From the NCBI GenBank assembly GCA_039794005.1, contig JBAMMA010000001.1, forward strand, positions 94,057 to 158,056: a stretch of 64,000 bases of DNA. The letters run 5' to 3'. The translations under genes and the position numbers were made by a program. Under the pieces are notes generated by a model that worked only from the letters and a program-made list of their open reading frames with translations, did no database searches and was not told where the DNA came from. Shown in pieces: positions 1-64,000 of this stretch (within the stretch, counting starts at the first letter, position 1; each line of letters starts with the position of its first letter). The DNA is from Thermoplasmata archaeon (lineage in GTDB: Archaea; Thermoplasmatota; Thermoplasmata; Thermoplasmatales; ARK-15).

Positions 1-2
1 AT

Positions 3-1892
3 AAACTAGGTTTTGGTGATATTATTGGAATACATCATGGTTCACTATCTAAGGAAATAAGAATACAGAATGAAAAATTATTAAAGGATGGTAAATTAAA
101 ATCTCTTATATGTACATCCAGTTTGGAGCTGGGAATTGATATTGGTGAAATAGATTTTATAATACAGTTTAATTCTCCAAGACAGGTATATAGATTAATA
201 CAGAGAATAGGTAGATCAGGCCATCGTTTTGACAAAATATCGAAGGGTACAATTGTTGCAAATGATCCTCTGGAAATAATAGAATCTGCATCAATTGTAG
301 ACCTTCAAAAAAAGGGCTGGATTGAGAACTTGGATATAAGGAATAATTCGCTGGTTGTTTTGGCCAATCAAATAATAATGTGGACATATACGGAAAAAGA
401 ACTTTTGGCCGAAGAGGTATATTCAATAGTTAAAAATTCTTATCCTTTTAAAAATTTAGATATTGAGACATTTCACAGGCTATTGAATTTTCTATCTGAA
501 ATTAGACTAATAAGATTTGATGGAAAGTACATAAAAAATAGTGTAAAAACATTAGATTATTTTTACAATAATATTTCTTTAATACCCGATGAAAAAACAT
601 ATGAAGTAATTGAATCTGGGACAGGCAGGTTTATAGGAACATTGGACGAATCTTTTGTTTCTCTAGAAATATATGAGGGAAATACATTTGTGATGAAGGG
701 AATTACATGGAGGGTAAATGAAATTTCAGAAAATAGAATATATGTGGATTATGTGGAAGATGTTGGAAATGTGCCAAGATGGATAGGGGAAGATATTCCA
801 GTCACATATGAAGTTGCACAAAATGCAAGAAGATTGTTAAATGAGAACATCATACCTGAATTTTTAAACGAATCTGCAAAGAAAAAGTTGCAAGAATTTT
901 ACAATAAATTCTCAGAAAAGGATTATGAAATATTAATTTCAAGGAATGGTCAAGACATAATTATTCTTGACTGGTATGGTACAAAGGTGAATGAAACTAT
1001 CGGACTATATTTAACAACGGTATTGAGGAGCATGAATTATAACGTATCATATTCAATAACTCCCTTCAGTATAATTATTTCATCTGAGGATATTCTAATA
1101 GATGAAAAGAAAATAAAAGATATATTATTAAAAGATGAAGATATTGAAAATATTATTAAAAGTGGAATAAGAACAAATAGAATATTTTTAAAAATATTTT
1201 TGTATGTTTCTAAGAAGTTTGGAATAATATCAAAGGATGCAGAGATCACATCCATAAAATTCGAAAAGATTCTGGATGCATATCAAAACACTTTAATATA
1301 TGAAGAAGCAATACAAAAGACATATTTCGATTATTTAGATATTCAAAGGACGATTGAAATTTTAAAAAATCTGAGAAATAATCCACAGAAGATAAAAATA
1401 AATCAGTTTAACGATCTTTTTGAAATATATTTAAAATATTTTGAAAGGAAGAGCAATAGGACAAAAATTACAAAAACGGTATTGCAGGCTGTAATGAAAA
1501 GGCTTGAAAATCAGGAATTAACATTTTTGTGTTTAAATTGCAAGGGTACATGGACTAAAAAGGTCTCGGATGTAAATTCTTTTAATTGCATATATTGTGG
1601 CTCTGTAAATATATCGGTAATTAAAAGATATGATAGGGATAAACTTGAAATCCTCTTAAATGGACCCAGGAATAAAAAGGATGAAGAATTTTTACAGAAG
1701 TTAAGAAATATATCAAATCTCATAAAAATACATAAAAAGGAGGCCTTATTGACGTTGGCTGGACACGGAATAAATTATGATACAGCTTTAAGGATACTAA
1801 AGAATCCACATTCAGATATCATGTATTTAATTAAAGACATTGTTGAGGCCGAATTAAATTTCACAAGGAATAAAAAGTATTGGAAATTATAA
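3..1892 (+). CDS. lhr: Lhr-family SF2 helicase, 5'-truncated by window edge
   Basis: Frame open from base 3 (IHHGSLSKE..CTSSLELGIDIG); motif VI QRIGRSGH; IGTLDESF and PRWIGE Lhr motifs; C-terminal CLNC..CIYC zinc finger. Confidence 0.92.
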   Translation, partial: KLGFGDIIGIHHGSLSKEIRIQNEKLLKDGKLKSLICTSSLELGIDIGEIDFIIQFNSPRQVYRLIQRIGRSGHRFDKISKGTIVANDPLEIIESASIVDLQKKGWIENLDIRNNSLVVLANQIIMWTYTEKELLAEEVYSIVKNSYPFKNLDIETFHRLLNFLSEIRLIRFDGKYIKNSVKTLDYFYNNISLIPDEKTYEVIESGTGRFIGTLDESFVSLEIYEGNTFVMKGITWRVNEISENRIYVDYVEDVGNVPRWIGEDIPVTYEVAQNARRLLNENIIPEFLNESAKKKLQEFYNKFSEKDYEILISRNGQDIIILDWYGTKVNETIGLYLTTVLRSMNYNVSYSITPFSIIISSEDILIDEKKIKDILLKDEDIENIIKSGIRTNRIFLKIFLYVSKKFGIISKDAEITSIKFEKILDAYQNTLIYEEAIQKTYFDYLDIQRTIEILKNLRNNPQKIKINQFNDLFEIYLKYFERKSNRTKITKTVLQAVMKRLENQELTFLCLNCKGTWTKKVSDVNSFNCIYCGSVNISVIKRYDRDKLEILLNGPRNKKDEEFLQKLRNISNLIKIHKKEALLTLAGHGINYDTALRILKNPHSDIMYLIKDIVEAELNFTRNKKYWKL

Positions 1893-2708
1893 TTTTATTT
1901 TTTTATTGTCGCACAATATTTCATATTCTTTTATTTCTATGTGTTTGCACTTTTTCTTAAGGAAGTTTTCGATCAAATATTTTCTTATGAGGGGATCTTT
2001 AGAATTTTTTATATCCTTTATTTCCTCCAAATCTCTTTCATTTTCAGCAAAACTTTCAAGTTTGCTATATTTGTTATATTTTAAATTCATTGAAGGAACA
2101 ATAAATCCAAATGCAAAACCCGCTAAATGTGCCAAATGGGCAACTCCATTATTCACATTTAACAATTCTAAAATTAACTCAAAAAGTACAAAAGCAAGAA
2201 CAGCATACTTTACTTTTATCCTGGGTAAAAAAATAAATCCGAGGAACATCGGTATCTCGTCATCGGGATAAAGCCTTAAAAAAACCCCCATAATACCAAA
2301 TATTGCACCAGATGCTCCTACCAGAATTACATAATTATTTAAATTGTATAAAATGAATATAACATTGGCAAAAACTCCTGCTGTAATAAAATAAATTAGT
2401 ATTTTTCTAGTTCCTATTCTTTCTTCCAATGGAATACCTATCAATAAAAATATTATAACATTTGAAATTATGTGTAAAAATGACTCATGTATAAATATTG
2501 AGTCTAAAATGTTGAATGATATTGGATTTAAAGAGGAATAGCCAAATATATAAATTGGATTATATCCTAAATAACTTAAAAATAATTCCATGACAAAAAT
2601 AATTATGAGAAATAAAGATGTATATAAAACAAATAATCTATTTTTTATATAAACTAAAAATAAAAAAATTAATATTATAAGAAATAATAATTCATTAAGG
2701 TATATCAT
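1887..2708 (-). CDS. Rhomboid intramembrane serine protease
   Basis: Multiple TM segments, HIISN, catalytic GASG and AHLAHLAG. Confidence 0.92.
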   Translation of the reverse strand: MIYLNELLFLIILIFLFLVYIKNRLFVLYTSLFLIIIFVMELFLSYLGYNPIYIFGYSSLNPISFNILDSIFIHESFLHIISNVIIFLLIGIPLEERIGTRKILIYFITAGVFANVIFILYNLNNYVILVGASGAIFGIMGVFLRLYPDDEIPMFLGFIFLPRIKVKYAVLAFVLFELILELLNVNNGVAHLAHLAGFAFGFIVPSMNLKYNKYSKLESFAENERDLEEIKDIKNSKDPLIRKYLIENFLKKKCKHIEIKEYEILCDNKKIKL

Positions 2709-3919
2709 GCTCCAAACTTTTCAGATCTATTACTGTAATTTAATAGTAAATTCATAACATCAGAGCCCCTAATTCTCAATGATCCTCTAATGGCCGATAT
2801 TTCATCAAAACTCTCAATACCGTCCTTTCTGAGGCCTTCAGAAGATATCAACACAGGTAGGGGATCTCCTGTATGATCTTTTACGCTGCATGGTGTTGAA
2901 TGATCTCCCGTGATCATTATCACAGCCTTATCGATAATATCCCTCAGAGGTTCCATGGCTTTATCGGCTCTTTCTATAACATCCCTTTTCAATATGGGAT
3001 TCCCATCATGCCCAGCTATATCTGTAGCCTTAATGTTAACTAAAACGAAATCGTATTCATTAAGAGCATTTATAGCACCTTTGATTTTAGCTTCCATATC
3101 CGTATTTATAGTCCCTGTGACACCTTTTATTTTTAATGGTGTGATGCCTGCCAATTTGCATATGCCGGAAATTAATGGTACTCCAACTATGCATGCAGAA
3201 CGCAAAGAATATTTTTTTTCAAAATTTTCCAATTCTGGAACAATTCCTGCCCCTCTCAGTAATACAATATTTGCCGGCATTTTATTTTGTCTTCTCCTTT
3301 CCATATTTACTGGGTGATTGTTCAATATTTCATAGCTTTTTTTTGTAAATTCATTTACTATTTTAGCCAATTTTTTCCCATCATCGTTTAAAGGTTGAGA
3401 AATCTTAACTTTAGAATTTTCAGAATGCGGATCTGTATCCGTAATTTTGGGAGACAATCCATTTCCTCTAAAAACTATGGCTACCCTATGTTCTACACCT
3501 TCCTTTGCTAAAATTTCAACATCATCAATTTTAATATTCAAAGATTCTGCGAGTTTGTCCGTTCCAGATTCTATTCTTCCAGCTCTTCTATCGATTACAT
3601 TTAAATCATCATCAACCGTTGCAAAATTCCCCCTGAACGCAATATCCCCTGGTCTCAGATCCATTCCAAGTCCCAGGGCTTCAAAGGGCCCTCTCCCAGT
3701 GTATATTTTATAAGGATCGTATCCCAATAAATTAAGGTGAGAGGTATCACTTCCAGGTCTTATGCCAGGGGCTATTGGATCCATTAACCCTACAATGCCA
3801 TTCGATGCCAAAAAATCCATGTTTCTTTTTCTGGCAGCTTGAAGAGGAGTTTTAAAATTCAATTCCCTGGATGGTCTATCACCGAGGCCATCTAGTATGA
3901 TCAATAATATCTTTTTCAT
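2705..3919 (-). CDS. apgM: 2,3-bisphosphoglycerate-independent phosphoglycerate mutase (archaeal type)
   Basis: ILDGLGD, PGSDTSHL, YTGRGPFEA, TDIAGHDG, TGDHSTP. Confidence 0.95.
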   Translation of the reverse strand: MKKILLIILDGLGDRPSRELNFKTPLQAARKRNMDFLASNGIVGLMDPIAPGIRPGSDTSHLNLLGYDPYKIYTGRGPFEALGLGMDLRPGDIAFRGNFATVDDDLNVIDRRAGRIESGTDKLAESLNIKIDDVEILAKEGVEHRVAIVFRGNGLSPKITDTDPHSENSKVKISQPLNDDGKKLAKIVNEFTKKSYEILNNHPVNMERRRQNKMPANIVLLRGAGIVPELENFEKKYSLRSACIVGVPLISGICKLAGITPLKIKGVTGTINTDMEAKIKGAINALNEYDFVLVNIKATDIAGHDGNPILKRDVIERADKAMEPLRDIIDKAVIMITGDHSTPCSVKDHTGDPLPVLISSEGLRKDGIESFDEISAIRGSLRIRGSDVMNLLLNYSNRSEKFGA

Positions 3920-4590
3920 ATTAATAGATATGCAAAAAATGAACTTAAAGTTATTGAAAATATATTAACTTCATGTTTATTCATCAAATTTCTATTTTCA
4001 AGCAGGGCTCCCAATAAACTATCTAAATTTGATGAAATAAATCCAAAAATGAAAATTATCAGAAAATTATACAATGATAATTCAAAAAATATATATGCAA
4101 ATACTGATATTATAAATGAACCAAAAAGTGAAGATAATTCTCCAATTATCGATATTCCACCATTCTCCCCTGTTTTTACCTTTTTTAGATTAATTATGTT
4201 GTATGTGTTCTTAGATAGAATTCCAATTTCTCCGGCCAATGTATCAGCTAGTGCAGCTGCTACGGAAACTGAGAATACCGTTTCCTTTGTAATAATTTTC
4301 ATAGGTAATAATACAACAATTGCTGGAACTAGACCTTTAGATATTACGCTTTTGTAAGATCTTATTACATCATCGTTTTTATATTCTACCTTGAATTTTG
4401 AAAATATGTATGAAATAAATACAAATATTATTAATAAAATTAAAAAATATATATTACTTAAAAAGTATATTTCTAAACCAATAATTAAAGATAGTAATGA
4501 GGCTTTAAAGTCTAAAATTTTCAATAATACAGTTAAAATAAATATAAGCAATAAAAATATTAAAATAAAAATTAAATATAGATTATTCAT
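3916..4590 (-). CDS. DUF92 / TMEM19-like membrane protein
   Basis: AAALADTLAGEIG, GENGGIS..G, DSLLGALLE, VN motifs; hydrophobic. Confidence 0.85.
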   Translation of the reverse strand: MNNLYLIFILIFLLLIFILTVLLKILDFKASLLSLIIGLEIYFLSNIYFLILLIIFVFISYIFSKFKVEYKNDDVIRSYKSVISKGLVPAIVVLLPMKIITKETVFSVSVAAALADTLAGEIGILSKNTYNIINLKKVKTGENGGISIIGELSSLFGSFIISVFAYIFFELSLYNFLIIFIFGFISSNLDSLLGALLENRNLMNKHEVNIFSITLSSFFAYLLI

Positions 4591-5000
4591 AGAATGCTGA
4601 GCTCCTTTAAGTTGGTTTTCTCGTTGTAATTTCTTTTGAATTCTATACCAGAATCGATTATTGTTAATTCAAGTAATGGGTCAACCTTACCTGAAATCAA
4701 ATGCCCACCAATTATTTTGTGATCAGGCCCAGCCAATGCTGCATGTATATGTAAAATAGGTTCTGTTGAGCTTATGCTTCCATGAAAAGATACCAATTCA
4801 TGGTTCTTCTCCATGAATAACTCTTCATATTGTTTTCCATTCCAATACCCAATCTTAAATTCTTTTAACATGCCTATACCCGTTAAAATAATACCTCCCT
4901 TTATGTTTTCTTCTTTAGTCAATTCGATTATTGAATCAAAAACATCCTCATCCTTTTTTAATACTGCATAGATCATATTGTTTATTCTTCTATGTTCCAT
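4587..5000 (-). CDS. PPC (DUF296) domain protein
   Basis: GIG, ELVSFHGSI, HIHAAL, GGHL; ATG at 5000 follows AGGTGA RBS. Confidence 0.88.
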   Translation of the reverse strand: MEHRRINNMIYAVLKKDEDVFDSIIELTKEENIKGGIILTGIGMLKEFKIGYWNGKQYEELFMEKNHELVSFHGSISSTEPILHIHAALAGPDHKIIGGHLISGKVDPLLELTIIDSGIEFKRNYNEKTNLKELSIL

Positions 5001-5005
5001 ATCAA

Positions 5006-5395
5006 TCACCTGTAAAATGTATATCTCTTAGGTAATCTTAATTTTATCCCCGTCCAATACTGACAGAATTCACATCTTTTTCCTACGTATACCTTATTAC
5101 CGTCCAATGTATAGTTATAAATATCTTTTAATTCGCTATTACAAATAGGGCATTTTTTTAAATTTTCAGAACTCTTATCCATTTCTTTATATTCAATGTT
5201 TACTTTTATTTTCATATCCCTTATTGCAATTATCCTTAATCTTTTTGGACTAATTTTTATATTTTTGTCAATTTTATTTAATTCATTTTTTATTAATTCA
5301 TACAATATTTTTTGCGAGGGAATTTCAGGATATTCTTCAAATATTTTATTCAATAAACTTTTTATTAAATCAACTTTTGCTAAATTGTATGTCAT
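5006..5395 (-). CDS. Hypothetical basic protein with C-terminal zinc ribbon
   Basis: CPIC..CEFC, YWTG..PKRY tail; first gene of an overlapping operon. Confidence 0.7.
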   Translation of the reverse strand: MTYNLAKVDLIKSLLNKIFEEYPEIPSQKILYELIKNELNKIDKNIKISPKRLRIIAIRDMKIKVNIEYKEMDKSSENLKKCPICNSELKDIYNYTLDGNKVYVGKRCEFCQYWTGIKLRLPKRYTFYR

Positions 5396-5439
5396 TCAAT
5401 ATAATTAAATAAATATAGTATAAAAATATTTCAAAATAT

Positions 5440-6138
5440 ATGTATTTAATAAAATTTTCCTACTATGGTCCAGCATTTGAATCATTTTCAGAAATCAAAG
5501 GTAAATTAACGGTATCTGGAATTATAAAAGAACATATCTCAAAATTTTGCAAGGAATACGGGATAAAATTTTCAAGTAGAACCGATAGAAATGTTAGCGC
5601 AATATCGAATTCATTTGGATTAATATGTGATAGGGATATCGATATATTAATGAAATATCTGAATATATTAAGAGTGCCAATATTCTTCCATTCTTACGCA
5701 ATCGTAGATGATGATTTTAATCCTAGGCATGCAAAATGCAGAAAATACATATATTTATATGAGAAGGAAATAGAAATGGACGAACAAATTATCAGGAGAA
5801 TTCAAGAATTGATCGGTAAAAAAGATTTTTCTGAATTTTCTAGATTTGATAACAGGAACCCCATTCGGAATGTGATGGATATAAAGGTAAATAAACATAA
5901 TGGAATTACATCTTTTGAAATAACCGGCGAAAATTTTCTATGGAATCAGGTAAGAAGAATGGTCGGTTACATAATTTTTGGCAAAAAAAATTTATTGATG
6001 AAGGCCGAAAATCTCATATTAAAAGATGTCTGCTATGATTTTGAATTCAAAAAGATAAATCTAGAAAATAAAAATTTGGAAAAATTCTATTTGGATTTTT
6101 TAATAAAGCAAATGATTCTGGAATTTTTAAAAGGGTAG
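5440..6138 (+). CDS. truA: tRNA pseudouridine(38-40) synthase
   Basis: SRTDRNVSA catalytic Asp motif, FNPRHA..RKYIY, DFSEF, FLWNQVRRMVG. Confidence 0.9.
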   Translation: MYLIKFSYYGPAFESFSEIKGKLTVSGIIKEHISKFCKEYGIKFSSRTDRNVSAISNSFGLICDRDIDILMKYLNILRVPIFFHSYAIVDDDFNPRHAKCRKYIYLYEKEIEMDEQIIRRIQELIGKKDFSEFSRFDNRNPIRNVMDIKVNKHNGITSFEITGENFLWNQVRRMVGYIIFGKKNLLMKAENLILKDVCYDFEFKKINLENKNLEKFYLDFLIKQMILEFLKG

Positions 6139-6203
6139 GAGGGGAATCGAACCCCTTTAAACGAGATCTGCAGTCTCGCGCATAACCACTCTGCCACCTA
6201 CCC
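6132..6203 (-). tRNA. tRNA-Cys (GCA)
   Basis: Reverse complement GGGTAGGTGGCAGAGTGGTTATGCGCGAGACTGCAGATCTCGTTTAAAGGGGTTCGATTCCCCTCCTACCCT folds as a cloverleaf; anticodon GCA, U73 discriminator, no encoded CCA. Confidence 0.96.
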
Positions 6204-6227
6204 ATTTAAATAAATTATTACTGAATT

Positions 6228-6719
6228 TTAAAAATTTCGCTTCCTTTTATTTTTCTTTTTTAACCTTGTTAAAATCAATTCTGAACCGCAGTAGGGGCAA
6301 TTCATATAATTTTTTCTGTAAATTCTTTTACATCCTTTGCATTTATAAACCCAAATGTATACATCTTTAATACCTTCTTGAGAAAATGTCATATATTCTA
6401 AATTTAAAAATTTTAAAACGTTTTGTATCGCATAATCATCTGTAACAACAGTATATCCGTATTTTATTGCAGCTGATATTAATTCTAAGTCAGTTTTTGA
6501 CAATTTTTCAAAAATTCCAGTTTTTTTAGCAGTTTCGATTGCTTTTTTTAAGCTTTCATCGTCTATTTCTAAGATTTTGATGTTTTCTAAAATAGGATAA
6601 TATTCTCTGTTTAATTTAATTTCATTAATTACACTCTCTATTGTAAAGGTCTCAACATCTGTAGGAAATGGTTTTCCTGATATTATCGCAGATGTATCCA
6701 ATATTAATTTTTTCCCCAT
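6228..6719 (-). CDS. nob1: Nob1 family PIN-domain endonuclease
   Basis: ILDTSAII, LSKTDLEL, TDDYAIQNV, C-terminal CKGC..CPYCG ribbon. Confidence 0.9.
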   Translation of the reverse strand: MGKKLILDTSAIISGKPFPTDVETFTIESVINEIKLNREYYPILENIKILEIDDESLKKAIETAKKTGIFEKLSKTDLELISAAIKYGYTVVTDDYAIQNVLKFLNLEYMTFSQEGIKDVYIWVYKCKGCKRIYRKNYMNCPYCGSELILTRLKKKNKRKRNF

Positions 6720-7249
6720 ATCGAATGTTCAGTATATTCCCCAATCTCATCCATTATTTTATAGACCATAAAATCTATTAGATCATCCAAACTTTTTGGT
6801 TTAAAATAAAATCCCGGAGAGGCGGGCATTATTATTACACCAAGGTCTGAAAGCTTTTTTAGGTTTTCCAGATGTATTGATGATATTGGTGTTTCTCTGA
6901 ACAACAAAACTATTTTTCTTCTTTCTTTTAAAGCTACTTGAAATGTTCGTGTAGTTAGCGTATCTGAAATTCCGGATGAAAATTTTGCTATTAGATCCAT
7001 AGAAGCTGGTAAGACAGCATAGACATCATATTTGAATCCTCCTGATGCTAATGGGGAGTTGAAATCATCATCTTCGTAATAATAGTTTGCTAAATTTTTT
7101 ATATAATTGATGTCATATTCTGTTTCTTCCTTTATTATTCTTTTTGCCATTTTGGTTATGATCAAATACTTTTCTGATTTCAATTTTTCTAATACCTTAA
7201 TTCCATAAATCACCCCTGAAGCTGCACCAATTGAGATTACAACCTTCAT
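6704..7249 (-). CDS. ubiX: UbiX family flavin prenyltransferase
   Basis: GAASG, SPLASG, LKERRK..RETP, PASPGFY. Confidence 0.92.
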   Translation of the reverse strand: MKVVISIGAASGVIYGIKVLEKLKSEKYLIITKMAKRIIKEETEYDINYIKNLANYYYEDDDFNSPLASGGFKYDVYAVLPASMDLIAKFSSGISDTLTTRTFQVALKERRKIVLLFRETPISSIHLENLKKLSDLGVIIMPASPGFYFKPKSLDDLIDFMVYKIMDEIGEYTEHSIWGKN

Positions 7250-7377
7250 ATTTTTATTATCACCTTGATTTTAATTATTAATTATTAAATTTTAAATTTT
7301 TTTAATTCAAATTAATTTGAATGAACATATTGTTATTGATATTTCTTTCTAAAAATTCATGTTCAAAATGAGATGTT

Positions 7378-7582
7378 TTATCTGTTATGATAAAAATTAA
7401 GATCAATTCTTCTAAAATTCAAGATTTTCTTAAGCAGATCAGAGAATTTTTTATCGATTAAGTTTAGGCTGATTCTTTTTTCTAACTGATTTTACAATTC
7501 AGAATCATGTGAAGTCTGATAAAGTTATCATGGATCATATGTCCCACAATTATTGGTTTATTTTAAACATTCAATTTTTCCA
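7378..7582 (-). pseudogene. Possible decayed ORF fragment
   Basis: One minus-strand frame reads MKWIEIYGKIECLK*...SHDSEL*NQLEKRISLNLIDKKFSDLLKKILNFRRI with several in-frame stops; identity and boundaries uncertain. Confidence 0.3.
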
Positions 7583-8201
7583 TAAATTTCTATCCATTTC
7601 ATATTGTTTTATTTAATCTTTTAACCTTTAATGGGATATCATATATTGAAATTGTAAAAATTTCAAATGATAAAATGGATACCTCGAGAGCAATATAAAA
7701 TAAAAAGAATCAAGCACGATTAAATTACAGAGATCGATGATTTTGTAAAAATTTTTTAATGAGAAGAGTTTTACTAGGCAACAATGATCGGAGAAAATAA
7801 TGTTAATAGGAAATAAATATGAATCTTGCTCTTAAATAAAATTTGATAAGATTTTTTTATTCCATTTGAAATTAACGAACAATTTATTTCGACAGGGTGT
7901 TTTGTCATCATATTAAATGAAGATTTTACCTTTAAGATTTTTTAAAATTATTATTTGTGGAGGGTAATGATGAGAGAATTTATGTAAGAATTATTCACCT
8001 TGAGAAAGTGATAGAAGAAAGGATATTGAATAATAGAGATAAACTCAAAAAGAGCATAGAAAAGTTTTGAGGTAAATAAAGTTTATAAAATTTGATTAAT
8101 TATATAGAATTATAATAGCACCATGGTGCAGAACCTTCAATACAAGATCTTAGGATTTGACGGAAATTAAGAGTTAAAAAATTAAACAACATCTATTAAA
8201 A

Positions 8202-9179
8202 TCAAATAATTCCTTCTTTTATCCATTTTGCATAGTCTTTTGCATGATATGTTATAATGATATCCGCCCCTGCCCTTTTGATAGAAGTTAGTATTTCTCT
8301 TACTACAGAAATTTCGTCCAAATATCCTGCCATACTAGCAGATTTTACCATGCTATATTCCCCACTAACATTATATGCCGCTATTGGTAATTTAAAGTTT
8401 TCCCTTGCCATCCTTATAATATCTAAATAAAACATAGCCGGTTTAACCATTATTATATCAGCGCCCTCTAAAATGTCCAACTCAATTTCTCTCATGGCCT
8501 CTCTGGCGTTGGAATAATTCATCTGATATGTTTTTCTATCGCCAAATTTAGGAGCAGAGTCAGCAGCATCTCTGAATGGTGAATATAAAGATGAAGAATA
8601 TTTCGCACTATATGCCATAATTGGAAGATATTCATACCCATTTTTATCCAATATTTCCCTAATGGCCTTTACCTGGCCATCCATCATTCCGCTTGGTGCT
8701 ATGACATCCACACCACTCTCGGCATAGCTAATTGCAATTTTTTGATATATTTCAAGGGTATTATCATTCATTATTTTACCATCAGAAATTATTCCACAAT
8801 GTCCATGAGAGGTGTATTCACACATACACAAATCAGCCATAACGAGTAGATCAGATTCATTTTTTATTTTTTTTATTGCTTTTTGGATTATTCCATTTTT
8901 ATCATATGCACTAGATGCTTTTTCGTCTTTGCATGATGGTATTCCAAAAAGTAGAACAGCTTTGATTCCTAATTCTTCCAATTCCTTTATTTCATCAGTT
9001 AATTTTTCCAGAGGAAATCTGTAAATCCCTGGCATTGAATTTATCTCCTTTTTATTTTTTATGTTTTCATCGATAAATAAGGGATAGATAAAGTCTTCAA
9101 TTTCAACACATGTTTCTTCCACCATTCTTCTAAGTATTGGATTTTCCCTAAGTCTTCTCATTCTTATGGTAGGAAACAT
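8202..9179 (-). CDS. hemB: Porphobilinogen synthase (ALA dehydratase), Zn type
   Basis: [40 protein letters not shown]; ATG after GGTGA. Confidence 0.97.
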
Positions 9180-9180
9180 G

Positions 9181-10341
9181 TTAATCACCAAATATTTTCT
9201 TCAGAAATTCCAGATCTTCATTTTTTAAATATTTTTCTTGTGATTTCAAATTTTTTATTATATTCAAATAAATCCTTTTTATTATTGAATTACCGTAAAT
9301 CTGCAAAATTTCCCTTGAATTTTCACCAAGATATTTTATGGCCTTTTTTATTTCCTCATCCCTAATTTTTTCAGCCCTTTTAAACATATCAGAAATTATT
9401 TCCTCGATTTCGAGTGAGAGAATTTTATTTTCTATTTGAGGTAATTTTTCCTCTATTATTTTTTCAGCCTTTAACATTTCTTCCTTTCTTCTTGTTATAT
9501 TTTTATTTACAAAATTTTTAATATAATCAAGATCTATATATTCTCTATCATTTAATTTTTCTATGTTCCTTGGATTACCAAGATCCATGACGATATAGGG
9601 CTTTGGTAAATTAAAATTATCATTTTTTAAAAATGGTGCTTGTATAGATATAGCAGATATAAGCGCATCATATTCATGAATCCTATTTCTTAAATTTTCT
9701 ATAAAATCGATATGAACTTTGTATTCCCTTTTAATGAGGTCCAACTTTTCTTTATTTCTTCCAAAAACTGTAATTTCGTATTCTTTATCACTTAAATATT
9801 TAAGAAGAGAATGTGCAACTTTACCAGTTCCAATAATACAAATCTTTCCATTTTTTGTAAAATCTTCTAGGATTTTAACTGCTGCTTGGGGTATTGATAC
9901 TATACCGTTTCCAATCATGGTTTCCGATCTTATTATCTTTGATATGTTAAGCGATTTCATGAAAATGTAATTAATGATTTTTCCAGAAGTATGATTTTTC
10001 ATTGAATTATTAAGTGCTTCTTTTACTTGCCTTTGTACATCTTGTTCACCCGGTATCATCGAATCCATTCCTGAAGATACTTTTATTATATGCCTTACAG
10101 CATCCATATCATAGAGGACTTTTGCCTCACCGTATTTTTCAAATAATTTTTTTATATCTTCAGTGGGATCATTTTTAGGTACAATGTAAATCTCTAGTCT
10201 ATTACAAGTTCTTAAAATTAAAATTTCTTTAAAGCTATTTTTGAAATTATTAATAATCAAATCGTCATTCAAAGATGTCCATTTTTCCAATGATAGCAAA
10301 TCCATCTCCCTGTAACTTGCAACCACACTAACTAAAAACAT
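9181..10341 (-). CDS. hemA: Glutamyl-tRNA reductase
   Basis: [37 protein letters not shown]. Confidence 0.95.
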
Positions 10342-10960
10342 TCATCCCCCTCCACAGAGACATGGCATATTCATATGCATGATCCAATTCTTCATTTTTT
10401 ATATATTTCCAAAAATCTTCAGAATCCAACAATTTTTTAAAAAATTCTCTTCTTTTTTCCTGATCATGGGAATCAAGTGATTTTCTAATTTTTTCCAAGA
10501 CATCCAAAGATTTAGAATATTCTTCTATTTGCGTAGATAAACGATCTCTTATAAATGAAGAAAGTGCAGGGACTCTTCCAGAAGTTGATATTGCCAATAT
10601 AATTCCATTTTTTTCAATAAATGCTGGAAATATCATTCTGCTCTTTTTATCATCTACAAGATTAAATATTTTTCTTTTTTCAATGCATACTTCCATTATC
10701 ATAGAATTTATTTTTTTATCGTTTGTTGCTATTATAACTAAATCAGCATTTAAAATATATTCAAGTACATCATCCTTCTTTTCAATCTTTTTTCTTACTT
10801 TTTTTACATTTAATCTTTCTATTTCTTCTATAAAGTCTTCTGAGACTACTGTTATATCTGAACCCAAAAAATATTCCAATTTTCTATATGCTACTCTTCC
10901 ACCACCAAAAATAACAACATTTATTTTTTCTAGGTCCAACAAAATTGGAATGTATGACAT
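10328..10960 (-). CDS. Precorrin-2 dehydrogenase / sirohydrochlorin ferrochelatase (SirC/Met8, CysG N-terminal type)
   Basis: GGGRVAYRK, IATND, NLVD, AISTSGRVPAL. Confidence 0.9.
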   Translation of the reverse strand: MSYIPILLDLEKINVVIFGGGRVAYRKLEYFLGSDITVVSEDFIEEIERLNVKKVRKKIEKKDDVLEYILNADLVIIATNDKKINSMIMEVCIEKRKIFNLVDDKKSRMIFPAFIEKNGIILAISTSGRVPALSSFIRDRLSTQIEEYSKSLDVLEKIRKSLDSHDQEKRREFFKKLLDSEDFWKYIKNEELDHAYEYAMSLWRGMNVFS

Positions 10961-10964
10961 TTTA

Positions 10965-11378
10965 TCATTTCCTAAGATTCTTTACTGTTTTCATAATTTC
11001 GAATTTAACATTCATTTCAGATAATTTTTCAGCAAAATTTTTCAATTCATTTTCATCATGGAAATGACACATAGCAAAATAGTCGTAAGGAAAATTAATG
11101 TTTTTTTCCCTCACATAAAGATGTGTTATTTTTGTTGATGAAATTATTTTATCTATTTTATTTTCATCCTCAAGTGCCATGGCTATAAGCGCACTCATAT
11201 TATATCCTAATTTTTCATAGTTCAATAATGCTCTAAATTTTATTATCTCTCCTTCATTTACTAATTTTTTAAGGATATCTATGAGTTCTTTTTTCTCAAT
11301 TCCCAAGGATTTTGCAAAATCCCCGTATGGATCATCTGATATGGGTATACCTTTCTTTAATTTTGATATATCAATCAT
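10965..11378 (-). CDS. ahbB: Siroheme decarboxylase beta subunit (AsnC/Lrp-like)
   Basis: GIPISDDPY, ITHLYVR, FPYDYFAMCH; position in cluster. Confidence 0.85.
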   Translation of the reverse strand: MIDISKLKKGIPISDDPYGDFAKSLGIEKKELIDILKKLVNEGEIIKFRALLNYEKLGYNMSALIAMALEDENKIDKIISSTKITHLYVREKNINFPYDYFAMCHFHDENELKNFAEKLSEMNVKFEIMKTVKNLRK

Positions 11379-11851
11379 AGTTGCACCTCAAATTCCGTGT
11401 TTAATTTTATTGCTCTTACTGTTTTGAAAATCAAATAGTTTTTTGAATTCAATTTTTCAGCAATTTCTTTCACCTGTTTTTCAATCTCTTCATAATTTTT
11501 TGCCATAACTGTAAACCAAACATTATAATAATGTTCCCTTAAATAGTTATGAGATACATTTTCATATGAATTTATTAGATTAGCCGCATTTTCTATTTTT
11601 TCTTTTTCTACATTCATTGCCACTAAAGCCCTTTCATATCTATCATAATTTTTTAATGGAATTTTTGGTATAATTTTTTTAATGTATCCATTTTTATAAA
11701 GATTTATTATTTTTTCTTTTACAGTCTCTTCCTCTAAACCAAGTGCATTTGCGATTATTTTATAAGGTCTTTCATCAATTGGAAATTCTTCTTGGATTAA
11801 TTTTAAAATTTTTACATCGATATCATCAATATTATCTTTTAAAATGGACAT
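11375..11851 (-). CDS. ahbA: Siroheme decarboxylase alpha subunit (AsnC/Lrp-like)
   Basis: QEEFPIDERPY, VSHNYLREHYYNVWFT; ATG at 11851 follows GGAGG RBS. Confidence 0.9.
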   Translation of the reverse strand: MSILKDNIDDIDVKILKLIQEEFPIDERPYKIIANALGLEEETVKEKIINLYKNGYIKKIIPKIPLKNYDRYERALVAMNVEKEKIENAANLINSYENVSHNYLREHYYNVWFTVMAKNYEEIEKQVKEIAEKLNSKNYLIFKTVRAIKLNTEFEVQL

Positions 11852-12912
11852 GCGGGATCCTCCTGGAGGTAATCTCCATATACAGCATAAGCTCTTGCCC
11901 TCGAACCACCACAAATATCCCTAAATTCACATCTTCCACACTTTCCTTTTAACATATTGGGATTCTTAAGATCATTGAATATTTTAGAATTTTTGTAAAC
12001 ATTTTTTATGTTATCTTTTCTTACATTTCCCGCTATGATGGGCAAAAAACCGGTAGGCTGAATTTCACCTACGTGAGAAATGAAGATTGTACCTCTTCCA
12101 TCGGTAACACCCATGTTATTAACATCCTTTGTAATGGGTAATGGCTTCTTTATCATATCTATACCAGAATGTTTTATTAGATATTCAAAAAGGTTTCCCT
12201 TATCTAATGGACCAGATATCTTTATTCTATTATAAAAAGGAGCCTCTGTAACTTTAATCCTGAAATCCGTTGAGGTTTGAACATAATAAAGCCATGACAT
12301 TACTTGCATTATTTCATCAGAATTTAATGTTAATTCAGAAGTTGCCCTTCCAGTGGGGACTATAAAAAATAGGTCCCAGGATTTGACATTAAGATTTTTT
12401 ACAAGTTTAAAAATTTCGGGCAAATCATAAATATTATGTTTTCCAACGGTGGTATTTACCTGCAAATTTACCTTTCCATCAAGATATTCTAATATTTCCA
12501 TAGACTTCTTGAAAGTACCATCAACATTTCTAAATGTGTCGTGAATTTCGGCATTACTTCCATCTATACTTATTGCCACATTCTTAACTTTTTCTGATAT
12601 TCTATCCAACTTTTCTTTTGTTGCAAGCACTGTACCGCTAAACGAAATGGATATGTTAAATTTGTATTTATTGAAGATATCAAGGATATCAAATATATCT
12701 TCCCTCATCAATGGATCCCCACCGGTAATTATTAACATAGGCTTAGGATTGTTGAATTCATTAAGATCCATTGCCAATTTTTCAATTTCATCTAGATTTA
12801 ATTCCAGTGGATTCCTTTTTTTCTGAGCATTAGCTCTGCAATGCCTGCATGATAGCATGCAGGCCCTTGTTACCTCGTAAAATACTATTATTGGATTTTC
12901 TGCAAAGTTCAT
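11839..12912 (-). CDS. ahbD: Radical SAM/SPASM protein, probable heme synthase (AhbD-like, resembles TIGR04053 family)
   Basis: CMLSCRHC, TGGDPL, VPTGRA, KGKCGRCEFRDICGGSRARAY, EDPAC; ahb context. Confidence 0.75.
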   Translation of the reverse strand: MNFAENPIIVFYEVTRACMLSCRHCRANAQKKRNPLELNLDEIEKLAMDLNEFNNPKPMLIITGGDPLMREDIFDILDIFNKYKFNISISFSGTVLATKEKLDRISEKVKNVAISIDGSNAEIHDTFRNVDGTFKKSMEILEYLDGKVNLQVNTTVGKHNIYDLPEIFKLVKNLNVKSWDLFFIVPTGRATSELTLNSDEIMQVMSWLYYVQTSTDFRIKVTEAPFYNRIKISGPLDKGNLFEYLIKHSGIDMIKKPLPITKDVNNMGVTDGRGTIFISHVGEIQPTGFLPIIAGNVRKDNIKNVYKNSKIFNDLKNPNMLKGKCGRCEFRDICGGSRARAYAVYGDYLQEDPACPF

Positions 12913-14102
12913 TTAAAATCCTCCGGAATTTCAGTTTTTATTTCTTCTTCAGTTAGGTAACAATCAGGATCTTCAGACCATAAATTTCCATTGTATTTAA
13001 GTGCTCTTACCCTGAATCCTCCGCAGATGTCTTTGAAATTGCATCTTCCACATTTTCCCGTTAGTAATTCCATTTTTCTATGTCTTAAATCGTATATTAT
13101 TCCAGTTTCATTTCTCCATATTTCAGAAAACTTTTTCTCTTTTACATTACCTTGTGAATAATCCCACCAAAATTGATTTGGGTGTACATTTCCCCATGGA
13201 TCGATATTTCCGGCCTTTATCCCGGAATTATCACCTCCCCTCCTTTTAAGAAGTTTATATACCTCTTTTGCTCTAGGATCGTTTTCTTTTAACAATTTCA
13301 GGAAGAGATAAATACCATCTACTGGATTATCTACAGTTAAAATCTCCATTTCTATTTTATTATCATGTATTTCATATGTTTTTTCTATCAGAAAATCTAT
13401 TATTTTCCTTCTTTCTTCATTGTTTATATCTTGATTTATTGATCCCCTTCCAGAAGGTACTAAATGATAAACGCAAAATCTATCTATGTTTAATTCCTTA
13501 GAAAGCTCAAATACTTTGCTCAAATCATCTTTATTATATTTTGTAATCGTAAATCTAATTCCATTCATCATTCCTGCATTTTTAACATATTTTAAACCGG
13601 ATAAAGCTTTTTCAAATGCACCATTTACACCTCTAAAATAATCATTTTTCTTTCCATATCCATCAAGGCTAATTCCAACATATTTTACACCTGCTTCCGA
13701 TAATTTAAAGGCAACAGATTCATTTATCGTTGTTCCATTGGATGAAAGGGTAACTCTAATTCCTTTTTCATTCATGTAGGAAGAGATTGTGTAAATGTCA
13801 GGATGGAGCGTAGGTTCTCCACCCGAAAGAATTACAACCGGCAATTTCATTTCTGCGAGATCATCTGTTATTTCAATAATCTTATCGGTTGATAGTTCAT
13901 TTGGTGTTTTTATTTCCGTGGCATTGGCATAACAATGAACGCATTTTAAATTACATTGTAGTGTAAGGTTCCAAAAAAGAACCGCAAGATCTATTTTTGT
14001 ATATCTTAAAAGTTCAGGATTTGTTTCATATTTAAATCTATTTTCATCAACAGCTTTACTTACTGTTCCAGATTTGAACAATAATTGATTAAATGCAATC
14101 AT
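12909..14102 (-). CDS. ahbC: Radical SAM Fe-coproporphyrin III synthase (NirJ1-like)
   Basis: WNLT..CNLKCVHC, GIRFT, YHLVPSGRG, LTVDN, VHPNQFW, CGRC..ICGGFRVRA, DPDCYL. Confidence 0.88.
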   Translation of the reverse strand: MIAFNQLLFKSGTVSKAVDENRFKYETNPELLRYTKIDLAVLFWNLTLQCNLKCVHCYANATEIKTPNELSTDKIIEITDDLAEMKLPVVILSGGEPTLHPDIYTISSYMNEKGIRVTLSSNGTTINESVAFKLSEAGVKYVGISLDGYGKKNDYFRGVNGAFEKALSGLKYVKNAGMMNGIRFTITKYNKDDLSKVFELSKELNIDRFCVYHLVPSGRGSINQDINNEERRKIIDFLIEKTYEIHDNKIEMEILTVDNPVDGIYLFLKLLKENDPRAKEVYKLLKRRGGDNSGIKAGNIDPWGNVHPNQFWWDYSQGNVKEKKFSEIWRNETGIIYDLRHRKMELLTGKCGRCNFKDICGGFRVRALKYNGNLWSEDPDCYLTEEEIKTEIPEDFK

Positions 14103-14211
14103 AACAAATACTTGTTATTATTAGAGGTATTTTAAATTTAGTAATAAAATTTTATTAATTATAATTAAAAAGATGAAAAAATAAATATGTTTGAAATTTA
14201 TAAATTTCATA
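14103..14211. promoter_or_regulatory. Divergent ahbC/hemL promoter region with several palindromes
   Basis: Perfect palindromes TAATAAAATTTTATTA (14142-14157), TTAATTATAATTAA (14155-14168), TGAAATTTATAAATTTCA (14192-14209). Confidence 0.5.
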
Positions 14212-15459
14212 ATGAAATCTGAAAAATTTTTTGAAGAAGCGAAAAAAATCTTTCCAGGTGGTGTAAATTCACCTGTAAGGTATTATGATCCATACCCAAT
14301 TTTTATAAAAAGTGGCAAAGGATCAAAAATATACGATGTCGATAATAGGGAATATGTCGATTTCTGTTTAGCCTACGGGCCACTGATTCTTGGCCATTTA
14401 AATGATCAGGTGAAAAAAGCCGTTCAGAGGAAAATGGAAAATGGATGGTTATTTGGAGCGCCAACTGAGGAGGAAATTTTACTTGGAAAATTAATCAATG
14501 AAGCTGTTCCCTATATAGAAATGATGAGATTTGTAAATTCTGGTACTGAAGGAACTATGCACACTATCAGGTTAGTCAGGGCATTTACTAATAAAAAAAG
14601 GATAGTAAAAATTATCGGGGGATATCACGGAGCTCACGATTCTGTATTAGTTTCACCAGGAAGTGGCGCTATTGGAAAACCTTCATCGGCAGGAATTCCA
14701 GAAGAAGTTACATCAAACACTTTTGTTGTTGAATATAATGATATTGAAACACTTGAGAATATATTTAGGAATTATAAAAATGAGATTGCTGGATTGATAA
14801 TCGAACCCGTGTTAGGAAATGCAGGTGTGATTTTACCCGATAAAGAATACTTAAAAAATGTACGTGAAATTACTTCTGAAAATGATGCCCTGTTAATATT
14901 TGACGAGGTTATCACAGGATTTAGGTTTCACTATGGAACAGCAGGTCAATATTTTTCTGTAATACCAGATCTTACTATCTTGGGGAAAATCGTTGGTGGT
15001 GGATTTCCTCTTGCTATATTCGGAGGCAGAAAAGACATCATGGAAAAAATTTCGCCTCAAGGAAACGTATATCAGGCAGGTACATTTTCAGGAAATCCCA
15101 TTTCTGTAACTGCAGGAATAACTACATTAAAAATATTGAAAAATAAGGATTATCATGAACTGGAGAATAAGGTTAAAATCATTGAGAAATTTGTAAACGA
15201 TTTGAAGGAAGACAAAGGGAGGGAAATACAGTTTAATTCTATGGTTAGCATGTTTCAGATATTTTTTAATAAAAATCCAGTAAAAAGATATTCGGATGCA
15301 ATTAATTCAGATTCCGTTAAATATAAAGAATTTTTTAATAAAATGTTAAAAAATGGTTTTTATTTACCTCCAAGTCAGTTTGAATCTCTATTTTTAAGTT
15401 TTGCACATACCAAAAAAGAAATATATAATTTTGGAAAGATAATCTATGATGAATTATAA
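14212..15459 (+). CDS. hemL: Glutamate-1-semialdehyde 2,1-aminomutase
   Basis: PGGVNSPVR, NSGTEGTM, YHGAHD, FDEVITGFR, LGKIVGGG, GTFSGNP; ATG at 14212 preferred over upstream TTG. Confidence 0.97.
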   Translation: MKSEKFFEEAKKIFPGGVNSPVRYYDPYPIFIKSGKGSKIYDVDNREYVDFCLAYGPLILGHLNDQVKKAVQRKMENGWLFGAPTEEEILLGKLINEAVPYIEMMRFVNSGTEGTMHTIRLVRAFTNKKRIVKIIGGYHGAHDSVLVSPGSGAIGKPSSAGIPEEVTSNTFVVEYNDIETLENIFRNYKNEIAGLIIEPVLGNAGVILPDKEYLKNVREITSENDALLIFDEVITGFRFHYGTAGQYFSVIPDLTILGKIVGGGFPLAIFGGRKDIMEKISPQGNVYQAGTFSGNPISVTAGITTLKILKNKDYHELENKVKIIEKFVNDLKEDKGREIQFNSMVSMFQIFFNKNPVKRYSDAINSDSVKYKEFFNKMLKNGFYLPPSQFESLFLSFAHTKKEIYNFGKIIYDEL

Positions 15460-16309
15460 GATAAGGATTGGAACACGTGGAAGCAATCTAGCACTAATTC
15501 AGGCATTAGAAGTTTCTGAAATGTTAAAGAATATAGGATTTGATACTGAGATAATAAAGATCAAGACAGAAGGGGATATAGATCAAAGGCCCCTTTACAT
15601 GACAAGAGAGTTTGGAATTTTTACAAAAAAGATTAATGAAGAACTTTTGAATGAAAATATTGACATTGCTGTTCACAGCATGAAGGACTTACCTGTAAAA
15701 ATTGAAGAAGGATTGAAAATTGTTTCAGTTCTAAAGAGAGAACGTTACGAAGATTTTTTCTTATCGAATAAAAACATTTTTGAAATTGAAGAGGGGAAAA
15801 AGATTGGAACTTCAAGCCTAAGAAGGAAATCATTCTTGAAAATAATCAGACCCGATATAGAGATTGTTGATGTAAGAGGAAATATTGATACAAGGATAAA
15901 AAAATATGAAAATAAAGAGGTAGATGGTTTAATTCTTGCATATGCAGGAATTAAAAGGCTTAATCTTAACCCCATAGGTCATATATTAGACCCGGATTTA
16001 TTTGTACCTCAGGCAAATCAAGGTATAATTGCCATACTTTCAAGAAACGATTTTCATTTGAATGAAAAGATATCTTTAATCAATCATAAAGAAACATTTT
16101 TAATTGGTATGGTTGAAAAAGAATTTTTAAGAGAGTTAGATGCAGGTTGTCATTCCCCGGTAGGTGTTCTTGCGAGGTTAATTGATGGTAAAATTTTAAT
16201 TCATGTAGCATACATAGATGATAAGAGATATGATTACTGGTCTAAATTTGAAATCAAATATCTTGATGAAGAGTTGAAAAGATTTCGAAGGTGGTATGAT
16301 GCCAGGTAA
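15446..16309 (+). CDS. hemC: Hydroxymethylbilane synthase (porphobilinogen deaminase)
   Basis: GTRGSNLAL, VHSMKD, GTSSLRR, RGNIDTRI, AGCHSPVG. Confidence 0.96.
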   Translation: MMNYKIRIGTRGSNLALIQALEVSEMLKNIGFDTEIIKIKTEGDIDQRPLYMTREFGIFTKKINEELLNENIDIAVHSMKDLPVKIEEGLKIVSVLKRERYEDFFLSNKNIFEIEEGKKIGTSSLRRKSFLKIIRPDIEIVDVRGNIDTRIKKYENKEVDGLILAYAGIKRLNLNPIGHILDPDLFVPQANQGIIAILSRNDFHLNEKISLINHKETFLIGMVEKEFLRELDAGCHSPVGVLARLIDGKILIHVAYIDDKRYDYWSKFEIKYLDEELKRFRRWYDAR

Positions 16310-17018
16310 GGTATATTTAATAGGTGCAGGTCCAGGAGATCCCGATCTTTTGACATTGAAAGCCTATAAAATAATAAAGAGGAGTGATGTTGTTCTATAT
16401 GACCGTCTTATAAATAAATCGATATTAAAAAAAATTCCCAGGGGGATAAAAAAAATATTAGTTGGCAAAAGTCCCGGTGATGATCCAGATGTTTTACAGA
16501 ATAAAATTAACGAATTGATTGAAAAATATTACAATGAAGGTAAAATAGTTGTAAGATTAAAATCTGGAGATCCATTTTTATTTGGGAGGGGTGGTGAAGA
16601 ACTAGAATTCATGAAACAAAGGAAAATTGATTTTGAAGTTATACCAGGTATAACCTCTGCAATAGGAGTTCCAACATATATAAAACTTCCTTTGACTCAT
16701 AGAAATTATTCTTCTTCTGTGATGATTATTTCAGGACATCTCAAAAGAAACAAAGCTATAAACTGGGAAATAGTTTCAAGATTTGATGGAACTATTGTTA
16801 TTTTAATGGGAATAAGCAATATGCAAGAAATAATGAATAATTTGATCGTTTATGGTAAAGATGAAAATACGCCTGTTTGTGTAATTCAATATGGAACAAC
16901 AAAAAAACAAAAGATTGTTAAGGGTAATTTAACAAATATTGTTGAAATCGCGAAAAAAAACAGAATAAAGGCGCCTGGAATTATTGTTATTGGTAAGGTG
17001 GTTGATTTGCTTGATTAG
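16296..17018 (+). CDS. cobA: Uroporphyrinogen-III C-methyltransferase (SUMT)
   Basis: GAGPGDPDLLT, RLKSGDPFLFGRGGEE, PGITSA, PLTHR. Confidence 0.96.
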   Translation: MMPGKVYLIGAGPGDPDLLTLKAYKIIKRSDVVLYDRLINKSILKKIPRGIKKILVGKSPGDDPDVLQNKINELIEKYYNEGKIVVRLKSGDPFLFGRGGEELEFMKQRKIDFEVIPGITSAIGVPTYIKLPLTHRNYSSSVMIISGHLKRNKAINWEIVSRFDGTIVILMGISNMQEIMNNLIVYGKDENTPVCVIQYGTTKKQKIVKGNLTNIVEIAKKNRIKAPGIIVIGKVVDLLD

Positions 17019-17733
17019 AATAATTACATTTAGGCCAGAGGAAAAATTTGAGAATATTAATATTGAAGATGTTGAAATTACCAATATTTCAATTACAAAG
17101 ATTGTAAAATTAAAATTTGATTTAAATTCAATAATAAATAAAAATTTTGATTACATTATTTTTACAAGTACTCTTGGTGCAAAATTTTTCATGGAAGAAA
17201 TTAAAAAACATAACCATGAAGAAATTCTAAAAAATAAAAATATCATAGCGATAGGTAAAAAGACCGCTGAATATTTAAACAATGACGTTATTATTCCAGA
17301 AAATCAATCATCAAAAGGTATTATTAAATTAATTGAGAAAAATTCTGAAATTTTATTGATAAGGAGTAAAAATGGAAATCCTTATTTAGTAAAAAGGTTG
17401 CGGGAAATTGGTAATTTACAGATTATAAATGCTTACAAAAGTGTTATTATCAATGATAAAGATTATAAATATATATACACAAAGATGAAAAATAATTATT
17501 TTAATGCAGTTATATTTACATCCTCTTTTATTTTTAGGTCATACTTAAAAGTTTTCTCCAGATATGGTAATCCTCTAGAAATCCTACCACCTTTGATAAT
17601 AGCAATAGGTGAGAGGACAGCCAATACCATTAAAAGGTTTGGGATTAAACCAATAATTATGGAAGAACCAGACATGAAATTAAGTGTGATAAAAGTAATC
17701 CAATATTACAAATCAGATACTTTATTTTATTAG
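17011..17733 (+). CDS. hemD: Uroporphyrinogen-III synthase
   Basis: TFRP, IFTS, AIGKKTA, AYK, FTSS, AIGERTA; TTG at 17011 after GGTGG RBS. Confidence 0.85.
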   Translation: MIRIITFRPEEKFENINIEDVEITNISITKIVKLKFDLNSIINKNFDYIIFTSTLGAKFFMEEIKKHNHEEILKNKNIIAIGKKTAEYLNNDVIIPENQSSKGIIKLIEKNSEILLIRSKNGNPYLVKRLREIGNLQIINAYKSVIINDKDYKYIYTKMKNNYFNAVIFTSSFIFRSYLKVFSRYGNPLEILPPLIIAIGERTANTIKRFGIKPIIMEEPDMKLSVIKVIQYYKSDTLFY

Positions 17734-17818
17734 CAGGTTAAAGAATATTGATACAATGAAAGATTTTTTAAAAATATAAATATTATAAATTATAATGTAT
17801 AAATTATATTTTTCTATA

Positions 17819-18505
17819 TCAATTTATTCTATCCTTTAAAAAACGCTGTATTGTTTTTGAAATCAATATTACAAAGGAGATTATAACAATAAATACAATT
17901 AAATCATCAAAGATGTTGAAATTTCCTTTAAATAGATTAGTCATCGATAAAATTATTGATTTATTCGAAAAATTTCCATCAGAATATTTTGTAATATTTT
18001 CGTTTAATAATAATCCATTGGATAAGGAAAAATTTGCATAATATTTTACATAATATTTCATTGAATTTTGAATTGAAAGAATAAACAATAAACTATTCTG
18101 TTTTCCTATATATGTGTTTGTTTTCACGATCTTCCATTTGTATGCTGGACTATATATAGAATATATACCTTTTATAACATCTGGAGAATTGTTTTTAATT
18201 TCATCAATTAATGTTGAATTTATTTCGGGAAATGGACCGTTTACGTTCAAATTCAAAATATTTATTATAGAAAATGATGCGTTATAACTAATGTTATCAT
18301 AATAAATATTGACAGAACCGTTAGGATAATCTAATTCAACTGACATTGTGTAATTATATTCGTTCAAAAAAATGATGTTATATTTTTCAGCATAAGAATA
18401 ATGGTTGTTTATCAATACGATATAATTGGCACTAGAATATCCTGGATTAAAAAATAATGAATTTATTATAATTATCAGAGAAATAACAATAAATGTTTTA
18501 AACAT
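17819..18505 (-). CDS. Hypothetical secreted/membrane-anchored protein
   Basis: N-terminal hydrophobic signal, Asn/Tyr-rich body with N-x-S/T sequons, C-terminal TM helix plus basic tail. Confidence 0.7.
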   Translation of the reverse strand: MFKTFIVISLIIIINSLFFNPGYSSANYIVLINNHYSYAEKYNIIFLNEYNYTMSVELDYPNGSVNIYYDNISYNASFSIINILNLNVNGPFPEINSTLIDEIKNNSPDVIKGIYSIYSPAYKWKIVKTNTYIGKQNSLLFILSIQNSMKYYVKYYANFSLSNGLLLNENITKYSDGNFSNKSIILSMTNLFKGNFNIFDDLIVFIVIISFVILISKTIQRFLKDRIN

Positions 18506-18547
18506 AGAATATATTATAAATAACTTAGATAAAAAGGTGATTATTGA

Positions 18548-18871
18548 ATGGTATATAATTTGTCAAAGGATATAAATTTAGATGATGATCTTATTTATAG
18601 AGTATTGAACCATTTCAAAAAGTACGGTGTAGATTATGCAAAATCTGTCGGTAGAGACATTGAAATGAACAAAAGGGATGTTTGTAAAATATTAAAAAAA
18701 TTATATGAAATGGGTTATTTGGAAAAAAGGCCCTCAGGGATGTTAAAAAGAACTGAGGCAAAATTAAAGAAAAGGGTTACAACTCATCCACACCATACAT
18801 ATTATTATTTATCAGAAAAGGGTTATGAATTTATAAAAAATTATGAAAGTAATAAAAACAATAAAAATTGA
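18548..18871 (+). CDS. DUF2250-like winged-helix protein
   Basis: HFKKYGVDYAK, LYEMGYLEK, HHTYYYLSEKG. Confidence 0.75.
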   Translation: MVYNLSKDINLDDDLIYRVLNHFKKYGVDYAKSVGRDIEMNKRDVCKILKKLYEMGYLEKRPSGMLKRTEAKLKKRVTTHPHHTYYYLSEKGYEFIKNYESNKNNKN

Positions 18872-18912
18872 AAGAGTAAGCTTAAATATCCAATTTTTCT
18901 TTTAAATATAGT

Positions 18913-20403
18913 ATGAGATTAATACCTGAAGAAATTGATAAATTTTTAAACTCTGAACATGGTGTATCATTGTTGATTAAAGGGTCCCCAGGTAGCGGGA
19001 AAACAACATTTTCACTACAAATTTTAGATAGAATGAAAAGCTATAAAAATGCAATATATGTATCCACTAGAATAGGAGATATAAGTTTATATAACCAATT
19101 TCCATGGTTAAAAGATGTAGAAAAAAACATTAAATTGATCATATTTTCAAAAACATTTGTTGAAAAAATTAATAAAAATGTTCAGGAAAATGAAATTAAG
19201 TACATTGCCAAAGAGATGCTAACTGAAATGAGGAATAATGAAAAGCATGTATCCAGATTTATGTATAACAGATTATTCAAGGACAACTTTATTCCGGAAA
19301 TAGAAAGAATTTATGATGAAGTAGAATCTAATTTACCCAAACAATCCATCATTGTAATAGATTCCATAGAGGGTATTACAATACCAAATGGAATAGATAC
19401 AGGTAATTTCATGTACATGATTCAAAAAGATATTATTGAAAGTGCAGGTTCTACTGTAATATTTGTATCAGAAAAAAATAGTATAGAACCAGAAGATTAT
19501 ATTGCTGATGGTGTAATTTACATGGATTATGAATATTTTGAAAATTATGATAATATGTTAAGATATATAAATATAAAAAAATTGAGAGGATATAAAATAA
19601 AAGAAAATCGATATATTTTTACTCTTGAAAATGGTAAAGTTGGAATATTCAATTATCCAGAATTGAGAAAATCTAAATCTGGAAAGTTTAATGCTATAAA
19701 AAATGGTGTAAAATATAGCACTGGAATAAAAGATTTGGATAATTTACTTAATGGAGGAATTAAACCAGGTAATATATTAACCATGAATGTTTCCAATAAT
19801 ACGACATTTTCAAATTTTTGGCTAATCAATAAACCTTTACTATTAAACGCATTATATAACAATTTTTGTATTGTTTTTCTTGCTGTTTCATCAAATACAT
19901 TTTCCAATCCAATTGAAAGCTTTTGTCAGGATGTAGGTTATGATATTTGTGATTCTAAAGTGAGATTTGTTAATTATTTCCCATACTCATATCTAAAAAA
20001 GGGGTTAATAGAAGATATTTTAGTGGACAGGGATTCAATAGCACTGAATGACTTTAAGGTCTTAAGTGAAATAAATAAGATTTCTGAAAATAAATATCCA
20101 ATATTGTTTTATTTAGATTATCCATCTCTTGAAAACATAAAAGGGTATATGGATGCCAAAAAGGAATTAAATTATATAATAAATTACATAAGAGGGAATA
20201 ATAAACATATAGGTGTAATATATAAGAATGAAAATGTAGATGTTGAAAATGAGATTAAATCTTTATCCAACTATTACATTAACATAGTAACTATAAAAGG
20301 CAATACATTCATATATGGAGTCAAACCGGAATTTCACTTGCATGGAGTTATGCCAGATGAAAATCTGGGAGAGCCCAATGTTAAATTAATACAAGTATTG
20401 TGA
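18913..20403 (+). CDS. GvpD/KaiC-like RecA-superfamily ATPase with active N-terminal and degenerate C-terminal domain
   Basis: Walker A GSPGSGKT, YVSTR, Walker B IVIDS, ADGVI, KLRG; second repeat YSTGIKDLDNLLNGG lacks Walker A. Confidence 0.85.
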   Translation: MRLIPEEIDKFLNSEHGVSLLIKGSPGSGKTTFSLQILDRMKSYKNAIYVSTRIGDISLYNQFPWLKDVEKNIKLIIFSKTFVEKINKNVQENEIKYIAKEMLTEMRNNEKHVSRFMYNRLFKDNFIPEIERIYDEVESNLPKQSIIVIDSIEGITIPNGIDTGNFMYMIQKDIIESAGSTVIFVSEKNSIEPEDYIADGVIYMDYEYFENYDNMLRYINIKKLRGYKIKENRYIFTLENGKVGIFNYPELRKSKSGKFNAIKNGVKYSTGIKDLDNLLNGGIKPGNILTMNVSNNTTFSNFWLINKPLLLNALYNNFCIVFLAVSSNTFSNPIESFCQDVGYDICDSKVRFVNYFPYSYLKKGLIEDILVDRDSIALNDFKVLSEINKISENKYPILFYLDYPSLENIKGYMDAKKELNYIINYIRGNNKHIGVIYKNENVDVENEIKSLSNYYINIVTIKGNTFIYGVKPEFHLHGVMPDENLGEPNVKLIQVL

Positions 20404-20413
20404 GGTGAAAAAT

Positions 20414-20731
20414 ATGGATACAGGTATATTGGAAAATCTGGGTTTAGAGGCCTTAGCAATTGTAAGAAGGGATGGTATGTTTGTTGATGGAGTAATTCCA
20501 AACTATGTTGATAAAGAGACATTTTCTATCATGTCTGCCACAATTTTCATGAGCACAATAAGCACATATACTGAGTTCAAATTATCACAACCTGAAAAAA
20601 TTCTCGTGTACAATCAAGGACTGAACATGTTATTGTATCCAAAAAATGAAAGAGAAATCGTAGTATCACTTTTCCCCAATGATAAAAATCCAGATGAAAT
20701 ATATCAGAAATTAATATCGTTAATCAAATAA
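20414..20731 (+). CDS. Roadblock/LC7 domain protein
   Basis: AIVRRDGMFV, ETFSIMSATI pattern, ~105 aa; GAGGTGA RBS overlaps ATPase stop. Confidence 0.75.
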   Translation: MDTGILENLGLEALAIVRRDGMFVDGVIPNYVDKETFSIMSATIFMSTISTYTEFKLSQPEKILVYNQGLNMLLYPKNEREIVVSLFPNDKNPDEIYQKLISLIK

Positions 20732-21161
20732 TCCTCTAATATTATATTATTGATCTAGCAACTGAAATATCAATTGAAGATTTAAAAAGTCATACACAAA
20801 CATATTCTCAGTGAAGATTAAAAAGTTTATAATAAAAATAATCTTCAATTTCTATTTTATTAAATTTTATATATACAATTTGATATATTTATTATGCCAT
20901 TTTAACTTTATATATAAAACTTTTTATGTTGAACTGTCCATACTTGATATTAATGATCTGATCTAGGAAATTCTTGAACATAAAATTTCTCTTTCGGTAT
21001 AGTTTACAAAATAAATTCTTGTAAATTTGATTTGATATAAAGATAATGATTTAAAAAAATGAATGTGGAAGAAGAATATCTTCATTTATTATTTTTAATA
21101 ATAGAGAATATTTTCAATATTTCACGATAACTTTTTATTTAAATTATTATTCAATTGTTCA

Positions 21162-22073
21162 ATGGAAATATTTGAGATAGGCCGCTGGATAGAAACTCAC
21201 AGATCAAGATATGACATGTCAAATAGCGGTATGGGTAAAAGAATAGATTTAAAAAAATATTTAAATAATTATAAATTTAGAAGTGAAAATGAAGTTAAAG
21301 AAATTATTGCAAATCTCTATTCAATAAATTCTGAAGATATTCTTTTAACACATGGTGCAACTGAAGGATATTCAATATATCTCTTCATAAAAAGAAATAG
21401 CATAAAGTGCAAATACATATTACCTGAATATGAATTAATATTCAAAGTCCCAAAAATTTTTAACATTGAAAGTGGAGATGTACTCTGTGTAAGCAATCCC
21501 CACAACCCAACAGGTGAATTTTTGAGCATCAATGAGAGATCTATAATTGATGAAACCTTTTTATTTTTTTATGAGGATCCATATAAAATAAAATATAAAG
21601 AGAACATTGCCAGAATTAATACATTTACAAAATTCTTTGGAGATGAAATAAGGTTGGGTTGGATCATTTCAAATGATACCAATTCAATAGAAGGTCTCAG
21701 AGGAATACTGTTTGAAAGAGTATCTTCCATAAATTTAGGAATAGCATATGAAATGCTTAAAGATTATGACAATATAAAGGATTATTTAAGAGCAATATCA
21801 GAAGATAATTTAAATTATATCAAAAAAAATATGGGAAGATTAAAATATTACAATGGTTCTAATCCAGTTCCAGGAACTGTTGTTTTTATTGATTATTCTT
21901 ATTATACAAATTTGGATTCTGTTACTATATCTGAAATGCTTTATAAACATGATATTTCAGTGGTTCCTTCGATTTATTTTGGCGTTAACGGAAATTATTT
22001 AAGAATATCGTACACTTCAGAGAATTTTAAAGATGGTTTTGATAAACTTTTAAACTTTTTTGAAAATATTTAA
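21162..22073 (+). CDS. Class I/II PLP-dependent aminotransferase (compact)
   Basis: THGATEG, SNPHNPTG, IDETF, TFTKFFG..IRLGW, LRISY. Confidence 0.85.
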   Translation: MEIFEIGRWIETHRSRYDMSNSGMGKRIDLKKYLNNYKFRSENEVKEIIANLYSINSEDILLTHGATEGYSIYLFIKRNSIKCKYILPEYELIFKVPKIFNIESGDVLCVSNPHNPTGEFLSINERSIIDETFLFFYEDPYKIKYKENIARINTFTKFFGDEIRLGWIISNDTNSIEGLRGILFERVSSINLGIAYEMLKDYDNIKDYLRAISEDNLNYIKKNMGRLKYYNGSNPVPGTVVFIDYSYYTNLDSVTISEMLYKHDISVVPSIYFGVNGNYLRISYTSENFKDGFDKLLNFFENI

Positions 22074-22143
22074 TTAAATATATATTTATAAAATAAAACT
22101 AAAATATTAAATTGTTCTAATCTTTAAAGGATTTGGTGATAGG

Positions 22144-23367
22144 ATGAAAGATAAGATTGAAATGGATAAGCCGGTAGTAGAAATGGACGGAGATGAAATG
22201 ACAAGAATTATATGGAAATGGGTTAAAGAAAAATTACTGTATCCATATGTGGATCTTAAAACTGAATATTATGATTTGCATGTTTTAAACAGGGATAAAA
22301 CAAATGATCAAGTAACATACCAATCAGCAGAGGCTGTAAAAAGATGGGGTGTTGGAGTTAAGTGTGCAACAATTACACCAAATAAGGAAAGGGTGAAGGA
22401 ATACAATCTAAAGAAGGAGTGGCCGAGCCCAAATGCAACAATAAGGAAAATTTTAGATGGTACGGTTTTTAGAGCACCAATTATTGTAAAATCTATAAAT
22501 CCTGCCGTAAGATTCTGGAAAAAACCAATCGTTGTAGCAAGACATGCGTTTGGAGATATTTATGATGGCGTAGGTATAAGGTTTGAAGAGCCCGGTAAAG
22601 CTGAAATTATTTACAAATCAAATAGTGGAAAAGAGAAGAGAGTTGAATTCCCAGAATTCAATTCATCGGGAGTCCTTCAGGGTATTTACAACATAGATAA
22701 ATCCATTGAAGGATTTGCTAGGGCATCATTCAGATATGCCTTGGAAAACAAATTGGATTTATGGTTCGCAACCAAGGATACAATATCCAAGGTATATGAT
22801 GCAAGATTCAAGGAAATATTCAATGAAATTTATGAAAAGGAATATAAGGAAAAATTCGAAAATAACAGATTAAATTATAATTATTATTTAATAGATGATG
22901 CGGTTGCCCGTGTGGTAAGATCGGAAGGTGGATTTGTCTGGGCATGTAAAAATTATGACGGGGATGTATTTTCAGATTTTGTTTCAACCGCATATGTTGG
23001 AACATTAGCTCTGATGACATCAGAATTAATGTCCCCCGAGGGATATTATTTATCGGAAGCCGCACATGGAACGGTTCAAAGGCATTATTACAGATACATA
23101 AAGGGAGAAAAAGTATCTACAAATCCAACCGCTATTATATATGCATGGACAAGAGCTTTAAAGAAAAGGGGGGAGTTGGATAAAAATGATGATTTGGTTA
23201 ATTTCTCAATAACTCTGGAAAAAGCTGTTCTCAAGACAATTGAAGATGACAAGATAATGACTCAAGATATGGCGAAAATAACTGAACCTCCAATTGATAA
23301 TTATGTAGATACTGAACAATTCATAAATGCCATCAAGAATAATTTAGAGAAAATGCTAAAAAAATAA
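22144..23367 (+). CDS. icd: NADP-dependent isocitrate dehydrogenase, subfamily II
   Basis: EMDGDEMTRIIW, VKCATITP, SPNATIR, KNYDGDV, EAAHGTVQRHY, STNP. Confidence 0.95.
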   Translation: MKDKIEMDKPVVEMDGDEMTRIIWKWVKEKLLYPYVDLKTEYYDLHVLNRDKTNDQVTYQSAEAVKRWGVGVKCATITPNKERVKEYNLKKEWPSPNATIRKILDGTVFRAPIIVKSINPAVRFWKKPIVVARHAFGDIYDGVGIRFEEPGKAEIIYKSNSGKEKRVEFPEFNSSGVLQGIYNIDKSIEGFARASFRYALENKLDLWFATKDTISKVYDARFKEIFNEIYEKEYKEKFENNRLNYNYYLIDDAVARVVRSEGGFVWACKNYDGDVFSDFVSTAYVGTLALMTSELMSPEGYYLSEAAHGTVQRHYYRYIKGEKVSTNPTAIIYAWTRALKKRGELDKNDDLVNFSITLEKAVLKTIEDDKIMTQDMAKITEPPIDNYVDTEQFINAIKNNLEKMLKK

Positions 23368-23418
23368 AGCAAATTTTGCTACAAAATATTTAAATTTTAT
23401 TCAATTTTTAATTTTTAT

Positions 23419-24168
23419 ATGGAAGATGTACTTGAAATAAAGGATTTGGTAGCTGAAATTGATGGTAAAAAAATATTGGATGGCGTTAACCTAATAATAA
23501 AAAAAGGAGAAATTCATGCCATTATGGGTCCCAATGGTTCAGGAAAATCTACCTTGGCACGTATTATAATGGGGGATTTTAGATATAAAATAACATCTGG
23601 AGATATTTTGTTGAACGGAAAATCTATCAAAGAATTGCCACCAGAGGAAAGGTCAAAGTTGGGAATATTCATGAGTTTCCAACAACCGATAGAAGTTTCC
23701 GGTCTAAAACTTTTTACATATTTAAAGACGATATACTCAATTCATAACGATCAAAATATATCATTTCAAGATTTTATAAAATACATTCAAGAGAAGGCCA
23801 ACAATCTCAGGATAGATTCCTCTATTTTAAGTAGAAATCTGAACGAGGGATTTTCAGGAGGAGAGAGAAAAAAGATAGAAATTTTGCAAATGCTCTTGGT
23901 AAGACCAAAATTCAGCATAATTGATGAAATAGATTCAGGTTTAGATGTAGATTCATTGGAATTGGTTGCAAAATCTATTAACGATATTTATAAGAATGAA
24001 TTGATAGGCATTATTTTAATTACTCATTACATGAGGATTCTAAAATATGTAAAGCCATCTTATGTACATGTATTAATGGATGGAAAGATTGTCAAGAGTG
24101 GAGACTATTCATTGGCATTGGAGATTGAGGAGAAGGGATATGAATGGATAAGGGAAAAGATGAATTAA
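23419..24168 (+). CDS. sufC: Fe-S cluster assembly ATPase SufC
   Basis: GPNGSGKS, FQQP, NEGFSGGERKK, DEIDSGLD, ITHY. Confidence 0.96.
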   Translation: MEDVLEIKDLVAEIDGKKILDGVNLIIKKGEIHAIMGPNGSGKSTLARIIMGDFRYKITSGDILLNGKSIKELPPEERSKLGIFMSFQQPIEVSGLKLFTYLKTIYSIHNDQNISFQDFIKYIQEKANNLRIDSSILSRNLNEGFSGGERKKIEILQMLLVRPKFSIIDEIDSGLDVDSLELVAKSINDIYKNELIGIILITHYMRILKYVKPSYVHVLMDGKIVKSGDYSLALEIEEKGYEWIREKMN

Positions 24169-25559
24169 AATTGGATAATTTAGGGAAGGAGAATTACAAC
24201 TTTGTTACAAAGGCAAAATATCCACACGTATTTGAGCCCGGTTTATCGAGAGAAATAGTAGAAGAGATATCAGAAATAAAAAAGGAACCGGAATGGATGA
24301 AAAGAATGAGGTTAAAATCCTATGAAATTTTTGTTTCAAAACCAATGCCGAATTGGGGTCCGCCGCTGGATATTGATTTTGATAAGATCAGATATTATGT
24401 ATTGCCTGATGAAATAAAGGCAAGAAAATGGGAAGACCTTCCGGAAGAAATAAGGAAAACATACGAGATTTTGGGTGTACCTGAAGCAGAAAGAAAATAT
24501 TTATCAGGGACTGTAGCAGTCTTGGATTCGGAAGGTGTATATTATAACATTAAGAAAAATCTGGAAGAGAAAGGAGTAATAATGATGGACATGGACTCTG
24601 CTTTAAAAAAATATCCAGATTTTATAAAACAATATTTTATGCAATTGGTTCCTCCATCTGATAACAAATTTGCCGCCCTAAATGGAGCTGTTTGGAGCGG
24701 AGGTACCTTTATTTATGTCCCCGAAAATGTAAAGATAGATCTGCCATTAATGGCCTATTTCAGGATGAACATGGTATCAGAGGGGCAGTTCGAGCATACA
24801 ATAATAATAGCTGAAAAAAATAGCTATGTAAGTTATATTGAAGGATGTACCGCTCCCATTTACAATGAAAATTCATTACACAGTGCTGTTGTTGAAGTCT
24901 ATGTAAAGGAAGGTGCACATGTAAAATTCACAACAGTTCAAAATTGGAGTAAAGATATATATAACCTAAACACAGAAAGGGCCAAAGTTGAAAAAAATGG
25001 CAGGATTGAATGGGTAGGTGGCTCACTGGGATCAAAAGTAACAATGTTATATCCATCTTCATATCTTGTTGGAGAAAATGCATCCTCTAGCAATTTAAAC
25101 ATATCATTCGCGTCAGATGGTACCTGGAAGGATAACGGAGCAAAGGTTCTACATCTTGCTCCAAACACCAGCTCAAAGATAATTTCAAAGAGTATAAGCA
25201 TGAAAGGTGGTGTTTCTGTATACAGGGGACTCGTAAGGATAAATAGAGGGGCTGTAAATTCTAAATCTCACACACAATGTGACACTCTTATTTTGGATGA
25301 TCAATCAACAAATTATACATTCCCACATAATGAAGTGTTAGAAAACTCAGCCACTGTTACACATGAAGCATCTGCCGGAAAAATTGGAGAGGAGCAGTTA
25401 TTTTACCTCATGAGCCGTGGATTGAGCGAGGATGAATCAAGGGCGTTGATTGTTTTGGGATTTTTGGATGATGTGATGAAAGAAATACCATTGGAATTTT
25501 CAATCGAATTGAATAGGTTAATAAGGGTAAAGTTAAAGGAGTTGGGTGGTACAGGATGA
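24144..25559 (+). CDS. sufB: Fe-S cluster assembly protein SufB
   Basis: KKEPEWM, DNKFAALN, GQFEHT, YIEGCTAP, LHSAVVE, QCD, THEAS, YLMSRG. Confidence 0.96.
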   Translation: MDKGKDELKLDNLGKENYNFVTKAKYPHVFEPGLSREIVEEISEIKKEPEWMKRMRLKSYEIFVSKPMPNWGPPLDIDFDKIRYYVLPDEIKARKWEDLPEEIRKTYEILGVPEAERKYLSGTVAVLDSEGVYYNIKKNLEEKGVIMMDMDSALKKYPDFIKQYFMQLVPPSDNKFAALNGAVWSGGTFIYVPENVKIDLPLMAYFRMNMVSEGQFEHTIIIAEKNSYVSYIEGCTAPIYNENSLHSAVVEVYVKEGAHVKFTTVQNWSKDIYNLNTERAKVEKNGRIEWVGGSLGSKVTMLYPSSYLVGENASSSNLNISFASDGTWKDNGAKVLHLAPNTSSKIISKSISMKGGVSVYRGLVRINRGAVNSKSHTQCDTLILDDQSTNYTFPHNEVLENSATVTHEASAGKIGEEQLFYLMSRGLSEDESRALIVLGFLDDVMKEIPLEFSIELNRLIRVKLKELGGTG

Positions 25560-26764
25560 TTGGTGAAAGCAAGATTGTTAAAATTTCTGAATCTTTTGAG
25601 GAACCCGAATGGTTATTAAATTTAAGATTAAAAAATCTGGAAAGGTATTATGAATTGAAAAAGTTAAAAATTTCAGATTCCCCTTTAGAAAAAAGTTATT
25701 CAAATTTTAGCATAGATCGATTTTTTTCAGGTATAAGCATAGAAAGAGGTCTGGGTGGCCAAGTGTACCCTGAAGAGAATTATTTTGTTTTCGATTACAG
25801 AGATGAGGGTAATTTAAATTTTTACATAAAAACAGAATTTTATGAATTAATGGATATTAAATCAGCCATCAAAAATTATCCAGAGATAGTTAAAAATTCA
25901 ATGGAATACGTTAAAGATTACAACACTGCAATATCTAATGCGACATTTCATGGAGGCCTTTTTGTTAAATTTTTGGATTATAAGAATATATCACATCCAT
26001 TAAAAATTAAGATTAAATATACAGGGGGATTTTATTCTATTAAAAATATCATATATGTAGGTAAAAATGTAAATTCTGAATTCATAGAACATTTGCATAT
26101 GGATCCTGCATTTATGGGTTTGTCGAACACTTATATTTATCATGACATAAATTCAAAAATAAAGCATATCACCATGTTGGATGGAAATAGTTGTGAAAAT
26201 TTAAACATTAAGAATAGCTATCAAGAACCTGGATCATACGATGAGTGGTATGTGGCCGTAAAGAATTCATCGAGTTCAATAATAAATTCAAACATTGTTT
26301 TGAATTCGAAATCAAAATATAAAAATATAACAGCTGTAATTTCAAAAAATCATGAAATATACGATTTGTCATCAAATATATACCATGTTGGTGAAAATTC
26401 TTATAGTGAATCTATAATGAAAATGGTAGCACTGAACGAGTCTAAAATTGTAAGCAGAGGAATCATCGATATTGATAAAAATGCTAAAGAATCTTACGGT
26501 TATTATGGCTCACATTCGATTTTAGTGGATGAAAGGGCCCGCGCATATTCTTTGCCATTTTTAAAAATATATGGAGACGGTTCATATGCAAAACATGAAT
26601 CTACAATATCAAACATCGATGACGAAACGTTATTCTATTTGAAAAGTCGTGGCCTTGATGAATCTAAATCCAAGGACCTAATAATACAGGGTTTCATTGA
26701 TCCAATAGTGAGAGAAATTTTGAAATATGAAGGAAAAAGGTTTTTGGTATATGGTGAAGAGTGA
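25556..26764 (+). CDS. sufD: SufD-like protein
   Basis: EPEWL, beta-helix repeats, AKHESTI, LFYLKSRGL..IIQGF. Confidence 0.85.
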   Translation: MIGESKIVKISESFEEPEWLLNLRLKNLERYYELKKLKISDSPLEKSYSNFSIDRFFSGISIERGLGGQVYPEENYFVFDYRDEGNLNFYIKTEFYELMDIKSAIKNYPEIVKNSMEYVKDYNTAISNATFHGGLFVKFLDYKNISHPLKIKIKYTGGFYSIKNIIYVGKNVNSEFIEHLHMDPAFMGLSNTYIYHDINSKIKHITMLDGNSCENLNIKNSYQEPGSYDEWYVAVKNSSSSIINSNIVLNSKSKYKNITAVISKNHEIYDLSSNIYHVGENSYSESIMKMVALNESKIVSRGIIDIDKNAKESYGYYGSHSILVDERARAYSLPFLKIYGDGSYAKHESTISNIDDETLFYLKSRGLDESKSKDLIIQGFIDPIVREILKYEGKRFLVYGEE

Positions 26765-27760
26765 TTATTCAAATATTATTTCTTTTATTTCCAAAATTCT
26801 ATCAGGTTTGTAATAAGGATCCTTAACTATTCTCTGTGGCTTTTTATCAAATATCAATATTTTGTTTGGCTTTCCAGTAAATTTTTGCATTGTTAATGTG
26901 GAATATTCAATGACTTTCTCCTCATCGATAGAAAAGTAAAGCCAAGCTAACCTCATTTCCATCCTTATTGATGGTACTGTTATCATAGCATTATCTGTGC
27001 CTATTCCAATTTTTAATTTATCATTTTTGAATTTTTCAACATCAAATTTATGCTTGAAAAACAAGGTGGAACTTGGACAAATAATAACTGGAATATCATT
27101 TTCAATTATCTTTTCAAAATCTTCATGATCTCCATAGTACATATGAATAATAAAATCTGGCTTCAATTTCAAAACATCATCGATATTTTCCCTGAAACCT
27201 TCACTAACGTGCATTGAAAATAATTTATTATTTTTTTTTGCGTATTTTGATACCTTCTCCAAAAATTCAAATGGATAATCATTGATTCCGCTCATTCCAA
27301 TACCAGAACTTTTTTTTATAATTTCTTCCAACTCATTTTCATTATATTCTGAACTGGCGGGCCTGGACAATATAAATGGACGAACATTCCCAAAATCGAT
27401 GTTTTCCAATAATTTAATTCCTTCAATACCAGATTCTCTAAAATCAAAGAATGCACCTACATTTTCATTTTCCATTATTTTTATTGAATATTTTATCCCT
27501 TCCCGAATTACATTTTTATTTGTAGAACTCAACATTTTGGATTTGAAGCCACCGGGTCCTACAAGATTTTTCACATCCAATCTAGGTACTTTATCAATAA
27601 ATCCATCACCTAAATGTGTGTGGGAATTAACAAAATTTGATGTAATTGTAATTTCTGGTTCGACATCTTTCTCTCTTATATAAATGGTTCCATTCTCATA
27701 TTTTAATCTACCAATAACTCCCCTTTCATAAACGGATATAAAGGCATTATCAAATATCAT
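26765..27760 (-). CDS. Amidohydrolase-superfamily metalloenzyme
   Basis: NSHTHLGD, DFRE, HVSE, IIHM, CPSS, GTDN. Confidence 0.85.
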   Translation of the reverse strand: MIFDNAFISVYERGVIGRLKYENGTIYIREKDVEPEITITSNFVNSHTHLGDGFIDKVPRLDVKNLVGPGGFKSKMLSSTNKNVIREGIKYSIKIMENENVGAFFDFRESGIEGIKLLENIDFGNVRPFILSRPASSEYNENELEEIIKKSSGIGMSGINDYPFEFLEKVSKYAKKNNKLFSMHVSEGFRENIDDVLKLKPDFIIHMYYGDHEDFEKIIENDIPVIICPSSTLFFKHKFDVEKFKNDKLKIGIGTDNAMITVPSIRMEMRLAWLYFSIDEEKVIEYSTLTMQKFTGKPNKILIFDKKPQRIVKDPYYKPDRILEIKEIIFE

Positions 27761-28503
27761 TTTTTACCTCTCTGGACCAATTCGAATCCATATTCTGTTA
27801 TTTTAAACGTTTTAACTTCAGGGTTAAATGTTGTACCTCTCATTTTTAATATCTGCAAAGTTCTTTCATCCATGTTTCTTTTAATTGTCCTTTTCAGTAA
27901 TATTATACCTCCAGCTAAAATAAACTCTGGCTTAACATTTTCCAAATTTCCCTCATCTGTGAAAATTGCAGTAACACCTTTCTCAACAAAAAATCTTATG
28001 AATTTTGCCATTACAGGATTTCTTGTTTCTGGATCTGCTCCAAATCTTTTTAATGTTGTAAATGAATCCATCACTACTCTGTTAAAATTTCTTTCTTTAA
28101 ATTCCAATTCCAATTTTAACTGAAGACTTTCAAATGTCAGTTCACCCTTTTCCATTTTTCTATTTACATTTGAAAGATCTCTAATTTCCCCTTTTGCTGT
28201 CATGTCTCTGACGCCTGCTCCAGTTGTATAAAGAGAAGGAGATGGTACAGCATCCATAACGTTCAATGATAGAAAATTCCATCCGAAAGATTCCGTTATA
28301 GGATTCAATATATCGTAGGGTGGTCGGTCTGTGGAAATGTATAAGCATCTTTCCCCCAACCTTAAACCTTCATATAAAAATTTCAGCGCAAACAATGTTT
28401 TTCCAGTACCGGAATCCCCCATTATAAAATAAACTTTATTTTCAGGTAATCCCCCATTTACCATTTCATCAAACCAATCGATTCCAACTTTTACCCTCGG
28501 CAT
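27757..28503 (-). CDS. KaiC/RAD55-like single-domain ATPase
   Basis: GIDWFDEMVNGGLP, GDSGTGKT, VVMDS, ILKMRG. Confidence 0.88.
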   Translation of the reverse strand: MPRVKVGIDWFDEMVNGGLPENKVYFIMGDSGTGKTLFALKFLYEGLRLGERCLYISTDRPPYDILNPITESFGWNFLSLNVMDAVPSPSLYTTGAGVRDMTAKGEIRDLSNVNRKMEKGELTFESLQLKLELEFKERNFNRVVMDSFTTLKRFGADPETRNPVMAKFIRFFVEKGVTAIFTDEGNLENVKPEFILAGGIILLKRTIKRNMDERTLQILKMRGTTFNPEVKTFKITEYGFELVQRGKK

Positions 28504-28508
28504 TTAGA

Positions 28509-29237
28509 TCACTCCACTGCAAAACCATTATTTTTCAACACAAGTGATATATTTGTTTTCTTTAAAATATATGATGATTTTACAATTTCTAGTGTATAAT
28601 CATTTTCATCTTTATCTAACCTTAAAACACTATCCATCATTCTCATGATAGTGTTTAAATCATCAAAATCCTCAGCAATAAAGAGAACTGTTGAATTTTC
28701 AATATATCTAAAGAAATCAACAAATGCCAGCGCAGCCTCTTCAGGATCTACGCCTGTAGTATAAAATAGCTTTAAGGATGTTAGAGAATCTATGACAACT
28801 CTGGTAAACTTATTCTTTTCCATTATGTTTTTAATAGTAGACCTGAGATTGAATATATCGATTTCCCTTCCAGTTCCCTTCATCTTTACATCTCTCATCC
28901 TAATGACGTCCGTTACCTGTGTAACTTCCCTGTACGGGGCAATCTCTTTTTTCTTGGACGAAGGAACAGCATCAATTACATTTATTATATCTAAATTCCA
29001 CTGCATATTTTCAAAATCTTTCTTAACTTCGTATGCGGATTCATCCAATGAAACGTATAATACTTCTTCACCTTTTAAAGCCCCATCTATGAGGAATTGT
29101 AATCCAATTATTGTTTTCCCAGATCCGGGTTTTCCATACAGTATGTTTAATGAATTATCCCTTAATCCCGGATAATAGTTTTCAAGATTTAAAATTCCTA
29201 GGGAAACTGGCATTATTGTTTTTATCATAATCATCAT
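28509..29237 (-). CDS. KaiC/RAD55-like single-domain ATPase
   Basis: GKPGSGKT, QFLIDG, YVSLDE, VVIDSLT; start ambiguous among several Met codons. Confidence 0.85.
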   Translation of the reverse strand: MMIMIKTIMPVSLGILNLENYYPGLRDNSLNILYGKPGSGKTIIGLQFLIDGALKGEEVLYVSLDESAYEVKKDFENMQWNLDIINVIDAVPSSKKKEIAPYREVTQVTDVIRMRDVKMKGTGREIDIFNLRSTIKNIMEKNKFTRVVIDSLTSLKLFYTTGVDPEEAALAFVDFFRYIENSTVLFIAEDFDDLNTIMRMMDSVLRLDKDENDYTLEIVKSSYILKKTNISLVLKNNGFAVE

Positions 29238-29355
29238 TTAAAAATTTTTCATTTTCTGAATAAATTAATAAAGGTTGTTTATATAAAATAATTCATAATT
29301 TTCAATCCCTTTTTTAAATGGAAAAAAGTTAATATTTAATTTCATTATTACAATT

Positions 29356-29688
29356 ATGACATCTTTAGAAGTTTTGAAGGAAATAGTGAATAAACTTAAT
29401 AATAACCCAAATGCAAAGGAAGAAGTGAAGGGAACAAAGGATATTTTTCAGTTCAAGACAGAAAATCAGAATTATTACCTACAATTTAAAGAAGATGGAA
29501 GTGCCGAAGTATATGAGGGTATACATCCATCACCATCTGTAACGTTGACAGCCAAAGATTCAGATTTCACAGACATAATGACCGGAAAACTGGATGGTGT
29601 TAGAGCATTTTTCACTGGGAAATTGAAAATTTCAGGAAACGCGATGCTTGCAAATAAATTGGTAAATTTGATGAAAAAGCTGAAGTGA
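29356..29688 (+). CDS. SCP2 sterol/lipid-binding domain protein
   Basis: PSVTLT..DFTDIMTGKLDGVRAFFTGKLKISGN. Confidence 0.9.
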   Translation: MTSLEVLKEIVNKLNNNPNAKEEVKGTKDIFQFKTENQNYYLQFKEDGSAEVYEGIHPSPSVTLTAKDSDFTDIMTGKLDGVRAFFTGKLKISGNAMLANKLVNLMKKLK

Positions 29689-29694
29689 TCATAG

Positions 29695-31695
29695 ATGGAA
29701 ATCAAGAATATCGCCGTTATAGGATCTGGGGAGATGGGGCACGGTATAGCTGAGGTTTTTGCAATAAAAGGATATTCAGTCAACTTAGAGGATATTTCTG
29801 AGGAAATTCTAAAGAAAGCAAAGGATCAAATATTCGAAAGCCTAAAAAAGCTGGAAGAAAAGGGAAAACTAGGAAAGGAAAAGGCCGAGGATGTTTTGTC
29901 CAGAATAAATTTTACAACGAATTTCCAGGATGCTGTAAAGGATGCAGATTTGGTAATAGAGGCCGTACCTGAAAAGGAAGATTTAAAGAAAAAAATCTTT
30001 GCCGATTTAGAAAAATATACCAGAAATGACGCTATTTTAACAAGCAACACATCTAATATTAGAATAACGGATATTGCAAAAGATCTAAAATATAAAGATA
30101 GAGTTGCAGGTCTACATTTTTTCAATCCACCGGTAATGATGAAATTGGTGGAGGTAATTAAAGGAGAAGAAACATCTGAAAATACAATTAATACTTTAAT
30201 GGATATTGTAAAGAAAATAGATAAAACACCAGTAAGAGTAAATAAAGATTCACCGGGATTTATAGTTAATAGAATCAATGCTCCTGACATGTTATTTTTC
30301 TGCCTTTTAATTGAAAATAATGTTGCAACACCGGAAGAAATAGATGCATTTGCTAAAATGCAAGGATTACCAATGGGACCTTATGAATTAATAGATTATG
30401 TTGGAATAGATGTTGTATACCATTCAATGGAATATTATGCAAGAACATTGAATCCAGATTATGCAAAATGCAATGTCTATAAAGATCTTTATTCGAAGGG
30501 ATATCTGGGAAAGAAGACTGGAAGAGGATTTTATGATTGGTCACAGGGAAGGCCAAAGATCGATACAAATAAAGCCACGGACAAAGTGAGCTTATTAGAT
30601 TTATTTGCAATAGAAATTAATGAAGCTGTTAAGTTAATTGAAGAGGATGTTGCGAATCCAGAAGATATTGAAACGGCTGTAAAATTGGGTTTGAACAGGC
30701 CTTTTGGTCCAATTTCAGTTGCAAAAAGTTTAACAAATGCTGAAGTAAAAGAAAAGCTTGAAGAGTTGGCTAATAGGTTTAAAAATTCCGTTTTTGAACC
30801 AGCAGAAACAATAAAGCAGGGAAAGATGAGGGATGCCATAGACGGTTTATTAAAAAAGGAAAAGAAAAAGGAAACAACGGGTATTTCAATAGCTCAGGTA
30901 AAAGAGGAAACTAAATCCAAACAGGAGTATTCCACCATCATATTAGAAAAATACCCATTTAAAGTGGCAAAAATAATTTTAAACAGACCTAAGAATAACA
31001 CAATTACAGGGGAGCTTCTAGATGAATTAGAAAATGCAATAAGATCATTATGGAATGATCCTGAGGTAAATGTAATAGTTATTGCCGGTTCAGGTGAGAG
31101 GTTTTCTGCAGGTGCAGAGTTGTCCCAGTATTTCCCAAGCAGTTTTTCATTTTTGGAGTTTTCGAGGAAAGGAGAAAGGGTTTTCAGGCTCTTATCAGAA
31201 ATACCAAAAATAACCATCGCATCCATAAAAGGCGTTGCTTTGGGTGGTGGATTTGAACTCGCAATATCATGCGATCTAAGGGTAAGTAGTCCAGATGCAC
31301 AGCTTGGATTTCCAGAAGTTACCTTGGGTTTGATTCCAGCATGGGGAGGAAGCAACAGACTGGCAAAATTGATAGGGATTTCTAGAGCGATGGATTTAAT
31401 AATCACAGGTAGAAGGATTAATGGAAAAGATGCATATGAATGGGGGATCGTTAACAGACTTTCTGACAATCCGGATGAGGAATCGATGAATCTAGCAAAA
31501 TCAATAGCTGAAAATTCTGCACCAATTTCAGCTGCTTTGGCTAAAAGAATAATAAATAAAGGAACTGAAATTCCAATGGATGTAGGCCTTGAAATGGAAT
31601 CAATTGCAGCGGGTCTCGTATTTTCCACTGAAGATTTGAAGGAAGGTATATCATCATTTTTGCAGAAAAAGAAACCCGAATACAAGGGTAGGTGA
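29695..31695 (+). CDS. 3-hydroxyacyl-CoA dehydrogenase / enoyl-CoA hydratase fusion
   Basis: GSGEMGHGIA, EAVPE, SNTS, HFFNP, PMGP; C-terminal crotonase FSAGAE, GGGFELA, PEVTLG. Confidence 0.93.
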   Translation: MEIKNIAVIGSGEMGHGIAEVFAIKGYSVNLEDISEEILKKAKDQIFESLKKLEEKGKLGKEKAEDVLSRINFTTNFQDAVKDADLVIEAVPEKEDLKKKIFADLEKYTRNDAILTSNTSNIRITDIAKDLKYKDRVAGLHFFNPPVMMKLVEVIKGEETSENTINTLMDIVKKIDKTPVRVNKDSPGFIVNRINAPDMLFFCLLIENNVATPEEIDAFAKMQGLPMGPYELIDYVGIDVVYHSMEYYARTLNPDYAKCNVYKDLYSKGYLGKKTGRGFYDWSQGRPKIDTNKATDKVSLLDLFAIEINEAVKLIEEDVANPEDIETAVKLGLNRPFGPISVAKSLTNAEVKEKLEELANRFKNSVFEPAETIKQGKMRDAIDGLLKKEKKKETTGISIAQVKEETKSKQEYSTIILEKYPFKVAKIILNRPKNNTITGELLDELENAIRSLWNDPEVNVIVIAGSGERFSAGAELSQYFPSSFSFLEFSRKGERVFRLLSEIPKITIASIKGVALGGGFELAISCDLRVSSPDAQLGFPEVTLGLIPAWGGSNRLAKLIGISRAMDLIITGRRINGKDAYEWGIVNRLSDNPDEESMNLAKSIAENSAPISAALAKRIINKGTEIPMDVGLEMESIAAGLVFSTEDLKEGISSFLQKKKPEYKGR

Positions 31696-31699
31696 AACC

Positions 31700-32884
31700 A
31701 TGCGCGATGTATATATAGTAGACTTTTTAAGATCAGCATTCTCAAGATCCAGGCCAAACGAACCATCAAGGGATGTTTTCAATTCCATAAGAATGGATGA
31801 AGTCGTCGCAATGCTATTAAAGGAAATGATAAAAAGAAATAATATAGATCCTCTCAGGATTGGTGATGTAATAACGGGATGTGCACTACAGGCTGACGAA
31901 AATTGGCTTTATGGTGGAAGACATCCTATATTTTTGGCAAATCTTCCAGTGGAAGTACCTGCGATGGCAGTAGATAGGGCATGTTCATCATCAATGGTAA
32001 CTGCAGCAATCGGTTCATGGGAAATAATGACTGGTAATTCAGATATTGTATTTGCCGGTGGAATGGAGCATATGACACACGTTCCATTGAATAATAATCC
32101 GCATGTAGCACCTAATTATAAGTTGTTGGTGAGACCAGAATACATGAAATATAAGATGAACATAGGATATAGTATGGGTTTAACAGCGGAGGAACTAGCA
32201 AAGGTATCGGGAATAACGAAGGATGAAATGGATGAATTTTCATACAGAAGTCATATTCTAGCATCCAAAGCTTTACAGGATGGATACTTTAAAGGGGAGA
32301 TATTGCCCATAAAGGTTGAATATAATGGACAGATGATAACTGTTGATAAAGATCAGAGCATAAGACCTGATACCACATTGGAGCAGATAAAAAATCTCCC
32401 ACCAGCGTTTAAACCTGACGGTGTTATAACGGCAGGAAACTCATCACCATTGAATGCCGGTGCATCAATGTTAATGTTAATGGATGAAAAAACCATGGAT
32501 GAATATTCGCTTAAACCATTGGCAAGGATAGTTAGCTTTGGATGGGCAGGTGTTCATCCAGCAATAATGGGAGAGGGACCAGTTCCCGCAAGTAAAAAAG
32601 CATTGGAGAGGGCCAAATTAAAGGTAGAAGATATCGATTATTGGGAAATAAATGAGGCTTTTGCAGTAGTTCCATTGAATGCGATTAAAAAATTAAACAT
32701 CGATATAAATAGGGTAAATATACATGGAGGAGGAATATCAATAGGCCATCCATTGGGGGCATCTGGAGCCAGGATAATAGGAACATTGTCTAGGATATTA
32801 AAGGAGAATAATGGCCATTATGGGGTTGCAACGTTATGTGTGGGTGGTGGCCAAGGATATGCCACCGTCATTGAAAGGGTGTGA
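31700..32884 (+). CDS. Acetyl-CoA C-acyltransferase (thiolase)
   Basis: RACSSS, TAGNSS, EINEAF, GHPLGASG, LCVGGGQG. Confidence 0.95.
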   Translation: MRDVYIVDFLRSAFSRSRPNEPSRDVFNSIRMDEVVAMLLKEMIKRNNIDPLRIGDVITGCALQADENWLYGGRHPIFLANLPVEVPAMAVDRACSSSMVTAAIGSWEIMTGNSDIVFAGGMEHMTHVPLNNNPHVAPNYKLLVRPEYMKYKMNIGYSMGLTAEELAKVSGITKDEMDEFSYRSHILASKALQDGYFKGEILPIKVEYNGQMITVDKDQSIRPDTTLEQIKNLPPAFKPDGVITAGNSSPLNAGASMLMLMDEKTMDEYSLKPLARIVSFGWAGVHPAIMGEGPVPASKKALERAKLKVEDIDYWEINEAFAVVPLNAIKKLNIDINRVNIHGGGISIGHPLGASGARIIGTLSRILKENNGHYGVATLCVGGGQGYATVIERV

Positions 32885-32889
32885 TATAT

Positions 32890-34005
32890 ATGGATTTTGA
32901 TTTACCGCCAGAAATATTGGAAAAAAAGAAAAAAGTGAGGGAATTTGCCTTGAAAAATTTTGATATGGAAAAGGCAAAATATTACGATCTAAATGAAAAG
33001 TTCCCATTTGAAATTAGAAAAAAGGCACTTGAAGAAGGTATAATTGAATATGACCCATGGGCACTTTTAGTTACTATAGAAGAACTATTTAGGGTAGATC
33101 CAGGAATGGGTTTTTCAGTATTTTCACCATTTTTTGGAAATGAGAACATAATGTTATTAGGAACAGATTATCAAAAGAAGAAATATCTTGAGCCAGTACT
33201 GAGGGGAGAAAAGATAATGGGATTTGCTGTAACCGAGCCTGTAGCCGGAAGCGATGTGGCAGGAATTCAGAGCAGAATAGAAAAAAAGGACGGCAAATGG
33301 ATACTTAATGGGAATAAAATGTTTATAACAAATGGTTCCATTGCTGATTTCCTTGTTGTTCTGGCAAGGAATGGCCCACCCCCTTCACAGGAAAAAAGGC
33401 ATCATAACATGACATTTTCAATAGTTGAAATGAACTGGAAAGGTGTATCAAGAAATAAATTGACAGGTAAAATGGGTATGAGGGCATCAGATACGGCAGA
33501 AATAATATTCGAAAATGTAGAAGTACCTGAAGAGAATATTTTAGGCGAAGTAGGAAAAGGATTTTACATAGCCATGCAATTCTTTAACATATCGAGAATT
33601 TATGTTGCAGCAATGGCATTGGGTATTGCTCAAGGTGCTCTTGACAGATTATTGAATAGAGCGTACAATGATAAAGAATTTTCATCAAACGAGCATGTAC
33701 AATTTACAATTGCAGAAGTTGCAACAAGAATAGAAGCTGCAAGGCTATTAACTTATAAAGCTGCAACATATCTGTTCCAAATGAATCCGGATCCAGTTCT
33801 CACAAGTATGGCTAAATATTACGCAGCTGAGACTGGGACATATGCAACAGAGAGGGCATTATCATTATTAGGACTTGACGGTGCATTGACTGAGCTAGAA
33901 AGAATTTTTAGAGATGCAAAAATAAATGAAATTTGGGAAGGGTCGAGTGAAATTGAAGAACTAACAATATACAGAATGTTAATGAAAAAGTATGGAGGAA
34001 TATAA
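32890..34005 (+). CDS. Acyl-CoA dehydrogenase, catalytic-type subunit
   Basis: AVTEPVAGSD, NGNKMFITNG, KMGMRAS, RDAKINEIWEGSSEI. Confidence 0.92.
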   Translation: MDFDLPPEILEKKKKVREFALKNFDMEKAKYYDLNEKFPFEIRKKALEEGIIEYDPWALLVTIEELFRVDPGMGFSVFSPFFGNENIMLLGTDYQKKKYLEPVLRGEKIMGFAVTEPVAGSDVAGIQSRIEKKDGKWILNGNKMFITNGSIADFLVVLARNGPPPSQEKRHHNMTFSIVEMNWKGVSRNKLTGKMGMRASDTAEIIFENVEVPEENILGEVGKGFYIAMQFFNISRIYVAAMALGIAQGALDRLLNRAYNDKEFSSNEHVQFTIAEVATRIEAARLLTYKAATYLFQMNPDPVLTSMAKYYAAETGTYATERALSLLGLDGALTELERIFRDAKINEIWEGSSEIEELTIYRMLMKKYGGI

Positions 34006-35031
34006 ATGATAGATGAAGAGCATGCTGTTTTAGAATCAATAATAAAGGAGTTTGCCACAAAGGAAATAGAACCGAAGGTTAAATCAATTGAAGTTAATGG
34101 TATTGATCAAGACATATTGCAAAAATTGGTTTCACAGGGATTTTTGGGTGCTCTGGCATCTGCAGAAAATGGAGGCGCTAACTTGGATGACCTGGGATAC
34201 GCGATTTTATTAAGGGAGCTTGCATCATCAAGTCCATCGATTTCATTTTTGGTATTTTTGGAAAATTCATTTGTTATAAAATCCTTGAATAATGATCCCT
34301 CCATTAAAGACATTTCAACTGGTAGTTACCTTGGAACCTTTGCGTTTGGAAATTTAATTGGTATGAAAGAATATGGAAAAATCTCTATCGATGAAGGAAT
34401 AAGTGGTTATCTCAGAGCAGTATTTATGCCAGAAGCGAAGATTTTACTTGTTGATAATGGAAAAGGAGAGATTATTAAAACTGAAAATTGTCATGAAATC
34501 ATTAAAAACGAAGACCAACTGGGCTTCAGGGGCATAAAATTTTCAACTGTTGAATTGAACTGTAAAAATTATATCAAAACAGGTGTAAAAACTTCAGATA
34601 TAATGAGAAATATACATTTGCCAATTGCAGCCATGGCAATTGGAATTGCGAAAGGATCAATTATGAAAGCCATAGATTATGCAGGTCAAAGGGAGGCATT
34701 TATGCACAAGTTAAAAGATTTTGAACCAATAGCATTCAATTTATCAAAAGCATACTCTGAACTTGAAATATTAAACAATTACCTAATTGAAGCAGCGACA
34801 AACAGGGATTATAAAAAAGACCTGATGATTAAAACCTTAGCTCTTGATTTTGCCAAGCGTGCATCAAAGCTGGCATTGCAAACACATGGTGGCTATGGTT
34901 ATCTCTTGGATTTTGGCATTGAAAAGTTTTACAGAGATTCAATGTTTTTGTCTATAGTTTTAGGAAATGAACTATTTGATCTAAAAGATTTATCAAAGGA
35001 AGTATTTGGAGGCGAATCTGGATTCATCTAA
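34006..35031 (+). CDS. Acyl-CoA dehydrogenase-like subunit, divergent and probably non-catalytic
   Basis: YAGQREAF, QTHGGYGY, EKFYRDS present; TEP..GSD and catalytic EG absent. Confidence 0.85.
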   Translation: MIDEEHAVLESIIKEFATKEIEPKVKSIEVNGIDQDILQKLVSQGFLGALASAENGGANLDDLGYAILLRELASSSPSISFLVFLENSFVIKSLNNDPSIKDISTGSYLGTFAFGNLIGMKEYGKISIDEGISGYLRAVFMPEAKILLVDNGKGEIIKTENCHEIIKNEDQLGFRGIKFSTVELNCKNYIKTGVKTSDIMRNIHLPIAAMAIGIAKGSIMKAIDYAGQREAFMHKLKDFEPIAFNLSKAYSELEILNNYLIEAATNRDYKKDLMIKTLALDFAKRASKLALQTHGGYGYLLDFGIEKFYRDSMFLSIVLGNELFDLKDLSKEVFGGESGFI

Positions 35032-35051
35032 ATCATTTTTTTTTATTTTAT
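35032..35051 (+). terminator. T-rich archaeal terminator after beta-oxidation operon
   Basis: TTTTTTTTTATTTTAT immediately after the stop codon. Confidence 0.5.
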
Positions 35052-35247
35052 ACAGATATCTTATCATTAAATTAATTTAAAAGATCTTAGAGCATTTTTA
35101 ATAAATTTTATTAAACAGAATAACAGAATAGAAATTAATAAAAAACAAAGTTTTTAATTTAACACCATTATAATTTATTTATCAAATAAAAGAATAAAAA
35201 ATAATTTAAATTTAAAATCATTATTAATTTTAATAGGAGGTTTATTG

Positions 35248-36129
35248 ATGGAAATTATATCGGAAGAAGGAATGATCGATGAAGACATCATGATGGTCGA
35301 TGTAAATGGCTGGCTATATCCAAAAACCACATCCTCTTTTATAATATATGGAAAAGAGATCGGAATATTTGATCCTGGAGGAAGAACATCAGGTGAAAAA
35401 TTAATTAAAAGATTGAATGAAATGAAAATATCCGGTAAATTCATAAATTTCTTTGTTTCACACAGGCATGCCGATCATTCTGCAGGAGCCGCATATTTGA
35501 TAAATAGGATAAAGAATGGCATAATACATGCCCATCCAATTACAATAGCTAATTTAATAAATCCAGATAAAATAAATAAAGCAACAGTTGAGATGTATGG
35601 TAATCTGGGAGAAATAATTGAATATGTTAACAATGAATATTTACATGCTGTTGTAGAACCAAGCAAGATAGATTTAGGTAATGGTCATGTCATTGAAGTA
35701 ATCAATACTCCAGGCCATACCTCAGATCATCTCATGTATTATGATGAAAAATCACAATTTCTATTTTTGGGTGATGGGGCTGGATTATTCTCGCCTGAAT
35801 CTGGTATTCCATTGCCAAATTCTTTTCCTCCAAGCTTTAAATATGAAGAATATAGAAAATCGTTATTGAAGATAATGGATTATGAACCAAAAATTATAGG
35901 ATTTTCACATTATGGTTCGGTGAAGGGATCTGCTGTAAAAAAGATATTGAATTTATCAATAGAAATATTGGACGACTGGTACAAAATATTTACAGAAAAT
36001 GATAGACTTAATGCTGAACAGATTATATTTGAAAAATATTCCGATGATTTGAAGATATTTAGTCCGGATTTTAGAAATGAAATTTTAGAAATTATTATAG
36101 ATGGATTTTTTAAAAATCTGGTCAAGTGA
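35248..36129 (+). CDS. MBL-fold metallo-hydrolase
   Basis: SHRHADH, TPGHTSDH, GD, FSHYG; GGAGG RBS. Confidence 0.9.
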   Translation: MEIISEEGMIDEDIMMVDVNGWLYPKTTSSFIIYGKEIGIFDPGGRTSGEKLIKRLNEMKISGKFINFFVSHRHADHSAGAAYLINRIKNGIIHAHPITIANLINPDKINKATVEMYGNLGEIIEYVNNEYLHAVVEPSKIDLGNGHVIEVINTPGHTSDHLMYYDEKSQFLFLGDGAGLFSPESGIPLPNSFPPSFKYEEYRKSLLKIMDYEPKIIGFSHYGSVKGSAVKKILNLSIEILDDWYKIFTENDRLNAEQIIFEKYSDDLKIFSPDFRNEILEIIIDGFFKNLVK

Positions 36130-36135
36130 AAGATT

Positions 36136-37026
36136 ATGTTGAAGGTTATTGATATATGTAAAAGATTTGAAAATAAATTGGTTTTGGAAAATATATCATT
36201 TGAGATAAAAAGGGGTATGGTATTCTCATATCTAGGTCCAAATGGTGCCGGAAAAACAACTACCATTAGAATATTAAGTGGTATTTTAAAATATGATTGT
36301 GGAAAGATAATATTCAATGATGAAGAAATGTCCCCACATGATGTCAGGTTAAGAAAAAGATCAGGTCTTTTAACAGAAAATCCCGGTTTTTATGAAAGGT
36401 TTGATGCGATTAAAAATTTAAAGTTCTTTGGCAGTTTACATGGTTTGAATGAAAATGATTTAAATGATAGGATAAACCGGATGTTGAAGGAATTCGATCT
36501 CTTTGAATATAAGGACAAACCAGTGGGGACGTATTCAAAAGGAATGAAGCAGAAATTGGCATTAATAAGGGCTCTGATTCATGATCCAGATATTGTTTAT
36601 TTGGACGAACCAACCGCTTCATTAGATCCAGAAACATCCATTTTTGTCAGAAATTTGATTTTGAATTTAAGGAAAAATGGAAAGGGTGTTTTTCTCAGCA
36701 CGCACAATCTGAACGAAGCAGAGCAATTAAGTGATTGGGTAGCATTGATAAATAAAAAAATCGTTATCCAAGGACCTATTGAAAAATTAAAAAGTATGCT
36801 CTTTGGTAAAAATATCATAATAGAATTCCGGGGAGATTTGGAGAAAGTTAAAACGATACTCAAAGAATATCAATTTGAAATATATGATCATAAAATAAGA
36901 TTAAAAAACGTTGAAGATATTTCAAAAATTTTAAAGGAGCTAATCTATGGAGATATTAATGTTTATTATGTTTATCAGGAGGAGCATAATCTGGAAGAGA
37001 TATATCTGGAGATGATATCAAAATGA
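36136..37026 (+). CDS. ABC transporter ATP-binding protein (ABC-2 type)
   Basis: GPNGAGKT, YSKGMKQ, YLDEPT, STH. Confidence 0.93.
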   Translation: MLKVIDICKRFENKLVLENISFEIKRGMVFSYLGPNGAGKTTTIRILSGILKYDCGKIIFNDEEMSPHDVRLRKRSGLLTENPGFYERFDAIKNLKFFGSLHGLNENDLNDRINRMLKEFDLFEYKDKPVGTYSKGMKQKLALIRALIHDPDIVYLDEPTASLDPETSIFVRNLILNLRKNGKGVFLSTHNLNEAEQLSDWVALINKKIVIQGPIEKLKSMLFGKNIIIEFRGDLEKVKTILKEYQFEIYDHKIRLKNVEDISKILKELIYGDINVYYVYQEEHNLEEIYLEMISK

Positions 37027-37802
37027 ATCTCAAAAATGTTAATATAATATTCAAAAAAGATTTAGAAGAATTATTAACATTGAATATCGTGAAATTTTCA
37101 ATAATATTTTTTCCCATGTTATTTTTATTCATTTTATCATCCGTTTTAATAATATCATTCTATCAGATAGGTCATCTGAGCAATCTTCCACTGAGTACAT
37201 TTCCGGTAAATAGTGGAAATATACACAATTTAGAAATATTCTATTACATTGCACTAAATTATTTAATACTACTATCTGTTGTTCCACTAGGTCTTTCCAC
37301 AACGATTGCTTCATATAGCATTGTAGGCGAAAAACAACAGAAAACGATAGAACCAATACTTGCAACACCCCTGGATGATAGGGAACTCTTTTTTGGAAAA
37401 TTACTGGCCCCTCTGATACCCACATTAATCGCATCGTATATTTCAATTTTTATCTATACAATAATAGCAGATTATCTCTCCTTAAATCTTGGAGGTATAA
37501 TATTCCCAAATATACAATGGCTTATAATCGTATTTATATTTATTCCATCATCTACAGCATTGGAAATTTTGTTTACCCTTCTCTTCTCCTCAAGGGTTAC
37601 AGATCCAAGATCCGCACAACAAATTTCAGGAATGATAATTTTACCCATTATTATAATATTTATATTGTCGTTATTCTACTACAGTTATGAGCCAATTTTA
37701 CTCTCTATCATGACAATCGCGGTAATTATATCTGACATATTTTTATTCAAAATAGCTGTGAAATTGTTTGATAGGGAAAGAATAATAACGAGGTGGATTT
37801 GA
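37023..37802 (+). CDS. ABC-2 type permease
   Basis: About 6 TM segments, SIVGEKQQKTIEPILATP, GK motif. Confidence 0.88.
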   Translation: MNLKNVNIIFKKDLEELLTLNIVKFSIIFFPMLFLFILSSVLIISFYQIGHLSNLPLSTFPVNSGNIHNLEIFYYIALNYLILLSVVPLGLSTTIASYSIVGEKQQKTIEPILATPLDDRELFFGKLLAPLIPTLIASYISIFIYTIIADYLSLNLGGIIFPNIQWLIIVFIFIPSSTALEILFTLLFSSRVTDPRSAQQISGMIILPIIIIFILSLFYYSYEPILLSIMTIAVIISDIFLFKIAVKLFDRERIITRWI

Positions 37803-38653
37803 TGGATCTTTCAATATATGGTCATTTCAACATCGATATTTTGATTAATGTAGAGAAATTGCCCAATAGGCCTGGATCAATCCCGGGTAAAAATACAAGG
37901 ATAAGGCCTGGTGGAACCGGAAGAAATATTGCCAAAATTGCCGGCATGTTGGGTATAAAAAATGAACTCATCACTTTTGTTGGGAAGGGTTTCCCGAAAG
38001 AATTCATAGTGGATGTATCAAACTTTTCAAATATTGATAAAATAAAGGTGGATGAAAATTTTGGATATTCGCCTGTATGCTTTATAATAAGTGATGTAAA
38101 TGAACAGATGGCAATAATAGATCAAGGTCCCATGGAAAAGCCAGAAGAAATTTTGATGCCCGATGGTAAATTTGTAATTTTTTCCACGGGTGATCCAGAA
38201 TATTATATAAAAATTAAGAATTCAATAAGAGATAAAATAATATCTTTTGATCCGGGTCAGGAGATCTTTTATAGATATGATAAAGAAAAGATTTATTCTT
38301 TAATGAACAATACCGAATTTTCATTTTTCAATGAAAATGAATTTAAATATTTATTGAATTTTTTTGGTGAGAAAGATCTTTTGAAATTGTCTAGAAATAT
38401 TATTGTAACGTTGGGAGAGAAAGGATGTATGTTGATCAACGATAAAAAGATAAGATTGGATGCATATAAAACAGAAAAAAAAGAAACAGTCGGGGCCGGC
38501 GATGCTCTGAGGGCAGGATTCTTATACGGTATACTGAATCATTACGATTTAATTAATTCATGCAAAATAGGTATGAAGGTAGCTTCTTATTTAATCAAAA
38601 ATGGAAGTTTGGATATAAAAATAGATGTAAAGGAAATCATTGAATCTCTTTGA
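37802..38653 (+). CDS. PfkB family kinase (nucleoside/carbohydrate kinase)
   Basis: GGTGRNIA, FDPGQ, NENE, VTLGEKG, TVGAGDALRAG. Confidence 0.9.
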   Translation: MDLSIYGHFNIDILINVEKLPNRPGSIPGKNTRIRPGGTGRNIAKIAGMLGIKNELITFVGKGFPKEFIVDVSNFSNIDKIKVDENFGYSPVCFIISDVNEQMAIIDQGPMEKPEEILMPDGKFVIFSTGDPEYYIKIKNSIRDKIISFDPGQEIFYRYDKEKIYSLMNNTEFSFFNENEFKYLLNFFGEKDLLKLSRNIIVTLGEKGCMLINDKKIRLDAYKTEKKETVGAGDALRAGFLYGILNHYDLINSCKIGMKVASYLIKNGSLDIKIDVKEIIESL

Positions 38654-39995
38654 TAATATTCTCTATAAGATCTGAATATTTCTTGAATATATTTTCTAAA
38701 TCATCCCTGCTTTTTGATTCTGCATAGAGACGGATTAAAGGCTCAGTTCCGCTTGGTCTTATCAATACCCATGAATCACCCTCAATTATTTTTATTCCAT
38801 CTATTTTTATGGTATTTTTTTCAAAATCTCTTTCGATTATTTTCATTATTTCTGAAGATTTTCCCTGTGGAATTTTAAACGAACCCTTTTTTTGATAATA
38901 TTCTGGTAATTCTTTAATTAAGTCTGAAAGTTTTGATTTTCTCTCTGAAATCAATTCGATCATTTTGGCCAAACCCATAAGTCCATCTCTTGCATATTGC
39001 ATTTCAGGAAATATTAATCCTCCATTGTCTTCTCCACCAAATATTGCGTTTACCTTCATCATAGTCCTTGCTACAATCGGAGCACCTACCTTAGTATATA
39101 ATACTTTTGAACCATTTTTCATGGCTATTTCTTCAACCATTTTAGAAACCGTAACGGGTATTACAACTATCCCTTTTCTTCTATCTGTTATATTTTTAGT
39201 GAATAGCCCCAAAATTTTATCCCCTGCTATAAAATTTCCCTCATCATCAACAAAGACTATTCTGTCTGCATCACCATCGTGTGCTGCTCCAAAATCGTAA
39301 TATCCTTTTGTAATTCTAATTAATTCCTTCAGGTTTTCCTCTTTTGGTTCAGGATCATGAGCAGGAAAATTTCCATCAATATTACAATTTAAGGATGTAA
39401 ATTTAATATTTATCGAATCTAGAAATTCTGGTGTTGTTAAAGATCCTGCACCGTTGGAACAATCAACCACAATTTTCAGATTTTTATTTATAATTTCCTT
39501 ATTTATATTATTATAAACGTTGAAAACATAATTGTGGTTAACACCAGTGATATTATCATACCTACCTATTTCGCTCCATTCCTTAAGTTTAAAAGATTTT
39601 TCATTGAAAATTCTCTCGATTTCATTCTCCTTCTCATCTTCAAGCTCTGTTCCATCACCATCGATGCATTTAATTCCATTATAAATAGGTGGATTATGGC
39701 TTGCAGTAACCATTATGCCAAAATCCGCATGATTTTTTACCGCTAATTGCAAAGCGGGGGTAGGTACAATTCCCGCATCATACACATGATTTCCCGCAGA
39801 TAACAATGCTCCCTTTAAAATGTTAGAAACAAATGTACCGGAATTTCTTGTATCTCTCCCTACGATTACAGTTTTATTACCATTTAAAAAAGTTGCAATT
39901 GCAAGTGATGAATTCAATATAAATTCTGGCGTTAATTTTACATTCACTTCTCCTCTAATGCCATTTGTACCAAATAGTCCTCCTTTTGATGCCAT
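38637..39995 (-). CDS. Phosphohexomutase (phosphoglucosamine mutase / PGM-PMM family)
   Basis: FGTNGIRG, TASHNP, DGDADR, GGE, RPSGTEP. Confidence 0.93.
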   Translation of the reverse strand: MASKGGLFGTNGIRGEVNVKLTPEFILNSSLAIATFLNGNKTVIVGRDTRNSGTFVSNILKGALLSAGNHVYDAGIVPTPALQLAVKNHADFGIMVTASHNPPIYNGIKCIDGDGTELEDEKENEIERIFNEKSFKLKEWSEIGRYDNITGVNHNYVFNVYNNINKEIINKNLKIVVDCSNGAGSLTTPEFLDSINIKFTSLNCNIDGNFPAHDPEPKEENLKELIRITKGYYDFGAAHDGDADRIVFVDDEGNFIAGDKILGLFTKNITDRRKGIVVIPVTVSKMVEEIAMKNGSKVLYTKVGAPIVARTMMKVNAIFGGEDNGGLIFPEMQYARDGLMGLAKMIELISERKSKLSDLIKELPEYYQKKGSFKIPQGKSSEIMKIIERDFEKNTIKIDGIKIIEGDSWVLIRPSGTEPLIRLYAESKSRDDLENIFKKYSDLIENIIKEIQ

Positions 39996-40037
39996 CCCAA
40001 TCCCATTAACATATAATTAATAGAAATTAAATAATTT

Positions 40038-40439
40038 TTATTCCTTAATGAACCATACTCCTCTTGCTACTGCGCATAATTTATTTTTTCCATCCTTTAT
40101 CTCAATATCACAAAAGGCCAAATTTTTACCTTTCCTTATTACTTTTGATTCTGCTGTTATAGGCCCATTCGCTATAGGTTCTATATAATCTATTTCTAAA
40201 TTGACAGTTACCTGATTTTTCCATTCCAGATAGCTCAATACTGAAGTCCCTCCAGCGGTATCGGCTAGAGTCGCAATCGCTCCTCCATTTGCTATATCGC
40301 CAAGTCTGGTAATCTCCTTTCTAAAAGGCATAGTTAATTTCGCATATCCGGGTGAAATATCCTCAACTTTGATCTGAACGTAATTTATGAATGGATCGCT
40401 CTCTATCATTTCCTTCAGAAATTTATATTCCTCGCGCAT
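40038..40439 (-). CDS. PaaI family hotdog thioesterase
   Basis: NGGAIATLADTAGG, QVTVNL..DY. Confidence 0.88.
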   Translation of the reverse strand: MREEYKFLKEMIESDPFINYVQIKVEDISPGYAKLTMPFRKEITRLGDIANGGAIATLADTAGGTSVLSYLEWKNQVTVNLEIDYIEPIANGPITAESKVIRKGKNLAFCDIEIKDGKNKLCAVARGVWFIKE

Positions 40440-40461
40440 TGAAAGGTGTAATGCTTACATG

Positions 40462-41787
40462 TTATTCTTTTTTTCTTTTTGATTTGTATGTTCTTTTTGA
40501 CTGTTCTTTATTTTCGTAATTCATTCCCTTTAAAAATGCAATTTCATCGTCATCCATCTTTAAAGCCCTGATTTGGAATTCTTCAAATTTCATATCATTC
40601 TTGAATATTGTTTTATACAATTCAAAAATGTCTGGATTAATCTTTTCGGTGGATGTATGCATAACCTTTGCTAATTTTTCTGCTATATTGTCTCTCGTTT
40701 GTCTAATGGATTTTGTTTTAGATAAAATCTTTAAAAAGTCTGGAGACTTTAATTTTTCATGAATTCCATATTTGTTTTTCTTTGCTATGCTGATCGCGGA
40801 AATAAAATCCGATACATAGACCAGATATCCAAAGTATTGTCTTCTTAATATTCTTCCATTAAAAACGTTTGCCCTTTCCAAATAGTAAAATCCTCTGTCC
40901 AGATCGTTTGGATCTAAATAATATCTTGGCAAATTTTCATCTAACCATTGCATTATTAAACTGGGATCCTCATCCAATTCCATTATTGTTTCTCTTGCAC
41001 TTTTTATAGATGTTGTTAATAATATTGTTAAAGTAGCACCATAAATATTTTGAAAATTATCTCTGAAGCCTATGGTATTTAAATCATTTTCCACTATAGA
41101 TCTCTTTCCCGCTGCTATCAATTGTAAATCGTTAATGGCTGCCCTGACATCCCCTCCACTTCTTTGAGCCAATTTTTCAAGAACGGTTCTATCGGCCTTT
41201 ATCCCCTCCAACTGACATATTTTATATAATATTGAGGCGATTTGTTTGTAATTTAAAGCCCTGAATTCAATTTCCTCAACATAATTTTTTAGCTGAGTTC
41301 CACTTTCTCCTTTAAACAGTTCATATGGATCATTAACTATCAGTATTATGGGTTGTCTGGTCAATTTAACAGTCTCCAAAATTGCTTTTTTACCACCGAA
41401 GTCACCAAATGGCCCCCTTACCTCATACAGATTATCGGCCTCATCAAGTATTATCAATTTCATTTTACCCTCGCTTATTTTCATGTATTTACCATCTATG
41501 CTAAGCGTTTGTTGTAGTGATCCCCTTAATGCTATCTCCTTGATATGCTTTTCATCCCTGATGTCAGATGCATTAAGTTCAATGTAATCCCATCCCATGT
41601 CATTAGCCAAAGCTATGGCAGTTGTGGTTTTTCCAACGCCTGGCCTACCCTCAAAAACCAAGGCCTTTTTTTCTGGAATGCCTCCCTTTTTCCATTTCTC
41701 TGCCCAATCCAATATTTTCTGTTTTATTTCCTCTTTTAAAACAATATCTCTTAGAGATTTCGGCCTGTACTTTTCAGCCCATTCCAT
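40462..41787 (-). CDS. rfcL: Replication factor C large subunit
   Basis: WAEKYRP, GRPGVGKT, ELNASD, LDEADN, GDVRAAINDLQ, WLDEN. Confidence 0.93.
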   Translation of the reverse strand: MEWAEKYRPKSLRDIVLKEEIKQKILDWAEKWKKGGIPEKKALVFEGRPGVGKTTTAIALANDMGWDYIELNASDIRDEKHIKEIALRGSLQQTLSIDGKYMKISEGKMKLIILDEADNLYEVRGPFGDFGGKKAILETVKLTRQPIILIVNDPYELFKGESGTQLKNYVEEIEFRALNYKQIASILYKICQLEGIKADRTVLEKLAQRSGGDVRAAINDLQLIAAGKRSIVENDLNTIGFRDNFQNIYGATLTILLTTSIKSARETIMELDEDPSLIMQWLDENLPRYYLDPNDLDRGFYYLERANVFNGRILRRQYFGYLVYVSDFISAISIAKKNKYGIHEKLKSPDFLKILSKTKSIRQTRDNIAEKLAKVMHTSTEKINPDIFELYKTIFKNDMKFEEFQIRALKMDDDEIAFLKGMNYENKEQSKRTYKSKRKKE

Positions 41788-41835
41788 AATAATCTTAATT
41801 TCAATTATCGATTTTCATTGATAAAAAGTTATTGT

Positions 41836-42471
41836 TTATATCTTTTTAAAACCCCTTTTAATCCACAATGAAACAGATCTATAGACATAGTTGATTGTAG
41901 ATTTTGCATCCCTCGAATATCCATTTAACCTTACCTTTCTTTTTAATATATCGTCCAAAATGTCTGATTCGTATTCCATCCAAACCCTACCAAATTCGTT
42001 CTCTAAATGAGCATCACTTCCAGCGGTCATCGGTTTGTCCAATTCATCAGCCAGCCTCTTTGCCTTTTCATTATCCTTTTTGAAAGATCTTCCGTTTAAT
42101 ACTTCTATTGCATCAAAATTGTATTTTCTGGTATTTTCTTCACCAAGACCAGACCAGAATCTATACGGGTGTGCCGCTATCGCAATTCCTCCTAGATCGT
42201 GTATTTTCTCAATTGTTTCCTCAATAGACATTCCCCTTTTAATTTCCTCAGAAACATTGAGTGCAAGAATGTGGCCACAGCATGAAGAAACTTCAATACC
42301 CTTCAAAATTTTTATCCTCGAATTGTATGATTTTTGATGAGCTTTGAAAGAATTGTGATCTGTAATTGCTATTAAATCGAATCCAGATTTTTCCATAATT
42401 TTAATTATTTCTTCCACGGTCAATTTTCCATCATTGGAATAAATGGAGTGTATATGAATATCTGCCTTCAT
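41836..42471 (-). CDS. PHP domain phosphoesterase
   Basis: DIHIHS, ITDHN, AHPY, GSDAH. Confidence 0.9.
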   Translation of the reverse strand: MKADIHIHSIYSNDGKLTVEEIIKIMEKSGFDLIAITDHNSFKAHQKSYNSRIKILKGIEVSSCCGHILALNVSEEIKRGMSIEETIEKIHDLGGIAIAAHPYRFWSGLGEENTRKYNFDAIEVLNGRSFKKDNEKAKRLADELDKPMTAGSDAHLENEFGRVWMEYESDILDDILKRKVRLNGYSRDAKSTINYVYRSVSLWIKRGFKKI

Positions 42472-44675
42472 CTTATTCTTGCCCCTGGGTTCACTTCTTT
42501 TAAAGGCTTTATAATACCATTTTTCGTGTGCATTAAATAGGGTTTATTATTTGAAAATACCAGTACAACATATTCGTTTATTTTATTATTCAATAAATCG
42601 CTCTTAACTTTATATATCATTTTACTTTCTACTATTGCATACTCATTTTCTATTTCCTTGATCCTACCTATTTCTATTCTTACCTTTTGAAATTCTTTTA
42701 TGTTAATTTTTTTATTGGGATTGGTCTCTATGTTGTTAAAAAGAACCTTTTCCCCATCTTCAGCATTTTCAGGAACTAAAATTGATACGTTATTTCCATC
42801 GTCCGCAGCAAGTAACATTCCCGAACTTATTTCTTCCCTTATCTTTGCCTCTTCCAAATTGTATAAAATAATGATATTCCTGTTCAATAATTCATCCTTT
42901 GAATAATACTTTTTGAGTCCAGCCACTATATTCCTGATATCATCACCCACCTTTACCCTTATAAGATACAATTTGTCGGCATTTGGATGATCTTTAATTT
43001 CTATAATCCTGCCAACTCTTATATCAAGGTCTTTAAATTCGTACTCCTCTTTTATTTCTAATTTTTTAAAGAGAATTACAGGTTCTTTAATATTGTTTGG
43101 TTCCATCGGATTTATTGCCTCTGCCCAACCATATTTTTCTATTGGATCTATATATCCCAGCATATTCCATACCCTTTTTGAGGTACTTGGAATAAATGGA
43201 TATCCATAAATAGCAAGTGCCTTAACAATCATCAGTGAAATGTGCAACTTTGTCTGGCATTTCTTTTCATCTTTTTTGCATAAATCCCATGGAGCAAATC
43301 TATCAAAATAATGATTTCCATAATATACGAGATTCATAAAACTCTTCATTGCATTTTTTATTTCAACTTTCGACAAAAATTTGGACATCTCCTCGCCCGT
43401 TTTTGTGATCATTTTTATCGCTTCGTAATCGTTATCGTCAAATTCCAAGGCTGGAGGTACACTCTTATATTTATTGTAAACGAATTTCAAAACTCTATGA
43501 ACAAAGTTCGCATATTTATCTATAAGCTCAGTATTGACTATGTTATAAAAATCGTTCCATGAAAATTCCGTATCATGATTTTCTGGTAGATTCATTGATG
43601 CATAGAATCTTATCATATCTGGATCGTAGATTTTCAGCATTTCCGGCATAAATATTCCGTGGGCCGCACTCTTTGAAAATTTAATTCCCTTTAATATTAA
43701 ATATTCATTAGCCGGAACATCGTATGGAAGGTTTAAATTACCATGGGCCATCAGCATACCGGGCCAAATAATTGTATGAAATGGAATGTTATCTTTCCCA
43801 ATAAAGTAATAGTGTTTAGTGTTTTTATCCTTCCAATATAATTCCCAGAGATTTTCATTATTCATTTTTTTGGAATATGCTATTGTTGCTGAAAGATATC
43901 CTATTAAAGCTTCAAACCAAACATAAATCCTTTTATTTTCATAACCAGGAAATGGAACTTCTACACCCCAATCTAAATCCCTTGTGATTGGTCTATCTTT
44001 TAGTCCCCCCTCTATAAATTTCTGAGTATAATTTTTTACATTATCCCTCCAATGTGTATTACTTTTTACCCATTCCTTTAATGGTTTCTCCAATTCGCTG
44101 AGTTTAAAAAACAGGTGTTTTGTCTCCTTAAATTCTGGTGTGGCACCACAAATTCTGCAATGTGGATTTATCAATTCCTGAGGATCCAGCGTTCTTCCAC
44201 AGTTTTCGCATTGATCCCCTCTTGCCTTGGGATAACCGCAATATGGACAAGTTCCCTCAACATATCTATCAGGTAAAAATCTTTTGCAATTTGGGCAAAA
44301 CGGTGAAATCATCGTATTTTCGTATATATATCCATTTTCATATATTTTCAGCAGAAAATCTTTAACTATCCTCTTATGTTCATCTGATGAAGTTCTTGAA
44401 TATATGTCAAAATCTATGTTCATTTTATTAAAAATCTCCTCATTAATCCTGTGATATTTTTCTGATATAACTGAGGGATGAACATTTTCCTTCTCAGCCT
44501 GAATAGTAATAGGTGTTCCATGTTCATCGCTACCTGAAACCATCAAAACTTCATTACCTATCATTCTATGGTACCTTTTGAAAATATCCGCAGGCAAATA
44601 TGCGCCCATGATGTGTCCAAGGTGTATCGGGCCATCAGCATATGGCCATGCAACACATACTAATATCCTTTCCAT
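42468..44675 (-). CDS. metG: Methionine--tRNA ligase with C-terminal tRNA-binding OB domain(s)
   Basis: WPYADGPIHLGH, GSDEHG, Zn knuckles, YVWFEA, GKDNIPFH, KFSKS; HPNADKL..SSGMLLAA. Confidence 0.97.
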   Translation of the reverse strand: MERILVCVAWPYADGPIHLGHIMGAYLPADIFKRYHRMIGNEVLMVSGSDEHGTPITIQAEKENVHPSVISEKYHRINEEIFNKMNIDFDIYSRTSSDEHKRIVKDFLLKIYENGYIYENTMISPFCPNCKRFLPDRYVEGTCPYCGYPKARGDQCENCGRTLDPQELINPHCRICGATPEFKETKHLFFKLSELEKPLKEWVKSNTHWRDNVKNYTQKFIEGGLKDRPITRDLDWGVEVPFPGYENKRIYVWFEALIGYLSATIAYSKKMNNENLWELYWKDKNTKHYYFIGKDNIPFHTIIWPGMLMAHGNLNLPYDVPANEYLILKGIKFSKSAAHGIFMPEMLKIYDPDMIRFYASMNLPENHDTEFSWNDFYNIVNTELIDKYANFVHRVLKFVYNKYKSVPPALEFDDNDYEAIKMITKTGEEMSKFLSKVEIKNAMKSFMNLVYYGNHYFDRFAPWDLCKKDEKKCQTKLHISLMIVKALAIYGYPFIPSTSKRVWNMLGYIDPIEKYGWAEAINPMEPNNIKEPVILFKKLEIKEEYEFKDLDIRVGRIIEIKDHPNADKLYLIRVKVGDDIRNIVAGLKKYYSKDELLNRNIIILYNLEEAKIREEISSGMLLAADDGNNVSILVPENAEDGEKVLFNNIETNPNKKINIKEFQKVRIEIGRIKEIENEYAIVESKMIYKVKSDLLNNKINEYVVLVFSNNKPYLMHTKNGIIKPLKEVNPGARIR

Positions 44676-44706
44676 TATTCATCTTAATTGATAATATGAA
44701 TATAAA

Positions 44707-45900
44707 TTATTTTATATCTTTATAGTTTGCAAATATTTTATAAATAATCAGATCGTAAGAAATTTTTAGCGTGCCGGCAATCAAAAATGGTAAATAAAGA
44801 ACGTTCAGAGAGATAATCAATCCAGCCAGCCATGGAGATCCCGCCTGTGCAAATCCCCTGGGCATATTTGTAAAGGAAGTAAAATAAGTTCTATCATTTT
44901 CATCAATAATTTTCATAAAAAATGATTGTCTCGTTGGAACATCCATCTGTGAAAATGCCTGCCTTAAATATAAAAGTAAAATGACATAAAATAAAGAATT
45001 AACAAATACAATTAATATTAAGAAAACATTGCTAATTAAATGTGAAAATACCATTGTATTTAAAAGACCATACCTACTTGCAATATATGGTGTTATGTAC
45101 AATGAAATTACCGTTATTATGCCCCCTGTGCCCAGAATTAGGCCCTGATTACTAACATTCACATCAAAGAAATGTTTTAACCATAGTGCTAAAATGGACT
45201 GCAATATAAATCCTCCTGCAAATGAATCAATTGAGAACAATATTCCTGTGATAAATGCAATTTTCTTTGTATCATTTTTTACAGCTGATTTTATATTACT
45301 TTTGTAATATAAATGGTCCTTAATTATGGTATATACAATAACAAAAATAAATCCCATTATTGAATAAAATAGAAAATAATATCTAATGTAATTGATATTT
45401 ACGAGATAAACGGAAAAGTCACCAAATACAGAAAAGAGATACCCCAGGATGTTATAAATGCTATAATAAAATGTTGAAAATTCACTTTTAACAAATTTTG
45501 GTATTAAAGCCTGTTCGATGCTTAAAAATGGTCCAGTCTCTGTTCCTGTTGTACTTATCATACCTATTATTGAGCCCAGTATTATTAAGTATTTATTATA
45601 GGAAAATAAAAATAAACCAGATAAAATAATAAAGATTGAAAAGGATATTAATATTTTATAAATATTTTTATCTCCTCCATATTTTGCCGTAAAAATATTC
45701 ATCAATGATGAAAATATGATTGAAATTGTTATTATTAAACCTGCATAGAATGAATTGAAACCTACAACTAATAAATAGTTTGGCAAAATTATACTCATAT
45801 ATCCAAATAAGAAAACTCTTAACGATTTAAGAAGAAATATCAAAAAAATTGATTTATCATTTATACCTTTAAATTCCATCGTTCTAATAATAAAAATCAT
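44707..45900 (-). CDS. MFS transporter
   Basis: About 12 TM segments, TETGPFLSIEQ, IDSFAGGF, QMDVPTRQS; start may be 45879. Confidence 0.9.
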   Translation of the reverse strand: MIFIIRTMEFKGINDKSIFLIFLLKSLRVFLFGYMSIILPNYLLVVGFNSFYAGLIITISIIFSSLMNIFTAKYGGDKNIYKILISFSIFIILSGLFLFSYNKYLIILGSIIGMISTTGTETGPFLSIEQALIPKFVKSEFSTFYYSIYNILGYLFSVFGDFSVYLVNINYIRYYFLFYSIMGFIFVIVYTIIKDHLYYKSNIKSAVKNDTKKIAFITGILFSIDSFAGGFILQSILALWLKHFFDVNVSNQGLILGTGGIITVISLYITPYIASRYGLLNTMVFSHLISNVFLILIVFVNSLFYVILLLYLRQAFSQMDVPTRQSFFMKIIDENDRTYFTSFTNMPRGFAQAGSPWLAGLIISLNVLYLPFLIAGTLKISYDLIIYKIFANYKDIK

Positions 45901-45958
45901 CTATTTTTATTTTTAAATAATGGGAAAAGATTAAATTTGAAGTATTTAATATATAATC

Positions 45959-46666
45959 ATGGAAGTTAAATATAAAATTTGGTTTGTATATAATGGAAAA
46001 TATTTATTTGGTCAAGGGTTATATGAATTATTCAGAAGAATTGAAATGTATGGAAGTATCATGGAAGCAGCCAAGTCAATGAACATGTCCTACAGAAATG
46101 CATGGGGAAAAATCGTAAAGTCTGAAAAGATATACAATAAAAAACTGATTGAAAGAAGTAGGGGGAAGAGAAATGTTAAATCCATACTTACAGATGAAGC
46201 CAGATTATTAATGAAAGAATATGAAAAATACGAAAAGGTTTTTGACCATTATTCCAAAATCCCATATATATTACCGGCTGTGGCTGTTGATGGCATTTTA
46301 TTTAAAGATAACAAAGTGTTGTTGATTAAAAGGAAAAACGAACCATTTAAGGGATATTATGCACTGCCAGGAGGTTTTGTGGAATATAATGAAACCACGG
46401 AAAACGCAATAACCAGGGAGATGAAGGAAGAAACCAACCTAGATGTTAAAATTAAAGGTTTATTTGGTGTATACTCAGATCCTAAGAGGGATCCAAGGGA
46501 ACATGTTATTTCGATTGTCTATGAATTGGATGTGGAAAATATAAATTTTAAAGCAGGAGATGACGCTGAAGATGTTTTATTGGCAGATATTGAAAATTTA
46601 CCGAAATTGGCATTTGATCATTCAAAAATTTTGGATGATTTCATAAAAAGTAAAATTATAAAATAA
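45959..46666 (+). CDS. ModE-type winged-helix / Nudix hydrolase fusion
   Basis: N-term GSIMEAAKSMNMSYRNAW..LIERSRG; C-term Nudix box GGFVEYNETTENAITREMKEETNL, RDPR, AGDDA, LAFDH. Confidence 0.88.
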   Translation: MEVKYKIWFVYNGKYLFGQGLYELFRRIEMYGSIMEAAKSMNMSYRNAWGKIVKSEKIYNKKLIERSRGKRNVKSILTDEARLLMKEYEKYEKVFDHYSKIPYILPAVAVDGILFKDNKVLLIKRKNEPFKGYYALPGGFVEYNETTENAITREMKEETNLDVKIKGLFGVYSDPKRDPREHVISIVYELDVENINFKAGDDAEDVLLADIENLPKLAFDHSKILDDFIKSKIIK

Positions 46667-46687
46667 TTTTTTTAGATTATAAAAATT

Positions 46688-47113
46688 TTAATCAACATAC
46701 AAACTTAAAACCTTGAAATGTCTATCCAATATCTCCTTCGTTGTCTTCAAATTCCTTCCATTTTTTCCTATTGCCCTGGCTTTATTTGCTGGATCAACCT
46801 TAACATTTATTTTATAAGAATCGCCTATCTTTTCAATTTTAATGTCCTTCACGTTAAACCTGTAGAATAGGTTGTAAACAAATCTTTCAATGTCATCACT
46901 GTATTCAACTATTATTATATTTTTATTTAGCATCTCTTTAATTTTTTTAACCTTTTCTCCATTTTTGTCAATAGCCCTCCTTAAAGTGTTTGGATATATG
47001 ATAAAAAATATGTTTTCATCGTTTTCTGCCACCTCCATGACCTCCACGTTTGTCAAAGTAAAAAATGTATTGATATATCTCAATTGATTTTCATCCAATT
47101 TAAAAGATGTCAT
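46688..47113 (-). CDS. nusA: Archaeal NusA (KH domains)
   Basis: RRAIDKNG, VEYSDD, ARAIGKNGRN; follows rpl30e. Confidence 0.93.
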   Translation of the reverse strand: MTSFKLDENQLRYINTFFTLTNVEVMEVAENDENIFFIIYPNTLRRAIDKNGEKVKKIKEMLNKNIIIVEYSDDIERFVYNLFYRFNVKDIKIEKIGDSYKINVKVDPANKARAIGKNGRNLKTTKEILDRHFKVLSLYVD

Positions 47114-47118
47114 TAAAA

Positions 47119-47397
47119 TCACTTCAATATCATTGATTCTCCAGGATCTATTATGGTTATTATGGAAATGTCAAAAACTTTACCGCAAATTGAACCTAGT
47201 TCTGATGATTTCCCATTAAATTTTATTATTGGTATTCCCTCTATGTTATCCTTTTCTAGGAATTCTGGGTCCGGACAGTTCATTGCCACAATGAAACCTT
47301 TTGCATTCTTCCTCTTCACGCTTTTCCTTGCCTGGTCCAATCCATAGTATACTTTTCCTGTTTCCACTAGCTTTTTAATTTCTTTTTCAATATCCAT
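47119..47397 (-). CDS. rpl30e: 50S ribosomal protein L30e
   Basis: TGKVYYG, A.NCP, ELGSICGK, DPGES. Confidence 0.93.
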   Translation of the reverse strand: MDIEKEIKKLVETGKVYYGLDQARKSVKRKNAKGFIVAMNCPDPEFLEKDNIEGIPIIKFNGKSSELGSICGKVFDISIITIIDPGESMILK

Positions 47398-47403
47398 ATA
47401 TTA

Positions 47404-51634
<4,231 letters not shown>

Positions 51635-51638
<4 letters not shown>

Positions 51639-54600
51639 TTCATATCACCCAACTGGATTCTCATAACAACTCCTAAACTTATTAATTCGTCCCTCATCAA
51701 CTTAAATGCATAAGAAGTCTCAATAGGATATATGTTGGTTGTATTTCCACAAACAGGACATCTATTTGTTCCTTTCTTCCAGTCATGAATTGCAATGTGT
51801 CCACATTCTGGATTTCCACATACCCATAGAGTTGTTCCATCGGATTGATCCAATAAACGATCTTTAATAACCATGGCAGCACCATGGCCTATTAACGTAT
51901 CTCTCTCCATTTCTCCAAACCTTAATCCCCCGAGCCTTGACCTACCCTCAGTGGGTTGTCTAGTCAGAATTTGCATTGGACCTCTTGATCTCACATGGAA
52001 TTTTCCTGCTACCATGTGGTGCAGCTTCTGATAGAATATTACGCCTATGTAAATATCTGCAACGAATTTTCTTCCAGTAATTCCATCATACATTGTTTCT
52101 CTTCCTGTGTATTTAAATCCATATTTTTCCAATGTCTCTCTCAGTTTTATTTCAGGTTCTCCTGAAAATACTGTTCCATCTACAACCCTTCCTTCTAATG
52201 CCCCTACCTTACCAGCAATCATTTCTAATAAATGACCAACCGTTAACCTTGATGGTATTGCATGTGGATTTATTATTAAATCAGGGATTATTCCATCCTC
52301 TGTAAATGGCATGTCTTCCTGAGGTACAATGGCCCCTAAAACACCTTTTTGACCATGTCTTGAGGCAAATTTATCCCCTAACTCCGGAATTCTCAAATCC
52401 CTTACCTTTATCTTTACAAGTCTATTGTTATTTTCGGATGTTGTTAACATCACACTATCAACAATTCCTGTTTCCTCGGGTCTCATACTGACGCTACTCT
52501 CTCTTCTCTTCTGTGGGCCTAATAAGCCTGGCTGCTCTTCTAAAAATCTCGGCGGTGATGTTTTTCCAACCAGTACATCTCCTCCTTTTACAAATGTTTC
52601 CGGAGATATTAAGCCATCCTCATCTAGGTATGCATAGGCACTTTCCTCTCTTTTACCGCTGACATCTGAGGATGGAATCTCAATTCTATCCTCTTCACCT
52701 CCTGGATATCTTCTTTCCTCAGTCTGATAAGTTCTAAAGAATGTTGATCTGCCAAGGCCTCTCTCTATAGATGCCTTATTCATGATTAATGCATCCTCTA
52801 TATTATAACCATGATATGATAATATTGCCACGACCATATTTTGACCGGCAGGTCTCTGATTATATCCGGTTACATCTATGCTCATCGTTTTCACCAATGG
52901 CTTTTGTGGATAATGCAATAGATGTTGTCTTGTATCAGGCCTTCTCCTATAGTTTGATGATGATAGTCCTAATGATTGTTTTAACATGGCTGCTCCCAAA
53001 GTAACCCTTGAAGAAGAATTATGATCAGGATATGGTATTGAACCTGCAATTGGCCCTAATATTATGCTAGGATCGATTTCGAGATGTGTATGTTCATTGG
53101 TTAACAAATATCTCATATTAAAGGTATTTCCACAATATCTACATTTTAACAGAACGTTATCCTTAGCTTCATTTAAATCAATCCATTCAACATCCTTCCT
53201 ACTTAAGGGAGTATTACAATGTGGACATCTTTCCGGAATATCGTAAGCGTAGATTGCAATGTATGAATTTTCTTCTTCATCGGCGTCCAGCCATTCCAAT
53301 ACCCCTTTATTAAAAAGATCATCAAGCATTATTTCCTTGTTTAAGAATGCCTTTCTCAATTCTTTTGTATACTTTATTTTTCCATCTTCCACCACCATCA
53401 AAGGCCTTCTCAGTCTTCCCCTATCTGAATTGATAATAATTTCATTTGTAAATTCATCATACCTTACATTTACATTATGATCTAATAATCCAGATCTTCT
53501 CTGTTCCCTGATCTGCTTAACTAAATTTCTACCGTCCGGATGGTACCCGATTAAATCTCCATTTAAGTATATTCTTGTCATGTTTCCGGGATCAAAGTCA
53601 TAATATTTTATACCTAATTTTTCAAGCAATTTAATTATTAAATTATCCGGAACATCGTTTGATATGTTAATTATAAGGGCAGCATTTTTGACCAATCCGC
53701 AATTTTGTCCCTCTGGTGTTTCATTTGGACACATTCTTCCCCATTGTGTTGCATGTAAATCTCTTGCCTCAAAGTGTGGTTGGGATCTTGTTAAAGGAGA
53801 TGAGATCCTCCTGAGATGACTTATCATGCTCAGGTGTGATGTCCTATCCAAAAGTTGGGATACTCCCGTGCTTCCTCCTACCCAATTACCAGTAGACATG
53901 GCATGTAGAATCTTTTGTGTAAGCACATCCTGCCTTACTGCGGCCCTTAGCTTAATTCCCTTTTTTCTGTTATATGTTCTTTCCAAATGGTATTTTAAAT
54001 CTTTCAATAGAGATTCAAAAGATTGCCTGAAAATTTCTTCCAAAAGATCCCCAGCCAATTTCATTCTTTTGTTTGCCAGATGGTCCTTATCATCCTCTTT
54101 TCTAATTCCAAAATGCAATTCTAAGACAGCCCTTGCCATTCTGGAAAGATACATGGCCTTTTTTAATCTTGATTCAGGCGTGTCACCTAAATGGGGCAAT
54201 AGATTTTTATCAAGTATTTGTGATATCCTTTTTTCCCTATATTCTCTGGCTTGACCGGCAGCAAACCTTTTTTCAAGATATTCTATCGCATCTTCTTTAG
54301 TTTTAATCCCATTTTCTGAATAATTATCTTCCTTTTCTGCATCTTCTATGTTCGCCAAAATAATTGGTTCCATTCTCGGATCGGTCACTATCATTCTGTA
54401 TATATCTTCATCCCTTTCTAAACCTAAGGCCTTCAGTAAAATAACTAAGGGTATTGTACCATTTATCACTGGTATAGAAACTACTAAGATTCCATCTAAC
54501 TTTTTCTCTACCGTTATTAATGCTCTAAATCCTTCCTTTTCGGAAAATACTTTTGCAGTTTCTACTTTTGTATCATATTTTTCTTCATATTCAACAAGAA

Positions 54601-55264
54601 TTCTGTTTGGAGCTAAATCCTCCAATGTTATTAATACCCTTTCTGTCCCTGAAATAATGAAATATCCTCCTGGATCTTTTGGATCTTCCTGTAATAATTT
54701 TAGTTTTTCTTCATAAGTAAGTTTTTTATCCTGAAACTTTGGATTTCTGAACATCTTTTCTTCAATATATTCATCTATATTGCTAGGATGTAAAACGCAA
54801 AGTTTACTTTTTACCATTATTGGAAGATCACCAATTTTTACTTCCTCCGGTTCATTTTCAACACAATTTTCTCCCTTCTCATCACATTCAATGACCGTAA
54901 ATCTCAATATTATTTCAGCCGAATATGTAAAGTCCTTTAACCTTGCTTCCATAGGGGTATATATTTTATTTGTATCGGATCCTCCCCTTCCTTTTGCGGT
55001 TGATAAATAAACCGTTGGTATTTCATACTCATTATTTTTTAGCCTTTTTCTACCAAACCTTATTTTTATTATTCTGCCTCCTGTTTTAGAGGGATCTAGA
55101 ACCATTTCTCCAGGTTCATCCGCATCAGAAATTCTTGTAGAATCTATTATCTTTTGTAAAATACTGTTTGGATTATCTTCTGTGGGAATAAAGGTGTTGT
55201 AGCTCATCAAATGGTGATCTACAATACTTTTCTCTTTAAAAAACGATTCTATTATTTCATTCAT
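51635..55264 (-). CDS. rpoB: RNA polymerase subunit B (Rpo2), unsplit
   Basis: [37 protein letters not shown]. Confidence 0.98.
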
Positions 55265-55297
55265 TCAACTCACCCTAATATTTATAATTTAAAAATT

Positions 55298-55555
55298 TTA
55301 CTCTTCTTTAACAACTCTATATGTGATAAATACACCGGCGGTTTTACTTGTTCTTACAATTTTAATTACCTTTCCCGGTTTTATTGGGCCATAAATCTTT
55401 TCTAAAACTTTTATAACAGGGTCATTTCTTCTAATTTTAGGTAGAGAATCTTTATCAATTTGCAATTTTTTAAAAAGTTCAATTTCTTCCTCCTCCGATA
55501 ATAGATAATGTTCCGGAACCATCTCATGTTCCAATACATTTATTTTTCTCATCAT
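55298..55555 (-). CDS. rpoH: RNA polymerase subunit H (Rpo5)
   Basis: HEMVPEH, LPKI..DP, IVRTSKTAG..YRVV. Confidence 0.96.
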   Translation of the reverse strand: MMRKINVLEHEMVPEHYLLSEEEEIELFKKLQIDKDSLPKIRRNDPVIKVLEKIYGPIKPGKVIKIVRTSKTAGVFITYRVVKEE

Positions 55556-55568
55556 TTCACCTCTTTAA

Positions 55569-55642
55569 CGGGCCCGGGGGGATTTGAACCCCCGACCCCC
55601 TGGTTAAAAGCCAGATGCTCTACCATGCTGAGCTACGGGCCC
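55569..55642 (-). tRNA. tRNA-Lys (TTT)
   Basis: Reverse complement GGGCCCGTAGCTCAGCATGGTAGAGCATCTGGCTTTTAACCAGGGGGTCGGGGGTTCAAATCCCCCCGGGCCCG; anticodon loop CTTTTAA. Confidence 0.96.
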
Positions 55643-55687
55643 ATAGCTCAAGATTTTTTATCATAATACCGAGATATGATATAAATT

Positions 55688-56395
55688 TTATGAATTATTT
55701 ATCGTCGATTTAAGAATTTTAATTCCTTCTTTTATATCTGGAATTTGACTTATTATTGGATTTATTTCGTATTTCTCTATGTTTATTGCAGTATTCATAC
55801 CTATTGCCACAACATATTTAGGAAGTATTTCTATTGGATCATCATAATATGAAAATATATCAATATAAGTTTCAAAGATCTGGCTTGATAGAAATATAAT
55901 TGCATCAAAATAATTATTCTTTAACTTCATGTAAACATCATAATAATTTGAATAGTTATTTTTATTTTTATATGCATTAACAACATACACTTTTTTAGCC
56001 CTTTTTTCCAAAAATTTGATTAATTCCAAATATGAATTTTCAGCTTTTACTATTAAAACAATTGGTTTTTTACCCAAGCAATTTTCTATCTCCTTTTCAT
56101 CATATTTTTTTATTGTAATAGAATTCAATCCTAGCCTTTTTGATGTTCTATTACCAATGGTAATTATTATTTTATTATTTAAAAATTCAAGATAATTGAA
56201 AATCTGCATTTTGAATAAATCAACAGAAATAGGAGTTGTAAAAATTACCACATTTATCTTATTTGGATTTATATCATTTAAATTTATTCCATGGTATGTA
56301 ATTTCCATTACTTTAACTTGATAAATTTCTACATCATCTATTAAATTATTTATATCTAATATGTTAGAATTTATAATCAATGATTTTATCGTCAA
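55688..56395 (-). CDS. Second, divergent uroporphyrinogen-III synthase-like protein
   Basis: IFTT, TIGNRT, NAYK, KNNYFDAIIFLSS, AIGMNTA; C-terminal half clearly similar to hemD at 17011; TTG start after GGTGA. Confidence 0.75.
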   Translation of the reverse strand: MTIKSLIINSNILDINNLIDDVEIYQVKVMEITYHGINLNDINPNKINVVIFTTPISVDLFKMQIFNYLEFLNNKIIITIGNRTSKRLGLNSITIKKYDEKEIENCLGKKPIVLIVKAENSYLELIKFLEKRAKKVYVVNAYKNKNNYSNYYDVYMKLKNNYFDAIIFLSSQIFETYIDIFSYYDDPIEILPKYVVAIGMNTAINIEKYEINPIISQIPDIKEGIKILKSTINNS

Positions 56396-56523
56396 ATGTT
56401 ATCACCAACCTCTCCCAATTTTCACAATAGATGGAATGTAAAAAATTATTTAATTTTTATTTTTAATATTAGTTTTTTGAGCGAAAAAAAGTTTATCTCT
56501 AAATTGTTATATTGTTATTTAAA

Positions 56524-56952
56524 ATGGAATTCAAATATTTGACGATAGATGATTATGACGAAATTGTAAATTTGTGGAAGGTAGCGGGATTAAAATTTAA
56601 ACCAAATGGTAGGGATAGTAAAACTGAAATTGAAAAACAATTAAAAAAATATCCGGATATGTTTTTGGGCGCATTTGAAAATGATAGATTAATTGGAATT
56701 GTATTATTAACCGATGATGGTAGAAAAGGATGGATAAATCGCCTGGCAGTTCATCCGGAATATAGAAAAAGAGGCGTTGCACAAGAATTAATAAAAAAGT
56801 CAGAAGAACATTTTAGAAAGAGGGGGATATATCTTTTTGCGGCATTGATTGAGGATTGGAATATTCCTTCCATGAATCTATTTAAAAAAATGGGTTACAC
56901 TTTCCATAAAGATATTTACTATTTTTCAAAGAGGGATTCGGATGAATATTGA
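56524..56952 (+). CDS. GNAT family N-acetyltransferase
   Basis: DGRKGWINRLAVHPEYRKRGVA, N..S..LFKKMGY. Confidence 0.9.
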   Translation: MEFKYLTIDDYDEIVNLWKVAGLKFKPNGRDSKTEIEKQLKKYPDMFLGAFENDRLIGIVLLTDDGRKGWINRLAVHPEYRKRGVAQELIKKSEEHFRKRGIYLFAALIEDWNIPSMNLFKKMGYTFHKDIYYFSKRDSDEY

Positions 56953-57784
56953 AGAGATTAAGGAACTTAAACTAAAGGCAAATGAAGTTAGAAGATTGTC
57001 TATTGAAATGATATATAATGCAAAGTCCGGTCATCCTGGTGGTTCATTATCGGCAGCGGAAATTCTGGTTACCCTCTATTTTAAAATTTTGAGAATTGAT
57101 CCAAAAAATCCAGAATGGCCAGACAGAGACAGATTTGTTTTAAGTAAAGGTCATGCATCTGCAGCCTATTATTCTGTATTAGCAATGAAGGGTTATTTTC
57201 CAATGGACGAATTAAAAAACTTCAGGAAAATGAATTCAATGTTACAGGGACATCCAACAATACATATTCCAGGAGTAGATATGACAACCGGTTCATTAGG
57301 ACAGGGATTTAGTGCATCATTAGGCATGGCATTAGCCGGTAAAATTGATAACAAAGATTACAGAGTATTTACGTTATTAGGAGATGGAGAATTGGATGAA
57401 GGAATTGTATGGGAAGCAGCCATGAGTGCAGTTCACAATAAATTAGATAATTTAATTGCAATTGTTGATAGAAACATGTATCAGTTGGATGGAAACACCG
57501 AAAAAATTTTGTCTTTGGGTAATGTGTCAAAAAAGTTTGAAATCTTTGGTTGGGAAGTAATGGAGATTGATGGGCATAGCATTCCTGAAATTTACATTTC
57601 AATCATGGAATTAATGAATAAAAATGGTAAACCAAAGGCCATAATAGCAAAAACGGTAAAAGGGAAAGGTGTTTCTTTCATGGAAAATACTCATGAATTC
57701 CATGGTAAAGCGCCTAATAAAGAAGAATATGAAAAGGCAATGAAAGAATTAGAAGAAGAAAGAATGAAAATATTGAGTGATTGA
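56942..57784 (+). CDS. Transketolase, N-terminal (TPP-binding) subunit
   Basis: SGHPGGSLS, DRFVLSKGH, LQGHP, TGSLGQG, GDGELDEG. Confidence 0.95.
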   Translation: MNIEEIKELKLKANEVRRLSIEMIYNAKSGHPGGSLSAAEILVTLYFKILRIDPKNPEWPDRDRFVLSKGHASAAYYSVLAMKGYFPMDELKNFRKMNSMLQGHPTIHIPGVDMTTGSLGQGFSASLGMALAGKIDNKDYRVFTLLGDGELDEGIVWEAAMSAVHNKLDNLIAIVDRNMYQLDGNTEKILSLGNVSKKFEIFGWEVMEIDGHSIPEIYISIMELMNKNGKPKAIIAKTVKGKGVSFMENTHEFHGKAPNKEEYEKAMKELEEERMKILSD

Positions 57785-57785
57785 T

Positions 57786-58712
57786 ATGGAAAAGGAAAGT
57801 CAAAGAGAATATTATGGTAGGGCCCTTCAGGAGTTAGGACAAGATAAAAGAATCGTTGTTCTGGATGCCGATTTATCATCATCCACACATACAATTATGT
57901 TTGCAAAATTATATCCTGAAAGATTCTTTAACATGGGTATACAGGAACAAAATGAGATGGGTGTTGCTGCTGGATTAGCTAGAAATGGAAAGATTGTTTT
58001 TGCAAGCACATTTGCCGTATTTGCAACTGGAAGAGCTTATGATATAATTAGGCAATCCATTGCATACACAAATTTAAGTGTTAAAATTGTAGCAACGCAT
58101 GGTGGAATAACAGTGGGTGAAGATGGTGCAACCCATCAGGCTTTAGAGGACATTGGAATTATGGCCGGTTTACCAAATATGAGGGTTATTGTACCCGCTG
58201 ACGCACCGGAAACTAAAAGAGTCATTAAAAATATTGCATACATAGATGGGCCATTTTATGTTAGGTTATCAAGAGAAAAAGTTCCTACAATTCTGAATGA
58301 CCATGATTTTGAATTAGGAAGAGGAATAGTATTAAAAGAAGGTGATGATATTACCATAATTTCAACTGGAATTGTGTTATCTATTGTATTGGAAGCTTAT
58401 GAAAAATTAAGGGAATTAAATATCAATGCATCCATATTGCATATGCCATCAATTAAACCCATCGATAGGGATCTGATTTTGAAATATTCTAGAAAGACTG
58501 GGAAAGTTATTACGGTTGAAGAACATAATATATATAATGGACTTGGAAGTAGGGTTTCAGAAATTATAGCAGAAGATGGATATGGAAAGATAAAAAGGAT
58601 AGGTATAAATGATACATTCGGTGAGAGCGGACCAGGCATGGAATTGTTGAATAAATACGGAATCAACGTCCAAAACATTGTTCAAAATGCAAAAAATTTA
58701 TTGAAATTGTAA
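57786..58712 (+). CDS. Transketolase, C-terminal subunit
   Basis: DADLSSS, GIQEQN, GEDGATHQ, PFYVRL, TVEEH. Confidence 0.95.
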   Translation: MEKESQREYYGRALQELGQDKRIVVLDADLSSSTHTIMFAKLYPERFFNMGIQEQNEMGVAAGLARNGKIVFASTFAVFATGRAYDIIRQSIAYTNLSVKIVATHGGITVGEDGATHQALEDIGIMAGLPNMRVIVPADAPETKRVIKNIAYIDGPFYVRLSREKVPTILNDHDFELGRGIVLKEGDDITIISTGIVLSIVLEAYEKLRELNINASILHMPSIKPIDRDLILKYSRKTGKVITVEEHNIYNGLGSRVSEIIAEDGYGKIKRIGINDTFGESGPGMELLNKYGINVQNIVQNAKNLLKL

Positions 58713-58754
58713 AAAGTTATATTTTTCTTTTATATTATTGGGATAGGTGTCATT

Positions 58755-59405
58755 ATGAAGATATTTTTGGATACTGCAAATATCGATGAAATTAAAAAAG
58801 CTATGGAATGGGGAGTATTGGATGGAGTCACAACAAATCCCACACTTGTATCAAAAGAGGCAAACAGAGGTAAGTTCGATGAAATCATAGATGAGATTAT
58901 AAAAACAGTTCCGGGTCCAGTAAGTGTTGAAGTATTTTCCACAGATTTTAAAGGCATGGTAGAAGAGGCTGAAAAAATTGCAGAGAAAGGAAGTAACGTT
59001 GTAATAAAAATTCCAATGGGATTTGAGGGACTAAAGGCAGTAAATTACCTTTCTAAGAAGGGTATTAAAACAAACATGACATTGATATTTACAAGCAATC
59101 AGGCATTACTGGCCGCAAAAGTAGGTGCCACATATGTATCTCCATTTGTTGGAAGATTGGACGATATTGGAGAATATGGTATGAGTATCGTTGAAAACAT
59201 TAAAACGATATATTCAAACTATGGGTTTAAAACCGAGATTATAGTGGCCAGTGTTAGACATCCAATACATGTAATGGAAGCATCGTTAATAGGCGCCGAC
59301 GTTGTTACAATGCCATTTTCGGTATTGGAAAAAATGGTAAACCATCCCAAAACGGATGAAGGAATCGTGAAATTCTTAGAAGATGCCAAAAAAATTAAAT
59401 TTTAA
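58755..59405 (+). CDS. tal: Transaldolase (TalC/FSA type)
   Basis: [36 protein letters not shown]. Confidence 0.93.
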
Positions 59406-59406
59406 A

Positions 59407-62139
59407 TTATTTTTTTATTATATAAATGGAAGGTTTACCTGGCAAAGCGTACCTTCTTTTGTTACCCGGATCTTCGCTAGGATTTATCACAATTTCTGAA
59501 TTAAATATACTTTTAAGATATTCAAGATTCATTTTTATTGCATATTCTTCATCAACATCCATCATGGAAGAATACTGTTGAGCAAGTGCATTCTTTAGCA
59601 GTGTAATCTCATCTTTATTTTTTGCCATTTTAAATGCCTTATTTTTATCTTCTTTTAATATATTTAAAAGATCCTTGGCTCTTTCATCGGAAAGATAGAT
59701 ATAAATTTTTGAAGGTGTTATTTTGGATACATCTATAATGTTTTTCATATCATTTATTAAATTTTCAATGTATTGAATTGAGAGTATTATTTTTTCATCG
59801 TAACTTTTATTTTCATCCAGTTTTTCTAAAGAAATAAAGGTGTTTTTACCTATCCTGTGCCAAAATTCTTCTGCAGTATGTGGAATTATTGGTGCCAAAA
59901 TCTTTAACCAGTCTTCTATTATAAATTTCAAAACACATGCTCTTTTAGATGAATTCTCCCTCTTTTCATAATATTTAACATCGTTTAAGAAGTTGTAGAA
60001 AATCTCTATAACAGCATCTCTAAATTTAAAGGAATTCATGAATTCCAATGCATTTTTATATCTAAGATAAAATATATTAATCAAATAGTTTTCTAAATAT
60101 CCCAACTCTATGGAATCACTGCAATTAATTGTTTCCTCCAAAATATTTATGAATTTTTCCATTTTTCCTCTTAGAGATTTTATTTCATCCTCCTTCCAAT
60201 CTAACAGTTTATCATAATCTGCCGATGAAATTATATATAATCTAAACAGGTCTGCAGAATAACGTTCTGCAATTTGAGCCAATGGGATTACATTTCCCTT
60301 TGACTTAGACATCTTGGTACCTTCTCTGATAAGCATTCCTAAAATCATCAATGATCTTGGATGGTATTTTTCTGGAAATATCGCAGTATGATGGAAAAGA
60401 TAAAAAATAAAATGATTGGATGTGTGGGCATATGAAGATACCCTGAGATCATTTGGATACCAACCTGTAAATCCCTCTTTTATATATTCTGCATTTTCGA
60501 AGGGTTTTTTTCCAAGATCTAAAAATATGTAATCAAAGAAATTTTCGTCCAATTTTTCGTAAGGTATGTTTAATTCCCTGATCCTGTCTATTATTGTATA
60601 AAATGCGGGATATATTGTACTGTCAGAAAGTGATTCTATTATCCATCCACCTTCAAATGGAAATTTCGTTCCCAGACCCCTTCTTCTTACGCATGGTCTT
60701 TCCTTTAACCAATTGTTTACCTCATGAAAGATGGCCTTATAATTTTCTGGATAAAAATTCATTCTATCAATTAATTCATGCGTTTTTTTCTTCCACTCGG
60801 GGTTTGAATAATCTAAAAACCATTGACCTTTGATTATTGCTACAATTACCTTATTTCCACTTCTGGTAACTGCCTTCCTGGAAGTTTCATAAAATATTAT
60901 TGCCATATCGTTTTTCAATAGATATTCCTTTATCTTTTCCTTAGCTTCACTTACCTTCATTCCTCCATAATCTTTTATCCAGCTTGACATTTTACCGAAA
61001 TAATATTCATCTTTGTAAATTATTTTTGTTGCCTCCTCCAGATTTTTGTCAAATTGGTTTTTAATTTTAAATTTATAATAAAGATCTTCAGCTGGAAAAT
61101 CGCTATAACCTTCAATATCTATAATTTTTCTTGGTTTAATTGTAGAATTCAAATCTTTCAATGCAGCGTAATCGTATGGTGCATGTGCTGGAACGGATTG
61201 CACAAAACCTGTTGCATTGTCAGGATCCACAAACCCCGCCGGTAGTATTGGAATATCCTCATCTGTTAATAGATTTTTGGCAAGTTTGTTCACAAAATAA
61301 CTTCCCTTCATTTCATCAATTTTTGTAATTCCTTCCCTTTGATAAATTAATTTTTCATAAGCCTCCTTGCTTACAAAATATATTTCACTGTCATCTTTTA
61401 TTTTATAATATAATGAATCGGGATTAACCCATAGATTGACCACACCAAATGTAGTTTCGGGCCTTAACGTAGCGGCCAATATATAACCGTCCTCAAATTT
61501 ATATTTGATTGCAACGAATTCAACTATTGTCACTTTATCTATATCCCCATCTTTAATATCATCTTCTCCAACGGGATTTCCATCTATGGGTGAATATGTT
61601 ATTGGATAATCACCTTTTTTTAAGTATTTTAAATCGTACAACTTTTTGTATTGCCATTCAACAAATTTATTGTAATATTTTTCTGCCGTGTGAAATTTTT
61701 TTCTCCAATCTATTGAATAACCTAGAGATTCAAAATCTTTTTGTATTTTTTCTGCAAAGAATAGGGCAATTTTCTCTGGATCCACAAAACTTTTCAATAT
61801 TTCCTCAACCTTTGAAGGATCATTTTCGTACATGCCGATGTATTCTCTGTAAAGTTCCAAGGTCTCTTTATTATTTTGCCTTATACTATCCGCAACAGTT
61901 AAAATAGGTGTTCCAGTCACATGAAAGGCCATTGGGAAAAGGACATTGTATCCCCTCATCCTCATATATCTCGCAATGACGTCTCCATAAGTATAAGTTC
62001 TTCCGTGCCCGATATGCAGAGGTCCATTGGAATAAGGATATGGTACCGTGATGAAAAATTTATTTCCACCCGGGGAAGGTTCGAAAATTTTATTTTCTTT
62101 CCATATTTTTTGCCATTTTTTTTCTATTTCAACATTCAT
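59407..62139 (-). CDS. leuS: Leucine--tRNA ligase (archaeal type)
   Basis: PYSNGPLHIGH, ATLRPET, SVPAHAPYD, IESLSDSTIY, KMSKS, PHTAEE. Confidence 0.97.
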   Translation of the reverse strand: MNVEIEKKWQKIWKENKIFEPSPGGNKFFITVPYPYSNGPLHIGHGRTYTYGDVIARYMRMRGYNVLFPMAFHVTGTPILTVADSIRQNNKETLELYREYIGMYENDPSKVEEILKSFVDPEKIALFFAEKIQKDFESLGYSIDWRKKFHTAEKYYNKFVEWQYKKLYDLKYLKKGDYPITYSPIDGNPVGEDDIKDGDIDKVTIVEFVAIKYKFEDGYILAATLRPETTFGVVNLWVNPDSLYYKIKDDSEIYFVSKEAYEKLIYQREGITKIDEMKGSYFVNKLAKNLLTDEDIPILPAGFVDPDNATGFVQSVPAHAPYDYAALKDLNSTIKPRKIIDIEGYSDFPAEDLYYKFKIKNQFDKNLEEATKIIYKDEYYFGKMSSWIKDYGGMKVSEAKEKIKEYLLKNDMAIIFYETSRKAVTRSGNKVIVAIIKGQWFLDYSNPEWKKKTHELIDRMNFYPENYKAIFHEVNNWLKERPCVRRRGLGTKFPFEGGWIIESLSDSTIYPAFYTIIDRIRELNIPYEKLDENFFDYIFLDLGKKPFENAEYIKEGFTGWYPNDLRVSSYAHTSNHFIFYLFHHTAIFPEKYHPRSLMILGMLIREGTKMSKSKGNVIPLAQIAERYSADLFRLYIISSADYDKLLDWKEDEIKSLRGKMEKFINILEETINCSDSIELGYLENYLINIFYLRYKNALEFMNSFKFRDAVIEIFYNFLNDVKYYEKRENSSKRACVLKFIIEDWLKILAPIIPHTAEEFWHRIGKNTFISLEKLDENKSYDEKIILSIQYIENLINDMKNIIDVSKITPSKIYIYLSDERAKDLLNILKEDKNKAFKMAKNKDEITLLKNALAQQYSSMMDVDEEYAIKMNLEYLKSIFNSEIVINPSEDPGNKRRYALPGKPSIYIIKK

Positions 62140-62236
62140 TCAAATTCATAAATCAAAAAGTTATTAAAAAATTTTTTAAATAACAGTGGTAAAAAAACTA
62201 GAAATTTTTAAATAATTATAGAAATCCAAGTAAATT

Positions 62237-63193
62237 ATGAATAGGAATCTTAGGGGCTTAAAATGGTTCTTAAACACTCTTTTTGAAAATGATGATTTTG
62301 AACGGCCGGTTTATGGTTCATATAAAGTAACACATTCATGTAATTTAAAATGTCCATTCTGTAATGTGTGGAATAATCCGGTAAAAATGCTCAATACTAA
62401 AGAGGCATTTAAAATTATAGACAGATTGGCTGAATCAACTATTACCGTATTAAGTTTGGAAGGAGGGGAACCGTTATTAAGGAAAGACATATTAGATATC
62501 ATAAAATATGCACATGACCGATCTTTTTATCTTTTCATGACTACAAATGGACTATTGCTGGATAATTCCCCAATAAAGGAAATGGCAAAATATCTGGATT
62601 TCTTGCATATATCCATTGATGAAGGCCATAACAATCTATTTTTATTGGATAAATTAAAATATTACGTAGATCAAGGATTAAAAATTACAGTTCAAACGGT
62701 TGTTACAAGGAATGACATTAATTCATTGAGGGAAAAGGTAGAGAAGGTATATAGAGCTGGTGCTCGTATACTTATAATGCCTGCTGTACATTTTGATGAA
62801 ACTCCAAATCTATCACCAGATCCTAAAGTATTGCATGATTTACTGTTGGAATTAAAAAAGGAATATAGTGGTACCATCGTCACCAGCTATGCATTTATAA
62901 AAGCTCTAGAAACATCTTATCAATGCCATTCCTATTCTATACAGATAGATGCTAATGGTGATGTGATCTATCCATGCAGTGTTATTGGCAGAAGTATTGG
63001 AAATCTTTTGGAAACGGATCTGGATACTTTATTAAGAAGCGAAAAGGCAGTTGAAGGAAGAAAATTAATGAAATCTTGCAATAGGCAATGTTATTTGTAT
63101 CTCCATGCCGAAACCTCTAATTTTACAAAACCCTCAAACCTAGCATTATTTGTTAAGGATACAATGGAGGGATATTTCTTTAAAAGAAAATAA
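62237..63193 (+). CDS. Radical SAM protein of unknown function (resembles archaeal PTO1314-like family)
   Basis: CNLKCPFC, EGGEPL, TTNG, SID; C-terminal C..YPC..CNRQC auxiliary cysteines. Confidence 0.8.
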   Translation: MNRNLRGLKWFLNTLFENDDFERPVYGSYKVTHSCNLKCPFCNVWNNPVKMLNTKEAFKIIDRLAESTITVLSLEGGEPLLRKDILDIIKYAHDRSFYLFMTTNGLLLDNSPIKEMAKYLDFLHISIDEGHNNLFLLDKLKYYVDQGLKITVQTVVTRNDINSLREKVEKVYRAGARILIMPAVHFDETPNLSPDPKVLHDLLLELKKEYSGTIVTSYAFIKALETSYQCHSYSIQIDANGDVIYPCSVIGRSIGNLLETDLDTLLRSEKAVEGRKLMKSCNRQCYLYLHAETSNFTKPSNLALFVKDTMEGYFFKRK

Positions 63194-63204
63194 AGAAATG
63201 CTGA

Positions 63205-63289
63205 TGCGGAGGGGGAGATTTGAACTCCCGAATCCCTGCGGAACGAGACCCTGAATCTCGCACCTTTGGCCAGGCTCGGTAACCTCCGC
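63205..63289 (-). tRNA. tRNA-Leu (CAG)
   Basis: Reverse complement GCGGAGGTTACCGAGCCTGGCCAAAGGTGCGAGATTCAGGGTCTCGTTCCGCAGGGATTCGGGAGTTCAAATCTCCCCCTCCGCA; long variable arm, A73. Confidence 0.96.
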
Positions 63290-63318
63290 AAAACGTATCT
63301 GAATATGAATAAAAATAA

Positions 63319-63894
63319 TTATAATTTTTGGCTTAAAATTTTTATTAAATCTGTTTTTGTTATAATTCCCACAAGTTTACCCCTGGAAATTACGAGAACA
63401 GCCTGATATTGTTTTAACAAATATGAAACAATCTTTATAGATGTGTTTTCTGAAATTTGTGGAAATGAATCTTCCATATAATCCTTTATTTTTTTATTTT
63501 TTATATTATTTTTTAATTTTTCATTGTTTAAAAGTTTATTAACCAATTCTTCAGTTATACTTCCAACAATGACGTCATTATCCAATACTGGTAGCTGTGA
63601 AATACCATTGTTTATCATTATATTGATCGCCTTTTCAATGGTATCATTGGAATTTACTGAAATTACATTTCTAGTCATTATTTCTTTGGCTGTAATTTCA
63701 TTGTTTAAATTTTGATCCAAGTAACTCTCCAAAACTGAATATATTTTCCTTATATTTTCATATGTAGGATTAATGTCTCCCTTTTCCAATCTTGCAATAT
63801 AAGATTGACTAAGGCCTACTAAATCGGCAAGTTGCTTTTGGGTTAATCCAATTTTTATTCTAAGCCCCTTTATTTCTTCTAGGGAAGGTAACAT
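63319..63894 (-). CDS. XRE-HTH + tandem CBS domain transcriptional regulator
   Basis: GLTQKQLA..LSQSYIARLEKG; CBS GISQLPV, GIITKTD. Confidence 0.92.
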   Translation of the reverse strand: MLPSLEEIKGLRIKIGLTQKQLADLVGLSQSYIARLEKGDINPTYENIRKIYSVLESYLDQNLNNEITAKEIMTRNVISVNSNDTIEKAINIMINNGISQLPVLDNDVIVGSITEELVNKLLNNEKLKNNIKNKKIKDYMEDSFPQISENTSIKIVSYLLKQYQAVLVISRGKLVGIITKTDLIKILSQKL

Positions 63895-64000
63895 CAAAAA
63901 TATAAAAATAATTTTAACTATTTAAAACTGTTTAAAATACAAATTAATAATGCTTGCTGACATGGCGCATATTAAAATATAACAATTTTTATGATATTGG

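What the first reader, a model, noticed from the sequence alone, without database searches (positions are those of the whole stretch)
32890..35031. Two adjacent acyl-CoA dehydrogenases with complementary motif loss: a predicted obligate heteromeric ACAD in an archaeon
Seen: ACAD1 keeps the flavin-ring motifs (AVTEPVAGSD, KMFITNG) and catalytic Glu (IWEGSSEI). It has lost the R-x-x-F-G segment (LLNRAYNDKEF) and QxHGGxG (SLLGLDG). ACAD2 is the mirror image: it keeps YAGQREAF and QTHGGYGY but has lost TEP..GSD and the catalytic EG. The genes abut (TAAATG). Known: in homotetrameric ACADs the RxxF and GGxG motifs bind the FAD pyrophosphate/adenosine of the neighbouring subunit. Such split FAD sites define the alpha2beta2 ACADs of mycobacterial cholesterol side-chain catabolism (ChsE1-E2, ChsE4-E5). 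Inference: one FAD site per alpha-beta pair, neither subunit active alone, and with SCP2 probably a bulky lipid substrate. I know of no characterised archaeal example.
Basis: partly seen in the sequence, partly recalled or inferred. Interest (0 to 1): 0.72.

Follow-up and report, generated by a model that had tools for sequence, protein, structure and literature searches.

The report
Two-subunit archaeal acyl-CoA dehydrogenase pair
Two back-to-back genes in a fat-burning operon of a Thermoplasmata archaeon each encode half of what is needed to hold the enzyme's flavin cofactor, so they most likely work only as a pair, an arrangement so far described for bacterial steroid-degrading enzymes.

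Summary
ACAD1 (32890-34005) and ACAD2 (34006-35031) abut (TAA|ATG) as the last two genes of a five-gene beta-oxidation operon. ACAD1 keeps the flavin-ring loop and catalytic Glu350 but lacks the Arg-x-x-Phe-Gly and Gln-x-x-Gly-Gly segments. ACAD2 is the mirror image.

The pattern is not chance. It holds in 123 of 123 ACAD1-type and 118 of 118 ACAD2-type sequences, though each family is one clade, so this is one ancestral event each. Among 91 other ACAD ORFs, the Arg is present in 91 of 91 and the loop deletion occurs in none.

Thiolase-ACAD1-ACAD2 order recurs in 2 of 2 full related Thermoplasmatota loci. A heterodimer model scores 0.92, against a best control of 0.72, and pairs ACAD1's flavin and catalytic loops with ACAD2's retained motifs.

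Best reading: a heteromeric ACAD with one FAD site per alpha-beta pair, working like ChsE4-ChsE5. It is not their close kin, because both subunits are nearer to ordinary short-chain ACADs.

The bulky-substrate idea is unsupported. Whether ACAD1-type proteins outside Thermoplasmata have a partner stays open. I rate it a new variant of a known kind, of moderate interest.

The parts
29356..29688 (+). SCP2-domain protein (110 aa), first gene of the operon
   Evidence: Pfam PF02036, E 2.2e-21. It lies 6 nt upstream of the next gene. It was not found within the flanks of L001-L003, so the link to the ACAD pair is not conserved.
29695..31695 (+). Fused 3-hydroxyacyl-CoA dehydrogenase (N-terminal) / enoyl-CoA hydratase (C-terminal), 666 aa
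   Evidence: Pfam 3HCDH_N 1.1e-67, 3HCDH 6e-39, ECH_1 7.1e-50. The L003 homologue is 47% identical. Saci_1109 of S. acidocaldarius has the same domain order (passages of bioRxiv 10.1101/2024.07.05.601840).
31700..32884 (+). Thiolase (394 aa)
   Evidence: Pfam Thiolase_N 2.4e-59 and Thiolase_C 2.2e-47. A thiolase lies directly upstream of ACAD1 in L001 and L003 too, at 66% and 59% identity.
32890..34005 (+). ACAD1, the putative catalytic alpha subunit (371 aa). It keeps the flavin-ring loop T115-D122 (nt 33232-33255), the FITNG segment and catalytic Glu350 (nt 33937-33939).
   Evidence: All three Pfam ACAD domains are present. The best solved relative is 5lnx, E 1.1e-60. T123, G128, D130 and E361 are present in 123 of 123 family members.
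33646..33690 (+). ACAD1 residues 253-267: the degenerate stretch that replaces the canonical Arg-x-x-Phe-Gly segment
   Evidence: There is a 4-residue deletion relative to 5lnx. R266 is present in 0 of 123 family members. Across the family the region varies in length and sequence.
33862..33882 (+). ACAD1 residues 325-331 (S-L-L-G-L-D-G): the degenerate stretch that replaces Gln-x-x-Gly-Gly-x-Gly
   Evidence: Q334 is present in 0 of 123 and G338 in 0 of 123 family members. A 2-residue deletion follows, relative to 5lnx.
33994..33998 (+). GGAGG, a Shine-Dalgarno-like site 7 nt upstream of the ACAD2 ATG, inside the end of ACAD1
   Evidence: Read directly from the sequence. Its function is inferred, as translational coupling.
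34006..35031 (+). ACAD2, the putative non-catalytic beta subunit (341 aa). It keeps Y225-F232 with R229 and F232 (nt 34678-34701) and Q292-Y299 (nt 34879-34902). Leu319 (nt 34960-34962) stands where the catalytic Glu should be, and the G-S-D loop is deleted.
   Evidence: Pfam finds only the N and C domains. R266, F269, G337, G338 and G340 are present in 118 of 118 family members, and E361 in 0 of 118. The AF2 model has pLDDT 91.3 and a full ACAD fold, TMq 0.86 to 2jif_A.
35036..35049 (+). T-rich tract (T9-A-T4) directly after the ACAD2 stop, a likely operon end
   Evidence: Read directly from the sequence. The next + strand ORF starts at 35245. Terminator function is inferred.

Best explanation
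ACAD1 and ACAD2 are the alpha and beta subunits of one heteromeric acyl-CoA dehydrogenase. [quoted passage not shown]

In an ordinary ACAD dimer, each FAD lies between two subunits. One subunit holds the isoalloxazine ring and carries the catalytic Glu. The neighbour contacts the ADP part through its Arg-x-x-Phe and Gln-x-x-Gly-Gly segments.

Here ACAD1 keeps only the first set of residues and ACAD2 only the second. An alpha-beta pair therefore has one complete FAD and active site (ACAD1 pocket plus ACAD2 R229, F232 and Q292-Y299). Its other site is dead, built from the two degenerate halves.

Shown: the motif pattern, its conservation, the conserved gene adjacency, and a passing heterodimer model.

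Inferred: the alpha2beta2 stoichiometry, 2 FAD per tetramer, that neither subunit works alone, and straight-chain short or medium acyl-CoA as the likely substrate.
For: 1. Motifs. ACAD1 keeps the T-x-x-x-x-G-S-D loop, FITNG and E350-G351 but lacks R266, F269, Q334 and G338. ACAD2 is the reverse.

2. Conservation. In the ACAD1 family (n=123: 120 database hits plus the window, L001 and L003), T123, G128, D130 and E361 are present in 123 of 123, while R266 and G338 are present in 0 of 123. In the ACAD2 family (n=118; 2 of 117 hits shorter than 300 aa were dropped), R266, F269, G337, G338 and G340 are present in 118 of 118, E361 in 0 of 118, and the G-S-D loop is gapped in 116-118. Each family is a single clade (100*), so these counts are sequences, not independent events.

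3. Control. In 91 other ACAD ORFs from the fetched loci, R266 is present in 91 of 91, position 338 is Gly or Ala in 91 of 91, and the loop is never deleted.

4. Synteny. Thiolase-ACAD1-ACAD2 lie in this order, 0-2 nt apart, in the window, L001 and L003. That is 3 of 3 loci with the upstream side present; L002 is cut off at the contig end. Nine ACAD2/ACAD1 database pairs share the same longest-contig length.

5. ACAD2 is a bounded family. The profile search gave 57 listed hits of at least 325 bits, then a drop to 191 bits. The exhaustive search gave about 46 representatives from 432 down to 231 bits.

6. Evolutionary rates fit a catalytic subunit plus a scaffold subunit. ACAD1 is 54% and 49% identical to its L001 and L003 copies, but ACAD2 only 36% and 32%.

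7. Heterodimer model with FAD riding along. The ipSAE score was 0.91, 0.92 and 0.92 in three runs, and the best of 3 controls scored 0.72. That mark was reached by 116 of 157 solved complexes and 2 of 215 mismatched pairs. The runs agree in at least 96% of contacts, and the partner's pLDDT is at least 93. ACAD1 residues 118-122 touch ACAD2 230-233, and ACAD1 344-354 touch ACAD2 291-300. Like complexes (ACAD dimers, ChsE4-ChsE5) have been solved, so the pass may reflect likeness rather than binding.

8. Nine of the 26 invariant ACAD2 residues fall in the 44-residue predicted interface (odds ratio 4.2, Fisher p 0.0026).

9. The same division of labour is described for solved bacterial alpha2beta2 ACADs (passage of PMC11153573).

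10. Other lineages show similar complementary loss. The two halves of the fused protein P0318 are each other's nearest relatives (98*).
Against: - No experiment bears on this.
- The heterodimer model passed by the bare minimum, +0.20. One control, with ACAD1 replaced by an unrelated 409-aa protein, scored 0.72 with 81 contacts. The tool did not report where FAD sat.
- ACAD1-type proteins with the same losses carry names from Nitrososphaeria, Conexivisphaerales, Sulfodiicoccus acidiphilus and Methanomassiliicoccales. So alpha-type proteins may exist without this beta. The only counter-hint is an Atlas cluster of beta-like proteins from Nitrososphaerota, which is a lead, not a test.
- An archaeal ACAD, Saci_1123, was active when expressed alone, with 1 mM FAD added during purification (passages of bioRxiv 10.1101/2024.07.05.601840). 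I could not find out whether it is ACAD1-type.
- The conservation counts come from sets chosen by similarity to the window's proteins.
Confidence: 0.72

Rival explanations
1. ACAD1 is self-sufficient. It forms a homotetramer that holds FAD without the neighbour's Arg and Gly-Gly contacts, or uses a flavin in another way. ACAD2 is then an accessory or regulatory paralogue and is not needed for catalysis.
For: ACAD1-type proteins are labelled from lineages where no ACAD2-family hit was named. ACAD1 is highly conserved and close to ordinary active ACADs (E 1.1e-60 to 5lnx). An archaeal ACAD of unknown type worked alone with FAD added.
Against: This reading does not explain why ACAD2 keeps exactly the trans-acting FAD residues in 118 of 118 sequences while its own flavin loop is deleted. 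It also does not explain the fixed adjacency in 3 of 3 loci, or why no ordinary ACAD among 91 lacks the Arg. ACAD1's degenerate segments vary in length and sequence, which argues against a new FAD contact there.
Confidence: 0.15
2. The heteromer is real and, is specialised for a bulky or branched lipid. Candidates are isoprenoid-derived acyl-CoA, with the SCP2 protein as carrier, by analogy with the steroid alpha2beta2 ACADs.
For: An SCP2-domain gene opens the operon in the window. The known alpha2beta2 ACADs act on steroid side chains (passages of PMC6678751 and PMC11153573).
Against: SCP2 was not found in the flanks of L001, L002 or L003. ACAD1's best solved and curated matches are short- and medium-chain or butyryl-type enzymes. 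The neighbouring genes are ordinary beta-oxidation genes, with none of the steroid-type hydratase or aldolase genes. I could not measure the pocket size with these tools.
Confidence: 0.15
3. ACAD2 is a decaying duplicate with no function of its own.
For: It has lost the catalytic Glu and the flavin loop. Its middle domain is not recognised by Pfam, and it evolves faster than ACAD1.
Against: The ORF is intact and of family-typical length. About 115 database sequences carry 26 invariant columns. The fold is predicted with confidence as a full ACAD fold (pLDDT 91.3, TMq 0.86). Its position is conserved.
Confidence: 0.03

Closest known systems
Bacterial alpha2beta2 steroid acyl-CoA dehydrogenases (ChsE4-ChsE5 = FadE26-FadE27, ChsE1-ChsE2 = FadE28-FadE29, IpdE1-IpdE2; Scd pairs of Proteobacteria)
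   Same: Both have two adjacent ACAD-fold genes. The alpha subunit carries the isoalloxazine pocket, catalytic Glu and substrate site, and the beta subunit contacts the ADP-ribose part of FAD (passage of PMC11153573). The window's pair shows this division at sequence level and in the predicted interface.
   Different: This pair is archaeal and sits in a generic beta-oxidation operon, not a steroid cluster. By sequence, ACAD2's best solved matches are ordinary ACADs (6fah_C, 4.4e-22). Of the steroid ACAD chains, only 6wy8_A appears, at 4.8e-7, and no ChsE or FadE chain is among the 53 hits. The 60 ACAD1 hits shown, of 85, are all ordinary ACADs or ACAD-like enzymes. By fold, ACAD2 is nearest to ACADSB and butyryl-CoA dehydrogenases. 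A separate origin is therefore likely but was not tested on a tree.
Homotetrameric short/medium-chain ACADs (e.g. MmgC 5lnx, T. thermophilus 1ws9, Bcd 4l1f/5ol2, SCAD, MCAD)
   Same: These are the closest relatives of both subunits by sequence and fold. ACAD1 shares with them the catalytic Glu position and the flavin-ring motifs.
   Different: In those enzymes every subunit carries both halves of the FAD site (91 of 91 control ORFs keep the Arg). Here each subunit carries only one half.
Pimeloyl-CoA dehydrogenase PimC/PimD (large and small subunit)
   Same: It is also a two-gene ACAD.
   Different: The NCBIfam scores are far below the cut-offs. For ACAD1, TIGR03204 scores 76 against 623.85 and TIGR03203 scores 50.5 against 652.7. 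ACAD2 has no hit.
Sulfolobus acidocaldarius beta-oxidation set (ACAD Saci_1123, HCDH/ECH fusion Saci_1109, thiolase Saci_1114)
   Same: It is an archaeal beta-oxidation pathway with the same HCDH-then-ECH fusion order (passages of bioRxiv 10.1101/2024.07.05.601840).
   Different: That ACAD was expressed and assayed as a single protein. Whether it is ACAD1-type is unknown to me. The preprint's supplementary tables were closed.

Membership tests
Acyl-CoA dehydrogenase superfamily | N-terminal helical, middle beta and C-terminal helical ACAD domains | tested here: met
   ACAD1 has PF02771, PF02770 and PF00441. ACAD2 has PF02771 and PF00441 by sequence. Its model retains the beta domain (strands 110-195) and superposes on full ACADs at TMq 0.86.
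Canonical homotetrameric ACAD | Each subunit has both halves of the FAD site (flavin loop and catalytic base, plus Arg-x-x-Phe and Gln-x-x-Gly-Gly) | tested here: not met
   ACAD1 lacks R266, F269, Q334 and G338. ACAD2 lacks the G-S-D loop and E361. All 91 control ACAD ORFs keep R266 and G128.
alpha2beta2 heteromeric ACAD (works-like class) | Two adjacent, co-oriented ACAD genes | tested here: met
   The genes abut in the window and L003 and are 2 nt apart in L001.
alpha2beta2 heteromeric ACAD (works-like class) | alpha keeps the catalytic Glu and flavin-ring motifs, beta lacks them; beta keeps the ADP-contacting residues, alpha lacks them | tested here: met
   The pattern is present in the window's pair, and in 123 of 123 ACAD1-type and 118 of 118 ACAD2-type sequences at the key positions.
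alpha2beta2 heteromeric ACAD (works-like class) | Subunits bind each other through the FAD-sharing dimer interface | tested here: inconclusive
   The model scored 0.92 against a best control of 0.72, a mark reached by 116 of 157 solved and 2 of 215 mismatched pairs. The contacts are those of the FAD-sharing interface. This is a prediction only, it passed at the threshold, and like complexes are solved.
alpha2beta2 heteromeric ACAD (works-like class) | alpha2beta2 stoichiometry with 2 FAD per tetramer; single subunits inactive | not testable with these tools
   This needs co-expression, native mass measurement and flavin quantification.
Steroid ACAD family (ChsE/FadE26-29, IpdE) | Sequence kinship with the steroid alpha or beta subunits | tested here: not met
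   The ACAD2 PDB search gave 53 hits at E up to 0.001, with ordinary ACADs on top. One steroid ACAD chain (6wy8_A) appears at 4.8e-7, and no ChsE or FadE chain is listed. Of the 85 ACAD1 hits, the 60 shown are ordinary ACADs. No joint tree was made.
Steroid ACAD family (ChsE/FadE26-29, IpdE) | Steroid-catabolic gene neighbourhood | tested here: not met
   The neighbours are SCP2, the HCDH/ECH fusion and thiolase in the window, and acyl-CoA synthetase, ETF and an Fe-S oxidoreductase in L001 and L003.
PimC/PimD pimeloyl-CoA dehydrogenase | Score above the curated cut-offs of TIGR03204 / TIGR03203 | tested here: not met
   The scores are 76 against 623.85 and 50.5 against 652.7 for ACAD1, and there is no hit for ACAD2.

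The most novel reading that the evidence does not exclude
This is an old, archaeal two-subunit acyl-CoA dehydrogenase that arose independently of the bacterial steroid enzymes. It serves as a main beta-oxidation dehydrogenase of Thermoplasmatota, and possibly, with a beta-like cluster seen in Nitrososphaerota, of other archaea carrying ACAD1-type genes. Together with the fused and split bacterial cases met here (P0318, P0322/P0399, P0313), it would show that homomeric flavoenzymes with shared cofactor sites drift again and again into obligate heteromers with one live and one dead site.
Probability: 0.45. Interest if true: 0.65.

Novelty: new variant of a known kind. Interest (0 to 1): 0.55.

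Why it matters
If confirmed, this would be the first archaeal heteromeric ACAD, and it lies outside steroid catabolism. The alpha2beta2 design would then be a recurrent outcome of how ACAD dimers share FAD, not an adaptation to steroids.

There are two practical consequences. Genome annotation and metabolic models count both genes as 'acyl-CoA dehydrogenase', although only one could be catalytic. And an ACAD1-type enzyme expressed alone may give flavin-poor or inactive protein.

It also offers a clean natural case for studying how paralogue interdependence evolves.

Tried and rejected
Only 3 of the 80 loci kept were Thermoplasmatota, so co-occurrence could be read directly in only 2 full loci.
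The taxa of the unnamed ACAD2-family representatives (P0271-P0310) therefore stay unknown. The Atlas look-alikes are leads only.
Their sequences are ordinary complete ACADs, so I treated the matches as coincidence.
- I first read the fused protein P0318 as an ACAD1-ACAD2 fusion. The tree places its two halves as sisters, away from both archaeal clades, so it is a separate case and not a Rosetta-stone link.
- A tblastn of ACAD2 against plasmids, aimed at actinobacterial alpha/beta pairs for a tree, gave only single generic ACADs in the two regions I opened. I abandoned this route, and no ChsE tree was made.
- The primary papers on alpha2beta2 ACADs are not held (Thomas 2013, Wipperman 2013, Yang 2015, Gadbery 2020). 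What I say about them rests on passages of PMC11153573 and PMC6678751 and on recall.
- The window holds no ETF gene and no further ACAD.
- The bioRxiv supplements were closed. They include the kinetic table and figures for Saci_1123 and may bear on whether an alpha-type ACAD works alone.
Full report
**Observation**

The + strand between 29356 and 35031 carries five tightly packed genes:
- an SCP2-domain protein (29356-29688);
- a thiolase (31700-32884);
- ACAD1 (32890-34005, 371 aa);
- ACAD2 (34006-35031, 341 aa).

The gaps between them are 6, 4, 5 and 0 nt. The ACAD1 stop TAA is followed at once by the ACAD2 ATG. A GGAGG lies 7 nt upstream of that ATG, and a T-rich tract follows the ACAD2 stop.

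The window is archaeal chromosome: it carries split RNA polymerase A'/A'', subunit B and a split transketolase. Close homologues of both proteins are labelled Thermoplasmata. G+C is about 31%.

**Are the motif losses real and non-random?**

I aligned both proteins and their families to complete ACADs, numbering by the stored canonical protein P0311.
- ACAD1 keeps T123, G128-S129-D130, the FITNG segment and E361-G362. It has no R266, F269, Q334 or G338. Against the solved enzyme 5lnx it shows a 4-residue deletion at the Phe-Gly-x-Pro-Ile site and a 2-residue deletion after the Gly-Gly site.
- ACAD2 keeps R266 (its R229), F269 (F232), Q334, H336 and G337-G338-Y-G340 (Q292-Y299). Its G-S-D loop is deleted, and Leu319 stands where the catalytic Glu should be.
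- Control: 91 other ACAD ORFs lie on the 80 fetched loci. R266 is present in 91 of 91 and G128 in 91 of 91. Position 338 is Gly in 88 and Ala in 3. E361 is present in 84 of 91. No loop deletion occurs.

Such losses are therefore rare among ACADs, and here the two sets are exact complements.

**Conservation**

The 120 best database relatives of ACAD1 (54-99% identical), plus the window, L001 and L003, all show ACAD1's pattern:

| Position | ACAD1 family (n=123) |
|---|---|
| T123, G128, D130, E361 | 123 of 123 |
| R266 | 0 of 123 |
| G338 | 0 of 123 |

The ACAD2 family was collected. Two of its 117 members were shorter than 300 aa and were dropped; the window, L001 and L003 were added:

| Position | ACAD2 family (n=118) |
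|---|---|
| R266, F269, G337, G338, G340 | 118 of 118 |
| Q334 | 109 of 118 |
| E361 | 0 of 118 |

Each family is one clade with full support on a 77-row tree (quick IQ-TREE search, SH-aLRT only). The counts therefore reflect one ancestral change per family that has been kept ever since, not many independent events.

ACAD1's two degenerate segments vary in length and sequence across its family. So does ACAD2's middle domain. This is what one expects of parts that no longer bind anything.

ACAD2 is not decaying:
- It has 26 invariant columns.
- Its model has pLDDT 91.3 and shows a complete three-domain ACAD fold, TMq 0.86 to human ACADSB.
- It forms a sharply bounded family. The profile search gave 57 hits of at least 325 bits, then a drop to 191 bits. 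The exhaustive search gave about 46 representatives at 50% clustering.

**Linkage**

My single genome scan was swamped by generic ACADs, and only 3 of the 80 loci kept were Thermoplasmatota. In the two loci with upstream sequence (L001, L003), the order thiolase-ACAD1-ACAD2 recurs, with the two ACAD genes 2 and 0 nt apart. L002 is cut off inside ACAD2.

Nine ACAD2/ACAD1 database pairs share the same longest-contig length, which is indirect evidence of co-location. Identity to the window's copies in L001 and L003 is:

| Protein | L001 | L003 |
|---|---|---|
| Thiolase | 66% | 59% |
| ACAD1 | 54% | 49% |
| ACAD2 | 36% | 32% |

So ACAD2 evolves fastest. L001 also carries an ETF gene and a CCG/4Fe-4S oxidoreductase just upstream, and an acyl-CoA synthetase downstream. 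L003 carries the HCDH/ECH fusion and an acyl-CoA synthetase. The setting is ordinary beta-oxidation.

**Predicted complex**

I folded ACAD1 (alignment A2) and ACAD2 (alignment A1) together, with FAD riding along.
- The ipSAE score was 0.91, 0.92 and 0.92 in three runs, and the best of 3 controls scored 0.72.
- That mark was reached by 116 of 157 solved complexes and by 2 of 215 mismatched pairs.
- The runs agree in at least 96% of contacts, and the partner's pLDDT is at least 93.
- The pass is at the bare threshold (+0.20). One control, with ACAD1 replaced by an unrelated 409-aa protein, scored high. ACAD dimers and ChsE4-ChsE5 are solved, so the result shows likeness to them more than it shows binding.

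The geometry is informative all the same:
- ACAD1's flavin loop (118-122) touches ACAD2 230-233, next to R229.
- ACAD1's catalytic loop (344-354) touches ACAD2 291-300.
- The degenerate ACAD1 segments (267-270, 328-335) and the degenerate ACAD2 segments (115-123, 316-323) also lie in the interface.

This is the FAD-sharing dimer interface with one live and one dead site. Nine of the 26 invariant ACAD2 residues fall within the 44 interface residues (odds ratio 4.2, p 0.0026). The tool did not report where FAD sat.

**Mechanism proposed**

The pair forms an alpha-beta heterodimer, probably doubled to alpha2beta2 as in other ACAD tetramers.
- ACAD1 binds the isoalloxazine ring and the acyl-CoA, and abstracts the proton with Glu350.
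- ACAD2 clamps the ADP part of that same FAD with R229, F232 and Q292-Y299.
- The reciprocal site is empty.

The division of roles matches what a paper states for the solved bacterial alpha2beta2 enzymes (passage of PMC11153573). That the Arg and Gly-Gly segments of ordinary ACADs contact the neighbour's FAD is my recollection of the MCAD structures, and comes from no call. The stoichiometry, the flavin content and the inactivity of single subunits are inferred.

**Comparison with known systems**

The pair works like ChsE4-ChsE5, ChsE1-ChsE2 and IpdE1-IpdE2, but I do not file it in their family.
- ACAD2's solved relatives are led by ordinary ACADs (6fah_C, 4.4e-22). Only one steroid ACAD chain is listed (6wy8_A, 4.8e-7), and no ChsE or FadE chain is among the 53 hits.
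- The 60 ACAD1 hits shown, of 85, are ordinary ACADs. On the tree, ACAD1 nests among complete ACADs.
- ACAD1 and ACAD2 are only 24% identical over 185 residues and are not sisters. They are not a recent tandem duplicate.
- The PimC/PimD models score far below their cut-offs.
- I could not build a tree with ChsE sequences, because no tool supplied them.

**Other cases met on the way**

The exhaustive search also returned several unnamed proteins of unknown origin:
- P0318 (749 aa) is a fused protein. Its N half keeps the flavin loop and Glu but has lost F269 and G338. Its C half keeps R, F and Gly-Gly but has lost the loop and Glu. The two halves are sisters on the tree (98*), so this is a separate origin.
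- P0322 and P0399 are fused in the opposite order and show partial complementary loss.
- P0313 is another beta-like protein, grouped with an ordinary ACAD.

Complementary decay of ACAD half-sites therefore seems to recur.

**Weak points**

- ACAD1-type proteins with the same losses are labelled from Nitrososphaeria, Conexivisphaerales, Sulfodiicoccus acidiphilus and Methanomassiliicoccales. No named ACAD2 hit comes from these groups.
- The Atlas lists a 56-member cluster of look-alikes lacking the middle-domain signature, with Nitrososphaerota as its commonest phylum. It lists a Thermoplasmatota cluster and several bacterial ones as well. These are leads, not alignments.
- An archaeal ACAD, Saci_1123, was active as a single recombinant protein with 1 mM FAD added during purification (passages of bioRxiv 10.1101/2024.07.05.601840). 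I could not learn its motif type, and the supplements were closed.
SCP2 is absent from the L001-L003 flanks, and ACAD1's nearest relatives are short- and medium-chain enzymes.

**Novelty**

Four full-text searches found no report of a heteromeric ACAD in archaea. In the top hit, 'heterotetramer' refers to a thiolase/DUF35 complex. The primary alpha2beta2 papers are not held, so I cannot exclude that one of them mentions archaeal homologues.

I rate the finding a new variant of a known kind. The mechanism is the same, the origin is probably independent, and the domain of life and the pathway are new.

Noticed in passing
protein P0318 (from; no genomic context): A 749-aa fused double ACAD. Its N half is alpha-like and its C half beta-like, with the same complementary losses. 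The halves are each other's nearest relatives on the tree, so it arose separately from the archaeal pair. Its composition is rich in Ala and Arg. Its organism is unknown.
   Followed up: partly
proteins P0322, P0399, P0313: P0322 and P0399 are fused double ACADs in the order beta-like then alpha-like. The N half has lost the catalytic Glu and the C half has lost the Gly-Gly segment. P0313 is a single beta-like ACAD grouped with an ordinary one. P0312, P0315, P0316 and P0374 look like doubles with both halves complete; I only read them by eye.
   Followed up: partly
proteins P0087, P0102, P0105-P0107, P0112, P0125, P0154, P0164: ACAD1-type proteins, 55-62% identical to the window's and with the same motif losses, carry labels from Nitrososphaeria, Conexivisphaerales, Sulfodiicoccus acidiphilus and Methanomassiliicoccales. 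On the tree they nest inside the Thermoplasmata diversity, which hints at gene transfer. Their partner, if any, is unknown.
   Followed up: partly
L001:2-2623 (- strand): An ETF-domain gene and a 665-aa membrane protein with CCG and 4Fe-4S dicluster domains lie just upstream of thiolase-ACAD1-ACAD2. This is a plausible electron outlet for the dehydrogenase. No ETF gene lies in the window itself.
   Followed up: partly
window 8202-17733: A tetrapyrrole cluster on both strands: ALAD, glutamyl-tRNA reductase, two radical-SAM genes, a class-III aminotransferase, porphobilinogen deaminase, a tetrapyrrole methylase and HemD. The radical-SAM pair next to a methylase suggests the siroheme-dependent (alternative) haem route. 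This rests on Pfam hits only.
   Followed up: no
window 27757-29237 (- strand) and 18913-20403 (+): Two adjacent KaiC/RecA-like ATPase genes of about 245 aa run divergently from the beta-oxidation operon. I named these two from their P-loop translations alone and did not scan them. A third, 496-aa gene further upstream hits the KaiC and GvpD P-loop families.
   Followed up: no
window 40038-40439 (- strand): A 133-aa 4HBT-type thioesterase lies 5 kb downstream of the operon. It is possibly an acyl-CoA thioesterase.
   Followed up: no
third control: With ACAD1 replaced by an 'unrelated' 409-aa natural protein, ACAD2 still scored 0.72 with 81 contacts. Either that control protein has an ACAD-like fold or the model docks ACAD2 readily. 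This weakens the pass.
   Followed up: no
L001:8796-10058: A third ACAD lies near the pair. It is 420 aa with complete FAD motifs, but Thr stands at the usual catalytic Glu position, so it may use a base elsewhere, as some ACAD types do.
   Followed up: no
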